From: Epithemia pelagica
Lineage: Eukaryota > Protista > Bacillariophyta
Reading direction: 5' to 3'
NCBI GenBank assembly: GCA_946965045.2
Contig: OX337231.1
Coordinates: 1,488,001 to 1,552,000, forward strand
Length of the DNA: 64,000 nt
In this document: piece after piece, positions 1 through 64,000 of the stretch
Numbering within the stretch: position 1 is the first letter of the stretch
Layout: each line of letters opens with the position of its first letter
Position numbers and translations under genes: made by a program
The notes under the pieces: model-generated
What the model saw: only the letters and a program-made list of their open reading frames with translations
The model's database searches: none
What the model was told of the DNA's origin: nothing

Positions 1-1155
1 GTGGTTGTTGGTGCTGTTATCGGGGCGTCGCGACATTAGATCTGCTCTGCGCATGGGAGGAGCCGAGAGTCCAGCGGGCTTTCTTCCTACCGAGGAGGAA
101 GACGAATAATGTCCAGCACCGCCATTGACACTTCCCCCAGAAGAGGTTGGTGGAAGTGTGAGAGGCGAACTTCTCCGTCCTAGAGCAATGTGAGAAGGAA
201 TCTGACTGCTGTGAGGGTCCGTTCGAGGGGAAGGCATGGCTCGTCGAGGTGTATGACTGCCCACCGAAGCACCACTGGAACCCATTCTTCGACTTCCTCC
301 ACCGCCACGAATGTCGCTGTTGTAACTGATCCGACTCATAATAGACAACTCTTCCGTGTCTGGATTATGGCCTTGACCTAGATTGTGCAGCCATCTCGAG
401 AGTTTTGGATCCTTCGCCGGCAGTCCATCTGGATCATTCATGAGATTGTCATAAATCATGGGTTGCATCCGCTGCATAATTTCCAATGCGGCCTTAATGT
501 TGGTTCGAACCGAAGGCGAGGGATCTCGCAAACTAGAAATGAGACATTTTCCAACTTGCATCCATATTTCATCGGTCAAGTATCCTTCATCGGTCCAGCA
601 TTGTAAGGCGTGCCCCAAATACAAGGCACAGGCATCTCGAACTGTTCGACTCTTGTCAATCTTGAGTCGTTCCATCCACAGTGGCATGACCATTTTGCAG
701 GGGACTTCGGGTATAGCTTCCATCACCATATACTGGACAGCTTGTCGAATCACTTGAACCGTCTGTGCATGAACAGAAAGGACTGTAGGCATCAAGTCTT
801 TGAACAGATAACGAGCATCGGCTTGGCATCGTGAAAAGAGAGCCAAGAGAGAGCCGCAGGTTCGCTTGACGACGGTGGACCGTGGATCTTTCAAAAGTTC
901 CGATAAAGGATTCGCCAAATGACGCAATGTGGGAGGATTGTTGTACCAGATTGGTGATGGTCCCGAGTAGTAATCACTTCCTTCCGGAATTTGTTTAATC
1001 AGATTTTCAAACGCCGTAGCTCGTTTCTGCCAAGCGCCCGAGGGAGTATTATCAATGACTTTGACAAACTCCGCAATCGGACCATCATCTACCCGTGATC
1101 CATGGCGAGGAGATGATCCACCCGTCCTTACTCGGGAAGACGAGTACACCGACAT
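1..1155 (-). CDS. CLASP N-terminal (TOG/HEAT-repeat)-like protein, 3'-partial (runs off window start)
   Basis: Manual translation of the minus strand from ATG at 1155 is open for 385 codons to base 1 (missed by the ORF track, no stop in window). Contains LLKDPRSTVVKRTC, ERLKIDKSRTVRDAC and SLRDPSPSVR, resembling CLASP_N HEAT repeats, then a Ser/Pro-rich tail. Confidence 0.72.
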   Translation of the reverse strand, partial: MSVYSSSRVRTGGSSPRHGSRVDDGPIAEFVKVIDNTPSGAWQKRATAFENLIKQIPEGSDYYSGPSPIWYNNPPTLRHLANPLSELLKDPRSTVVKRTCGSLLALFSRCQADARYLFKDLMPTVLSVHAQTVQVIRQAVQYMVMEAIPEVPCKMVMPLWMERLKIDKSRTVRDACALYLGHALQCWTDEGYLTDEIWMQVGKCLISSLRDPSPSVRTNIKAALEIMQRMQPMIYDNLMNDPDGLPAKDPKLSRWLHNLGQGHNPDTEELSIMSRISYNSDIRGGGGSRRMGSSGASVGSHTPRRAMPSPRTDPHSSQIPSHIALGRRSSPLTLPPTSSGGSVNGGAGHYSSSSSVGRKPAGLSAPPMRRADLMSRRPDNSTNNH

Positions 1156-1835
1156 TGTCACTCAATATTAGCCGAGATCTGAGGCTCTTTGGCCGACTAA
1201 AGTCTGGGTTTTGATGGAGCAGAGCCTGATTTTGCTTCCGATTTCTGGATTTCTTCGCCAATTAATTCACCAAAGTCTTATCCCTGGAATACCAACAGCC
1301 TTCCAGAGTCCTGTCGACAAGGGGCGCTTTGGTGGTTGGTTGAGAAGCGTACCCAGTGTGCGGAGAGATGCTCGACTCCTTGTGGTTGTTGTGGTTGTCC
1401 TTGGTGGAGACTTGGCCGTCGTCGTGAGAGTTAGTGAGGTGCGCCGGTTGGATGATAGTCATCGGCGATCCGATAAGGACAACAAAGAGAGAGAGGGGGC
1501 AATCTACTTTTTACACGCCACGCCACACTCTCGTTGTGATTCGGACGACGGACATACGATCCCCCTTCAAAGGTCGCAAAGCCCACCCCATGAAACGAAA
1601 AGGGGGGGCCAACAAAGATCTTCCAATCTCTCTCCAACCATTGCAAATCGCAAACCCGAAAGTTGTCAATCGCAAAACAGAGTCTACGTTCTCCTCTGGA
1701 AGTATCTATTGCTCCTATCCGATCCGCGCAACAAGGGTATCTCTCGCACGGACGTATTATCACTGTCCAAAAGGTGGATTTCACGAGAATTTCTGGGGAC
1801 ACGAGAGAAAACTAAATTCTGTACATCACACTATC

Positions 1836-2141
1836 ATGGAGGCTTCCACATCCAAACCGCCGGCCACCACAACTGCTTCGGCTTCCTTTCTGAAGAGCAG
1901 TGACAATGCTTCGGATCGGATTGTCACGACAACGATGCAAAAGGGGTTTGAGAATATATTGATTCAAACGGGAACGGGTCTGGTATTGGGATTCTTGGCC
2001 GGTGTTGTCTTGGCTCATCGCGGTGGATCTCCGGGGGCACGAAAAGTGTTTGCTGGTCTGGGTGCTGGAGTTGGTCTGGGATCTGGTTGGACCAAAGCAT
2101 CCATGGATTTGGAAGATTTGCTACGACCCAAAGAAAAGTAA
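1836..2141 (+). CDS. MIC10: MICOS complex subunit Mic10-like protein
   Basis: ATG at 1836 inside track ORF 1434..2141. 101 aa with two Gly-rich TM segments (TGTGLVLGFLAGVVL; FAGLGAGVGLGSGW) typical of Mic10/DUF543. Confidence 0.75.
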   Translation: MEASTSKPPATTTASASFLKSSDNASDRIVTTTMQKGFENILIQTGTGLVLGFLAGVVLAHRGGSPGARKVFAGLGAGVGLGSGWTKASMDLEDLLRPKEK

Positions 2142-2536
2142 TTCGATGAATCATGATGCGGAAGAAGCGAATGCCACGCCCCCATCCGCTTTCCAATCGT
2201 CGATACTAGAGGTTGTCATGCATTTTCTCTCCGAAGGAAACAATCCGTTTTCGCATGAGCACTATCTCTCTTCAAATATTGCGATCATTCACAAGATAGA
2301 ATCATTAATGTTTATTCAAACATAGTGACTTTGTTCTTCGCTGTTTCATCGTTGTCCTTAGACTGGAAGATAATCAAAGAGGCATTATTGAAGGGAAAGC
2401 TTCAAGTTTCCTTTCCTTTACCCATGGGGAGAGCGGCGGAACAGACTTTCGCATTCCCCCTCGTGTGGACAATGCAAATGTAAGGAGTAATTGGTAGCGA
2501 CTGTAGGAATAATTAAAGTCTACATAATCGAAATGG

Positions 2537-4611
2537 TCACGCCAATTCCCAAAATGGACGAAGCACAATAATCAGAATACTGACGTTGTCCCGACTTCTT
2601 CGTACACGAATGGCTTGGTCACTCAATATTCTGGCCACTTCTGCTGGTTCGCCTCTGTGCGCAATTAATTCTTGTCTCGCAAGGGCAATCGCATCCTGAG
2701 ATCGGAACACGTCAAAGAGCCCATCACAAGCAAGCAGTAAGAATTCATCGTTGTGACTCAGAACCATGGAGGCAATTTCAGGCTCTGCACTAACAAGAGG
2801 AGCGTTCAAATCCTTTGCTTCCGCATTGCCATTCGCACCGGTCAGTTCTTCCGCGTCTTCCTCCAGCATTGCCTTAATCCCCATCTTGAATGATTTATCT
2901 CCAAATGCCCTTGTAATCGCGAGCTCACCCATAACACGTTTGTGCAAAATAAAACCACCAGCAGCTCGGACGCGAGCTGCCTCGTCTGGCCGACTGGGTT
3001 TATGATCACTCGTAAGCTCCACACATTGACCTCCACTTCGACAAAGAACAACACGGCTATCACCAACATTCGCAGCAAATAGTCTCCGACCGAACAATAT
3101 CACGGTGGCAGCGGTAGACCCACTTTGCGGGGCATTCTTCGGCGTGATAAATTCCTTATCAGTTCTGAGGTAGCAACTTTTTAATATCTTTCGCATCAGT
3201 TCGGAGGCGGCATCTTCCGATTGGTCTTGACGTTGTTGCATTCGACTCTGCTCCACAGCGTTCCGAAGGTTTTCTCTTTCATTCAGCATGGCTTGGCGAA
3301 GATGATGGGGAAGGGCTTCCACCAAGTAACTGGAGCATTCATCCCCACCGTGACCGTCAAACACTGCTGCAAACGTCGTCATCGCGAGCTCTTGAATGTG
3401 CTCCTTTGATTCATTCTTGTAGTACCCATGCGTCGGATCAAGCATCAAACTTTGTATAACGATAGTTCGATCCTCCATTGTCGGTCGAGCACCGATGGCT
3501 TCAGATATTCCATAGTCGAAGCGATTTACTGAAAAGCCTGTTCTGCCGACAATAAATTCATCGCCGAGTCCCAGTGCACCGGTGCCTTTGATTCCGTACG
3601 GCCCAACCAACCGCATGTATGATCCGTTCTGAAGTTAAATTAAATTCCAGACATTTTAGGGTAAGAAAACGAAAGCGACACGAAAAAGAGAGAAGGGAAA
3701 TGAGATCTTACCGTGCTTTCAAGATCAACCAAAACAAACGATCCTGCTCCTTTGACTCGTGCGTTCTTTCCATTTCTGTTTGGCAGAAAGAGAATAGCTC
3801 CGTGTCTGCGGCTTAATTCGCGATCCATGATACAAAGATCGGCTTCGTGAGCTCTTCCAAACACGTATGGACAACGCGCGGAGTGGATATCAATGAGTTT
3901 GCCCCGCATAGGTCCTTTGGAACAATGAATCGTTATTTTTTGTTTGGCTTCATTGAAATCTTCGACATTGAAAACAGAATTGCCGGCAGCAAAAGATGCG
4001 CCCTTGCAGAGAACCCATCGGTCCGCATCAAGCGAGAGAATCGATGCTTCGCGTGCAGGTCCTTCTACCTTGTTTGCGGAAAAGACCTTGGCTTTTCCCA
4101 CGCGGATCGCAGCATCCCCTCTGTCGCCTCGAATGTACCAGCCCGTTGTCATACCAGCTCGAAGGGCATGCAATGCTGCTTGTTCACCGTCCGAGTCAAG
4201 GAGGCGCGATAGCACACCTGCGGAAGGACCTGTCATTGAATCATCCATTCGCCGACAAATCGAGTCTGGAGTGGGCGATGTTGGTCCTGCATTTCCAATC
4301 GTTGTCGTTCTTCCGTAAAGTGTCCAGTATGCCGTCGCAGGTTCCGGCTTTCCTTCGTCTTCGTCCTCGGAAGTTGTAAATTTAAGGCATATTCGATAGA
4401 GGGCCCGCGTGTATATCTCTCTTGAATTTGCGAACTGTCGGCCTCCGCGAGACCAAGATTCAGCTTCCACCCTTTGATCCGCTGCAGCGGGTCTTCCGCT
4501 GGTGTATGGAATTTGAGCTGTCGCAGCAGCGGGGCCTCCCGCAGCACTCGCAGTGTTGTTCCAAGATGACTCCGGAACCGCAGCCATTGCTGTACGTGTC
4601 GATGTCATCAA
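2537..4611 (-). CDS. FHA-domain + PP2C protein phosphatase (2 exons: 4611-3712, 3628-2537; 663 aa)
   Basis: FHA motifs FGRA..., SRRH and DLEST|NGSY are joined across an 83-nt GT-AG intron (3711-3629). PP2C motifs: MEDR, DGHGG, ANVGDSR, DHKP, LAITRAFGD, LACDGLFD, RDN. Confidence 0.9.
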
Positions 4612-5620
4612 TATTTACAATTTTACAAGCAACAGTGAGCCAACTCTATTCAAAACAGCTCAGGTGCAATGCAGATGTGAAACCAAGTTGCGGACTTGTA
4701 ACGATGACAGCATTCAATGTTGCGTATCCGTAAATAGATTTGAAACCAAAATGCTGTTGCTGTTTCTAATTTCTTGCGGATGATGTCTCCCGGCAAAGAA
4801 ACCCGGCTCAATGACCTTCAAGCGGTCGGACTACGGACTTTAGGTAACGGGAAGATGAACTTGCAGCAATGACAGCGCCAGAGTGTGAAGCGTGCCGGTC
4901 GGGCGCTCAGATCTTGCTTCGTGATATACTGGCTCCTCTGCGAGAGGTAGATGCTTTTGTTAAAGGTGGACTTCCTTTCAATCCTCCCCCTCCGAAAGAA
5001 TCAAATATCTCTCTTCTTGATGGAGCCGAAAGTCCCTTGGTAACCAAGAAATCCTCCAGTAAGCGGGTCCTTCGCTGTGCTGCAAAGCAAGCAAGGACGG
5101 ATGCCGAAATTCCACCGACCACACCCAAGCCACAAACGGGGACAAGAAATCCTCACATAAAAAGTGGCGTGAACGACGACGGAGAAAGCGCGACAGGCGC
5201 GGCATAGTGATTCAATTACTTAAATATTTCTGATTACAGACCCATACGGAGGGCTGACTGGACGGCGTGGTATATTACGGGTATACACGTTGAATGTCGA
5301 TTGGCCGGCGTGACGTGACTCATCCCTGCGCTCGCGCCCGCTATGAACGAATTACGTACAGGTTCCTCGGAGTCGGAGATCCAGAAAATCCAAGAATTCT
5401 CCACGGATCCCTCGCCTGTACGGCGTCTGTGTGTCGAAACAATCTAATGAAGATTTCGGGGAGCCCCTTTTCAGATCCTTTCAAGTGGGGGGCATTGACA
5501 GTCGTGGTCACAAGATACGGATGCGAAGGATTTCCGTATCCGGTTTCTTTCCATCAACGTCATAAAACTTGCCGTTCATTGACCAAACGAAAATCCAAGT
5601 CTGGGCGCACAAAAAGCAGT

Positions 5621-6340
5621 ATGTTGTGGTCGAAATTGTTTACTCCAACGTTTTTCAGTTGCTTGCTGGCGTTTTTGCCATACCAGCCTGTCCATGGTGA
5701 AGGATATCCGTTGCATGAGCAGAGTTTTGTGGTGCCATTGACGGACGACAATTTTGAGCATGAGACCCAAGCTTCGACCGGTGGAACAACAGGATCCTGG
5801 TTGGTCTGGTTCCACGCAACTCAAGACCGAACTCCCATAGCAGGAGAGGTTTTGGCAGCCGATTTCTGGACCGAAAATCATGTGGTACTTGCGTCGTTGG
5901 ATGCAAAGAAGAATGGGTCCACAAGCACAAGATTTGGAGTCTCCAAACTTCCCATGTTCATTTTTATTCACAAGGGAAAATATTACCGATTGGACAAAAC
6001 AGACGAAGGGAATGTCTACAATTGGGAAATGATTCAAAATTACGTAACGGATTCTTTCGCAAAAAACACAGCGTTTGACATTCCACCACCAAGAACAACG
6101 TTCGACGAGTTTCTTGAGATGCTCCGTCTCATGTACACGGAAATGGTGGGGCCTGCTTTTCCCTACTTGGTTTATTTTGTCTCGGTTTCCTTGTCTCTTA
6201 CGTTGTTGAATTATGTTTACCCCAAACCACCTTTGCCGCCTCAACTGCAACCCGATGCACCGGAAGAGGACGAAAAACCAGCACCGAAAGAGAAAGAGAC
6301 GGAAAAGAAGAAAAAGTTAAAGAAGAAGAAAAACAACTAG
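5621..6340 (+). CDS. Thioredoxin-fold type I membrane protein (TMX-like), no CXXC
   Basis: ATG at 5621 gives a signal peptide (MLWSKLF...VHG), then Trx-like VVPLTDDNFEHETQASTGGTTGSWLVWFHA, a C-terminal TM helix and a Lys-rich tail. Confidence 0.78.
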   Translation: MLWSKLFTPTFFSCLLAFLPYQPVHGEGYPLHEQSFVVPLTDDNFEHETQASTGGTTGSWLVWFHATQDRTPIAGEVLAADFWTENHVVLASLDAKKNGSTSTRFGVSKLPMFIFIHKGKYYRLDKTDEGNVYNWEMIQNYVTDSFAKNTAFDIPPPRTTFDEFLEMLRLMYTEMVGPAFPYLVYFVSVSLSLTLLNYVYPKPPLPPQLQPDAPEEDEKPAPKEKETEKKKKLKKKKNN

Positions 6341-6770
6341 ATCTGGGCTGACACCAAGGCGATGGACAGTGTCGTTTGTTTCCTTTGTCCTGTTTTCCAC
6401 AGCTGAGGTGGAGCTATTTCGTCATCATTTCATGTAAACTAAAATCTTGTCGTTATGATTAAATGTGTCATGGTGGGCGAACGTTGTAACCTTAGAGAAT
6501 ATGGATTGACATCGGGATCAGTTGCGTCTGACAAGGTCCACTCAATTCTCATCAATTCGGAAGTTCGTAGCAGCGAAGTTTGACACCAACACCGTCTGTC
6601 CATGTCACGCTATACGACTGCTTTCGACTCTTTTGCCCCGTGACATTCGCGTCATCCCCGTGTGCGCCGACGTGTACGACTTTTCCAACAAGGAGCAACA
6701 CGACCGCCGACGCCGATGGATGGGAAACTCTCATCCACTTTTGTTTGACGTGTCTTCAAGTTTTTGATTT

Positions 6771-7955
6771 GTGACCAGAGACGACGACGACGAACGAAGG
6801 GACTTCTCCATTTCCACCATCTATTATATCATCATGTGTGCACCAGATTCCAGGCCCATTGAAAATGTGGAGCGAAAGAATGAGACTCGTCCGTTTTCGA
6901 ATGGGTCAAACCAAGAGACAATTCCGAAGCCGTTGAATACAAAGGCGGAACAAGGTTTCAGTTCGCGACGTCGGCATACGATGTCCGAGGTCTCTTTGCA
7001 TTTTGTAGCTGGTGCAGTGATGTCGTTGTTTTTTGCTATTCTGGCAGCTTACTTGCCCTATTTCTTGGCACCAAAGGCCGCGGAAGCAACGTATCAATAT
7101 GCGTATTACGTGTACGATCGGAATTTGTCATACTTTGACAACACTTTCTGGACATGGGGAACTGACTACATACTGGCTTTTGCTATGGGAACTCTGATTT
7201 GGAGCTTTCCCCGTTCCACCAAGGGAAAACAGACTTCTGCTAGCCGTGTTCAGACAAGGCGAAGCCAGGGAATGTTGCTTAGCTATCTGTTGTCAGTTTT
7301 GGCTGGAGGTTTGGCCCATCAATTCTATACAACCTTTGAATCACGACATCATTGGTCGTTTCGTTTTCTGTGGACAATTTGTGTCGGCACTGTTACAATA
7401 GCACCGGCGTTTATGGGCACCGTGGCAACCGAGCTGAATCATATTGACTGGGAAACGAGAGGCTCTGAGCACAGTGAGTTGACTTCTCGAAATGAACCAA
7501 AGGGGGGTTTCTCCTCTCTGGTGTTCTATGACCGCAATGGTATGGTTCTCTTACCTCACGTTCCAACCTGGTTGTGGTCTGGTTATGCGTTTTGCTCAAC
7601 CATGATCGTGATTCTTGGAGGTATGAGTTTCGAGCGTCCAGCATGTGACATCTTCATTGCGGGCATTACACAGAGTCCCAGCACCTTTTACGTCATGGCT
7701 CTTCTTTTCTTCGGTCTTGTTCGTCATCCAGTGTCACGGTGGACACGAATCGTGGGAACGATCGCCTTCATTATGAACGCTGCGCTTCTCCCGTTGTATC
7801 CCCTTCTTGTTCAATACACGGACTGGGAACTGGGAACGGTGAATTTGTTTTTGCATTGCTGGCTCTTTGTTTCATGGAGCAACCAGGGGATCACTCTCCG
7901 TCAGCTTGCAATTGCTGTGGATGAGTATGAATCGAAGCAGAGGAAAGAGGCATAA
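6771..7955 (+). CDS. Multi-pass membrane protein of unknown function (possibly DUF6962/CREST-like)
   Basis: 394-aa ORF with about 7-8 hydrophobic segments and motifs WGTDYIL, GGLAHQF, LFLHCW. True start uncertain. Confidence 0.6.
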   Translation: MTRDDDDERRDFSISTIYYIIMCAPDSRPIENVERKNETRPFSNGSNQETIPKPLNTKAEQGFSSRRRHTMSEVSLHFVAGAVMSLFFAILAAYLPYFLAPKAAEATYQYAYYVYDRNLSYFDNTFWTWGTDYILAFAMGTLIWSFPRSTKGKQTSASRVQTRRSQGMLLSYLLSVLAGGLAHQFYTTFESRHHWSFRFLWTICVGTVTIAPAFMGTVATELNHIDWETRGSEHSELTSRNEPKGGFSSLVFYDRNGMVLLPHVPTWLWSGYAFCSTMIVILGGMSFERPACDIFIAGITQSPSTFYVMALLFFGLVRHPVSRWTRIVGTIAFIMNAALLPLYPLLVQYTDWELGTVNLFLHCWLFVSWSNQGITLRQLAIAVDEYESKQRKEA

Positions 7956-8321
7956 ACCAGAAGGTCATTTCCCTTCACACTGACTTGACCACCTCTCCCA
8001 GCACACTGACATGACCATGACCTGATTTCCCAGCACACTTACCGTTACAGAAGACTGCCTGTACGTCGCATCGCTCCAAAATTACCTGAAAAGGATGTTG
8101 AGGGAGAGTCAACGGAAGGGAGTACTGCGATATTGTCAGGAAGTGCCGTCGGAACTAGATTTAGATCTTTATACATTGATGCACTTTTTATCTTTTAGCA
8201 TTTTTTATGCATCTCACAAGTTACTGCACGAACAGCAATAGAGGCCTCAGCTATCGCGTTAGAGATACTGCGTCATGTTTGGATGGTAAGAGCACAGGCG
8301 AACTCTGTAAACACCTTTTCG

Positions 8322-11304
8322 TTAATCTTTCTTCTGGTTCCCTGAATCTTGATCTACAACCTCTGTCTGTGTCGTAGTTTTGTTCTGTAATCCTTCATTG
8401 GAACTGGTTTGTGTGAAGAAGTGGCGTAATCGGTCATGAGCGTGACCCTCCCCTGCATCGTACCGGATTCGGGCAATGTAATCACCATGAATGCCTGTTT
8501 CCGTGCCCGTTACCTGTGATCCTCTGAACTTGGCGCGTCTTTGGTATATCACAGCTTCGCCCTCACCAACGACTTCTTCCTCACTCTTTTCTCTGTAGGC
8601 AGCCAATTGTGAAAGGAATTGGTCGATAATGAAGGCAATGACAAGATTATTGACAAGAATGACTCCGAGAATGTGGAATGCCATGAAGTATACTCTGACC
8701 CATTTGGATTGTGTAGCTCCTTCAATACCGATCTCCATAACTGTCCAGTTGTTACCCACAAGTAAATTGAACAAGACGTTCATCGCACTCAGCATATCGT
8801 TGAAGTTGTTGCCCCAGTATTCACTCTCGGCATATTCGGTGCCGAGAACGAGGTAGCTAAGTTTGTTTTGTGGGTCTCGAGAAATAAGTCCACCAAAGAT
8901 GCTTACGCCGATTACCGCAAACAGGTACATGAGAAGAAAGAGGATCAAGAACACATTCCTTGCTGCGGGGAGGATTTCGGCGGATACGGCACCAATCAAC
9001 TGGAACCTCTTCATTGAGGTAAGAAGTCGAATCAATCGAAGGACTCGAAGCATAACAATCATTCGAATGATTCTACTGTCGTTGATAGCGTTTGGGAAAT
9101 AGACAATGGCGGAACTTGCAATTGCAAGGATTGTAACCGTGAAATCGAACATATTCTTAGTGGTCTCCATATATCTTTTCCAACCATAAACGGTAAGTTT
9201 CACCATCACTTCAACCGCATATATACCAGTAAATATGGCTTCAGCAACCTCCCATGGAGTATCGATCGAACCGTCCCAGTTTTTGGCTAGGGAAAACATT
9301 GAGGCATGATTGGTTAGCACAACACTTCGTCAAGAGCAACCCAACTGTAGAACACTTACGGTCAATGTCGACGGTATTCCCAGAAAGCTCAGGATAAGAC
9401 TGAATACCAATCACGATGGCATTCAGGACAAGAACAATGTCAATGACGGCCTCAAAGTAAGTCGACTTGATGACTTCACAAAATCGCTGGTATCCCGTAG
9501 TCGCAAAGACTCGGGGGAAATATTTCTCAATGAACGTTGTGTAGTCGCCCGTCCTGGTGAATTCGAGAAGGATTACATTGCCGAAGTCCATAAATTCAGC
9601 TTCCGAGATGATATTTGTGCCATCCTAAGACGAAGGGTTAAGTCTGTGATGCCTTGCAATCCAATTTGTCTCTCAATGCGACGCACCTTATCTAAGACTG
9701 CAAACAACAAAGTAGTGTCTTCTTCAGAGAGGGTGCGAAACTCAGGGAAATCTTCATTGAAGATCAAGAAAAGGCCCATGACTGTTTCTCGGTCAATAAA
9801 CCCTCTTCCGTCCGGATCCATAAGGGCGAATGCTCGTCGAAGGTTTTCGTTAGCCCTCGCGATCATTTCCCCTTTCCTCTGTGTCATTGCGGTGTCATAC
9901 CTGTTCACAACACCAGCAAGAATCACATTCATTAGGAAAAAGAAAGAAATCACCATGAATGAAATAAAGTACAGAGCGACCCAACGGTTCTCGTTGAACA
10001 ATGGCATCATACTAAAGAAAATAAGCGTGAGAGGAGAAGCCAAGGTGTTGCGTTGGTCACAAGCAACAGCACGTACACATCGGGATAGTTCGCAGTCGTA
10101 ACACATATCCAGAGCGTCCATATTGACTCGATAAAACTTGAGAAATGCATTTGTCCGAGGCTAGTACCGACAAACATGACGCAGCCAAACCATGCATAGA
10201 ATATCATGAACAATCCTAGAAGCGCAAGAACGTTCCAAACTTCTGGAAGCATCTGGAAGAGAACCTTGATATTCTGTTTCGTTCCTCTCAGGAACGAGCT
10301 CAACAAACCCAGTCGAAGGTAGGGCAAGAACAACCGGTAGTCCCTGTACAAGCTAGCGACCATACCAACAATGCACGCAATCTGAGCAATTCGATTCATT
10401 TGTGACGGTCCAGGACGCAAGTACGTTCCAATATCCATTCCATCTCGACCAAGTCGAACAAGAATAACTGCAACGATGACACCGAGACCAATTGCTTCGA
10501 CAAGGCATGACTGATGGGATGTAAGTATCATGGAATGGCTGTTGGGGTAATACTGAACTTCTTCTGTTGAGTTTCCCACTTTATCTCCCGGGTATGTGAC
10601 ATTGTCAGTAGTCGCCGGTGCACCTTTGACGGATAAGAAAGCTTCGCATCCTTGGATGTGAGATGCATGGGAATAGTGACTGTGGTGACACCAACTAGGT
10701 GGCTCAATGAATGAAAGAAGCAAGAGTACCCATGCTGTCCCGTTAATAATTTGAAGGACAGGACGGGACGAACAGATTCTCCCACATATTACAGCCATGG
10801 CATTTCGGAATAATCTGTTTGGGTCAATGTATGGATCATAAGCCCCTGGTTTGGATGGAAGTTCCCCATGTTGAGTTGAAGAACGGACAACAAGAGCTGA
10901 CATCTTGGGCCCTTGACATTGTACTCACCATCCGCAGGGTTTTCGGGTTCTTCGAGAAAGGCATCTCGAATCAGGAAAGCCGCTTGACCAACCCCCGTAT
11001 GACTCAAGGCCTTTTGTCGACTGTTCAGGGTTATCAGCTTGAGAACGTCGGTAAACGCGCTTCCGGAATGTAAAATCAATGCGATTCGATGCCATCGTTG
11101 AGACGCTGTATCACTGTTCTGTGCAGCTTCGCCGTGTCCGCTTAACCTGGATGAGCTTTCCATTACCACGTAATCGGAGCCTTGGCCAATTGGAATGCTG
11201 CTTTGGACTGGGTGAATTGGGAGAGGGGAACCATTCGGTTCGCTCGGAAGCAGGGGATCACTCTCGAGAGCATCCTGCTTTTTCGAGCGACCTTGAGTTT
11301 CCAT
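8322..11304 (-). CDS. TPC: Two-pore channel with EF-hand linker (5 exons: 11304-10929, 10845-10077, 10011-9687, 9624-9360, 9286-8322; 899 aa)
   Basis: Four GT-AG introns splice in frame (2700 nt total). Pore motifs TTANYPDV and FNLLVGNNW; EF-hands DPDGRGFIDRET and DKDGTNIISEAE (the second is created by splicing); Arg-repeat S4 RMIVMLRVLRLIRLL. Confidence 0.92.
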
Positions 11305-11582
11305 TGTGTCAATGGGATCCTCACCTGAGTGATATTATATGCTTCATTGATGTAGTAGGTATGCTGTATCGAAGAGTCGCAGTTGCCAAAAATATGGGAA
11401 GCGACAAAGATCTACCCCCAAAATAAGAATGGACTTGCACTTGGAGTGGTTCTGGGAATTAGTGGCATTTCTCGACGCGCTATGTGTACTCTATATTCCG
11501 GTCTACGTAGTTGCGACGTGCTATAAATCATCGTCCTATTCCTATACGATCTACAATCCTCGCGCTGTATTAACCTGGTTTC

Positions 11583-12878
11583 TTAATCGTTATAATGGCG
11601 TAGAGGAGCTGGTTGAAAGGCGATGCACAGAGCAGGTACCAACACAAATGTCAGCAACAGAACGAAACGAAGATGAGACGACGGTCGTGGTGTGTGGTTC
11701 AGCATGAGCCGATCGGGAGAGGAGGTGGCCGACAAGAGCCAGCCAAAACAGGCGGCTCCACTAACCCCAAAGACTGAATTGCAAGGCAATTCCCACCATG
11801 CCAGCACCACCAAGCAGGTGGCGGCCAAGAAGCAAACATCTCGCTGATGCGGTCGATCAATGCCAAAACATGTCAGTACGGCGCAGGTACCCCACGTGGC
11901 CGTCGCGGCTGTCTGTGCTTCCCGGTCCCATGCCATGACCCATAATTGTCCCACCAGAGCTCCAGAAAAAAAGGTACCGCACCATGTCAACAGACTGGGG
12001 CGAAATGTTGGGTTTCGGTAAATGGGACTAAGCCAGGCGATGGACATGACGATCCACTCCGGTAAGGAGCCACACATGAATTGCGAGGACAACAACCTCC
12101 AATACTCATTTTGATAGAGTATTCGCTCAACGTCCAATCCACCAAAACGGATCAAAGTGCTCGCATTCCTGGGTTTTGCGATCATTGGCCAATTCCATTG
12201 GTCTGTTCCATCGCTCTCAATATACCATAGGGCTAATTCATACATGGAAAGCGCCAATAGATAGAAGCCAGATACAATCAGAAGCCCGTGTCCCCATTTA
12301 AACCCAGCGCACGCTTCTTTTCGTTTCGATTTGTTGTAGTATTTGTGTTTGCGAGTATTCCTTCTCTTTTCTTCAGTTGAAGCCCCATTCCACAAAGGGT
12401 GTATATTTCCAGGTTTCTTTTGTCGTGTACCAGAAAAGGAAGGTTTGGAGAGGCGACCCGGTTTGATGGACGAGTATCCAGGATGTGGACTTTTTCCGGA
12501 CTCTAGCAAATGGGCCGTCTCGTTTTTTGGCTGTTCGGAACTCAAGTAATCAAGCCTTTTTAACGATTCGTGCAAGGCTCGATGGTACTTTTCCGTGGCA
12601 TCATTTTCATCGTCGTCCGAATCTCCATTCGGTGTGGCTTTCATGTCGTCGTCAAAGGAGGGAATGGGAGACTGCCTCGCACCGATCCAGGACGAGTCGT
12701 GGTTTCTCGGCAAGACCGATCCGCCAACGGCAGGAGGTGGGGAGAAGAAATCACTGCTGGCATCTCCACTTGTATCCAGACCGTCGTTGGCCATGGTCCA
12801 AATGAATGGGCGTGTGCGATGGAACTGGGTATGGTTGTGAAGTGGGGGTTTGCCCCCCGTCAACGGCGGCTTCGTCAT
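11583..12878 (-). CDS. Rhomboid-family membrane protein, probably catalytically inactive
   Basis: 431-aa ORF with a long polar N-terminus, a TM helix, the YWRLLSSQF (WR) loop motif and further TM segments. No recognisable GxSG/His dyad. Confidence 0.68.
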   Translation of the reverse strand: MTKPPLTGGKPPLHNHTQFHRTRPFIWTMANDGLDTSGDASSDFFSPPPAVGGSVLPRNHDSSWIGARQSPIPSFDDDMKATPNGDSDDDENDATEKYHRALHESLKRLDYLSSEQPKNETAHLLESGKSPHPGYSSIKPGRLSKPSFSGTRQKKPGNIHPLWNGASTEEKRRNTRKHKYYNKSKRKEACAGFKWGHGLLIVSGFYLLALSMYELALWYIESDGTDQWNWPMIAKPRNASTLIRFGGLDVERILYQNEYWRLLSSQFMCGSLPEWIVMSIAWLSPIYRNPTFRPSLLTWCGTFFSGALVGQLWVMAWDREAQTAATATWGTCAVLTCFGIDRPHQRDVCFLAATCLVVLAWWELPCNSVFGVSGAACFGWLLSATSSPDRLMLNHTPRPSSHLRFVLLLTFVLVPALCIAFQPAPLRHYND

Positions 12879-13794
12879 GGCGGCGGTGGGAGAGGATTTG
12901 AATGTGTTTCTTCAACTAAGCATAGATCATGTATCGAGCGTTGGACACCTCGTTGCCTCTCGTGTGTTAACGTGAAAATCCAAAGGCCTGCCAACGACCA
13001 TATACCATGGAGGACTGCAGAGAGCTCAGGTTGAGGTGCTTGTTGTGATTGGCCCCGTGTCCGTGTCGTATGTTGTTTTTTGTTTGGATTCGAAGATCAG
13101 TGATCCATCGTGTGGCGCGAATTCAAAAATCCAGTAGCCTTTGACGGTTAAAAGGTCCGTCACCCTGCGGCCGCAAGTGGTATGGCATGCGTGAGATGAG
13201 GAACGATCGAACATACAATTATAATTGCCTCTTAGATCCTCTGCCGATGGGCAATGCATAGAAGTATTGATCATACAATAGCCCGGAAAATTTCCCTTAG
13301 TAGTGGAAAATTGGAGTATACAGTCAGTACAATCAATACAATAGCCTCTTTCTGTGTTCACAATAGTATATGAGCGAGCGCGTGGCAACATCTCCAGCAT
13401 GGCAGGCTTTGGAAGCACTTTACTCTTTATCACTATACTCGTAGTAGTATTTAAGGAGAGGTAGACGACCACGACCAACAGATAGCGCCACGATTCATTC
13501 CCGAGATCGCCGACGAATGAGTTTGTTGCAAAGGTGGATCAGGTTTGCCATCCATACAAAGGAACTACATCAACAAACCAACGCCAATTAGAGAATCTCT
13601 GGAAAGATCTGGTTGTGTGGTGGATCCGTACCATTGATCGACATCCGAGGCTTCAATTGTCTCGTCGAAACAAGTTCTTGGAACGGACGTTGCAAAGTCG
13701 AGTCTCCCTTCCGGTATTACGTATTACCACGTTGCTTTCCGTGACCACTTCCAAGGGATAACCTTTTGGTGGATTCTCCCTTGCTTTATTCAAA

Positions 13795-14787
13795 ATGTCG
13801 ACCGCCTTGGATTTTCGTGATATTCATCAACACCCGCCGGCGGCCACCAAGCTGCGAGAACCGTTGCCACCGGATCCCTCGTGGGATGCGCACAAGGTGT
13901 ATTTCAACGAGCGAGAACGAGACATGGACAAAAAGGGAGACGAATTCGACGACTTTTTTACCAAGGAACAGTCGGAAGGTGAAAAGAAAAATGTGTTGGA
14001 AGCTACCCTCAACGCCGCCAAACCACAACAAGAAAGTGATGAAACACTAGATCCCTTGGGATGGCCCGTGGATGCCTTTCGATCCCTGGGAGGTCGCGTA
14101 CAATCCATGCTGCTTCCCAATGGAGACGATGACGACGATGATGAGGGAGACGAGTCCAATTTGCTTCGAAGAAGTGATGAAGATCCTGCCGGTGAACCGT
14201 CGACCGCAGCAACTCTGTTGTCGTCTCTCGGAGTCATGGATCTCAAGTCTGCCAATGAAATGGTGGAAGGAGTACAGAATATGTTTCTGTTTGGAGCCGC
14301 CGAGGGAAGTGCATCGGAATCGAAACAACAACAATTGAACCAGGATGATCATGAGGACTCTGAAGGAATGGATAAGGAAGAACGGATCAAAATGTACGAA
14401 ACGACAGGTAACGACGATGAATCGAGCGTGGAAGACGAAAATGACGGCGAATACGACGAAGACGAGTGGGAGAAAGATCGGGAAGTAGGGTACGTGGCGC
14501 AAAGTGGGTCCTTTGAAGACGTGGGTTTGCATGACAATGACGACAAAAACAAGGGAACGGCAAATTCGAAGCAGGCGACGGTACCAGATTTCTCGCCCGT
14601 TACGGAAACTGCCGTACCAACCTTTAAGATTCCTGTACCTACCACCAAATCGAAAAAGAAGAAGCAACAAAAAAGCGGTAACACAGCTGTTCCCATGATT
14701 TGTCCACCACCTGCCGAAAAGCTACAAAAATGGGAAGAGGCCAAGGCGAGACCACTCCAACACTTGCAAGCTTCCAAAAAGAAGTGA
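13795..14787 (+). CDS. Acidic low-complexity hypothetical protein
   Basis: 330-aa ATG ORF rich in D/E with a basic C-terminus. No recognised domain. Confidence 0.55.
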   Translation: MSTALDFRDIHQHPPAATKLREPLPPDPSWDAHKVYFNERERDMDKKGDEFDDFFTKEQSEGEKKNVLEATLNAAKPQQESDETLDPLGWPVDAFRSLGGRVQSMLLPNGDDDDDDEGDESNLLRRSDEDPAGEPSTAATLLSSLGVMDLKSANEMVEGVQNMFLFGAAEGSASESKQQQLNQDDHEDSEGMDKEERIKMYETTGNDDESSVEDENDGEYDEDEWEKDREVGYVAQSGSFEDVGLHDNDDKNKGTANSKQATVPDFSPVTETAVPTFKIPVPTTKSKKKKQQKSGNTAVPMICPPPAEKLQKWEEAKARPLQHLQASKKK

Positions 14788-15092
14788 AGAGGTGCCAACG
14801 CCTTACGAAAAAGGCGTTCTTGTAATACTGCATAGAACATAAGAAGCATAAACAATCCTTAGATAAAAAAGCAACCTCGGATTCCCTGGAACCAGTGTTG
14901 AGAATTGAACTTCTGGTTTAAGTGGATTGATCCTGCTCAACTTTAAAGATGCCGGTATGCAACAGAATCCACTTGTACTTCATTACGAAGAGTCCTTAGG
15001 AGATGGCTCAGGTAATCAGTGGACAAAGTTAACCATACCAGACGAAAACAAATGGGCACGACCATTTGCTTTGCTGGTGATGATGATCCTCT

Positions 15093-16190
15093 TTAAGCAA
15101 AAGATTTGGTTTGCGAAATGACGTGGTAACAGAAATTGGATTTGACCAGATCCACATCCAATCGATCTTGATACGCGATGCGACTCGACCAAGGGTTCCT
15201 CTGATAACCCGTTCCCTCAAAAGCTTGATACTGACTCAACATGATGCAATCTCGTTCCGAATCGACCCACGAATATGCCGTTAGCAACAAGGGAATGCGG
15301 GGTCTCGCACTAGACAAAAGGATATCCAACGTTGGTTTCCAGTCCATTTTCAGATTGTCGTGTCCAATACCCGGATTGAATAAGGCAAAGGCGTCCCAGT
15401 ACGTGACGCCTACTTCCGAATCAGTAGTCGCTGTTTGCCCCTGAGGATCGCACCTTCGATCCATGGCCGTTTGTTCCACGTTGGCAAGAAAATCGTGAAA
15501 CCTGCCCTTGTACAACCATCGGAGAGTCAAACTACTCTGAGCAATGGGACAAAAGTGCGTCACGGTTGGTTGTCGAACAACTTCTGGTCCAATAAAGTCC
15601 AGTGTGAGATCGACATGCGTCCATCCGAGGTTTTTCATGGCCACAAGGAGGACTTCTCGCCAATAAGCGGTTGGGGGACATGTTTCCTTACGCACACCAA
15701 GGGAGCAAATGTTGAATGACTGCCGTTGCTTGGCTGTCGTTTGAGAGACGTTCCCTCCATCCGTGTCTCGTTCCAATTCGGAACGCGACAGAACAGGCAA
15801 AAGAAGATTGCCGAGGCTTAAAGGTTCCGACAGGAGAGATGTGGTAAGATTTTGTCCATAGACTGTCTCTTCACCCTCATCCAACATTGAAAAGTCCCAG
15901 CCCCTCCATGTCCAATAGTCTTCAAAAGTGGATACAGGCTGGTTTGTTGACTTTGCCACGGATGATGGTTTGACAATGTTCTTTTCGTGCGGTCGTTTCA
16001 GGCAAGATCTCGCCACTTCCCGATTGCTGGACGCCCATACAAGGACAGGATCCTGAAATGATGATGATGATGATGATGATCCGCATTTATTGCTATTCTT
16101 TCGAACGCGTTCACTGCGAAGAAGACGCGATCCTATAATTTTCCTCGAAACATCACTCTTGCTCCAAAGCATCAATCTTTGCCGTTTCAT
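15093..16190 (-). CDS. MSS51 C-terminal-like domain protein
   Basis: 365-aa ORF with DFIGPE, ALFNPGIGH, WKPTL and LLTAYS..DSERD motifs resembling the MSS51_C family. Confidence 0.68.
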   Translation of the reverse strand: MKRQRLMLWSKSDVSRKIIGSRLLRSERVRKNSNKCGSSSSSSSFQDPVLVWASSNREVARSCLKRPHEKNIVKPSSVAKSTNQPVSTFEDYWTWRGWDFSMLDEGEETVYGQNLTTSLLSEPLSLGNLLLPVLSRSELERDTDGGNVSQTTAKQRQSFNICSLGVRKETCPPTAYWREVLLVAMKNLGWTHVDLTLDFIGPEVVRQPTVTHFCPIAQSSLTLRWLYKGRFHDFLANVEQTAMDRRCDPQGQTATTDSEVGVTYWDAFALFNPGIGHDNLKMDWKPTLDILLSSARPRIPLLLTAYSWVDSERDCIMLSQYQAFEGTGYQRNPWSSRIAYQDRLDVDLVKSNFCYHVISQTKSFA

Positions 16191-16194
16191 TTTT

Positions 16195-16210
16195 TGTGAG
16201 CCAAAGATTT
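16195..16210 (+). repeat. Left copy of 16-bp direct repeat TGTGAGCCAAAGATTT (putative LINE TSD)
   Basis: Identical to 33168-33183; followed by A10. Confidence 0.8.
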
Positions 16211-16307
16211 AAAAAAAAAACTGGAAATCTATTTTAACGCACCACGCATGGTGACGCCGACCGACGCGCCGGGCCTAGAAAACAGTACCCTTCGGGATGG
16301 AACGGCT

Positions 16308-16520
16308 TGCGGTACCCGGACTCTGTCCCGCCACGACTCCACGTAAACATGACTCGATAGGTCCCTAGTTGAATCTGTGACATCTTTGACACCGACGTTC
16401 TCAGAATTCAGTCCGTCCTTGTCCCGTGTGCAGATGGCTTCTCTGGCCATCGCTCACTTTCCTAGTGTAATTCCTAAAGATCATAATTTTTACGTCCTAC
16501 CATTATGCATGGGTATGGCA
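16308..16520 (+). repeat. Gypsy 5' LTR
   Basis: TGCGGT...TGGCA, 213 bp, matches 21815-22027. Confidence 0.96.
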
Positions 16521-16657
16521 CTCTGATCAGATTCCTCAACGCCCTTGTTTTTCCTTCTTCACCATAACACGCCTCCGGCGGCCGACGTTTGTGCAATTCC
16601 TTTTGCCCGTCCTTTGATTCCTTTCCTTTCCTTTTCTCACCATTGCATCTCTCCATC

Positions 16658-19600
16658 ATGGCAGACAACACTAATGGGTTCATTACCCTTGTCGATGCAC
16701 TCCGCTTCCAACGTCGCGTTGATGAGGCTCTGTCCTCCGATTCCTTCTCTTTGCTCAAGCTCAAAGATGACGACGACAAGTATTACGCTAACCTCCTCCC
16801 CTTTCGGGAGTCGACGGATGAAGATCCTCGCGATCTCTTTCTTTGGGTCCTCCACTTCGTGGACAAGATCCGCATCTCCGGTCATCCGGACCCCTTCGCC
16901 GCTTGTTGCGAGTATTTTCCTCGCTCGGTCACCAGCGCTATCGCTGATCCTTTTCTCGAAGCCTACAACGGTTTGCCTCCAGGCACCAATCTCGACAAAG
17001 CCTGTTTCCAAGGTTTGATTGCTGCGGTCTTCGCCCCTCTTGTCCTTGTCAGTGAAGTTAGTGCTTTCCGCACCTTCCTTCTTTCCGGGCCTCGAAAGCC
17101 CTCGGACATGACTGTGGATTCGCATTTGCAGTCTCTACGCAAGTTCTCTAATGGTCTCAAGTACCTCAGCTCTGACGCTGCAATCGTCCCCCTCACGGAA
17201 GACGAAATCAAACAAGCCTTTTACCAAGGCTCGCCGACTACATGGCGCACGGAATTTCAACAAGCCAATCCTTTGGTGCCGGACATTGTCAATCACTTTG
17301 ACACGGATGCCCTCTTACAAGCCATGCGTGGATACCAGCGCGCCTCCAAGCAAAAGGCCCTCCTACGTGAGCAACAACAAAATCGTTCGCAGTCTCGTCA
17401 CGACCGCTCTCGTCCTCGCGACTCCAACAACAGCGGCAATCGCGATCGTCGCGTGCGCTCTCGCCACTCTCGTGGTGGACTCCGCGGTGGCAGCCGTGAC
17501 TCCTCACGTGGAGGAAATCGCCTTGGCTCCTCCGACCGTAATGCCTCCTCCGGAGACAATCGTGGCGCCTCCGATGGCAACTCCGATCCCTGTCCGTATC
17601 GGACCACGATGGAATCTCATCGCAACCATTCTTGGGCTGATTGCATTTATAATCCTACGGGTCGCAATTTCAATCAAAGCCTTTTTGACGTCATGGTTCA
17701 ACGTTCTAACCGTTCTACCAGTGGCGGCAACGCCGGAACCAATCCTCCTCAAAGTGGTGGTTCCTCCAATGGCAATAACAACCCACGTGGTGGCTCTTCC
17801 GTTCCTCTGCGTGCCACTTGGGGCTCTCGTCCTTCTGCCCCAGGTCGTGGCAGTGATCAACACGCCTCTGACTCTGCTGGTGCCGGTAATGGATGGAATG
17901 CCGTTCCTGCCAATCCTCCTGCCGTAGCTCCTCCTCCAGGATGCGTTCCTACCATTCCTGTCGATGCTGAGGGAATCCAGCAGTGGAGCGATCTTTGCAA
18001 TCCTGAGAAGACGGTCCCCGGTACGTCTCACCTTTCATCTTCCTTTTCATCGTCTCCTGACGATCCGACTCATCACCTGGGCAATTTGTTCTCGCAGCAA
18101 TGTCAGATCCAAACTGGCCCGCCAACGGCTATGCCGGCAGCGCAATCCATCCCGATGCACCCATCAACAAGGTCATCGACCAGCTCAATAAAATCTATGG
18201 GCGCGGAATTGACATTTCCCACATCTACGACCTGTCCACTGAAGGAGGTCTCGCTGCTTACGCCCACGTCTCTATGTCGTGATGACGCTTTTATAAGCAA
18301 GGTGATTGATCCCAATAACGGTTACTTGGATAACCTAGAGTCTTATGATGAGTTCTACTCCCAATTTCCTTCATCTAGTGATGTTCCTTCGTTCGATTCG
18401 CCTTCTCGGCCTGAATGCGTTCCACTCACCATCGTCATGGCTCGCCATATTGGCGGTGTTGAAAATACGCTTCCCTTGCGTGCCCTGCTCGACTCAGGCG
18501 CTGACAAGACGATTCTTCATTCACGTTGCCTTCAACCAGGCATGATACCGCGGTCTACCGACCGTTCCGTGAACACGACCATGGGAACTCGTTCCGGTGT
18601 GTCCGAAATCCTCCTGGAAGACATTGTTCTTCCAGAGTTCTCACGAACCAAACACGTAACCTATCCCTTATGGGTCGATATCTATGATGCTCCCAACAGT
18701 CGCTATGATATCATCATCGGTCGCGATTTGCTTCGCCGTCTGGGCGTCCTTCTTGATTTCGATCGTGGGATCTCCTCGTGGGACTCCATTGAAGTTGCTA
18801 TGCGCGACCGCGATTCATTCGCGACTGAACATGAGTTCGTCTCACATTTCATCGATCTCTTCGCAGATGATGACGTCCTCGGTGACGATTACCTGCTCGA
18901 TTCAAATTACAAACAGGCAGATCTCGATGAGCTTCTTGCTCAACAGACTCATCTGACGCCCTCACAACAACAAGATCTTCTTGGTGTGTGGCTGAAATGC
19001 GGGCGCATCTTTGACGGCGTCCTGCGTGCCTATCCAGACAAAGAGTTGCATCTCGATCTCATGCCCGATGCCAAACCGGCTCATCATCGTCATTATGCGG
19101 TCCCTCGCAATATCCATGACACCTTTAAAAAGGAATTGTTTCGGTTTGTCGATATCGGCATTCTCGAACGAGTTGGTTCCACTGAGTGGGCCGCTCCTCA
19201 TTTTGCCATTCCTAAAAAGGATGGACGAATCCGAATGATCTCGGACTTTCGTTCGCTTAATGCGCAAATGTATCGCCGCGTCTATCCCTTTCCAAGGATC
19301 GAAGATATCCTTCGACGACGCAAAGGCTACAAGTATTTCACAAAACTTGACATCTCTATGTGTTTTCACACTTTCAAACTCGACGAGTTTTCCAGCAATC
19401 TTTGCGTTATCACTACGCCTTTTGGCAAATTTCGCTATCGTCGTCTCCCTATGGGAGTTAAGCAATCCCCAGACTTCTGTCAGGAGCTCATGGAAGAAGT
19501 CCTCGCTGACTTTCGCGATCACGTCGAGGTCTACATCGACGATATCGGCGTCTTTTCCGACAGTTGGGAAGAACATGTCGAGATTCTCAACAAAGTCCTT

Positions 19601-21727
19601 CAACGTCTTCAAGACAAGAACTTCTCTATCACTCCTCACAAATGTGAATGGGCCGTGCAGGAAACCGACTTCCTTGGCCATTGGCTCACGCCTACAGGTC
19701 TACGACCATGGAAGAAAAAGATTTCCGCGATTCTGGCCTTATCGCCTCCTCGCACCATGAAAGAACTACGTTCCTTCATTGGCATGGTTAATTTCTATCG
19801 TCACATGTATCCTCAGCGATCCCATCACTTAGCTCCGCTCACAGCCTTGACCACCAAGAAAACCTTTGAATGGTCCCCGCAATGTCAGAAAGCCTTTGAA
19901 AACGTCAAAGCCATGCTTGCGCATGATGCGTTTATCCGCTATCCCGATCACAACATTCCTTTCCACGTCTTTGTGGACGCGTCTGACTATCAGCTCGGCG
20001 CTGTTATCATGCAGGACAACATCCCTGTCGCGTATTTCTCACGCAAGCTCAACCCCGCTCAGCGGAATTACACCACTATGGAAAAGGAGTTACTCTCCAT
20101 CGTCGAAACCCTCAAGGAGTTCCGCTCCATGTTGCTTGGCTGTGCCGCCTTGCACATTCATACCGATCACAAAAATCTCACTTATTCCACTCTCAACTCC
20201 CAACGAGTCCTTCGTTGGCGTCTCTTTCTCGAAGAATACAATCCCATCTTTCATTATATTCCTGGCCAGGATAACGTCATCGCCGACGCGTTGTCGCGTC
20301 TCCCTCTTTCAGAAGAGGAGGAGAAGAGTGTTCCTTCCACGGTCCCTTCCGACGGTCCCTCGTCTGGACCACGATCCCTTTTCGATCGTAGCGGCAAACA
20401 CTCCGTGTTTCAGGTTCCTCGTGCGCCTAATGATGACCCCCGCTTAGCGTCTCGTGACGCGGATTCTCATGAATCCCCTATTTTCATGGACGAAGAGTTG
20501 ATCGATGTGTATCTTAATCATCCCGCCATTACGGCCAACCAACCCCTACCGGTTGACTATGCGACGATATCTCAGCATCAACAAAACGATGCCGCCTTAA
20601 TGGCGTTGGTCCAATCCAAACCTGACTATTATCATTTGCAACCCTTTCCTACGGAAAATCCACAATACAACCTTGTCTGTTATCGACAATCGGTTAATGC
20701 CCTCTGGCGCATTCGCATTCCCGACTCGCTTCTCGCACATACAGTCAACTGGTATCATCTCGTGCTTAACCACGCTGGTTCCACGCGACTCCGCGATACT
20801 ATCGCCATGCACATGACGCATCCCCAATTGGGACTCTACTGCGATCAAGCTGTTTCCAGCTGTCCGACCTGTCAACGGTCTAAGATCGTTCATCGACATT
20901 ACGGAGAATTGCCTCCTCGTGAGGTCCGTGGTAATCCCTGGTCCGACATTGCCGTCGATCTTATCGGCCCCTGGACAGTCAAAGTCCATGGCATGGCCCT
21001 AACCTTTCAGGCTCTGACGGTCATTGACACTGTCACCAATTTTTGCGAAATTATCCGCATATACGATAAAACCGCTCGACATGTTGGTCTCCAACTCGAG
21101 AATTCATGGCTTTCACGCTATCCTCGCCCTGTTCGTTGCCTTTTTGATCAAGGCGGCGAGTTTATCGGCCATGCGTTTACGCAAGTGCTTCGCAATCATG
21201 GTATCAAACCAGTGCCCCTAACGGTCAAAAATCCACAATCCAATGCCCTATGTGAACGTCTTCATCTGACAATCGGCAATTCATTACGCGCTATCGTTAA
21301 CTACGAGCCGCCGCAAAACATTGAACAGGCCGCTCTTATGGTCGACACTGCTCTGCAAACCGCTGCATACTCTGCACGCACTGCCATCCACGGCAGCCTC
21401 AAACATTCTCCCGGCAGTCTTGCGTTCCACCGCGACATGCTGTTCGACATTCCCATCCTTGCGGACATGGAATTGATTCGTCAAAAACGCCAAATCATTG
21501 TTGACGAACGAGCTCGACTCGCAAATCGCTCTCGCGTCTTTCATGACTACAAAATTGGAGATCGCGTGCTTATCCGCGCTACCAATCCGGACAAATTGGC
21601 ACTTCGTACCAGTCCCAATCCTTTCACGATCACACGTGTCCATTCCAATGGCACCGTGACCATTCAACGTGGTCCCCACGTTACCGAGCGCATCAATATC
21701 AGGCGTCTCATCCCTTACCGTGTGTGA
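16658..21727 (+). CDS. Gypsy Gag-PR-RT-RNaseH-IN polyprotein (1689 aa)
   Basis: LLDSGA (protease), YIDDI (RT), DASD/ELLSI/TDHKNL (RNase H), HHCC, DLIGP/DQGGEF/PQSNALCER (integrase). No chromodomain at the C-terminus. Confidence 0.96.
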   Translation: MADNTNGFITLVDALRFQRRVDEALSSDSFSLLKLKDDDDKYYANLLPFRESTDEDPRDLFLWVLHFVDKIRISGHPDPFAACCEYFPRSVTSAIADPFLEAYNGLPPGTNLDKACFQGLIAAVFAPLVLVSEVSAFRTFLLSGPRKPSDMTVDSHLQSLRKFSNGLKYLSSDAAIVPLTEDEIKQAFYQGSPTTWRTEFQQANPLVPDIVNHFDTDALLQAMRGYQRASKQKALLREQQQNRSQSRHDRSRPRDSNNSGNRDRRVRSRHSRGGLRGGSRDSSRGGNRLGSSDRNASSGDNRGASDGNSDPCPYRTTMESHRNHSWADCIYNPTGRNFNQSLFDVMVQRSNRSTSGGNAGTNPPQSGGSSNGNNNPRGGSSVPLRATWGSRPSAPGRGSDQHASDSAGAGNGWNAVPANPPAVAPPPGCVPTIPVDAEGIQQWSDLCNPEKTVPGTSHLSSSFSSSPDDPTHHLGNLFSQQCQIQTGPPTAMPAAQSIPMHPSTRSSTSSIKSMGAELTFPTSTTCPLKEVSLLTPTSLCRDDAFISKVIDPNNGYLDNLESYDEFYSQFPSSSDVPSFDSPSRPECVPLTIVMARHIGGVENTLPLRALLDSGADKTILHSRCLQPGMIPRSTDRSVNTTMGTRSGVSEILLEDIVLPEFSRTKHVTYPLWVDIYDAPNSRYDIIIGRDLLRRLGVLLDFDRGISSWDSIEVAMRDRDSFATEHEFVSHFIDLFADDDVLGDDYLLDSNYKQADLDELLAQQTHLTPSQQQDLLGVWLKCGRIFDGVLRAYPDKELHLDLMPDAKPAHHRHYAVPRNIHDTFKKELFRFVDIGILERVGSTEWAAPHFAIPKKDGRIRMISDFRSLNAQMYRRVYPFPRIEDILRRRKGYKYFTKLDISMCFHTFKLDEFSSNLCVITTPFGKFRYRRLPMGVKQSPDFCQELMEEVLADFRDHVEVYIDDIGVFSDSWEEHVEILNKVLQRLQDKNFSITPHKCEWAVQETDFLGHWLTPTGLRPWKKKISAILALSPPRTMKELRSFIGMVNFYRHMYPQRSHHLAPLTALTTKKTFEWSPQCQKAFENVKAMLAHDAFIRYPDHNIPFHVFVDASDYQLGAVIMQDNIPVAYFSRKLNPAQRNYTTMEKELLSIVETLKEFRSMLLGCAALHIHTDHKNLTYSTLNSQRVLRWRLFLEEYNPIFHYIPGQDNVIADALSRLPLSEEEEKSVPSTVPSDGPSSGPRSLFDRSGKHSVFQVPRAPNDDPRLASRDADSHESPIFMDEELIDVYLNHPAITANQPLPVDYATISQHQQNDAALMALVQSKPDYYHLQPFPTENPQYNLVCYRQSVNALWRIRIPDSLLAHTVNWYHLVLNHAGSTRLRDTIAMHMTHPQLGLYCDQAVSSCPTCQRSKIVHRHYGELPPREVRGNPWSDIAVDLIGPWTVKVHGMALTFQALTVIDTVTNFCEIIRIYDKTARHVGLQLENSWLSRYPRPVRCLFDQGGEFIGHAFTQVLRNHGIKPVPLTVKNPQSNALCERLHLTIGNSLRAIVNYEPPQNIEQAALMVDTALQTAAYSARTAIHGSLKHSPGSLAFHRDMLFDIPILADMELIRQKRQIIVDERARLANRSRVFHDYKIGDRVLIRATNPDKLALRTSPNPFTITRVHSNGTVTIQRGPHVTERINIRRLIPYRV

Positions 21728-21800
21728 CATGGGTTTTACTGCCGTTGGCCTCTGGCCATCAAGCTTTCCCATGGCCCGCTCGAACTTCCTAGGTCCGACC

Positions 21801-21814
21801 AGGGAGAGGTAGAG
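21801..21814 (+). promoter_or_regulatory. Gypsy polypurine tract
   Basis: AGGGAGAGGTAGAG directly abutting the 3' LTR. Confidence 0.9.
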
Positions 21815-22027
21815 TGCGGTACCCGGACTCTGTCCCGCCACGACTCCACGTAAACATGACTCGATAGGTCCCTAGTTGAATCTGTGACATCTTTGACACC
21901 GACGTTCTCAGAATTCAGTCCGTCCTTGTCCCGTGTGCAGATGGCTTCTCTGGCCATCGCTCACTTTCCTAGTGTAATTCCTAAAGATCATAATTTTTAC
22001 GTCCTACCATTATGCATGGGTATGGCA
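21815..22027 (+). repeat. Gypsy 3' LTR
   Basis: Matches 16308-16520; followed by TSD CGGCT. Confidence 0.96.
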
Positions 22028-23487
22028 CGGCTGAGTTCAGTGATCACGCAAAACGCAACCAGAGTGTTGAGTGTTGAAGTTCTACTTGACTGTTTTACAC
22101 TTTTAAGCTTAAATTAACAACTTTTAACTTTTTTCATGAAAGTCCAGTCAATTTCCAGCCGAGATCCCATGACTTTTCTCTTTTCTCAGTGAAATCAAGT
22201 TGGACAGCACCACATTTTCAACTTTGACTTAACGTTTTCCATGAAGTCAAGTTCTGAACTAGGAGTATGACCTTCCAACGTCAGCGTGAGCTGCGACTTC
22301 TACCATTACTCGTATCTCGAATCGTGGAAGTCAATAATATCTTAGTTTCTGACTTCTGACTTTAAGTCGACTTTTCTTTCTAAAAAAGTAAAAAGTCAAT
22401 TTGCAGAACTTTTGTGGCAATTGAATTGGAACTCCATTGTTCCTTTTTCAAGAATTTGTTGACTTTGTGTGTTCCAAGATCTCTAGTAGAGGTCGGTCCC
22501 GCAACAGCTCATCTCTGCTAGAGTGCGCTGGAGAGGTTTCTGCTGGAACTAGGTATGCGCATCCGCTGGAGATAAGACTACCTGTGCTACCTTGATAAAA
22601 ATGCCTAGCTAGGGGAGTACTCCTAGTAACTAGAGCACTTATCTTGGTGAGAGCTTTCCTTTCCAGTGGTGGAATAGTTGCTTGGTCTCCAGCAGAATCT
22701 TTTTGTTTTGTTGCCATGTCAATATTATCTCCTTTCAAGAATACACTGATAGGTGTCCTCTTACAGAACCTTCATTTTGGGGGTGTGCTTCGGACTGCTA
22801 TCCATATTGCACTCTTCCACAGTCGAAGAGTCATCATTGTTATTGCAATCAGACACTTTGGAAGGCTGTGTGGAGCAAATGAATGACACAGAGTGACCAG
22901 TATGAAACAAACAAATGAGCAAGGATAAAAGTGACCAGTGCAGAGAAAAGACTACGGTGACTAACGTATACACGCAACAGAAAATCTTTGCTGGGATTCT
23001 CTAGCGCTGGATCTCCAGCGCTGAAGATGCGTGACTGCTTACTGCTTACCGCAGAACCAAGAACTGACTTCAAAGTTAAAAGCTGAGTTGACTTCATTTA
23101 TGGGCTGCCAACCCGTAATTTGCAAATTCCTGACCCCCCATAGCCCTGGACCCCCCATTTAACTTCAGCGTACATCGCTCCCTCAATTTTTATCTGTAGG
23201 CTCTTGACCAACTATAGGGTTACCCCCACATTCCTCACTCCTCACGTTCAAGCCTTTCTATCGCAATGGCTAACATCTCACATAAGACGGGAGAGAATCA
23301 AAGAGGAGAAACAAGAGATACCACATGATGGGTATTGTAATTAGGGTTAAGGCTGCGCTTCGAAGCATAGCCTTTCTGGATTCTAGTTCATCCAACCCTT
23401 CTTTACACCCCCGATGCTGAACATGAGCGTTACTATGAAATTTAATGATTGAAAATTGCCGGCCCCCAAAGTCGATTCATTTGCTTT

Positions 23488-24057
23488 GGATGATGGGCAG
23501 ACGACTATGTCATTCATGACTGAATCCAAGACTCAGATCCAATTTGCGATGGATACTCCAATGGAGTCGACTTGGACTCCAGAGATACTAGGGGTAGCTA
23601 TGATGGCAACCAAACTGGAGTCGACATGGATTATACTTGATGCAATCAAGTAGGAACCTAATAGATGCGTGGGACCTATTGTACTCAATCCTAGCTACCA
23701 AGAGATTGCTGCTTTCCTACCAAAACCAATTGGTGACAGAATCACCAGCATTTAGGTCCGGATCTACTCCTACCTCCTCTGAGTGTAGCTAGCGGTCTAC
23801 TAGATAGCATAGCTACTCACTACTCATACAACCACCCGGATGTGATTCGGATGATGGGCAGACGACTATGTCATTCATGACTGAATCCAAGACTCAGATC
23901 CAATTTGCGATGGATACTCCAATGGAGCTCCAGAGATACTAGGGGTAGCTATGATGGCAACCAAACTGGCGTCGACATGGAATATACTTGATGCAATCAA
24001 GTAAGAACCTAATAGATGCGTGGTCCCTATTGTACTCAATCCTAGCTACTGAGAGAT
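23488..24057. repeat. About 215-bp direct repeat, two copies (23488-23706, 23849-24057)
   Basis: Both start GGATGATGGGCAGACGACTATG and run to CCTAGCTAC..GAGAT. The second copy has a ~10-nt deletion and several substitutions. Confidence 0.9.
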
Positions 24058-24094
24058 AGCACAACTATGTTTGGCTAGGTGTTAGTGACATAGT

Positions 24095-24739
24095 GGGTCT
24101 TTACTGAAATGTTTTTATCATAAACATAACATAAAACATAAACACAACGCAAATTTATGTAAGGCTCATAACCCGCTCATAACCTATTGGTTATGTTTGA
24201 GTTTATGATTCGTCGCTTGGTTATGAGGCATGAATTCATACCTCATAACCGTTGTGTTCAAACATAACACAAAACACATCCGAAAAATTCTCAACGCATG
24301 CCCAACACCGGGCATGCGCATGAAAATGGACACGAGTTCCCCACCAGATTCATGGGACTCTCTTGTTGGAACTTTGCCGAGATGATACACTGGTACGCTG
24401 GGTATGTCACTTCCGCTCAATGCTTGATGAGGAAGAAGGAAGGAAGAAGGAAGAAGGAAGAAGAATCATCAAGCTTGACCATCACACTAGCACCTCTTTT
24501 TTTATGCCAAAGAAAAGCAAGGCAAAAGCATGTAGAGATGCGTCGGATTGAGGTGGGGGGAAACTTTGGAGCATTTTTGTGTTCCCGCTGTTATGTTTTA
24601 TGTTTTGCTATTATGTTTTATGTTTCAAAGAGTTTCAGTGGCATGAGCAGTCATAAACATAAACATAACATAACGAGGCAAAAACTTTGTGTTTATGTTT
24701 TATGTTATGTTTATGATAAAAACATTTCAGTAAAGACCC
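24095..24739. mobile_element. 645-bp MITE, PIF/Harbinger-like
   Basis: Perfect 53-bp TIRs (24095-24147, 24687-24739) starting GGGTCTTTACTG, 3-bp TSD AGT, and many internal ATAAACATA/TATGTTTAT motifs. Confidence 0.92.
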
Positions 24740-25112
24740 AGTTGCTACTCTCACTAGAGGACGTGGGGAGATGTTTCGTGGGTTGGTTCGTTGGGCGTGA
24801 TTCTGACGTGGAACAGCGTGGTGAAATGGTTTTTATTTAATGGATTGATAAAACAATGGATGACCGTTCTTCGATCATTGTTTTTCTTCGGGGCTGAATG
24901 GTTTTGAATAGGGGTTGGCCCGGCGTTTTTTGCCTAACATGGGAAGGTTTTGGAGTAAAGTACTGAATTTCGACTCTTGAGCTAAAAAAGTTTTTTCTAG
25001 TCTTTGATGTTTTTCCACCCCCAGACCCCCTTAGCCTGCCGGCTTACCCGACACGTTCATTCTGAACTCAGTCGAACTAGGCGAGGACTAAATAGGGTAG
25101 CTTGAGAAGAAC

Positions 25113-28100
25113 TCAAGCTAGTCCAGCATAATGAAGAATGACGGGACGCCATGTGTTGAGCCAGGTATGTAATTGAGTGGAGGTGGTTTCGTGGAGAAAA
25201 TGAGTTGCAGTGGAATCATAAAAGAAGGTACGATCTGCCGAAGGAGCAGACGATCGCAGAAGATACAAGTCGACAATTTTGCGACGGGCTTGGTCGAGAG
25301 AAGCAGCTTCACGAGTGGGAGCATTACGACCGTGAACATCCAGATTACGGCGCGTCCAGAGGTTGTGCACGTGTTGCCATATAATTTTGATACTGCCACA
25401 AATAGAGCGACGTCCAGAGAACTTGACAGGGTTCAATTCATGAGCAGAGACAAATTTGTCTTGGAGACTAATCCAGTCCTTGACAAAGCGACCGAAGAAC
25501 AATTGATCCCATCCAACAAGCGTTTGGCGGATAATCAGGGCTTGATATGGTGCAGGGACAGTCGGAAGCGCAATAGGAGTGTCCGCAAGCCACAGGCGCA
25601 TTGCTTCACGAAGAATGGTGACGAGACATGGATCGAAAGAGTTTTCAGTCCAAAATTCATTGAGCTCATCGAACAATGGACCCGTCCAGTTTCGTCTAGA
25701 CGGGCAGCGAAGGAAGTGGGAGCGATTTTCTTGTATGTTCGGACAGTTTGGGCACATGCACGTATAATGGTTGGCGTAGTGTTGTTTGAGAGTGCCAACT
25801 GGTAGCCAGTTGTGGACGTATTTGGTGAGAAAATGGCGGCGATGAAAGTTTGCCCGCATCACAGAACCGTGTGTGTCCCAGCAAATCGAGTCAAAGACCG
25901 AAGAAGACCAGTGATGTTTAGATTTCAGGTACTCTGTAATTACCGGATCGCTCGAAAGACGGCGAAGAGTGCTTCTGTAGTTGGATGTAATGGTCCCAGA
26001 CGGGCCATGCAACGCAGCAACAGTGCCAGTAATGAGTGGGCTGAACCGAGAAGAAATTGTTGTAGGGTAACGGTATTCACCAGCTAAATGGTCAGCTTGG
26101 ACGTTCAATTGAGCTTCAAGAGGCAATGTCTCATACGGGTGATATCGATCTTGATGGGCCTTGACATGACTGAGCGGAGGAATCGAGGGAAACTGACGTA
26201 ATGTATAAACTATCGACTGCTGCAAATCCCAGTCGGGTCCCATTGTTGAGTAAGGGTATTCAACTTGCCAGTCCAAACGTTGTCTGACGGTTTCGATCAT
26301 GCTCAATGAATCCGTGTAAAAGTGTAGATCGTTGGGGAGATTCTGATTGTGAAAAAGACATAGGTGGTAAATGGAACGTAGCAAGGACAGATAGCCGTAG
26401 CTTTCTGCCCGAAACAATGAAGTCCTGATTCCGGGGGCAGGGCCGGCCAATTCAAACAGGCGTTGGTTTTCATGGGAGACACATACAGCACCGAAGCTCC
26501 CGGTAAAGAGAGCCGCGGAACCATCGCTGCACAAGACAAGTCCGTTTGTGAATTGTTCGAACAAAATTGAAGGAGAGCAACGGAGAACAAATCCGGAAAG
26601 AAGATCTTGTTCCCACTTTGGCAAAGACATCACATGAGCAGTAAACGTGTTAGGGACTTCCTGTGGCACAGGATCCAGACGGTGACTATACTTGTGAAGA
26701 ATCCTCTGGTTGAACGGAGCAGGTGTCGTCGTAACTGGGACAGCAGCTGCTGGGACAATGAGAGTAAATTGGTCAGTCGGTGAGAACCAGCGGTACAAGT
26801 TTTCATGGTAGATTCGGTAGTTAGCACCATCGAGGACAAACAGTCGAGATGACTGTTCGCACAAATAACAATTCCATTTCCGTATCGTTGAGTAGCCAGT
26901 TTTTAGCCATTTGCCCAAAGGGTTATTGAGTCGTCTGTTAGTATCGCCGGTGGTTAAGGTTGAAAGAAATTTCCGCCACAAGTTCCATGCTTTGGTGCTC
27001 GGATAATCTTGGTAGGCTGTTAGTCCTCGTAGAGTAGAATGTTGTAGATGCAGACCGTGAGTAGGTGATAAAGATAAGCATTGCCCGTTGCAGGTGGTAA
27101 TATCGCTAACCAGTGTAACACCGAGATACAATCTGCATGCGTTCAATAGTTGCAAATCCAAAGGTTTCATGGTAAATTGTAAAGCGTGGTCCATTAGAAA
27201 CGAGTCGTTTTCCCGCTGTAGAGGAATGATGAAATCTTGTGCGAGTTCAATTCTGCAGTCAACAGTTGCTAAAAAGGATCGGAGAGAAGGAAGCCACATC
27301 ATGGGAGCTAAGTGGGGGAGTGGAGTTTTGACATCTTCGAGAATAGATACACTGGTACCGGCTAGCCACTGGCCCCAGGACACTGTAATGTGAGCAAGAT
27401 CAGATGGCAATCCTTGGGACCGCAGACACGCAAGGAACATGTAGACTTGTGAGATTCCTCGTTCGGTAGCTAGGGATCGCAAACCAATTCCTCCGAAATC
27501 TGGGGACCCGTACACGATTACATTTGGAGTGCACCTGTTATAACCTCATTTTGTTAACAGGGCCTTCTTGAATTGTCGTTGGAGGGCTTTACAGTGCTTG
27601 TCAGAGAGGGATGATGATTGCATTGGGTAGGTAATGCTTGGTAAGTAGACGGAATGATAATACGCCCAGGCGTCTGTTCGATTAAACGGGCTTCGTGCCA
27701 TGACACTGGTATGTTGACTGTTTTTCTTGGCTAGAGCAAGGAAGAGACTTCGGTCGGTTGAAGCCGGTGATTTCATTACACCAAGTGTTTTATGGCTTTG
27801 ATAAGCAGAGAGTTGCTTTAGTGGATGCGGTGAATTGTTGTTGTTAAACTGTATGCTGATACGAGGTCCAATCTGGCCATTGCAAAGGTACGGTAGCCCA
27901 TCAATTGTAAAGTCGAAGTAGAGGAAGTGATACGAGCATTTGGTATCTTCCAAAGCTCCACCCGATACGCGTAGAACATCATTCCACCTTTGAGCATCCT
28001 TGGTAGCCTTGACGATGTAATGTTCCGGTGACTGACGCTTGGGCAAGTTGAAGTCGTTCGTACTCCCGCTGGTGTCATCCACAAATCCTATCATAAAAAC

Positions 28101-31100
28101 TTGAGCCTCAATCTCTCCTTGTGGAGAACAAAATGTCGCTCCATGAGCCTTTTCATCGTACGCATGAAAAAGTACCGAACTGATTACACACCATATTCCT
28201 GGAGAGTTTCCTGCTCCCTGTCCGGAACCGTAGATTGGGAAAATTTTGCAGTGTTTGTAAAACTTCTCTGATACACCAAGTTGCGTCTTGAGGTAGTATT
28301 TTGCATCCTCTAGAGTTGCAGCATTGATAAATACCACTGATCGATGCTGGCCATAGGATCGAGATGCTAGGCTGCCAAACGACATCACGATTCTGTCGTA
28401 GCACGCCGTTGCATCGTAGTCGAGGTGGACTAGCGGCCGTTTGCTCGAGAGGCTAATCTCATATTGGAACTCTTCCAACATGGTTGGAAGGATAGCGTCT
28501 TTTCCTGGAACTCCACCAAACTGTTGGGGATGTAAAAGTTGATTGTTAGAACCGTTGCGTATCATCTGTCTCCATTTCACTGCTAAGATCAGGTTATAAT
28601 CCTGTTCATACAGGTGTATAACTCTTAGACGATGAATCCGATGATTGTTTGGTTCCTTCAATATCATCACATTGACGATATGTTTCCATCGTGATAGGCT
28701 GTAGCAATGGCTGATAGCTAGATTGAGCATTGTCACTTGCCATTCGATAAGTTGATGTCGTTGTTGTTCCAGTTGAGCAGTTGCATCATCGTCATCTTCA
28801 ATGGAGATTGGATTGACCAGTGCCTTGCTATGAGACAGGTGAAAGCCAGACGGTGAGGTCGATGTCTTTTCAGGCCACGTTCGAATCTTTTCGGTCCACT
28901 CTTCGATTGTGATTGTGTCCTTGATTTCGTCCAGGTTTGTTCGGGCCTGCATGTGGCGGAGTACATCTTGCGAGACTGAATCGAGTTCCTCTGTGTTCCA
29001 TTGCCCTTCGAGAATAAGGTCTGCTACATGAGTCGACGCTCCCCAATCGATCCATTCACAAAATGGTGGGCGAGTTGGAAAGAGACCATCTGCTTGACCA
29101 AAATGGGTTTGGTTGCGTTGAAGAAGACGACTTTCTATCTCTTCTGGCGTGTCAATACTGATCCAATCAACACAGGATTTGTAGTTAACGTCGTCAGGGT
29201 CGGCTGGTACGTCCAATCGAGTGATTCCTGCTTTCTCCGCTCCTCGACATTGGCGAATCTTCTTGTACATATTCTTGGTTCTTTCTGCCGCCATGAGATT
29301 CTTGATGAGTTTGGCCTTTTTCTTGTTACCTTTTGCCTCTGCGTCCCGTAACTGGATAAGTTGTTCATTCTGACGATGGAAGACAGCATCTTTAGTTGAT
29401 TGGCGGATCTGTTGTTGAATCTGTCGACACAGCGCTTGACATGCGGCCAGGGTCGTTGGTATTTCAAACTCTTCGTCTTGATTTTTGTACCTTGCAATTG
29501 CTTCTTCGAATGACCTTTTTAGCCGGATAGACGATATTGTCTTGAGCAATATGTTCTTTCTTCGACGTAGCGTTGCCAGCTCGGACGAGAATGCTATATT
29601 TCTGGGCTTTCGTGTGCATTGCTTTGCTCCAAAAGTCCCAGCTTGTTGAAAATTGGCATCCAATTGCTCTTGAACTTGTGGTGTCCAGTGAGTTATTGCT
29701 CTTTCTAGTCTTGTTCCAAAGTTGTGTTCTTGAAGATATCTGTGCTTTGCGGCAATATATTGTCGAACAGCGATAGGGTCCTTCGCGGTGAATTCTCGGC
29801 AAGGTATTGGTGCTAAGGCTTGTGTTCTGTTTCCAAAAAGTGCAAGCGTATCTAGATCGAGTATCATGCCTCTGTGGTCCCCGCTTCCTCGAAATTTAAA
29901 GGGCTCGTAGCATGCGTATCGAACTGCGTCTGCAACTCTTTCGCTTGCCAGAATAAAATCAATTCGTTCGCTGCCTGTAACATGAGTACCGAAATCAGAA
30001 TGTCCTATTTGTTGTTGCATCACGTCTACCAGATTGCATTGTGATCCGAGTGCTGATATTCCTTCACCCGAGTCTGACATAGACTCGTTGAAGTCTCCTA
30101 GCAAAAGGATCTCGCACTGTTGGTCTTGATATCGTTGAATGAATTCTCCCAGGTCCATTATGAATGCTTCTCGCGGTGATTCTCGTCTTCCTTGGACTAG
30201 CAGCATGCTTGATTGTTGAGCGGAAGCTGTATACGATCGGACTGTTGTGTTTCCGTCATTATCAGTGTAGGTGATTGCTTGTTTACAGACTTGGTACGCT
30301 GCTACCACCAAGAGTTTCTTGTTGTTCTTGCAATTCATCAGTTGGAATGACCAACGGCCAAGTGAGTCGCTGCCTTGATCAATAATTCTTGCTGTGATAC
30401 TACCCTGTGAGCCCATAAGGGTACCGCCGGGTTTGTAGTACCGTTTTCGTGCTGGTATATTGCTGCTCCCGATTGTTGTTTTGGAGAATTCAAAGTGTTT
30501 TCTGGTGGTGTCATGTATGATGTTCTTGACTGCAGATTTTGTTGAGTCAATATTTGTTTCCGCTACTCCCCAGGTATCCGCTTGAAGTTTTTGCATCTCC
30601 AATAAGAACTCGGCATAATCTCCACCATTTTCACTCAATGTGAATCCATTTGCGTTAGCAAAGTAAATTCTGAAATGATTTTCATCCTTTTCATCATCAT
30701 TGATTTCATCCCCGATGAAAGGATTTGTTGCTAAGTTTTCTGCCACTATGAGGTTGTCGTTGTCTTTGTCTTCTTGGTTAGTAGAGTCGCTGCTGTTTTG
30801 TGAGTCGTTATGTTGATTTTGGCTTGTGCTACTGGCTTGGTCTGTATCTGGTTGTTGTGCTGTCGTCTCACATGAGGTGTTGTTGCTTCTTTCTGTGAAA
30901 TTAATTGCGTGTCTGTCATTATGTGGTTGTGTGGGATCGGTTACTTATATGGAATCGGTTGCTTGTATGAACTCGGTTGCTTGTATGGAATCGGTTGCTT
31001 GTATGGTTGCTTGTGTGGAATCGGTTGCTTGTTCAGGGCTGGTTCCTTGATTGGTATCAGTCGCTCCTGGTTGATTGAGTAGATGTATCGTTGGTGAATT

Positions 31101-31202
31101 TTCTAAGCTATTCAGTACTTGCAGATAGTTGTTGTTTGTTGCTAAGTAAGTGTTGTTTCCTCTATTGATGCTCATTGGTAACACTGTCGTATCCGCTAAC
31201 AT
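25113..31202 (-). pseudogene. LINE ORF2 (APE endonuclease, RT, RNase H, C-terminal Cys/His), about 2029 codons with two in-frame stops
   Basis: Track ORFs 30945..31202, 27546..30746 and 25113..27515 are one reading frame broken only by TAA (30947-30945) and TGA (27548-27546). Motifs: FANANG, VAETN, GDFN, RIDFIL, GSGQG, FVDD, SDGSA, FRAESYG, CPNC..ENRSHFLRC. Confidence 0.9.
30949..31032. repeat. 18-bp tandem repeat (QATDSI-type) in the ORF2 N-terminus
   Basis: ATGGAATCGGTTGCTTGT x4 plus one 12-bp unit. Confidence 0.88.
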
Positions 31203-33045
31203 CCAGGTTGGATGGATGTAGCGTCATACTCACGTCCGCTGGACCGTGAGTGGCATTTGTCTGTTCCGTGGCCTGAGAACCTTCTGTTGAGGCGGCGGAC
31301 GGTGTTGTTGGTTGTTGCTGGTGATAGGACTGGATAAGGCGCTGTTCGAGAGCTTGAAACCGAGCTTCTGCTGCTGCGTTTACTGCAGAAATGATACGTT
31401 CAATATCAGACATGGGAGTCTGTCCTTGTGGTTGAGGAGGATGTTGAGACCTGGGTTGGGCATATTCTCGAGGAGGAAATTGCCTGTCGCGTTCCTGAAT
31501 AGAAGGGGTATTGTACATATTGGTGGGTGGTTGTCCTTGGGTGTTGGAGCTGTCAGCTTGCTGTTGTTCGCTAGTTTCTTGTCCTTTCGCACGTCGCAGT
31601 TGTTCTCTGAGGTCAGCATTTTCTTTTTCCAGGCGAGCGTTTTCAGCCATCACTCGCTTATCACGATCGTCGTTTGTAGTCAATTGGCTTGGTGTTGTGG
31701 AGGATCGTCTGGTTTCCACAACTTTTGGAACGTTGAGGACAGTCTTCACGTTTGTAGGGCTGATCCAGGCTTGAGTTGCTGCGGATGATCCAGTAGGCGG
31801 CTTTCCTCGAGCATCGTTTGCTTCGTCATCATCGTCTAACATATTCTCTTTTGCATATAAGGAAGCGCATGAGGACAAGTATGTCTCATAAGAGACTTCA
31901 TTTGTATCGTCGTCTTCGGCGATTCGGCGTTTGTGCTTGAATGCGACTCGTGCTGGTTGTGGTAGATTGCCCGGGCTCCTGTTCTCCGTGCTAATGATCT
32001 CTCGTACCCAATCCGCTATGAATTCTTCCAACTTGTTGGCAACGGAATCAAAGTAGGCCTCTGTGGTATGAATGTTCCAACGACCTTTTTCCTCAAGTTT
32101 CTTATGGCGCGAAATTTCTGTAACTCCTTCGATTTGAAAGATTTTTCCTTCGAGATAGAACATAATGTCTTCATTCACACCCTCTATCGGAATCACTTTG
32201 TGATCAGAGAGAAAGTCGTTCTGAGCATAAATTGATTCCAAATAGTAGGTCCTGCTTTCGTCACTTTCGTGTTTAAAACGGTGAAACATGAATTTGGGAT
32301 CCTTCTTGAAAGTTTCATTTAGAAGCCGTAGAATCTCTTTGGCATCTTCTTGTCGGCATTGAAGGCCATATGCCTTTGTTGATCGGTGGCGCTTGCGAAG
32401 GGTATATGTAAATGGCGAGGAGAAATGGATTCGGAACTTCGGGATCTTCTTTTCTGGGCATTTGGTTTCTTTATAGATCTCTTTGATGAGTCTTTCCGTC
32501 ACTTCGCTTTCCATGGTATTGGCAGGATCGATTCCAACGAAAAACCCGATATTCGAAATACGTGTCTCGTCTTCTTTCCAGTGATGAACTAGCATTTTGC
32601 CGTGGTGTTCTTTCAATCTTTGCTCGACAGAATGGTGGCGTCGTATCTGGCTGATCGGAACTCTTGAGTGAATGCGATGAAAGATGAGGTGCAGTGGATC
32701 TCGTTGTTTCTTGTCATTGCCTTTCATGAAGTGCAATTCGTAATTCCTCGCATAATCGTTGTAATTCTTGAGAGTGTTTAGATCTTTCACTTTTCTCCCG
32801 TGGTTGTTGAAAATAGTTATTTCTGGATATACTTGGCGGATAACTTGAAGAACTGAGAAATGGGTTGATGCTACCTTGGTGTTTTCATTCTTGTCGGGGC
32901 GAAAAATAAACTTCACAACGTATTCTTTCTCCTCGCCTTCGTAGTAGACTTTCTTGTTGTCAACATCAGTTGTGTTGCAACTTGCTTCATCCATCTCTTG
33001 GTCTTTGGTGGAAGAATCTCGGGCCTCTACGCCGTCGTCGGCCAT
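31162..33045 (-). CDS. LINE ORF1 protein (627 aa)
   Basis: Long ORF directly upstream of ORF2 and overlapping it by 41 nt, with a coiled-coil and Q/P-rich C-terminus. Confidence 0.82.
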   Translation of the reverse strand: MADDGVEARDSSTKDQEMDEASCNTTDVDNKKVYYEGEEKEYVVKFIFRPDKNENTKVASTHFSVLQVIRQVYPEITIFNNHGRKVKDLNTLKNYNDYARNYELHFMKGNDKKQRDPLHLIFHRIHSRVPISQIRRHHSVEQRLKEHHGKMLVHHWKEDETRISNIGFFVGIDPANTMESEVTERLIKEIYKETKCPEKKIPKFRIHFSSPFTYTLRKRHRSTKAYGLQCRQEDAKEILRLLNETFKKDPKFMFHRFKHESDESRTYYLESIYAQNDFLSDHKVIPIEGVNEDIMFYLEGKIFQIEGVTEISRHKKLEEKGRWNIHTTEAYFDSVANKLEEFIADWVREIISTENRSPGNLPQPARVAFKHKRRIAEDDDTNEVSYETYLSSCASLYAKENMLDDDDEANDARGKPPTGSSAATQAWISPTNVKTVLNVPKVVETRRSSTTPSQLTTNDDRDKRVMAENARLEKENADLREQLRRAKGQETSEQQQADSSNTQGQPPTNMYNTPSIQERDRQFPPREYAQPRSQHPPQPQGQTPMSDIERIISAVNAAAEARFQALEQRLIQSYHQQQPTTPSAASTEGSQATEQTNATHGPADVSMTLHPSNLDVSGYDSVTNEHQ

Positions 33046-33167
33046 GGTGGTCGTAGAGGTGCTCCAGCGGCTACGTAGCGCTCAGTACTGAGTCTACAGA
33101 AATTTCAAATACCAATGACAACTCACTGAGTAACTAGGGCTTTCACTTTTGCCTGATCTCGAAATTG

Positions 33168-33183
33168 TGTGAGCCAAAGATTT
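33168..33183 (+). repeat. Right copy of 16-bp direct repeat (putative LINE TSD)
   Basis: TGTGAGCCAAAGATTT, identical to 16195-16210. Confidence 0.8.
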
Positions 33184-33330
33184 CGACGGTCGCGAAAAAT
33201 ATTCGATCGCGTTTAAAGGAAGGATTCGTCATTCGGGTCGCTTTTATCCTAAAAAAATCCGCCACATCACAGAACACCGCACAACAATCACCTCGCCATG
33301 ATCACCTTGATCTGATACAATAGATGACCA

Positions 33331-35967
33331 ATGAGCAACCAGGGAAGCCGACTCTTTCAAAGTCCGACAGTGTGGCAATGCCCGTTGCTCCGAAGTCTCG
33401 TCGACTCGGTTCGCTCGTCGTCCTCTGGCCCAAATGACGAGCCCCACCGAGAGGGACACTCATCATGGAGAATGAAACCATTGGTTACATCGGCGCATGC
33501 TCGCCCTTACTCTGTTCATTATCAGGAAAATGTTCAATCTTCCGACTGGAAGTTGTCACAATTCTCATCCCTCTTCTCACCCCGTCGAACATTCATGGAA
33601 GAAGGAGTGAGCTCGCAGTCGCTCAGCGCTTCTTCGCAATCCGACGACGACGACGTCAACAATAACACTGTTTCGAGTAGTAGCACCAAACGGCTTACTT
33701 ACGATTTTGTGATCATCGGACAGGGAAATTCAGGTCAAAGTGCTTTCAAGGAACTCCGAAGGCTGTGTCCTGGAGCAACGATTGCTCTCGTGGACGCCAT
33801 TCCCCGAAAGGGGTCTTGGACAACAACCTCCAAGACTACCTTGTACTCTCTCACATCTTCGGCATCATCATTTTTCTCCAAATTGGATGATTTTTATCCT
33901 CAAATGGCCACATCCATTGACCCGAAAGCTCGGATTGTGCGGCTAGGAAGCAGTGAAAACAAGAATAGCAGTTGCACCGAATTGCAGTACAAATGTGCTG
34001 CCTTGATTGCAACGGGGGCACGCGGTGCTCCAGTCCCCAGTTACCTCGTCGATAAACAAGCTTGGCCTTTTGTCTTGGAGCTGAGACCAACCATGTTTCC
34101 GCAACTACAACAACAACGGGTAAGCACAGAGAATGGAAAGAAACAAAAGCAGCCATCTCGGCGGCATTGTGTGGAACCAGTCGAATCTCGTAGACGCATC
34201 ATTGAAGTAGCGCGGCAAGGCAGAACAGTGGGAATTCTGGGAAGCGGCTGGGATGCAATCGACCTGGCCATTGCCTGTGCACATGCCTCTTCGGGAAGCG
34301 GTGGTCCTCGGAGACGAACAAGGGCGAGAAGAGATCGGCGGCCAACCCTTATTTACGGTGCTGTTGCTCCTTTGAGCCATATTCTTCCCCAATATCTTTC
34401 ATCCGCAGTTGCAAAGCGGTTGAGATCTAAACGCATTTTGACTCAGGATCGAACTCTGGTTCGTTATGTTAGTTATGATCGGCATGAGCCGGAAAAGAAA
34501 CTTGGTCTCTACACTGCGAAAGCCTACGATGTTATGGATTCACAGAAACTGAGTCTCGATTGGCTGATTGTTTCTCCCGAGGTTCGTGGACTCCGAGGGA
34601 ACGCGACGCTCCCAACGAACCAAGTCCCATTTCAACTACAAGCGAACGATGAGGGACGTGCTTGGTATCATAACTGGTCCCAGTTTTCTACGTCCAAGAC
34701 AGCACCGAACGAACCGCCTATGTTACTGTGTTATCAGGACGACGGGCGGCTTGCTGTCAATGCCGAGCTAAATGCTTGCTCTCGAGTCTATGCGGCAGGC
34801 TCTGTCGCCCGAGGAGGCAATGCGTTCTCGGGTGACGCCCAAGTTGCCGGTGGTGGTGTTCTTGATTCGACCGAGGCCGGTCAGGTTGCTGCTTCCAATA
34901 TGGCCAATCACTTTTACGAAAATGTGATTTTTTCCTTTCCTGGCAATGATCGAGACACGCAAAAAGATGCTGGAGGCTTTTCACATTTGCCAATCTGCAT
35001 CAAGGATCCTTTCCCAATCTGGAGATCTGATGTTTTGTCGTATGACAAGGACATACCGTCAAGCTTGTCGAGTGTAGGGATCACAGCCTTGTGCGTTGGT
35101 ACATGTGATTCAGAGCGATTAACCACACATGGTGTGTGGTGGACGAACCAGGCGACGCAACAACGCCTGTTGCGAAGTCGAATGTCCAAGTTGAATGACA
35201 GTGACGAAGAGGACAAACGCGAAACGACAAAAGTGCCACTAGGAAAAACATCTGTCTATGGCATTGGTGTTGTCTACTATTTGGATCGTACGGGACGTAT
35301 CAGAGGGATCATGACATGGGGCTTGCCGTTTACGAACTCAAATGATCGGAGCTTGAATCAAGAACTGGTGGACTGTATCAAGGAGATTCTCACGTCGAAA
35401 GAAAATCGAGGTCGCTCGGCGGGCACGTCAGAGTCATTTACTTATTTCTCGGAAGAGAGCACAAAGTTGGTACGAATGGCCTTTTCCCATAACCAAGAGC
35501 ATGCCGAGGACAACAGTAATGCGTCAGACTTGGCCACTGCGGAAGATTTACCAAGACCACTTCACAGATATACTCCAATTTGGATAAGCAAACTTGCTTT
35601 TCGAAACCGACAACGTCAGGGCTCAATGGCAGCTGGCGCTCTACGAGGAGAAGAAATGTTTGCCCCGTCGCTGTGCAACTTCACGCACGAAATTGTCCTT
35701 CCCTCACGTCCAGCTGCGGGAGTCGGGTTCTCCGATCCATCCAATCAGGCTTTCCAGACTGCACAAAACATGTACGAATATCAAGTCTGGGAGCTCAAGG
35801 AGGCACGATGGGAGGTCAACGAATTGTCAGCGTGCCCTCCCAAGGAAGATCCCATATGGATCCGGAAGGGACACGAGGATCGCAATACGAACGTAATCGA
35901 CAAACGAATGGAAGATATTGGCCGAGTCTTGGGAAGAAAGCAGACTCTTGGTAACAGAGAAATATGA
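33331..35967 (+). CDS. Apoptosis-inducing-factor-like FAD/NAD(P)-binding oxidoreductase
   Basis: FVIIGQGNSG, LIATGA, ILGSGW, LAVNAEL..SRVYAAG and YGIGVVYYL..IRGIMTWG match the AIFM1-type architecture; Ser-rich presequence-like N-terminus. Confidence 0.75.
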   Translation: MSNQGSRLFQSPTVWQCPLLRSLVDSVRSSSSGPNDEPHREGHSSWRMKPLVTSAHARPYSVHYQENVQSSDWKLSQFSSLFSPRRTFMEEGVSSQSLSASSQSDDDDVNNNTVSSSSTKRLTYDFVIIGQGNSGQSAFKELRRLCPGATIALVDAIPRKGSWTTTSKTTLYSLTSSASSFFSKLDDFYPQMATSIDPKARIVRLGSSENKNSSCTELQYKCAALIATGARGAPVPSYLVDKQAWPFVLELRPTMFPQLQQQRVSTENGKKQKQPSRRHCVEPVESRRRIIEVARQGRTVGILGSGWDAIDLAIACAHASSGSGGPRRRTRARRDRRPTLIYGAVAPLSHILPQYLSSAVAKRLRSKRILTQDRTLVRYVSYDRHEPEKKLGLYTAKAYDVMDSQKLSLDWLIVSPEVRGLRGNATLPTNQVPFQLQANDEGRAWYHNWSQFSTSKTAPNEPPMLLCYQDDGRLAVNAELNACSRVYAAGSVARGGNAFSGDAQVAGGGVLDSTEAGQVAASNMANHFYENVIFSFPGNDRDTQKDAGGFSHLPICIKDPFPIWRSDVLSYDKDIPSSLSSVGITALCVGTCDSERLTTHGVWWTNQATQQRLLRSRMSKLNDSDEEDKRETTKVPLGKTSVYGIGVVYYLDRTGRIRGIMTWGLPFTNSNDRSLNQELVDCIKEILTSKENRGRSAGTSESFTYFSEESTKLVRMAFSHNQEHAEDNSNASDLATAEDLPRPLHRYTPIWISKLAFRNRQRQGSMAAGALRGEEMFAPSLCNFTHEIVLPSRPAAGVGFSDPSNQAFQTAQNMYEYQVWELKEARWEVNELSACPPKEDPIWIRKGHEDRNTNVIDKRMEDIGRVLGRKQTLGNREI

Positions 35968-36163
35968 CAACGCACGATGGTCGAGCTTAATCTTCTAGAA
36001 GAGTACTTGAATACCTCTATGCTATTGACGACGTTTACCTCCACCTGTGTTAATATTATGCCCAAAATACGCATTATGCTAGACATGGGTCTGGACAACA
36101 CAAATGTTTCGTACGTTTGTGGCTGATAGGTGTAAGTTCATTGTCCCTCTAGAGACCATTCTG

Positions 36164-36260
36164 AAGCATCCAACACCACACGACAAGGTGTATTGCGACA
36201 ATCAGGTTAAAAGCATCCAACACCACACGACAATGTGTATTGCAACAATCAGGTTAAAAG
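36164..36260. repeat. 47-bp tandem duplication overlapping the DUF1294 stop codon
   Basis: AAGCATCCAACACCACACGACAA... at 36164 and 36211, two mismatches. Confidence 0.9.
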
Positions 36261-36498
36261 TAAATTGGTAACTTGACTTTCGACTCTTGTGGCGAACTAA
36301 ATACTGAGCAAGCCACGAACCCGGCCAACCACCCAAGAGCTCCAAAGTATGGAATCTCTCCTCGGATATCCGCCGCCCGTGTCTCTTCGAATTTAGCTTG
36401 TCCCAGATCAACAGGAAGAAACAAAGGGTGCTATTTATTAGAACCAACCATTTGTAGATGGAGAACCATGACGATGGTAAGAACCACCACAACATCAC
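36202..36498 (-). CDS. DUF1294 (YsdA-like) small membrane protein
   Basis: IWDK..SK..GRRISE..FHTLELLGGWPGS..AQ...RHKSRK motif. Confidence 0.88.
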   Translation of the reverse strand: MMLWWFLPSSWFSIYKWLVLINSTLCFFLLIWDKLNSKRHGRRISEERFHTLELLGGWPGSWLAQYLVRHKSRKSSYQFTFNLIVAIHIVVWCWMLLT

Positions 36499-36583
36499 TG
36501 CTTTCTGTTTGTTGACAAAAAAAATGACGAAGAAGAAACGCCAAAGAGTTCAGGCAATCTTCCGGGTTACATTCTCGCATTCG

Positions 36584-38125
36584 TTAGCTATTGAACGAGT
36601 CCATGCTACCTTCCAAAATCCGGCTAACCCGCGATCCACTAGCTCGTCCCAATGGAACAATCTGAGGTTTTAGAACCGCCTGTTGCTGGGAGGTGGAATC
36701 ATTCGGATCGGCAGGATTCTTGCCGGTTACCGAAGGTCCCGCTGGTACCTGAAACCTTTTGGCGGTAGGGAGCCCGGAACTACTCTCTACAACATCACCC
36801 CATGGACGTCCCAAACGAACCAGAGCTGCTCGAACCTTCAGGGTCGGTTCAAATTCAGCTCCCTCTTTAATTGTATTGCTAATGCCCGATGATCCCAATG
36901 CGGCAGGCTTCTTTGTGTCGTCTTCACCACCATCTTGGCTTGGATCCGTGGGGCGGAACCTAGCTTCTCCTTCATCGTCCTCGTCATCTGCAACCATTGG
37001 CCCCACCAAATCGGTAGGACGAGGAAACGATGGAAAGTGCCGTGGCACGTAGTTGGGATGACGCTCATCTTCATCATCGTAATCTTCTTCTTCTTGTTCT
37101 CCATCTGCTGTGGCTTCTCCCGAATCGTCGGCTTTCGATTTCTTGGACGGAGTAGTTCCCTCCCCTTTGGGCTTTTTATTTTCTCCACTTTTACCACCCT
37201 GCTCCATCGAATCACCTTCTCGTTTTCTCTTTGCCCCAGCTGCGGTCGCCACTGTAGTGTCTGGTTTGGCAGTAGAAGATGTGGATCCAAGCTCCCCCCA
37301 TTGTTGAAAAATCATGTCCGGCATATCATTCTCCTCTGTGGAAGAGGGCGTTGGTGTATCTCCCGGAGGATAGGTTTCGTGACAATGAAGCGAGTCGGCC
37401 GTACGCAGTAAGGACGAATGTACCGGATTGGCGGTATCGTTTTGCCAGACTACTGGAAAGGCTGGAATTTCATCCGGAAAGGGAGCATGCCATCCCTGTC
37501 CACCCAGCATCGTTTCCATGGCCGTCATGATCGGACTCGGTCCTCCCTCTACCGTCGTCAACGATGGACCGACTTTGCCACCGCCTGGAATCTCTTGTTC
37601 CTTGTCGTCGGACGATGATCCATCCTTGGTCTCCTCCTTCTCAGTTTGGTCGACAATGGGCTTGTGCCACTCGGGTCCAAAACAAAAGGCCGCCAATCCT
37701 TTCCACGACATGACTTCGGTCGGATCCATTCGAAATGCATTGGAATTTCCGCCCATGGAGGATGCATTGTTCCTGTTATTGTTGCTATTGCTGTTGTTGT
37801 GGGACGGGTCCGTTGTGTCGTGGAGGAGGGTGGTTCCCTGAGAATTGAGGAGGGCATCCATGTGGACTCGTTGGACCGCCTGTGACGTGCACTGCTCTAC
37901 AGCACGCAAACAATCCAAAATATTACAATGGGCACTGGACCGACCAGAGGCTTCGACTCCCAGGGCCAATGTTTGTCCCAGGCGATCCAAGTACGACACA
38001 AGGACCCCCGCCAAGGCATCCAAGGCTTCCTCCGACATTCGTTCCAGTCCCAGCCGCAAAGCAGCCGTGGCGACGGAGCGTCGCGCCGTCAAGTGACAAT
38101 AAACTTCATCCCGAGCTTCATTCAT
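36584..38125 (-). CDS. TAF8: TFIID subunit TAF8-like protein
   Basis: N-terminal BTP histone fold (ARRSVATAALRLGLE...EASGRS) and the HPNYVPRHFPSFP motif. Likely ATG at 38125; the in-frame ORF extends to 38290. Confidence 0.82.
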   Translation of the reverse strand: MNEARDEVYCHLTARRSVATAALRLGLERMSEEALDALAGVLVSYLDRLGQTLALGVEASGRSSAHCNILDCLRAVEQCTSQAVQRVHMDALLNSQGTTLLHDTTDPSHNNSNSNNNRNNASSMGGNSNAFRMDPTEVMSWKGLAAFCFGPEWHKPIVDQTEKEETKDGSSSDDKEQEIPGGGKVGPSLTTVEGGPSPIMTAMETMLGGQGWHAPFPDEIPAFPVVWQNDTANPVHSSLLRTADSLHCHETYPPGDTPTPSSTEENDMPDMIFQQWGELGSTSSTAKPDTTVATAAGAKRKREGDSMEQGGKSGENKKPKGEGTTPSKKSKADDSGEATADGEQEEEDYDDEDERHPNYVPRHFPSFPRPTDLVGPMVADDEDDEGEARFRPTDPSQDGGEDDTKKPAALGSSGISNTIKEGAEFEPTLKVRAALVRLGRPWGDVVESSSGLPTAKRFQVPAGPSVTGKNPADPNDSTSQQQAVLKPQIVPLGRASGSRVSRILEGSMDSFNS

Positions 38126-38381
38126 GGCGCTTCTTTTTTGTGGAGACCACACAGCAAGCGGCTCTCTAGAGCTACTCGCAACGTCGGAGAGTGGAGATGA
38201 GAGCGAAGGAGAAAAGTTTGCGGTCGTTGGTTGCAAAAATCCGGTCATGTCTCCCCCAAATAAAGCCCCGCGTTCGATCCACGCCCCCACTGATCTGTCA
38301 CTTCACCCCCAAAAAGTTTTTGACTTTTAGGGCGCGGAGATCTACCCCCAAGTAAGGGTGAATGTTCGCATGTGTGTCGTA

Positions 38382-38987
38382 AGGGCTGGGTAAGCCGATC
38401 CATGTTCGGCTAAGTAGGCTCAGTACATTAATCTACGTAGTACTATTTTCATCAGTGTAACAAGTGGGGCGGATGGTCTCAAATTGAAAACTTGCTGCCA
38501 CGAGAAACAATGCAAATTGGAAGCCATCACTCGACAATGGTGGAAGCCGTCACCCCCATGGCCATAACTTCCTCAATAATTGAGCCTGCCTGAATCACTT
38601 TTACAATAAGAATCTTTACTACTAGAGCAACTTTGCTTTCACTTTGATTCAGGCACCCTTGAAAAATGAATGAGTTAGGGCGGTCGTTCGATTTCATCAC
38701 TGCAGAAAAATGAGCGTACCTTTTCAGCCAACTTGGCAAATCTTCTGTAATTTCAGACAACAATTTCAAAGGTAAAGGCAAAGGACTTACGGTGGTTGGA
38801 TGTTTATGCGATGCATGGGTGAATGCATACGGCGTCACCGGATCTCGCCATCATTGTCGAGCGTTTTTGCATTTTTTTGAAATTCCGACCATTTCCGGCG
38901 TGACGTGTACTATGTGATTTTATGTACTCTACGTAGCTTAATGTACTGAGCCTACTTAGCCGAACATGGATCGGCTTACCCAGCCCT
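38382..38987. mobile_element. 606-bp MITE with TA target duplication
   Basis: About 59-bp TIR (AGGGCTGGGTAAGCCGATCC..., one mismatch), flanked by TA on both sides. Confidence 0.9.
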
Positions 38988-39032
38988 TACTTTCCGTGTG
39001 CAAACTCTTAGAATCCGATCACTAACCCCCTA

Positions 39033-39344
39033 ACTTATCACCGGAACATTGATGCGGGTGAAGGTGCGAGTGCGGGGGGTAAGCCCCCGCACTCGCATCA
39101 ACATTCCTACTAGAAACTTAACAGTTATCCGTAGTTTTGTCATGCGAGTGTGCTTCAACGGATAGAATGACAGACGATTACCGATACTCTTCAGCTTTGG
39201 CGCGGCAAATCGTTGCCCTCGCAGCCCTTGCATGCCCGCAGTGACTTGCACGCAATTTTTGCGAGCGCCCGCGCTAAATTTTTAGATTTGGAGTCCCCCC
39301 TCGCACTCGCACCTGCCCCCGCACCAAAAAGTAGCCTGATAAGT
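39033..39344. mobile_element. 312-bp MITE with TA target duplication
   Basis: Termini ACTTATCA/TGATAAGT, imperfect ~30-bp subterminal inverted repeat, and a perfect 14-bp hairpin (39065-39097). Confidence 0.8.
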
Positions 39345-39540
39345 TACCGTGTAATCCTCATGACTCACCCCCGCTGGGAGCTACGCGGCGATCGCCAAAG
39401 GAGAAAAGCCGGACAGCGAATCAAAAAATGAGGAAGCAAGAACAAGGCATTCCATTCATACAACAGTACTTACCAAAGGTCTCGCTATTCGCACTCAATT
39501 GCTTCGTTCCCATAAACCGCTTCCCAGTATAACCAACACA

Positions 39541-40356
39541 ATGCCACTCAATGTATCTCAAGGATCAGAAGACTTTCCCTCGATGCGAAACAGCAAGAGC
39601 GGAAAAAAGCTGACGATTGATTTTGAGACATTGCAGCAGCTGTGTCTGGCCGGTATCGAATGGTCGACCCATACACTTCGCAATCGAGTGCGTCTCGATA
39701 CCCTCCGCCCATTCCCCATGTTTATGGGAATCAACACGACAACATCTACGTCGTCACCCATGTGGTATTTGTCCGCCGACGCCTTTGGTCCACCCGTCAA
39801 ACATTTGGACAAGTCTACCTTGGAAAAAGTCAAGTCCCGATTGTCCCTCAATTTTGCCTTTTTCTTGACCAATTATGTCTTGGCCACCTTGATTGTGGCC
39901 TTGGTGGTGGCCCTCCTGCATCCCTCCATGCTCTTGTTTGTGGGTCTGTTGTACGGCTTGTGGGCCGGTCACACTGCCTGGGGCGACCATGACTTGCAAC
40001 TCTTTGGAGTGGAGTTGCAACCCTACTTGTCCAAACCGACTCGTGTCCGTGTCTTGTCCGTGATTACCACGCTCGTCTTGATATGGAAATGTTTGAGGCC
40101 AGTAATCACGTCGGCCCTGCTGTCGGCCGTAATGATTTTGATGCATGCCTTTTTACGAGATCCCAAACACATTGAATTGGCCGACACGGCAACGGCAACC
40201 ACCGACAATGGAGGGAGTGACGAGGATGCCGAAGGTGGTGGGTTGTTGTTGTACAAGGGTGAAATGACAGAATCCGCCGTTCTCGTCGAACGACCGGGAT
40301 CCAAACCAAGCACAAGCACAAATCGTTCGTCGGGTGGTGGTGGGGACGTTATTTAG
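39541..40356 (+). CDS. PRA1: PRA1 family protein (prenylated Rab acceptor)
   Basis: LRPF..F, SRLSLNFAFFLTNYVL, two long hydrophobic hairpins and HAFLR. Confidence 0.85.
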   Translation: MPLNVSQGSEDFPSMRNSKSGKKLTIDFETLQQLCLAGIEWSTHTLRNRVRLDTLRPFPMFMGINTTTSTSSPMWYLSADAFGPPVKHLDKSTLEKVKSRLSLNFAFFLTNYVLATLIVALVVALLHPSMLLFVGLLYGLWAGHTAWGDHDLQLFGVELQPYLSKPTRVRVLSVITTLVLIWKCLRPVITSALLSAVMILMHAFLRDPKHIELADTATATTDNGGSDEDAEGGGLLLYKGEMTESAVLVERPGSKPSTSTNRSSGGGGDVI

Positions 40357-41063
40357 AGAGAGAAAGAATCCCCAATGTCATTGTTGGACTACTACAATAG
40401 AGAGATGCATGACTGGAAGATTTGACTCGAGTCGATACACGACGTAGTGGGTGAACTGGGAACAATATGACAACCAAAAGGACTACCTCGTTACGGGATG
40501 GCTAACCGAACTAGTAATGAACATGCTCTACTAGATGCGTATGCGAACCTGTTTGCGTCTCTCAACGGGTGCACCATCAAAAACAATCTCGTTCGACCAT
40601 AGTTGTACAACTACCTACCTAGTAAATGATAGGTAGTCTGAAAGAGAGATGAGGGATGGAGGAAATGTTCATCTCTTTAGCGCTGGATGTCATTTCCGAG
40701 TGTGATACACTCAATCTAGATCCATGACCTGGTGCTCTGCATATTGTTGTTGGCCGTGATTGTGATAGCGATCCGTAAGACGTTGCGTACGGCGTATGGG
40801 GAGACCAACTACAGCTCTGCCGTGGAACATTCCACACAAGTAAGGTGAGAGAAACCTCCAAAAAAATGTAAAAGTCAGCTGATATCCTCGCTCAAGAGGT
40901 TATCTTGGTCCTTTTTTGTCTGTTCTTACGGAACGCCGTTGTCTCATCCTCCGTCATGGTGATCTGTAGGACGAGAGAGATTTTGTGGGAACACGGGGCT
41001 TAGCTGGCGTGCCCACTCGTCCCGAAATCCGACATCCACCGCCGGCACAACATGATTCGTGTA

Positions 41064-43667
41064 TATATCCATCTTCAGATTTAAGCCCCCATTTAGCAAA
41101 ATAAAGGCTTCTTGCCGATAAGCCCTATGTCACAGTACGATAATTAGTAGAGGAGACTTGTCCACTCACTTTCACCTCCCACCAACACACACACCAACAA
41201 CCGACACAACACACAAGCAAGAGAGCACAACCCACAACCCACACAACATGAACAACATCACAGAGTGATCCAGTCTTTAGGCTTGCACGACCTATTTTTG
41301 GCGTTCACAACAGAATCACATCGTCGCGCGGCGTTGTCTGTATGGAAAATAAGAGTGAAAGCCGGTGGACCGTCCATGTGCCACTCACCGACAAACGCAA
41401 GCTAACGCCTCTGAAAAATTTTGTGACCGGAAGCAGCAAGAAGTGTGCGTTCAACAAGAGAATGCTCCAGGGGATCGAGGCATCCATCTAGGTAGAACTC
41501 CCTGACGCACAGAAGAACAACCATGACAACTATGAATGAAACCTTTGCGACTCATCACCACCATCGAACTCGAATGGTGGTGGTGGAAAATGTCACAAAG
41601 CCAAGCACTCCTGGAGACTTGGTGTCCCGACACCAACGAGGGGCGTTGTTTACGGCTCGTGTCGCCAAACAGTCACAACCAACAACAACCACAACAACAA
41701 CTAACACGACAACGACTACCATGCCCAACCCAGCCACTACCTTTCAACCCGTCGAGCCGGAAGGAGTGGACGACGATGACTTTGCGTTGGAAGACTTGGA
41801 AGAAGCCAGTCAAATGCATGTAGACTCCTTTGATGAACATGAATTGAATTACCATGACGAGTACGAAGATCACAACGAAGAGAACAACACTAATATTCGA
41901 ATTACGGTAAGCACCGGGGATGACAAGGTGCAAGTTGTCTCGGATAGTAGTGAGAGAAATGAAAATGACTACCACGACGACGATGAGGAGCAATATCACG
42001 AGGAGAGTCCTAGCCATACGGTGGACCCGGATCTGTCTTATGGATCGCGAACTGGGATGGAGACTCCTCCAGTTCCTCAACGTCCAACCATGGTACAATC
42101 GCAAAGTCCAGTGCTTTCCGAATCGGGAGGTTCGTCCGCCTTTACCCCCACCAAAGCACATAGTTTGTCACCCTATCCACGCGTCCCCGTTCCAGCTGGA
42201 ACAGGAGGAGGAGGACGCATTGGACCACCACCCAGTCCTCCCTCGCCCAGTGCTCGAATTGTGCAACAAATGGCCACCGCCGGTACTGCGGGAGAAACCA
42301 TCCTTACCCCTGTAGCAACCAAGCCTCCTCGACCTGGAGTCGCCCAAAGTACCACAAGTAATCCTTCGACTCAACCACCACACACCACCATCATGTCCAC
42401 TACCACCATGTCCACTACCACCACACCCCCTGGAATCCCCAAAGCTCGAATTACTGTTCAAACATCAACCCCTCGCTATACAAGGAATCCACCCCCAGTA
42501 TCTCCTTCCTCTTCCACACGACCGATTGCAGCCACTCCGGTAGCATCGAATCTCGGCGAACTCTTGGGAGCTTCAGTGGCGCAACTCGGCAAGGGTCATC
42601 ATCATCATCATCCTCCGCCCACCTTGGACGACACTCCTGTCGTTTCCAATAGTCGCAAAGCGTTGGTTACGCCGGATTCCTCTCCGGCGCGAGATACTTC
42701 GTTAGTAGACAATGAACAGCATGAAACCGATTCGGATTGGTCCAAATCGGCCGTGGATCAAATGACCAACGCGGTCGACGCTTTGGCCCGGATTGGACAT
42801 TCCTTTCTTCAAGGACCCGTGCCTGCCAACCATCCTGCTCCGGCCTCTCAACAATCATTGTCGACGCCAGGGCATGCCCCCGAACCATTACAAGAGTCCA
42901 CGCAGCCGTCCCCAACGCCCCTTCATCCTCCCACGATACAGCATCCACAAGGACATTTCCATCCTCCCTTGCATCAGTACACACCCGCACTCCACCCGAA
43001 TCCGTCCACAGATGCAGCACCCGGACAGGCGCCCTTGCAGTCCCATCCGAACAACCACAACAGCAGCAACAACAACAACATGTCGGCACTTCCCCCTCGA
43101 GGTCCGCCGTCTCAAACGGGTATGGTTGGTCAACCTGTGATGGGAGGACCACCCGTTCCTCCTCAACGTCCTCCTCCGGAAGGTAGTGCTACCGAAAGTG
43201 CCTTGTCCGATGCCCTGGATAAAATGAATTTGGATGACCGATCCAGTGAACTGGAGGATCAGCAATCCTCGGGTCCTCAAAACGGTTTTTTGCTACAGTC
43301 GTCCTTGTTGCAAAACAGCGCCTTTCAGCAGCAACAGCAACATCTTCACCCTTCCATTCAACAACAACAACAACAACCGGGCGATGGAGATACCCGATCC
43401 GCCTACGGTCTCAGTCAGTCGCAAACCGGAACGGAACACATTTCCAATCAACGATTGCCACGACCGACTTCGGCACAGATTGCCGCGAGCTATGGATCAC
43501 GGGGACCCGCCGAATCGAACAAGAACAAGTCTGCCCAGCACTACAAAAAGCCAGGAAAAGGTCAAGACATTACGCCCATGATGAGGATGCGGAACAAGGA
43601 CCTAGTAACCAATGATCATCAAAGTGTCAATTCCAACGACGTGATATCACGAAGTCAGAGCCTCGTT
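41064..43667 (+). repeat. Segmental duplication copy A (promoter + first 715 codons of the 49833 gene)
   Basis: Aligns with 49372-51971 with at least ten substitutions and four indels (+2, +3, -15, +6). Confidence 0.95.
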
Positions 43668-46600
43668 AACCCTGGAGCCACGGGCCGTACTTCACGTCAT
43701 GGCACGAGTACGGTACCGACGGGAGGAAGTGACCCGCCCGGAGGTACACCGGGAACGGGAGGAAGCGCGGCAGGGATGGCCGCAGGAGGAACGGCTCCAG
43801 GAGTAGCTGCGCCAGGGGGCGCGTCTGGAACGGGCACTGCAGGTGCAGGTGCCGCAGGAACAGGAGGCGCCGGCGGCATCGCCGGTGCAGGTGGAGGAGT
43901 GCCAGGAGCAGCTGGGGCGGGAGGACCTGGCGCCCCTGGCGGAGGAGGTGCTGGAGGGCATGGTGCAGGTGGAGGAGGCGACGGCGGAGGCGCTGGAGGA
44001 GGAGGCGCTGGAGGAGGAGGCGGAGGTGGAGTACCTCCAGGCGTGCCACCACCACCACCGCCACTTTCTGCAGTCGGAATGGCCCTATCCGTGTGTGGCG
44101 CGAATCCTTTCGAGATATATGCCTTGGAACACACGGAACGGCTTAATACTCTAGAGTCATACGGAAGGATGACATCGGATGACGTGACCCAGGTAGCGTC
44201 GCGATTGGAGAAACGTCCTTACCCGCATAACGTCGCCATCCCTACAAGTGTCGTCAAGAACATTCAAGGAATGTGTTTCTGGTCGGCACGGGCGCGTCGA
44301 CAGGGTTGTCCGCTTAACTATGGAGATTTCACCACGGAAGTCTTGGCAGAATCGTTGGACGCCATGGAAATTCAGGCAGAAAAATCCTCCGCACCAGATA
44401 TTAAGCCCTCCGCCCTCAAGGAAGAAGACTGGGAAGATTGGAGTCAAGAATTCCCCACGTATCTGTCTCACATATACGGAAAACAGAAGGCCCCATTGGA
44501 TTATGTGATCCGTCCGGACCTAGCTCCGACTCACGTTTTTGCTAGTACTAGGGAACAAGAGCTCTATAGCTACCCTCTAGGTGGCCCCTACTACGAGGAA
44601 GATAACAAGGAGGTATTTCGGCTGTTGAGTGATCTAGTGAAAGATCAACCTGCCACTTGGATCCAGCCGTACCAGGCATCTCAAGATGGACGCCGTGCAT
44701 GGCTTGCACTCGTGGATCATTTCGATGGCGGCGGTCAAAAGGAACGGCGTATCTCCAAGGCCGAGGCCATCCTAGAGACGGTCTTATATCAAAACGAACG
44801 CGTCTTTAGTTTTGATGCTTACTCTGCTAAACTTTTGCGGGCGTTTCGTACCCTGGACAATACCCCTAATCGGCGCACGGCATCGAACCAAGTCAAGATT
44901 CTCATTGACAACATGAAGATTGCAACGGCTGAGTTCGCTGTCATCAAAGCGTACGTTCGAAGCAACCATCGCACGGACTTACCAGGGGCCATTGCGTATA
45001 TCTCACGCGAAATATCGGATATCTATCCGGACGTCGCCGTTGGCGGTAATCGACGTAACCAAGGCCGTCACCGCTTCATATCGGAAACCACCTCGAACCC
45101 CGCCAACCGTCCACGGAACTTTACTGGACTCCAGCAAACCAACGGAATCTACACCTTCTACGGTGTTGATGTCACCGACGTCACTCGTCGTTTTTCAAGC
45201 GAAGAAATGGCGACCCTTGGCCCTGCTGGGCAAGCTTATATTCACCAGGAACGCGCACGGGTTCGTGTTCATGGTGGTCGTGGCGGCGGCCGCGGTCTCG
45301 GTGGTCGGGGACGTCATGGACATGGGGGTCGCGGTGCAGGCCGTGGTCGTGGCATTTCTGAGATCCAGACTGGTGGGGACCAGTCAATTATTACCGATAT
45401 CACCAACAACGATCAGGACACAAGGACGGAAACTGGCACAGCCACACAAGGGGAACGAGAAAGGGGAAGTACAAACGGGAGAAGATTTGGGAATGGGGCA
45501 TACGGAGATGAAAATACTGGGACAGCAGGAAGCACTGGGAATGGCCATCGGGGAATGGCGGTCGTCCATTGCGGGCCACAGCGACGCGTTGGTCAAGTCG
45601 CCAAGGGTTGGTTGTTGGAACAAGGAAAAGCGGGAACTCTTGGTAGGAACGAAATGGACACGATGGCGGATACATGTTGCGCGGGGCGCAATTGGACTCT
45701 GCTTGAGACAACGGGGATGGAGTGTACCGTTAACGATTTTGCAGGCAACCAGGTGGGAAAATCTTCGGTGCCAGTGGCGACATGTGCCACTGTCGTCAGG
45801 GAGGCGAAATCTGGCTTAGAAATCGTAGTGATAGGACACCAAATGTTGTGGTTCGGGGATAAGTTGGATAAAACATTGTTGAATCAAAACCAGATTCGCC
45901 ATGCTGGGCACGATGTTGGGGACGACCCGACGAGAAAGGATCGTGAAGGATTCGGAATTTGGGTGGATGGGTTTCACATCCCGTTTCAGTTACACGGAAC
46001 GACGGTGTACTTTGAGTCCCGAGCACCAAGTCCTCAAGACATCGAACAGATGCCTTCTGTTACTGTTACACGTCAAGAAATGTGGGATCCCCACACGGTT
46101 GACCTGTTAGTCCAGGACGCAAGCCCATATCTGGAAACGTATGGACCGAGCGTGGCCGGGATTGGGGAGATTTCTGTCGCCTTGACCCCGGAAGGAATTA
46201 CACGCGAGTTGGCCTCTCGTCCGCGAGTTAAACAAGTCGAGAGCTCGCGGCATGGCTCGGCCACTGCGGAGAGTCTCAGTCGCAAGTGGCGCATCGGGCT
46301 CGATTCCGCTCGAAATACCCTCCGAGTGACCACCCAACAGGGGATCCGCACGGCTATCTCGCCAATCACGCGGCGATACAGGGTAGACAATCTAGCATTA
46401 CACCGGAATCGCCTCCACACACGCTTTCATACGGACACACTGTTCTCCAAGACGACGTCTTTGTCCGGAAACAAGTGTGCTCAGTTGTTTACGGACGGAC
46501 ACTTTACCGCGGTTTACCCTCTACCTAGTAAGGCACAAGTCGGACAGGCGCTCGCGCAATTTATCGACGAAGTTGGGATCCCGGACAAGCTCACCGCGGA

Positions 46601-49148
46601 TATGGCGGGTGAGCAGTTTGGAGAATCCACCCTATTCCGGAAGTTAGTCCGGATGCACCGTGTGGACATCCACTGGACGGAACGTCACACTGGAAAGCAA
46701 AATCATCGCGCCGAGCGCGAAATTGGATTGTTGAAGCAACGATGGCACCGTCGTGCCACTGACTTGCATGTGCCCAAGCGACTGTGGGATTTTGGCCTCG
46801 TTTATGAAGCGGGCATACTCAGTCGAGTCGCTCGGGGACAAGACGGCCGAACTGGGTTGGAACGACTCTCGGGAGATACGCCCGACATCTCGGAGTGGAT
46901 TGATTTTTCTTTTTTTGACTTAGTTTGGTTTCACAACAACGTGAAAACTGATACCGCTGACGACAATGCTCAATTGGGATACTGGTTGGGAATCGCTCAC
47001 CGAATTGGCAGCGATCTCTGCTATTGGGTGCTGACCAAAAGCGGCAAGGTCATCGCTCGGACAACAGTCCAGCACGTCACAGACGACGATATGCGGAAGC
47101 CAGAAATCGCCGAGAAGGTTAAGCAGTTCAAGTTGATTGTTGAAGAGAGGTTAGATGACCGGAACTTCACTGACACGGAAGGGAAAGGACCAGGTTACTT
47201 GGAGGACATGGAGAATTTGGAGTTAGAAGAGGAAAGACGGGGACGGACCGGGATCGTCCCGTCTGATGAGGAATACGGAGATATGGTGGTGGAGGAAACA
47301 AAGGATGCTGACGCACATGGGGAAGGACACGACGAGTACATTGGGGCACAGATACAAGTCGAAGTGGGAGGCGAGCGAATGTTCGGCACGGTAGTGAAAA
47401 GACAGAAAGGGTTAGACGGGAAGCCTGTGGGAAAACCGCACCGCAACCCACGATTTGACACCAGGACTTACCAAGTAGGATTCCCAGGTGGAGTAATACA
47501 GGAATACACGGCGAACCTGGTGGCGGAGAACTTGTATTCTCAACTGGATACTGAAGGGAAAAGGTTTCTGGTGATCCAAGAGGTAGTCGGTCACAGGAAA
47601 AACGGGGACGCCGTGAGGGTTGAGGATGGGTACCATGAAGGCAAGAATGGTAACAAACACCCGAAGAGAACAACCAAGGGATGGGAAATAGCTGTCGAAT
47701 GCCGCGATGGGAAACAGATGTGGATACCTCTACGGGACGCAAAAAATGGGTACGCCATCGAGTTGGCAGAATACGCGGTCGCACAAGGGCTCGTGGAGGA
47801 ACCGGCATTCAAGTGGTGGGTCCCACAGACGCTCAACCACATGCGCCGGATGGTAAAGAAGGTGAAGAAAAAATACTGGAAGACCACCGAGAAGTATGGG
47901 ATAAAACTACCCCATTCGGTGGAAGAAGCTTTAAAGATAGACAAACTAACTGGAACTACGTTCTGGAGGGACGCTATCGACAAGGAACTCAAGGTAGTGA
48001 AGGTAGCATGGGAAGCACGGGACGACTTAGACATCGACGAGATCGACCGGCATTACAAGATCAAGGCAGGCAGCGTGGGTGAGCCGACTGTATATTTGGG
48101 CGCGCAGATTTACAAGCACAACTTACCTAGTGGTGACTGGGCATGGGGAATGTCCAGTGAAAAGTATGTGTCCAATGCCATTCGGATCGTCGAAGACCTG
48201 CTGAAGGAGGACGGGGACGGCAAACATTTGAAGACCACGGCACGGGTCCCCGTCATCTCATCGTACAAGCCTGAACTGGATACCAGCCCAGAGCTAGACG
48301 CAAGACTCACCTCACGATATCAACAGCTGATTGGGATTCTCAGGTGGGCAGTGGAGCTCGGTCGTGTGGACGTCTATTTGGAGGTCTCGATCTTGTCGCA
48401 GTTCTTAGCGAATCCAAGGGAAGGGCATCTCGAAGCGGTGTATCACATATTCGCCTTCCTCAAAACACATCCCAAGCTGAAGTTGGTGTTCGATCCAAAA
48501 GATGTGGTGCTGGATGAATCTTGTTTCCCGCAGGTTCCATTGGACGAATGGAAAGAGTTTTATGGGGATGTTGCTGAAGAGGTTCCGTCCGATATGCCGC
48601 TGGCGTTAGGACGGCCCGTAACTATCACGTGTTTCGTTGATGCCGATCACGCCGGGAACATCGTGACTCGTCGATCGCACACCGGGATCTTAATCTTCCT
48701 CCAAAATGCTCCCATCCTGTGGTACTCGAAGAGGCAAAATACCGTGGAGACTTCAAGTTTTGGGAGCGAGTTCGTTGCTCTTCGGATCGCCAAGGAGATG
48801 ATTGTTGCATTGCGTTACAAACTTCGGATGTTCGGGGTTCCTTTGGCCGGGCCAGCCAATGTCCTCTGCGACAATCGTGGTGTGGTGAAGAACACCAGTC
48901 TGCCTTCTTCGGTTCTCAGCAAGCGGCATAACGCTATCAATTATCATGCGGTGCGGGAGGCGGCTGCAGCGTCGATTATCCGCGTCGGTAAGGAAGATAC
49001 CGAATCCAATATTGCAGACTTGTTTACCAAGGTCCTGCCACAGGAGCGGCGGAACAACTTGATTTCGCAGTTTACGTATTCTTCGGCTTTTGGGTCCAGT
49101 GGTCCACCTTCTATGTCCACTGCTGGTATCAATCCATCCGCCCTCTGA
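41523..49148 (+). CDS. Chimeric ORF (2541 aa): host N-terminus (715 aa) fused in frame to Copia Gag-PR-IN-(RT-deleted)-RNaseH
   Basis: Identical to the 49833 protein up to SRSQSLV, then a Gly/Ala-rich region, Gag, EMDTMADT (protease), FHTDTLF/ADMAGEQ/AEREIG (integrase) and FVDADHAG/SEFVA/ADLFTK (RNase H). No YVDD. Confidence 0.88.
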   Translation: MTTMNETFATHHHHRTRMVVVENVTKPSTPGDLVSRHQRGALFTARVAKQSQPTTTTTTTNTTTTTMPNPATTFQPVEPEGVDDDDFALEDLEEASQMHVDSFDEHELNYHDEYEDHNEENNTNIRITVSTGDDKVQVVSDSSERNENDYHDDDEEQYHEESPSHTVDPDLSYGSRTGMETPPVPQRPTMVQSQSPVLSESGGSSAFTPTKAHSLSPYPRVPVPAGTGGGGRIGPPPSPPSPSARIVQQMATAGTAGETILTPVATKPPRPGVAQSTTSNPSTQPPHTTIMSTTTMSTTTTPPGIPKARITVQTSTPRYTRNPPPVSPSSSTRPIAATPVASNLGELLGASVAQLGKGHHHHHPPPTLDDTPVVSNSRKALVTPDSSPARDTSLVDNEQHETDSDWSKSAVDQMTNAVDALARIGHSFLQGPVPANHPAPASQQSLSTPGHAPEPLQESTQPSPTPLHPPTIQHPQGHFHPPLHQYTPALHPNPSTDAAPGQAPLQSHPNNHNSSNNNNMSALPPRGPPSQTGMVGQPVMGGPPVPPQRPPPEGSATESALSDALDKMNLDDRSSELEDQQSSGPQNGFLLQSSLLQNSAFQQQQQHLHPSIQQQQQQPGDGDTRSAYGLSQSQTGTEHISNQRLPRPTSAQIAASYGSRGPAESNKNKSAQHYKKPGKGQDITPMMRMRNKDLVTNDHQSVNSNDVISRSQSLVNPGATGRTSRHGTSTVPTGGSDPPGGTPGTGGSAAGMAAGGTAPGVAAPGGASGTGTAGAGAAGTGGAGGIAGAGGGVPGAAGAGGPGAPGGGGAGGHGAGGGGDGGGAGGGGAGGGGGGGVPPGVPPPPPPLSAVGMALSVCGANPFEIYALEHTERLNTLESYGRMTSDDVTQVASRLEKRPYPHNVAIPTSVVKNIQGMCFWSARARRQGCPLNYGDFTTEVLAESLDAMEIQAEKSSAPDIKPSALKEEDWEDWSQEFPTYLSHIYGKQKAPLDYVIRPDLAPTHVFASTREQELYSYPLGGPYYEEDNKEVFRLLSDLVKDQPATWIQPYQASQDGRRAWLALVDHFDGGGQKERRISKAEAILETVLYQNERVFSFDAYSAKLLRAFRTLDNTPNRRTASNQVKILIDNMKIATAEFAVIKAYVRSNHRTDLPGAIAYISREISDIYPDVAVGGNRRNQGRHRFISETTSNPANRPRNFTGLQQTNGIYTFYGVDVTDVTRRFSSEEMATLGPAGQAYIHQERARVRVHGGRGGGRGLGGRGRHGHGGRGAGRGRGISEIQTGGDQSIITDITNNDQDTRTETGTATQGERERGSTNGRRFGNGAYGDENTGTAGSTGNGHRGMAVVHCGPQRRVGQVAKGWLLEQGKAGTLGRNEMDTMADTCCAGRNWTLLETTGMECTVNDFAGNQVGKSSVPVATCATVVREAKSGLEIVVIGHQMLWFGDKLDKTLLNQNQIRHAGHDVGDDPTRKDREGFGIWVDGFHIPFQLHGTTVYFESRAPSPQDIEQMPSVTVTRQEMWDPHTVDLLVQDASPYLETYGPSVAGIGEISVALTPEGITRELASRPRVKQVESSRHGSATAESLSRKWRIGLDSARNTLRVTTQQGIRTAISPITRRYRVDNLALHRNRLHTRFHTDTLFSKTTSLSGNKCAQLFTDGHFTAVYPLPSKAQVGQALAQFIDEVGIPDKLTADMAGEQFGESTLFRKLVRMHRVDIHWTERHTGKQNHRAEREIGLLKQRWHRRATDLHVPKRLWDFGLVYEAGILSRVARGQDGRTGLERLSGDTPDISEWIDFSFFDLVWFHNNVKTDTADDNAQLGYWLGIAHRIGSDLCYWVLTKSGKVIARTTVQHVTDDDMRKPEIAEKVKQFKLIVEERLDDRNFTDTEGKGPGYLEDMENLELEEERRGRTGIVPSDEEYGDMVVEETKDADAHGEGHDEYIGAQIQVEVGGERMFGTVVKRQKGLDGKPVGKPHRNPRFDTRTYQVGFPGGVIQEYTANLVAENLYSQLDTEGKRFLVIQEVVGHRKNGDAVRVEDGYHEGKNGNKHPKRTTKGWEIAVECRDGKQMWIPLRDAKNGYAIELAEYAVAQGLVEEPAFKWWVPQTLNHMRRMVKKVKKKYWKTTEKYGIKLPHSVEEALKIDKLTGTTFWRDAIDKELKVVKVAWEARDDLDIDEIDRHYKIKAGSVGEPTVYLGAQIYKHNLPSGDWAWGMSSEKYVSNAIRIVEDLLKEDGDGKHLKTTARVPVISSYKPELDTSPELDARLTSRYQQLIGILRWAVELGRVDVYLEVSILSQFLANPREGHLEAVYHIFAFLKTHPKLKLVFDPKDVVLDESCFPQVPLDEWKEFYGDVAEEVPSDMPLALGRPVTITCFVDADHAGNIVTRRSHTGILIFLQNAPILWYSKRQNTVETSSFGSEFVALRIAKEMIVALRYKLRMFGVPLAGPANVLCDNRGVVKNTSLPSSVLSKRHNAINYHAVREAAAASIIRVGKEDTESNIADLFTKVLPQERRNNLISQFTYSSAFGSSGPPSMSTAGINPSAL

Positions 49149-49371
49149 GGGAGCCAGTCATCACTTCCATGGCATGTTGACTGGCGGGGACTGTCTCATT
49201 CTGGTCGATACGGGATTGATACGTCAGCATGACGTAGATTGGGCCTTATGACCGGGGGAAATTTGTACGGACATTATCGGTTACCACTTTACTGGTTTTA
49301 TGCGTTGGATGTAGTTGTAACGCTTATCTTAGTCTTTCTTTGGAACGGATTCTATCAGGTAGAATAAGACA
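43668..49371 (+). mobile_element. CoDi-type Ty1/Copia, 5'-truncated, RT core deleted, single 3' LTR
   Basis: PR-IN-RT-RH order, PPT CCGGGGGAAATT followed by TG at 49264. No second LTR or PBS found in the window. Confidence 0.9.
49264..49371 (+). repeat. Putative Copia 3' LTR (108 bp)
   Basis: TGTACGG...AAGACA, directly after the PPT and ending exactly where the host duplication starts. Confidence 0.7.
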
Positions 49372-51971
49372 TATATCCATCTTCAGATCTAAGCCCCCAT
49401 ATAGCACAAAATAAAGGCTTCTTGCCGATAAGCCCTATGTCACAGTACGATAATTAGTAGAGGAGACTTGTCCACTCACTTTCACCTCCCACCAACACAC
49501 ACACCAACAACCGACACAACACAGAAGCAAGAGAGCACAACCCACAACCCACACAACATGAACAACATCACAGAGTGATCCAGTCTTTCGGCTTGCACGA
49601 CCTATTTTTGGCGTTCACAACAGAATCACATCGTCGCGCGGCGTTGTCTGTATGGAAAATAAGAGTGAAAGCCGGTGGACCGTCCATGTGCCACTCACCG
49701 ACAAACGCAAGCTAACGCCTCTGAAAAATTTTGTGACCGGAAGCAGCAAGAAGTGTGCGTTCAACAAGAGAATGCTCCAGGGGATCGAGGCATCCATCTA
49801 GGTAGAACTCCCTGACGCACAGAAGAACAACCATGACAACTATGAATGAAACCTTTGCGACTCATCACCACCATCGAACTCGAATGGTGGTGGTGGAAAA
49901 TGTCACAAAGCCAAGCACTCCTGGAGACTTGTTGGTGTCCCGACACCAACGAGGGGCGTTGTTTACGGCTCGTGTCGCCAAACAGTCACAACCAACAACA
50001 ACCACAACAACAACCAACACGACAACGACCACCATGCCCAACCCAGCCACTACCTTTCAACCCGTCGAGCCGGAAGGAGTGGACGACGATGACTTTGCGT
50101 TGGAAGACTTGGAAGAAGCCAGTCAAATGCATGTAGACTCCTTTGATGAACATGAACTGAATTACCATGACGAGTACGAAGATCACAACGAAGAGAACAA
50201 CACTAATATTCGAATTACGGTAAGCACCGGGGATGACAAGGTGCAAGTTGTCTCGGATAGTAGTGAGAGAAATGAAAATGACTACCACGACGACGATGAG
50301 GAGCAATATCACGAGGAGAGTCCTAGCCATACGGTGGACCCGGATCTGTCTTATGGATCGCGAACTGGGATGGAGACTCCTCCAGTTCCTCAACGTCCAA
50401 CCATGGTACAATCGCAAAGTCCAGTGCTTTCCGAATCGGGAGGTTCGTCCGCCTTTACCCCCACCAAAGCACATAGTTTGTCACCCTATACACGCGTCCC
50501 CGTTCCAGCTGGAACAGGAGGAGGAGGACGCATTGGACCACCACCCAGTCCTCCCTCTCCCAGTGCTCGAATTGTGCAACAAATGGCCACCGCCGGTACT
50601 GCGGGAGAAACCATCCTTACCCCTGTAGCAACCAAGCCTCCTCGACCTGGAGTCGCCCAAAGTACCACAAGTAATCCTTCGACTCAACCACCACACACCA
50701 CCATCATGTCCACTACCACCACACCCCCTGGAATCCCCAAAGCTCGAATTACTGTTCAAACATCAACCCCTCGCTATACAAGGAATCCACCCCCAGTATC
50801 TCCTTCCTCTTCCACACGACCGATTGCAGCCACTCCGGTAGCATCGAATCTCGGCGAACTCTTGGGAGCTTCAGTGGCGCAACTCGGCAAGGGTCATCAT
50901 CATCATCATCCTCCGCCCACCTTGGACGACACTCCTGTCGTTTCCAATAGTCGCAAAGCGTTGGTAACGCCGGATTCCTCTCCGGCGCGAGATACTTCGT
51001 TAGTAGACAATGAACAGCATGAAACCGATTCGGATTGGTCCAAATCGGCCGTGGATCAAATGACCAACGCGGTCGACGCTTTGGCCCGGATTGGACATTC
51101 CTTTCTTCAAGGACCCGTGCCTGCCAACCATCCTGCTCCGGCCTCTCAACAATCATTGTCGACGCCAGGGCATGCCCCCGAACCATTACAAGAGTCCACG
51201 CAGCCGTCCCCAACGCCCCTTCATCCTCCCACGATACAGCATCCACAAGGACATTTCCATCCTCCCTTGCATCAGTACACACCCGCACTCCACCCGAATC
51301 CGTCCACAGATGCAGCACCCGGACAGGCGCCCTTGCAGTCCCATCCGAACAACCACAACAGCAGCAACAACAACAACATGTCGGCACTTCCCCCTCGAGG
51401 TCCGCCGTCTCAAACGGGTATGGTTGGTCAACCTGTGATGGGAGGACCACCCGTTCCTCCTCAACGTCCTCCTCCGGAAGGTAGTGCTACCGAAAGTGCC
51501 TTGTCCGATGCCCTGGATAAAATGAATTTGGATGACCGATCCAGTGAACTGGAGGATCAGCAATCCTCGGGTCCTCAAAACGGTTTTTTGCTACAGTCGT
51601 CCTTGTTGCAAAACAGCGCCTTTCAGCAGCAACAGCAACATCTTCACCCTTCCATTCAACAACAACAACAACAACAACAACCGGGCGATGGAGATACCCG
51701 ATCCGCCTACGGTCTCAGTCAGTCGCAAACCGGAACGGAACACATTTCCAATCAACGATTGCCACGACCGACTTCGGCACAGATTGCCGCGAGCTATGGA
51801 TCACGGGGACCCGCCGAATCGAACAAGAACAAGTCTGCCCAGCACTACAAAAAGCCAGGAAAAGGTCAAGACATTACGCCCATGATGAGGATGCGGAACA
51901 AGGACCTAGTAACCAATGATCATCAAAGTGTCAATTCCAACGACGTGATATCACGAAGTCAGAGCCTCGTT
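49372..51971 (+). repeat. Segmental duplication copy A'
   Basis: Near-identical to 41064-43667 and continues into the intact gene. Confidence 0.95.
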
Positions 51972-53126
51972 TCGCAGAGTGTTCAATCCCAGAGTATTCA
52001 ATCGCACAGCGTGCAATCGTACAAAAGTGCAGCCTCGCAAATGACAGAAGAAGAGTTCCATGCCATGAAGCAACGCAAGTGGCGAGAAAAAAAGAAACTC
52101 GCGGATGAAACACGTGCTCGCGAAAAAGAGCGATTGGAGGGGACACGCAAAAAGAAGAGCAGGGGCCGAGCAAAGCGAAAAAGACTCGACGTGGAAGGTA
52201 TCACCAATCTTGGCGCCTGCCAGTCAGGGCTGCAGAATATATTGAGCAATATCCTGGAGGGATCCTGTGGCCAAATGGAAGAAGATGGATCAGACTCTGA
52301 AGATGACGAAGAAAGTACCATTGGAGAGAGCACCCAGGCCTCAGAAGACTACACTCGTGGTTCCTCCATCCAATCATCCCGAAATCCTCCGGACAGTCCA
52401 TCTCGAATGTCGTCGAAAATATCGAATGCGTATACCGAAGAGGAGTCGTTAGAACAACAAGACGCAACAACGGATGGTGGCACGATTACGACGGACGGAA
52501 GCAGGACGGAGGATTCGGGCGGAAATGACAACCACTCGGAAGACCAGCAAAGTGTCCCACACCACAAGATCGACATGGAAAAGTTCAAGGACAAGGCATT
52601 TATCAAGAAATTCACTTCGGATATTTCGTCAAAAGGGATACGTTTCTTTTACCACAAGGCAAACAACGGTACTTTGGCAAACCCAGCTCGTGTAATGGTA
52701 CGGCTGAACCTTGGGCGTCAAGACTCGAATGGCAAGTTCAGTGAACCTCATTTGATGGTCAGCTCGGAAGGGGGCGAATTTGAGTTGATATTTGATATTT
52801 TCGACATTCGAAGTCTCGAAAAGGCGTCGGCCATGAAGTTAAAGGCTTACCCGCTTTCTCTTCCGGGCAACAGTATATTAATTCGTCTGAGCGAGGGTGA
52901 TCATGTACTGGAAGCTCCAGATGAAGAAGCAGCAGCCCGATTTGTGCATGGGATGCGCTGGTTGATTGCACGCCTCTCCTTCAATCTGATTATCGGGAAT
53001 GCTTCGGTAAGCTGTGAATTGCTCGAATCCGTCGAAGCGCCGCCTGACGAAATGCAAGAAGAACGAGCGATGAACGATGTGTCCAATTTTTTGGCCGACA
53101 AGACAACGCAGTTTGTCTCCATTTAG
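49833..53126 (+). CDS. Host protein with a long disordered Pro/Ser/Thr/Gln N-terminus and a C-terminal PH-like domain (1097 aa)
   Basis: Uninterrupted ORF. The C-terminal FDIFDIRSLEK...VLEAPDEEAAARFVHGMRWL pattern resembles a PH-fold beta-sandwich plus helix. Confidence 0.8.
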   Translation: MTTMNETFATHHHHRTRMVVVENVTKPSTPGDLLVSRHQRGALFTARVAKQSQPTTTTTTTNTTTTTMPNPATTFQPVEPEGVDDDDFALEDLEEASQMHVDSFDEHELNYHDEYEDHNEENNTNIRITVSTGDDKVQVVSDSSERNENDYHDDDEEQYHEESPSHTVDPDLSYGSRTGMETPPVPQRPTMVQSQSPVLSESGGSSAFTPTKAHSLSPYTRVPVPAGTGGGGRIGPPPSPPSPSARIVQQMATAGTAGETILTPVATKPPRPGVAQSTTSNPSTQPPHTTIMSTTTTPPGIPKARITVQTSTPRYTRNPPPVSPSSSTRPIAATPVASNLGELLGASVAQLGKGHHHHHPPPTLDDTPVVSNSRKALVTPDSSPARDTSLVDNEQHETDSDWSKSAVDQMTNAVDALARIGHSFLQGPVPANHPAPASQQSLSTPGHAPEPLQESTQPSPTPLHPPTIQHPQGHFHPPLHQYTPALHPNPSTDAAPGQAPLQSHPNNHNSSNNNNMSALPPRGPPSQTGMVGQPVMGGPPVPPQRPPPEGSATESALSDALDKMNLDDRSSELEDQQSSGPQNGFLLQSSLLQNSAFQQQQQHLHPSIQQQQQQQQPGDGDTRSAYGLSQSQTGTEHISNQRLPRPTSAQIAASYGSRGPAESNKNKSAQHYKKPGKGQDITPMMRMRNKDLVTNDHQSVNSNDVISRSQSLVSQSVQSQSIQSHSVQSYKSAASQMTEEEFHAMKQRKWREKKKLADETRAREKERLEGTRKKKSRGRAKRKRLDVEGITNLGACQSGLQNILSNILEGSCGQMEEDGSDSEDDEESTIGESTQASEDYTRGSSIQSSRNPPDSPSRMSSKISNAYTEEESLEQQDATTDGGTITTDGSRTEDSGGNDNHSEDQQSVPHHKIDMEKFKDKAFIKKFTSDISSKGIRFFYHKANNGTLANPARVMVRLNLGRQDSNGKFSEPHLMVSSEGGEFELIFDIFDIRSLEKASAMKLKAYPLSLPGNSILIRLSEGDHVLEAPDEEAAARFVHGMRWLIARLSFNLIIGNASVSCELLESVEAPPDEMQEERAMNDVSNFLADKTTQFVSI

Positions 53127-53389
53127 GGAAGGAATGCATAACCAAATAGAACTTAAAATCAATGGAAACAAATGACTAGTACCTTAAAGTAGAGCGGTGA
53201 ACCAGATTACAGACGATCGGGTCAAGTCACCGATGCAAAGCCAAATGGAAATACTCTGCAAGCTGTCGTTCAAGTGAGGCATCAAGTTCGACCGATATTT
53301 TCGTTATGAAACCTTTGTTATCGTTAGCAGCTACCCAGAGTATGGTTAACTCAAACTTCTCTCTCCGAAGAAGCTTGCATGCCTTTCCC

Positions 53390-55535
53390 CTACAGTAAAT
53401 CAAGCCACTGCTGTGGCATCATGTCATCGGGAATACCAATTGGATGCCGGAATGCATTGGACATGAATACATCGCTTTGATAGGGTTTGGCAAAGTAGTG
53501 GATCGAGGATCGAGGGTAGTTGTACAAGAATCGAGGCACCTCGTTTTCATGCCATGGTAAGCGTTGTTCGGAAGGATGTTGGGTGATTCGAACTAGATAC
53601 GTCGCCTCCCTGTCTTCGTCCTCTTCTTCCTCCTCGTCGCCTTCTTCCTGATATAGCACAGCGCAGGGCCAATAATTCAACTGCATCTTCTCCCGTTCAC
53701 TGTCTAGGCGGAAGAAGGATCCATCATCACCATACGTTTGAATGAGCTCATCGTCTGACAGTTCATCAAAGTCAACCTCCTCTTCGTCGACAAAAACTTC
53801 ATGATCATCAAGTTCGGTCGGCCAGTACAAGCAGCCGGTAAAAATGTAGGGGTGGTCCGATTCTTCCCCACGTACAGAGTTGGAAACTAAATGCTCCAAG
53901 GGTTCATTGGGGGCTTGGTTGTTTGCTTCAGCGATAGAAAAGTAAAAGTCTTCTTCATCCGGTCTTTCAGGTTCCCATTCTTCAACATGTTCCTCCCATG
54001 CTTTCTCCCAGTCCTCTCCGTAGTCAATAAAAACTTCGTCTCCCGGGTTAATATCACGCAAGGCCACAATCTCCATGGCCAAAAGACGGTCGAGATTGGG
54101 TGCCATATCCTCCAACGAAGCTTTGAGAGAAACCTCAGTGCGTGGATCCCAATCCGGACTGGCCCATCGGATGGCTGCATTGGGTCCTTCTTCACCACAT
54201 TCCTTTGTCCGTGTACTGCAATGATTGACGAGGATAGCATTGGAGGTTGGACAAAGCATGAGGGAACTGTGACGATGGGAAAAGCAATAGTTGGTTAACA
54301 ATTGCTGTTGAGAATCAGAAACTTCCTGTTCTTCCATATCTTCAATTAAATAGAGTACAGACTTGTCCATAATGTGCAACAAAGGGACGGGTACAACAAT
54401 TTCACCCGCTTTCATACGGTGTTGAGCAATCCCTCCTTGACCAGCTTGTGGAAGTGTACTAGGACCAGGAATCAAGTTTTCGATACACAAACCATTTTCT
54501 CTGACCCATTCTGCGGAACGCTGAGTGGTTCCAAACTGTCGCGCGAGATTTTGCTTGAGTTTGTGCCGGTCGCTGGACATGGCAGTTTTGAGCTCACTCG
54601 TGTTGGTGGGAAGCAACGAACGGGCATGGGAAGTGAGACTTTCGTAGCGATCTCCCTCAAATGGCAGGGGAGATCCGTCGGGGATTGAATCCACATCATA
54701 ACCATGCCGAGAAAGCAGTTTGTTCCAAACGGTGAGAGTAGCCTGGGAGGCGGCTTCGAAATCCTCACGCATCGGAATGAACTGAGCCCATTCTGGGTAC
54801 CACAATGAAGCTTGACTCGGATTTTCCAGATCCTGACGAGAACAATAGCCATAACTAAGAAAAATCTCGCTTCCAGCAGGTAGCGCTTCTCGGGTGTAAA
54901 AGATGCGACCCCGGTGATAACTGTAGGCTCCAGCTCCTGGGTCTTCGAAGCGATTCATGAGGGAATCGTCGTACACATCGTTCGGGGGAGACGGAAAATA
55001 CATATCAAGAGATCCCAGCACACAGTTGTGATTCGGCAAGGCTCCAAATGTGATTTGAAAGTCAACCACCTCATTGGCTTCATACCTGGAGGTTTGTGGA
55101 ACTCCTCGTCCCCACCAGTAGTGCCCAAACACATTGTTCCACTGATCGTATCTCTCATCGAATCCATAGCCAGAGTCAACCACTGGAATCGAGGGTCCAT
55201 CTGGAGTACCCTCTGGTCCCGACAAGATGGCCTCTCCTTCTCCAATATCACGGCTGGTGTAAACACCAAACCCAGCATTACCGTGAAGTGACGATGGTGC
55301 GATGAAAATGGAGCCTGTAAAAATATATGACAGGGAATGAATGAGATCAAATGGAGACTACAAGAGGAACCGATGGCATGATCAAGGTCAATCTCCGAAT
55401 GACAAGGTCTGGGTCGGCAACGACGGATGTAGAAGGGATCTTACATTGTTTCTCGGTACCCCCGTCGCCGTCTTGTGCAGCTGCCAAAGACAAGGCGGGC
55501 AACCACAAAAAATGGCCCACGATAGAATATCTCAT
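53390..55535 (-). CDS. Signal-peptide tandem SET-domain protein (2 exons: 55535-55445, 55314-53390; 671 aa)
   Basis: Exon 1 encodes a signal peptide. A 130-nt GT-AG intron restores CSIFIAPSS..NAGFGVFT. SET motifs PNH...AGSEIFLSYG and PSTLPQAGQG...VNHCS...ALRDINPGDEVFIDYG. Confidence 0.86.
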
Positions 55536-55699
55536 TGTTGTCGTTCACCAAAGAGTTTGTTGGGAAGAGTCAATCGATTTATGGAACATCAATAATTGTT
55601 CAGTGTCGGCGACAGACAACAAGTTTGATAGAACTGTGGTCTCGGAAGGAGCCAAAGATGGCTCGGCATTGGACCCCGAGGAAGATAGAAGATACCCCC

Positions 55700-56017
55700 T
55701 ACCCCCTAGCGGAAGGGTGAGTCCTGCTCGTGAATGGGTAAGGGTGCAATCTGATACTCACCCCCAAGGCGCGACTTCGCTCAGCCGTCTTTGACAAAAA
55801 CTCTCATCCTTATCACTGCATCCACCACGGTGGGTGGAGGTGCAACCCTCTACCATGTCATCGTCGAAGTCTTCTTCATCGCACAAGCGTCACCGTCGGT
55901 CCCAACACCAGGTTAGAGAGCATTTCGCCGACCCCGTGCCCAAGGACACGTCCATTACTGCATGAGAATTCACCCTGAATCACGATCAACCTGGACTCAC
56001 CCTTCCGCTAGGGGGTA
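55700..56017. mobile_element. 318-bp Mutator-like MITE
   Basis: Perfect 25-bp TIR TACCCCCTAGCGGAAGGGTGAGTCC; perfect 10-bp TSD AGATACCCCC (55690-55699, 56018-56027). Confidence 0.93.
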
Positions 56018-56393
56018 AGATACCCCCATGATTGGTCCCGTAAAACGGATAGTTTTTCCCAGCGTCTTCTGTCTGTTAATTAATGAAAGTGAAATAACAC
56101 TCCGAAATAAACAATGCTCGGTAGTATACTTGTCCGCACAAGATGGCGGGAAAGAAAATTTCAAATTTTAAATTTGGTCTTGGTGTGATGGGATCACTTA
56201 CGTCATTTTCGACCGGTACTACGAACTTCGGACACTGCAACTTCCGGTAACTACCCGTGAGTCCCATATCCGCTAGCAATACCCAGAGGACAAGACCAAG
56301 AACTTCTTCGACAAAGGATCGATATTAATACAAAACACGTATTATGAAACCATAGAGTATGGTTTCCCATTCTCTAGTATGGAACAAACGGGA

Positions 56394-56728
56394 ATGTCGT
56401 GAGGGATGTCGTTTGATGTCGTGAGGGATGTCGTGAGGGATGTCGTTTGATGTCGTTTTATGTTGTTTGATGTCGTTTGATGTCGTTTCGGGCTCGCGCG
56501 GAAACATGGTTTGGGTCAAAATCAAGCGGTGCTCATTCAGTTGATTCAGCGATGGGCCTAGTGTCAATCAGTCGCGTGTTTTCTGTTGAAGAATACCAAC
56601 TGCTAGAGAGTAGAGCTTCTTTTGGCGATATAACAACAAACGACATCAAACGACATCAAACGACATCAAACGACATCAAACGACATCAAACGACATCAAA
56701 AGACATCTACAATGTCCCCCGACATCCG
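56394..56728. repeat. Inverted pair of decamer arrays (GATGTCGTTT)n / (AAACGACATC)n, foldback-like
   Basis: About nine ATGTCGT cores at 56394-56488, six perfect CGACATCAAA at 56641-56700 and two further cores, separated by about 150 bp of unique sequence. Confidence 0.88.
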
Positions 56729-57231
56729 TGACTCGGGATGCATGCCTCATATCGAAAGAATCTGCATCTAATATGATCATATCAGAGCTATTGGTGTGTG
56801 ATAACGCAATATGAAAACGGTTGTTTTATCGTGACGATACTCTGAGAAGTAGAAAGATTTCGTACGTTTTGAGTCCATTACCGGAAGTTGCAGGCAAAGA
56901 CTGTAGACAGCCAACGTGTTACTCTTCGATCTCACTTGAACCTAACAACAACACACAGAATCAGACAACAAACAGACAAAGACCAAAGGGGTGTAACGTG
57001 TAACGTAAAGGTACAATATCATACACTATAATTAGGCGTGGTTGTTCGGGGATCGGGGATGCTTATGGAAAGGTTCTCGCTTCTCGCCCACGCAACTGCA
57101 CACCGAAATTTCTCTGCCTTTTGAGTCGGAGAATAGTAGAACAGCGTTAACGTGGCTTCTTCTTCTCTCTCTTGGATTTCGAGCAAAACCCAAACAACGT
57201 GTCGCTCGTCGAACTGGGTTATTCGTTGACC

Positions 57232-57849
57232 ATGAGCTCCCCACCCAACTCCTCATGTCAAGACGCTCAAATTAGAAGCAGACTGTTGAATAGACTAGGA
57301 ATTTACGATGCTCCAAGCACATTGCATCAAGCGCAGCCGATGACGGCGGCACAGCATCGCCGTTTGCGTATCCTTCGTGGTATGGGTGTAGGGTACAATA
57401 TGAGTTTTTCGCCTCCCGATGGAAGCGCCACACGACCGCTTCTGGATGGCGTCAAGCCCTTCCAAGAACCTTTAAAAACTGATAGCAGCATTGTCAGAAC
57501 AAAGATAAAGAAGGAGACGCGTATCGCATTTCAAGACGAGGTCGAGGTGATTCCTATACCGACTCGCCACGAGTACAGCGATCGGATCAAGTCGCGGATA
57601 TGGTCCAATCGCCACGAACTGCAAGAGAATGCCGAACGCAATGCCCTCGAATTTGCTTCAGAAGGTTGGAACTGGAGAAGTGTTACCGAGGATGATGGAA
57701 TGTACATTTGCAGTCAATCTGGCGAGCTTGTTCATCCCATACATTTGCAACACTTGGTTTCTCAAAATCAACCCCCAGAACCAGAACCGACGTCCAATTT
57801 CCCTGATCAACCCTCACTGGAAAGAGGATCTCCTGTTCACATTCATTGA
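57232..57849 (+). CDS. Hypothetical protein
   Basis: ATG at 57232 in track ORF 57172..57849. Globular-looking C-terminal half (IAFQDEVEVIPIP...EFASEGWNWRSV); function unknown. Confidence 0.65.
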   Translation: MSSPPNSSCQDAQIRSRLLNRLGIYDAPSTLHQAQPMTAAQHRRLRILRGMGVGYNMSFSPPDGSATRPLLDGVKPFQEPLKTDSSIVRTKIKKETRIAFQDEVEVIPIPTRHEYSDRIKSRIWSNRHELQENAERNALEFASEGWNWRSVTEDDGMYICSQSGELVHPIHLQHLVSQNQPPEPEPTSNFPDQPSLERGSPVHIH

Positions 57850-58228
57850 CAACATTACTGAAACAATTACCGGAGGTCACTCCCTACTTGTAGATAGACT
57901 GGCCGACTCGAAGCAACAAGCAACTCCCTTCATCAGAGCAAGCCTTAAGATGTACAACAATATGTATTGCATATCATACTGAACAAAGAATGCCAAAGCC
58001 ATTGTAACGAATACGTACGGTTGTAAGCATTGAAACACTAAGCAACTTGATCTTTCTTCTTAGTTTAATGTGAATTTGATTACCAAATGCTGCGAATACG
58101 TCATCTAGTCACAAGAGAAATGAAACCATTGTCAACGTAGTGGAGACCACCAACCTTTCAAATGAGAGAGGACAATCGAAACATGACGCAATTTTGCGTT
58201 GGATCCCCAAATCCAAACTGGCCAAAGC

Positions 58229-59751
58229 CTACTCCTCCGAGGAGCCTTTTCTTTTCCGTTTCTGCTGTGACCTTTGTCGTTTCTTCGCTTGTTCCTGCTT
58301 TGCGGTTTCTTTTGTTCGGCGGCGGTGTTTGGCCTTGTCATTGAATCGATACGTATCGATTTGACCCGATTCTTCTCGCGCCAACACCAACTCCTCGTCG
58401 ACTTGGCTTGGATACCCAGTGTACACCTTGTTCTCCTCTCGCGTCTTGACAGCTCCCAAGGGTGCACCGCGAGGTTTCAGTAAATGTTTGGGTTCCGCGG
58501 ATGTGACATCAAAACTCCGTTCCGCTCTTGCATCACTATAAAACACGGCCAAGTCAGCAGCGTACTGGATGCACTCATCGGTTACAGGAGGACTGCCTCG
58601 ACGTTGCTGGATCAAGACGTGGGCGCCAGGACATCCACGGGCACTATCCAGTTGAAAAATGAAGAATCCAATTTCAACCATTAGAAATCAAAAGAGAATC
58701 AAACGCCGTCCATGCTGCTGTGAGGGACTTACTGCATCCATATATCGTCACCACGAGCAACATTGAAAGTGAGGTGTTCATTTCCTCGGCGGTTTCGACC
58801 AACAAGGACGATGCACCCCCCTGGTGACATGAGTTTGCGAATGTTGGATGCGGGAGTTCCCATGGCTGCTTTTCTCTTTCGATCCGACGAAGACGACTGT
58901 TTCTGGGACGACGAAGAAACACCCCCGTCTTCTGGAGGCGGTGAGAAACCCGTTCTTCTTGAGCTTTGTATCAGTCGTCTCTGAAGTAACCGAAACATTG
59001 GTTCATCCACAGTCTCATACTCTGAAACGCACGCTTTCATATCACGTTCGACTTCCTCCAAGGCCGCAAGAGACTCGAGCGTTCCTATCAAAAGATCCTT
59101 GACGACGGCAGATCCCCGTTTCAGCTTCCTCACTCGCTGAAAGAGTGCATCAGCTTCTTCTGACGCTGATACATACGAGTCGTCGAGAGTCAATTCTATC
59201 TCTTGACCATCATTTTCCCAATCCTGCACCGTGGCACTTTTGACCCCTGGTGAAAACAAGTACATGTTACTTGTAATTAGCTGCGCCCGACGAGTCGTAC
59301 CTTCCACTTCCTCAGCTTTCTTGACTTCATTGGAGAGCGAATCTCTCTTTCTAACAGCTGCCTTTGCTGCTTTTGTGAGAGACTTATACCATTCTTTGTA
59401 TTCGTCAAGCAACGGGTTTCCAGATTCGACATTAACAACATCACCTCCAATTTCGAGGGCGTCGTCATCATTTGTTCCCAGTTCTTCCCAGGAATCGCCG
59501 GTTGGGTTCTCATAAGCCTCCGAGTTCAAATCATCACCAAGGTTTGAAGTTGGTGAACTCAACAGTGCAAATCGACTTGAAAGATCCGAAAGCGACGAAC
59601 GAAAATGGACGCTATTGTTCCTTCGTAGAGTCCGGTATCCTCTAGTCCATCTCAGCGATCCTCTCGCAAGGAATGTCAGACCGATGATGGGCGTTGGCCT
59701 AAATATGACAAGAAAACATTGCAAACAAACCAATTCTATCCGGTGGTGCAT
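58229..59751 (-). CDS. RqcH/FbpA-like protein with NFACT-R domain (2 exons: 59751-58733, 58643-58229; 477 aa)
   Basis: An 89-nt GT-AG intron restores DIWMH|ARGCPGAHV. LVGRNRRGNE and AADLAVFYS motifs, a coiled-coil middle region and a signal/transit-like N-terminus. Confidence 0.83.
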
Positions 59752-59825
59752 TTGAAATCCATTCGTCGACAGAGCTGTGGTTACCTCTCCTCGTTTCTGT
59801 TTTCCTTTGGTTTTGTGGCTCGGAC

Positions 59826-61627
59826 TACCCCCAAGCAAGGGTGAGTCCAGGTCGCACATAGGTCGTACCTAAAGGTACATCTGTATACTCACCCCCTTGG
59901 CTCGACCACCCAAAATTGGCGATTTTCCGACATTGATACAAATTGCATTTTACCTCAACGCATCCACCACGGTGCCAAACTAGTGCGGTCGATTGCATCC
60001 GCCGTGAAGGTTGTCCAACCGCACCCAAGCCCTTGTAAGCTTTCCCATCCTACCGACGACACTTCTGCCTACTCGGTGTTGCCTTCAATTGTCCTTTCAC
60101 GAGCATGGACAACCAGCAAAACACCACATTTCGCGACAACAACGAGGGAGATGAAGATCCATCCACCGACTTCCCAAACCGCTCTATTACGTCCCTTCCG
60201 CCATCTCATTCTCTCCCCAAAATACCGAGCGGCCTTCCAAAGGTCCAGACCTTCTGCACCAGGCACGAACCGGAACAACCATAAACCAAGACAAGACAAG
60301 ACAAGACAAGGATGGAAAGTTGTGGTTGTCTCCATTGATAGTGCCATCTGATGCAGCTTTTATCTCTTCTGTCTGTGTGTCTCCTCGGTGAACGAAAGAT
60401 AGCTTGAATCTTTCCTTTTGTTTCGTGATCTGAAATTGGTGCAGCGGCGGTCGTCTCGTCATTGGACACGCTTTCCCAACAACACCATGTCTTCCTTTCG
60501 TTCGGCCTCAATTCCCAGGACGATGATTCTCCCCCCAAGAGCAACAAGGATGACCATCGGTTCCCCTATTCTATTTCCAGCCCCTGTTTCATGTCCTTTT
60601 CCTTGCAATCCGTCAGGCATTCACGTATCATTGCCTCCTTTACTGTGGCAGTCATACCTTTTGGAGTTGGAAGGTGGTGGGAAATGCGCAAGACGTGGAC
60701 GACTATGGCGATGTCAGCAATTCCACCTTGGAGTATTACAATGACGAATCGGAGGACCGGAGCTTGGTGCATTACACAAATAGAAGCAAAGAGGTCATAG
60801 TATGTGTGTGTGTTACCGTTCTTCTACATAGGCTTCGTATAGGTGACGGACCCTGGCAACACACAAGGAGCAGACGGCCTCGAGCCAAAACAACACAACT
60901 TGCAACATAGCTCAAGCCCCCAAACGTCCATCGGAACGAACGGTTGGACGCTGCCGTTTGGATCAAACCACCGCTAGCATTAAGGATCCGGCGCAAAATT
61001 CAAACTGGTACAGAGTGTCACAGGTCGATTCATGGTTTCTTGAATGGGTTTCGCGACAGAGTGTTGGTAATGGACACTGGTCCGAAGACAATAGGGAAGA
61101 GGGGACAACGAGCTGGCCGCAGCGCTGTCCAGAAATGTGGATGGTTCCTACCTGACAAGATTGCTTGAGTGTTGTTGTTGTGCCTGTCGGTTTGCCAAAG
61201 GAGTTTCGTAGGAGAAATTCGCAACTATAGCATCAATACCACCTGCGGCAACGGAGGAGGGAGGGCGAAACGACGTGATACCGGGGGTTGAGGAGGAACG
61301 GGCCTGAGATGTAGGAGTGTTGTTGGTTTTGGCGATGCCAGTATCAAAACCTGCTCTTGCAGATGCCACCGGCTGACTTGGGTCCACCTGAGCTTCATAG
61401 GCTTGTCGGGTTTGCTTCTGAGAAAGCTTCCGACGTTTATGTCAAGAAGAAGACATGATGTAGGTCGATTTGATACCTCTGCACCTCCACCACCGTAATG
61501 GATGCGTGGAGGTAGAATGAAATTTGTATCAATGTCGAGAGCGACCAGGTCGAGCCAAGGGGGTGAGTATACGGATGCACATCGTGCATCCAATCACGCG
61601 TGACTGACTCACCCCTGCTTGGGGCTA
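59826..61627. mobile_element. 1802-bp non-autonomous Mutator-like element with internal cargo
   Basis: Perfect 10-bp TSD TGGCTCGGAC (59816-59825, 61628-61637). Long imperfect TIRs of about 140-150 bp, including a perfect 25-bp block (59883-59907 vs 61548-61572). Confidence 0.92.
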
Positions 61628-62025
61628 TGGCTCGGACGAAGAGGGTGTCAGTGTCATTGTGAGTTGTGAGGTGGAGAAAATCTGCGACTGAAACTGATCC
61701 AATAACTCCCAACAAAACGATGTGGGCGTTTGTCTCTTGCTTGCATCGACCAACAAAAGAGGCAATAAAACAACAATGTCAAAGATTTTGGGATCCCAGG
61801 CATGATCGAGACTACTCTCAAACTCGCACCTTGATCAAAGCATGTTGTCGTCCTGCTCAAGGGTTCATGGTGATGACCAATCAATTCCCGTTTGGAGGAG
61901 TTGGCCGTATCTTTTGTGGGAACCCGGTTGAGTCGTGGAGCGAATGAGAATCCAAAAAAACTGCCTCACTTTTTCCCGATCCCATCACATTTATCTTTCG
62001 CGGGCAACAACAACAACAAAACAAC

Positions 62026-62832
62026 ATGTTGAACAAGTCAAGTAACAAGGTCTCTTATTTGGAGACACTCCACCCTGAACAGGGTTTCAAGGCACTCTCC
62101 AAGGAAGAAGGTTCCTATGCGGGGAAATGGGACGCTGTATGGGCCGAAGCAGTGCTGATTGACGATGACACAAACATCCAGTCAAATGAGAACTCGCTCG
62201 AGCGTCCTACGGGGGAAGCGGAGCAAACGGTAAAGACGGACAACCAATGGAACCGTTATAACTTCTTGTTGCTTACTGTTGGTCGGGCAATGCTGATTGC
62301 AGGTGTTGCATCCACTGTCATGACGGAACTGGGTGGTAACATTGTGTTTCTGGCGGCTGCTGGATTCTACTGGGTATCTGAGAAGCTTCGCCAGATGGGA
62401 GGGATTGTTATTCTTTTTCATTACGTGTTTGGGCTTGTTTACGTGATTTTATCCTTCATGGATATACTTTTGCTCTTTCTTGGTACTCTGATCACCGAGT
62501 TAATGGCGGGGATTGCCTTTCTCCTCTGTACATTGTTCGGAGGACCTGCTGCTGGTACAGAATGGCATCAATCGGTCCGACGTCTTTGTCATCTGACCCG
62601 ATGGGCGTTTCGAAGCTTTCATGACGAATGGAACTGTCGCCGTGGTTTGTTGCTCACGGAAACATCCCACACGAAAGAAGAATCACATGGTACAAACGAC
62701 ATTGGGGTCGAAGCACCCACGAGTGTCAACAACGACGATGGTACAATTGTCTTGGGTGTGGATGATGTAGTGGTCGAACAGGATCCAGAAGATTCCAGAG
62801 TGGAAGCCCCTCAGTCGAAGCAATCTGTTTGA
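62026..62832 (+). CDS. Hypothetical membrane protein
   Basis: 268-aa ATG ORF with several hydrophobic segments in the middle. Confidence 0.62.
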   Translation: MLNKSSNKVSYLETLHPEQGFKALSKEEGSYAGKWDAVWAEAVLIDDDTNIQSNENSLERPTGEAEQTVKTDNQWNRYNFLLLTVGRAMLIAGVASTVMTELGGNIVFLAAAGFYWVSEKLRQMGGIVILFHYVFGLVYVILSFMDILLLFLGTLITELMAGIAFLLCTLFGGPAAGTEWHQSVRRLCHLTRWAFRSFHDEWNCRRGLLLTETSHTKEESHGTNDIGVEAPTSVNNDDGTIVLGVDDVVVEQDPEDSRVEAPQSKQSV

Positions 62833-63117
62833 CCGAGTCTTCTCGCTTACATAAATGAACCTTCATTTTAATGTATGTCACATTACATAGGTGCAATCTC
62901 GGTTTGGGCCTGTGTCGTTTTTCCGCTAGACGGTCAAAAGAAATTCATCTTGAGCTGAAGTCGTGCAGACAGATGGGCAAGATTGCTGATCAAACGTCAT
63001 GATTTTACAATTGTTGCTATCAACCACTTCTTTTACACTAAGGCTACTCATCAAGTTAGATGTTTCGTCTATTTGCGCCTTTTTTGAGTATCAGGCATTG
63101 AGTATTGTGTGTACAGA

Positions 63118-64000
63118 CTAGTTGTGGTAATGACGAGAAGTGATTGAGGTAAATTGTTCATCATGGCGCCCTGCCGCATCTGCCGCACCGGTGGTCGCCA
63201 GGAAATCAGAAAGAACAGAGTAGCAAGAACGATCGGCACTGTTTTCTAGCATCAGGTTCATTCGCTCGATCCCTCCGACGATGGTCATGATGCATTTGCT
63301 TACTTGCTGTGTTTCACGGTTCAGCTTTTCAATCAGTCGGTGAGTCTCCCTATCAGATCGGTTAAAGCCAGAGCCGTTGGCACCGTTACTATCTGCATTG
63401 CCGTCGTCGTCATCCATGGATTCAATCCATCCGTCATCGTTGTTGGTGTCATCGTTGCTGTTACTGCCTTCAGTTTCGTCAGGTCCAGGCGGCAGTGGCT
63501 TCCGTAATCTCAGTGACAACTTCACAAGCTGGGTTTCAAAGTCTGCCAGACTCTCGTTGAGAAGTTGTTGTTGGCTCAATGCCTTGGGGGTGAAGGTAAA
63601 CTTTATACTATCACGCAACCGTGCAGACACTTCACGCTCCGTCTCCAATGTTCGCAGAACCTCCATCAGCTCATTTTTGGCCGCCATGCGCTTATTCTTA
63701 TGTTCCTCTGTCTCGGTCGCTGATTTAGAAAGTTTCATCTCCAATGTATCACCAAACTTGTGCAAATTCTCAGAATCTTTTTTGATGCGATGAAATTCTC
63801 GTTGCAACTCACGATTTCGTGTCTGAGATTGAACCCATTGGGCATGAAGCTGTTTCCAACGAATGTTGAGATCGCTCAAGGATTTTGATGTTTGGTTCAA
63901 TTCAACCTGTAGTGATTCGTTATCCGCTTTTGCTTGTCGGAGTTCCTCTGACTTCTTTTCGATGAAAATCTTCATTTTCTGCTTTCGTTCTTCGTTTAGT
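63118..64000 (-). CDS. Coiled-coil protein, 5'-partial
   Basis: The frame of track ORF 63118..63975 stays open to the window end; heptad-rich sequence. Confidence 0.7.
   Translation of the reverse strand, partial: LNEERKQKMKIFIEKKSEELRQAKADNESLQVELNQTSKSLSDLNIRWKQLHAQWVQSQTRNRELQREFHRIKKDSENLHKFGDTLEMKLSKSATETEEHKNKRMAAKNELMEVLRTLETEREVSARLRDSIKFTFTPKALSQQQLLNESLADFETQLVKLSLRLRKPLPPGPDETEGSNSNDDTNNDDGWIESMDDDDGNADSNGANGSGFNRSDRETHRLIEKLNRETQQVSKCIMTIVGGIERMNLMLENSADRSCYSVLSDFLATTGAADAAGRHDEQFTSITSRHYHN

What the first reader, a model, noticed from the sequence alone, without database searches (positions are those of the whole stretch)
41064..53126. Host gene 5' half fused in frame to a one-LTR Copia, inside a 2.6-kb duplication that preserves the intact gene
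Seen: the layout is [A 41064-43667][Copia from gag to 3' LTR 43668-49371][A' 49372-51971][rest of gene]. A carries the promoter and 715 codons, which read without a stop into Gag-PR-IN-RNaseH (2541 aa). There is no 5' LTR or PBS, so the host promoter would drive the retroelement proteins while A' keeps the original gene. A and A' differ by at least ten substitutions and four indels, which looks like allelic divergence rather than a fresh target duplication. Inference: either an illegitimate crossover joined an empty allele (in the gene) to a Copia-bearing allele (in gag), or one-ended integration made a giant duplication. Either would be a host-retroelement chimeric gene caught at birth.
Basis: partly seen in the sequence, partly recalled or inferred. 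Interest (0 to 1): 0.86.

Follow-up and report, generated by a model that had tools for sequence, protein, structure and literature searches.

The report
Copia-bridged gene duplication, one haplotype
On one of its two chromosome copies, a diatom carries a real rearrangement in which a crippled Copia retrotransposon sits between two copies of the front half of a gene. This creates a weakly transcribed gene–retroelement fusion reading frame, the intact gene stays in use, and there is no sign yet that the fusion does anything.

Summary
A (41064-43667) and A' (49372-51971) are 98.6% identical and flank a Ty1/Copia remnant (43668-49371). The remnant lacks the 5' LTR, the PBS, the first 35 gag codons and 537 bp (179 codons, in frame) of the RT core. 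The host ORF runs in frame into gag-pol (2541 aa), and the intact 1097-aa gene follows.

It is not a haplotype mis-join.
- A second deposited assembly holds the same structure.
- That assembly also holds the other haplotype, which has one gene copy, no Copia and both junction sites empty.
- A, A' and the hap2 allele are three different sequences.
- An independent run that behaves like RNA-seq has a 929-nt contig identical to the window across the left junction. Its depth is about 4% of the normal A'-to-gene continuation, and it stops 0.9 kb into gag.

A and A' differ as functional alleles do: 5 synonymous to 1 non-synonymous change, all coding indels in frame, and 0.38% divergence against 0.40% between the haplotypes. 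This fits an end-joining exchange between an empty and a Copia-bearing homologue, or a cDNA-bridged repair.

The variant is heterozygous but was not formed from the two present haplotypes. Function is unproven and unlikely. The result is a clean example of a known class, not a new system.

The parts
41064..43667 (+). A: first copy of the duplicated host segment. It holds 459 bp of native upstream DNA (41064-41522) plus codons 1-715 of the host gene (41523-43667). It sits in the native upstream context (PRA1 gene, then intergenic DNA).
   Evidence: Self-blastn and alignment. The segment has only two copies in the genome. Three-way comparison with hap2 gives 5 substitutions and 4 indels private to A.
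41523..49148 (+). Chimeric ORF of 2541 aa: host residues 1-715 (disordered N-terminal half) joined in frame to Gag (from codon 36), PR, IN, RT remnant and RNase H.
   Evidence: The same ORF was called on ENA contig ctg1256l.
43667..43668 (+). Left junction: host codon 715 joined to gag codon 36. The join is blunt, without microhomology, and lies on a codon boundary.
   Evidence: It is unique in the genome. Run X3 carries it in a 929-nt contig (43638-44566, 0 differences, depth 27.1), against depth 678.9 for the branch that continues into the normal gene.
43668..49371 (+). Ty1/Copia (diatom CoDi-like) remnant. Landmarks: gag from codon 36; protease motif near 45654; integrase core near 46428; RT remnant 47961-48100; RNase H motif near 48639; stop at 49146-49148. 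It has no 5' LTR, no PBS and no RT core.
   Evidence: 98.6-98.7% identical to copies on C8 and C4. RVT_2 is found in the sibling. The integrase call rests on language-model features (gag_pre-integrs, rve, SH3_retrovirus clusters scoring 0.90-0.95). Pfam and PDB sequence searches on the window copy found nothing. The window copy has 35 private substitutions, 21 synonymous and 12 non-synonymous.
48033..48041 (+). Joint of the 537-bp (179-codon) in-frame deletion of the RT core. The 9-bp repeat ATCGACGAG is present once here and twice, flanking the 537 bp, in the other copies.
   Evidence: The joint is unique in the genome. DNA-run contigs at this place run on into undeleted RT from the other copies.
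49192..49371 (+). 3' LTR (180 bp, TG..CA), preceded by a purine-rich tract. It ends at the natural terminus and abuts A'.
49372..51971 (+). A': second copy of the duplicated segment. It is continuous with the rest of the gene and retains 461 bp of native upstream DNA behind the LTR.
49833..53126 (+). Intact host gene (1097 aa): disordered N-terminal half, a Lys-rich helical stretch and a C-terminal PH-like domain. It is conserved in raphid diatoms.
   Evidence: Homologues. 51% identity over the full length to the Epithemia clementina protein. AF2 model with pLDDT 76.7, and Foldseek hits to ISP1 and PH domains at E about 1e-4.

Best explanation
**What it is.** This is a real, haplotype-specific (heterozygous) structural variant in a diploid diatom. 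The organism is most likely Epithemia pelagica; that identification is an inference.

**Layout.** On haplotype 1, an immobile and doubly defective Ty1/Copia copy lies between two copies of a 2.6-kb host segment. The Copia copy is 5'-truncated in gag and has lost its RT core. The host segment is the promoter-proximal 460 bp plus 715 codons of a conserved gene encoding a PH-like-domain protein. Haplotype 2 has the simple single-copy gene.

**Most likely origin (inferred).** The event had two steps in an ancestor.
1. An ordinary Copia integration occurred 460 bp upstream of the ATG on one homologue. This explains the exact LTR terminus at the right junction.
2. Non-homologous end joining then linked an empty homologue broken after codon 715 to the filled homologue broken at gag codon 36.

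This yields U-A-(truncated Copia)-A'-R, with A and A' derived from different alleles.

**Consequences.**
- The fusion is in frame by chance (1 in 3).
- The copy with the full native upstream region now reads into gag-pol.
- Its RNA is rare and was seen only over the first 0.9 kb of gag.
- A' carries on the gene's normal function.
- The fusion is most likely a neutral or slightly deleterious by-product, not a working gene.
For: **Structure (shown)**
- Coordinates and junctions are as described.
- A second assembly run (ENA ERZ21939226 ctg1256l) has the same structure. It is identical to the window over 31523-57739, with a 1-nt indel at 57740.
- The same assembly holds hap2 (ctg1254l). There PRA1 is followed directly by one 1097-aa gene, with no Copia, and the sequence is continuous across both junction sites.
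- There are three distinct alleles. Private changes: hap2 18 substitutions and 2 indels; A 5 substitutions and 4 indels; A' 4 substitutions.
- The hap2 variants 43523, 43544 and 43553 are the minority contig type in runs X1-X3. At 43553 their share of depth is 85/215 in X1, 57/180 in X2 and 243/711 in X3, giving 1.5:1 to 2.2:1 in favour of the A/A' type. That is nearer the 2:1 expected for two copies against one than 1:1.
- The X3 contig 43638-44566 carries the junction and the window copy's private letters at 44117, 44193, 44307, 44372 and 44501.

**Allelic origin (inferred)**
- The A/A' coding differences are 5 synonymous to 1 non-synonymous (p = 0.004 against neutrality), and all coding indels are in frame.
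- A/A' divergence is 0.38%, against 0.40-0.41% between the haplotypes in the flanks.

**Background from the literature**
- Heterozygous LTR-retrotransposon insertions, 4-5-bp target-site duplications and TE-associated rearrangements are described in diatoms (PMC2806351).
- Frequent mitotic interhomologue recombination is described in diatoms (bioRxiv 10.1101/2020.11.08.373134).
Against: - No allele with a full-length Copia at 41063/41064 has been seen, so step 1 is only inferred.
- X3's kind is not on record. I take it for RNA because it has zero depth over the promoter and most of the Copia, and high depth over the CDS.
- In DNA runs X1, X2 and X4, every listed contig carries the letters of the other Copia copies at the window copy's private sites. 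No listed contig carried the left junction, and the output (156 pieces unlisted) does not settle the right one. Contigs drop minority variants, so absence is not shown, but DNA-read confirmation is missing.
- The second assembly probably comes from the same HiFi reads, so it is not fully independent.
- Contig depth is a poor measure of copy number and of expression.
Confidence: 0.6

Rival explanations
1. One-step cDNA-bridged repair, or one-ended integration. A defective linear Copia cDNA, with its left end incomplete and its RT core lost by template switching at the 9-bp repeat, joined with its natural LTR end at 41063/41064 on one chromatid or homologue. The join was made by integrase or by end joining. 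The truncated end was ligated by NHEJ to a break after codon 715 on the other, creating the 2.6-kb duplication in a single event.
For: - The right end is the exact LTR terminus, while the left end is internal and blunt without microhomology. That is the usual form of captured Ty1 cDNA fragments at breaks in yeast (background: PMC11372161 listed, abstract only read; otherwise own knowledge).
- The RT deletion between 9-bp repeats is unique to this copy, as expected for a reverse-transcription template switch.
- No full-length insertion at this site is known. Hap2 is empty.
Against: - It needs two chromosomal ends plus a cDNA in one repair event.
- If sister chromatids were used, A and A' would start identical, and the selection-filtered, allele-like differences would need later gene conversion.
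- With homologues it predicts the same product as the two-step model, so present data cannot separate the two.
Confidence: 0.28
2. Assembly artefact. A and A' are allelic or mixed-strain sequences wrongly chained through a Copia copy, and no chromosome carries A-Copia-A'.
For: - A and A' differ at about the same level as the haplotypes do.
- The listed contigs of DNA runs X1, X2 and X4 show neither the left junction nor the window copy's private Copia letters.
- Both assemblies probably derive from the same reads.
Against: - Both junctions are non-homologous, and assemblers do not invent such joins.
- Three different alleles exist in one haplotype-resolved assembly, and the third is a clean empty site.
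- The left junction and the private Copia letters are present in a separate 2024 run.
- Two assembly runs agree.
- The 35 private substitutions across the element give long reads an unambiguous path between the two junctions.
Confidence: 0.05
3. A functional new gene. The fusion is maintained because a host-promoter-driven, N-terminally extended Gag (with or without PR and IN) either restricts this Copia family, as truncated Gag does for Ty1, or supplies proteins in trans to copies with broken ORFs.
For: - The 2541-aa frame is fully open, whereas the two nearest siblings each carry one premature in-frame stop.
- Both the fusion and the RT deletion are in frame.
- A's private coding changes are 3 synonymous, 0 non-synonymous and 3 in-frame indels.
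- A junction transcript exists.
Against: - The variant is heterozygous, and hap2 lacks it.
- The transcript runs at about 4% of the depth of the A'-to-gene continuation and is not seen beyond 44566.
- Two in-frame events together have a chance probability of about 1 in 9, which is not remarkable.
- The synonymous bias is equally explained by an allelic origin before the fusion.
- The indels lie in codon-based repeats, which are in frame by nature.
Confidence: 0.05

Closest known systems
Haplotype-specific CoDi (diatom Ty1/Copia) insertions and TE-associated rearrangements in Phaeodactylum tricornutum (Maumus et al. 2009, PMC2806351)
   Same: A diatom Copia-type element present on one haplotype only, with an intact empty allele on the other. 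LTRs are short, and the flanking repeat is 4-5 bp (ACAA in the sibling on C4). Rearranged loci occur next to elements.
   Different: The rearrangements described there are homologous exchanges between elements, or simple insertions. Here the left join is non-homologous and lies inside gag. The element bridges a 2.6-kb duplication of host DNA and creates an in-frame host-Gag-Pol ORF. Assignment of this element to a particular CoDi group was not tested.
Capture of Ty1 cDNA fragments at chromosomal breaks in yeast (own knowledge: Moore and Haber 1996; Teng et al. 1996; Yu and Gabriel 1999; recent work PMC11372161)
   Same: A truncated retroelement copy without a normal target-site duplication, joined by end joining with little or no microhomology. 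One end can be the natural cDNA end.
   Different: Yeast captures are mostly short fragments at a single break. Here 5.7 kb sits between two copies of a 2.6-kb host segment, which needs ends from two chromatids or homologues. Involvement of cDNA is not shown.
Host-transposon fusion genes such as SETMAR and other transposase-capture genes, and the maize Bs1 retrotransposon with transduced host gene fragments (own knowledge)
   Same: A single reading frame combines host-gene and transposable-element coding sequence and is transcribed from one promoter.
   Different: Those fusions are fixed, conserved, usually made by splicing or transduction, and have tested or inferred functions. This one is a DNA-level join, heterozygous, weakly transcribed and without evidence of a protein.
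Tandem duplications with inserted DNA at the breakpoint (templated or filler insertions; own knowledge)
   Same: The layout is head-to-tail copies of a segment with foreign DNA exactly at the joint, and no bases are lost at either side.
   Different: Filler DNA is normally tens to hundreds of bases. Here it is a nearly whole retrotransposon that ends at its natural LTR terminus.

Membership tests
Ty1/Copia LTR retrotransposon | Reverse transcriptase of the RVT_2 (PF07727) type | tested here: met
   Met in the 98.7%-identical sibling on C8 (E 1.7e-19). In the window copy the core itself is deleted (537 bp), and Pfam finds nothing there. The window copy is therefore a defective member by descent.
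Ty1/Copia LTR retrotransposon | Domain order PR-IN-RT-RNase H (integrase before RT) | tested here: inconclusive
   The stretch upstream of the RT remnant resembles Copia-type integrase clusters by language-model features (gag_pre-integrs, rve, SH3_retrovirus; scores 0.90-0.95). Pfam and PDB sequence searches found no hit. The RNase H motif (DADHAGN...) downstream was read by eye.
Ty1/Copia LTR retrotransposon | Two LTRs (TG..CA) with a short target-site duplication, plus PBS and PPT | tested here: not met
   The window copy has only the 3' LTR (49192-49371) and a purine tract. It has no 5' LTR, no PBS and no short TSD. The full-length sibling L015 has 191-bp LTRs that are 100% identical, with ACAA on both flanks. 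The window copy is a truncated, immobile remnant.
Established (domesticated) host-transposon fusion gene | One uninterrupted frame across the join, transcribed across it | tested here: met
   The ORF is 2541 aa. The X3 contig crosses 43667/43668 at depth 27.1, against 678.9 for the normal continuation, and reaches only to 44566. X3's RNA nature is inferred.
Established (domesticated) host-transposon fusion gene | Fixed in the species and conserved under selection | tested here: not met
   The other haplotype of the same sample lacks it. The E. clementina orthologue is a plain full-length gene.
Integrase-made (giant) target duplication / non-concerted integration | Both ends of the insert are LTR termini joined to the duplicated target | tested here: not met
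   The right end is the LTR terminus. The left end is gag codon 36, 143 bp inside the element.
Haplotype mis-join (assembly artefact) | Only two sequence types exist for the segment in a diploid, and the junctions are absent from other libraries | tested here: not met
   Three types exist: A, A' and hap2. The hap2 type is seen in reads at about one third of the depth, and the left junction is present in run X3.

The most novel reading that the evidence does not exclude
The fusion is an incipient functional gene. In this reading a host promoter expresses an N-terminally extended, RT-less Gag(-PR-IN) that either interferes with particle assembly of the young Copia subfamily or complements copies whose own frames are broken. 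The first would be a diatom counterpart of Ty1 copy-number control by truncated Gag, or of Fv1-type restriction. The duplication would then preserve the parental gene while the new function is tried out.
Probability: 0.05. Interest if true: 0.8.

Novelty: new variant of a known kind. Interest (0 to 1): 0.5.

Why it matters
This is a fully resolved example of how a retrotransposon can create both a gene duplication and a host-retroelement fusion frame. The filled allele and the empty allele are available in the same individual. That makes the birth step of host-TE chimeric genes, usually seen only long after fixation, open to direct experiment in a culturable diatom. It also adds a non-homologous, element-bridged duplication to the TE-driven haplotype differences known in diatoms. 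Within this 64-kb window the two haplotypes differ by three insertion-type variants. As it stands the case is a single heterozygous mutation with weak transcription and no shown function, so its value is as an example rather than as a new mechanism.

Tried and rejected
- **Pfam on the chimeric ORF.** Searching the whole ORF and its pieces gave no family. The element is too divergent and its RT core is gone. RVT_2 was recovered only from the sibling.
- **PDB sequence search of the integrase stretch.** Nothing found.
- **Methylation idea.** I considered that A's private C-to-T changes reflect methylation spreading from the element. None of them is in a CpG context, so I rejected it.
- **Simple tandem duplication of a Copia-bearing chromosome.** Rejected, because it would leave a full element upstream of A, whereas the U-A boundary is an intact empty site.
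- **A or A' as a retrocopy.** Rejected, because the segment includes 460 bp of promoter DNA that has zero depth in the RNA-like run.
- **An exchange between the two present haplotypes.** Rejected, because neither A nor A' equals hap2.
- **Genomic-DNA contamination as the source of the X3 junction contig.** Rejected, because the multi-copy Copia interior has zero depth in X3.
- **DNA-run contigs (X1, X2, X4).** They could neither confirm nor exclude the junctions, because Logan contigs follow the majority Copia letters. The read tools' caps (one call each) prevented a second look at A's private sites and at the right junction.
- **Earlier-findings search.** A word search for similar fusions in this genome returned nothing.
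Full report
**1. Observation**

A self-comparison of 38-56 kb gives one long direct repeat: 41063-43667 against 49371-51971, at 98.6% identity with 10 mismatches and 4 gaps. Base 41063/49371 is an A that is also the last base of the LTR.

The segment occurs only twice in the 60.5-Mb, 23-contig genome. ORFs 41523-49148 (2541 aa) and 49833-53126 (1097 aa) are present. The four indels are 2 bp upstream of the ATG, and 3, 15 and 6 bp in the coding part. All three coding indels are in frame and lie in codon-based repeats.

**2. The element**

The 5.7 kb between the repeats matches many places in the genome.

- Two copies, on C8 and at 50 kb on C4, are 98.6-98.7% identical to it. A rearranged copy on C13 is about 94-96% identical, and further copies are 65-79% identical.
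- The C4 copy is full length. Its LTRs are 191 bp, 100% identical, TG..CA, with ACAA on both flanks. Its gag ATG lies 38 nt past the 5' LTR.
- Against the C4 copy, the window copy begins 143 bp after the 5' LTR, at gag codon 36 and exactly on a codon boundary. There is no microhomology to the host sequence at that join. The copy ends at the natural LTR terminus (3' LTR 49192-49371).
- The window copy also lacks 537 bp (179 codons) between two copies of the 9-bp repeat ATCGACGAG. In the C8 sibling this stretch is the Pfam RVT_2 core (E 1.7e-19).
- Pfam and PDB sequence searches see nothing else in this divergent element. Language-model features place the PR-IN stretch among Copia-type integrase clusters, several of them from diatoms.
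- The left junction and the RT-deletion joint are unique in the genome.
- Each of the two nearest siblings has one premature in-frame stop. The window copy has none.
- Of the window copy's 35 private substitutions, 21 are synonymous and 12 are not. Most of its divergence therefore arose while its lineage was still under selection as an element, not after it was immobilised.

**3. Host gene and organism**

The 1097-aa protein has full-length homologues in raphid diatoms. The best is Epithemia clementina, at 51% identity over the whole length and 69% over the C-terminal third.

A paper on Epithemia genomes describes a 60-Mbp chromosome-level E. pelagica assembly from the Sanger Institute (PMC11383321). 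That fits this genome, but the identification is an inference.

Conserved columns are concentrated in the C-terminal third, with a few short conserved motifs in the N-terminal half. That third holds a Lys-rich helical stretch and a domain that folds as a PH-like barrel (AF2 pLDDT 76.7; Foldseek hits to Toxoplasma ISP1 and classical PH domains at E about 1e-4). The break after residue 715 removes both. The fusion keeps only the largely disordered N-terminal half.

**4. Is the structure real?**

Four lines of evidence bear on this.

(a) A second deposited assembly (ENA ERZ21939226, contig ctg1256l, 338,611 bp) has the same two ORFs in the same order. It is identical to the window from 31523 to 57739, with a 1-nt indel at 57740. 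It is therefore a separate assembly run, though probably from the same reads.

(b) The 90% cluster of the host protein had a second 1097-aa member. It lies on contig ctg1254l of the same assembly, which is the other haplotype. There the PRA1 gene is followed directly by a single copy of the gene, with no Copia, and the sequence is continuous across both junction sites.

(c) A, A' and the hap2 allele are three different sequences. Private changes are:

| Allele | Substitutions | Indels |
|---|---|---|
| hap2 | 18 | 2 |
| A | 5 | 4 |
| A' | 4 | 0 |

A diploid cannot hold three alleles of a single-copy segment, so one haplotype must carry two copies.

The hap2 variants at 43523, 43544 and 43553 are exactly the minority contig type in the public runs. 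At 43553 the figures are as follows.

| Run | hap2-type depth at 43553 | All depth at 43553 | A/A' type : hap2 type |
|---|---|---|---|
| X1 | 84.8 | 214.8 | 1.5 : 1 |
| X2 | 56.6 | 179.5 | 2.2 : 1 |
| X3 | 243.3 | 711.4 | 1.9 : 1 |

These ratios are nearer the 2:1 expected for two copies against one than 1:1. The tool warns that contig depth is a poor measure, so this evidence is weak.

(d) Run X3 (2024, a different sample of the same study) contains a 929-nt contig covering 43638-44566 with no differences from the window. It includes the junction and the window copy's private letters at 44117, 44193, 44307, 44372 and 44501.

Caveats on (d) and on the DNA runs:
- The X3 contig has 30 letters, not 31, on the host side. 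That is the k-1 overlap of a de Bruijn unitig. The junction-spanning 31-mers must be in the reads, but the tool's own bridging criterion is missed by one letter.
- In X1, X2 and X4, all listed contigs follow the other copies' letters at the private sites, and no listed contig carried the left junction. The output lists only some contigs (156 pieces unlisted) and does not settle the right junction.
- Logan contigs drop minority variants, so this shows neither presence nor absence.
- All four runs belong to one study.

**5. Transcription**

X3 behaves like RNA-seq. It has zero depth over the promoter part of A' (49372-49519) and over nearly all of the multi-copy Copia, and high depth over host coding sequence. 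Its kind is not on record, so this is an inference.

At the branch point, the continuation into the normal gene has depth 678.9 and the continuation into gag has 27.1, about 4%. The normal continuation is A'-specific, because it carries T at 43667 where hap2 has C. The gag contig ends at 44566, and nothing is seen over PR, IN or RNase H.

So the chimeric RNA exists, is rare, and is not shown to be full length. There is also no read-out from the 3' LTR into A'. The copy with the complete native upstream region (A) yields far less stable RNA than A', which keeps only 461 bp of native upstream DNA behind the LTR. RNA instability or silencing of the element-containing transcript would explain this, but neither was tested.

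**6. History**

Coding differences between A and A' are 5 synonymous to 1 non-synonymous (516 synonymous against 1629 non-synonymous sites; p = 0.004). Overall A/A' divergence is 0.38%. That equals the divergence between the two haplotypes in the flanks, 0.40-0.41%.

Relative to hap2 the copies are mosaic. Apart from hap2's own 11-bp deletion (41211-41221), A' differs from hap2 at only one site (41279) in the first 0.8 kb, where A differs from hap2 by 5 substitutions and 2 indels. A and A' are nearly identical in the remaining 1.8 kb, where hap2 differs by 16 substitutions.

The simplest reading is that A and A' come from two different, functional alleles of a recombining population. Neither of them is the present hap2. 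The event is therefore young, since the variant is heterozygous and the frame is open. It was not formed between this individual's two haplotypes.

**7. Mechanism**

A plain tandem duplication of a Copia-bearing chromosome is excluded, because the U-A boundary is an empty site. Two models remain, and both give the same product.

- **Preferred model (about 0.6).** An ordinary integration occurred 460 bp upstream of the ATG on one homologue. An end-joining exchange followed, with an empty homologue broken after codon 715. This uses only known processes: heterozygous insertions and TE-linked rearrangements in diatoms (PMC2806351) and frequent mitotic interhomologue interaction (10.1101/2020.11.08.373134). 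It directly predicts allele-level A/A' divergence and the exact LTR end.
- **Alternative model (about 0.3).** A one-step repair was bridged by a defective linear cDNA. This is supported by the natural right end, the blunt internal left end and the unique template-switch-like RT deletion.

Only population data, meaning the presence or absence of the full-length intermediate allele, can separate the two.

**8. Verdict**

- The artefact hypothesis is unlikely (about 0.05).
- In kind, this is a haplotype-specific, TE-associated structural variant, which is known in diatoms. Its layout is unusual and well resolved: an element-bridged duplication that gives an in-frame host-Gag-Pol ORF.
- A function for the fusion is not supported (about 0.05). 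It would be interesting if shown.

**9. Seen in passing**

Within this window the empty haplotype also lacks 16211-33164, a 17-kb insertion flanked by a short repeat, and 38382-39351, a stack of small elements. Haplotype 1 therefore carries three insertion-type variants in 64 kb.

Noticed in passing
window 16211-33164 versus L020 2589-2607: The other haplotype (ENA ctg1254l) lacks this ~17-kb stretch entirely. Its two flanks overlap by 19 bp in hap2. The insertion noted by another first-stage finding is therefore heterozygous, and the empty site is available.
   Followed up: partly
window 38382-39351 versus L020 7805-7839: The other haplotype lacks this ~1-kb stretch, which holds the stack of small inverted-repeat elements noted by another finding. 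About 33 bp of other sequence sits in its place.
   Followed up: no
L015 (G000:C4:47500-56500) and L016 (G000:C8:446000-455000): Each of the two nearest full-size siblings of the Copia carries a single premature in-frame stop, at codon 1279 and codon 1843. This is so even though the C4 copy has 100% identical LTRs. The C8 copy has no LTR next to its PBS, and a 98% LTR match lies about 8 kb further out (C8:461180-461362). No copy of this young subfamily in the haploid assembly encodes a complete Gag-Pol.
   Followed up: partly
L017 (G000:C13:2603000-2612500): A fourth copy, 94-96% identical, is 5'-truncated at a different point (it aligns from window 44999). It also contains an internal 125-bp tandem duplication (4358-4482 and 4498-4622).
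   Followed up: no
window 49833-53126: The host protein family has no Pfam domain in any homologue. Its C-terminal 130 residues nonetheless fold as a PH-like domain closest to the Toxoplasma ISP1/ISP3 proteins of the inner membrane complex. The family appears to be an unannotated, diatom-wide PH-domain family.
   Followed up: partly
window 57740: A single-base length difference between the chromosome-level assembly and ENA contig ctg1256l. It is the only difference in 26 kb and is probably an assembly or polishing difference.
   Followed up: no
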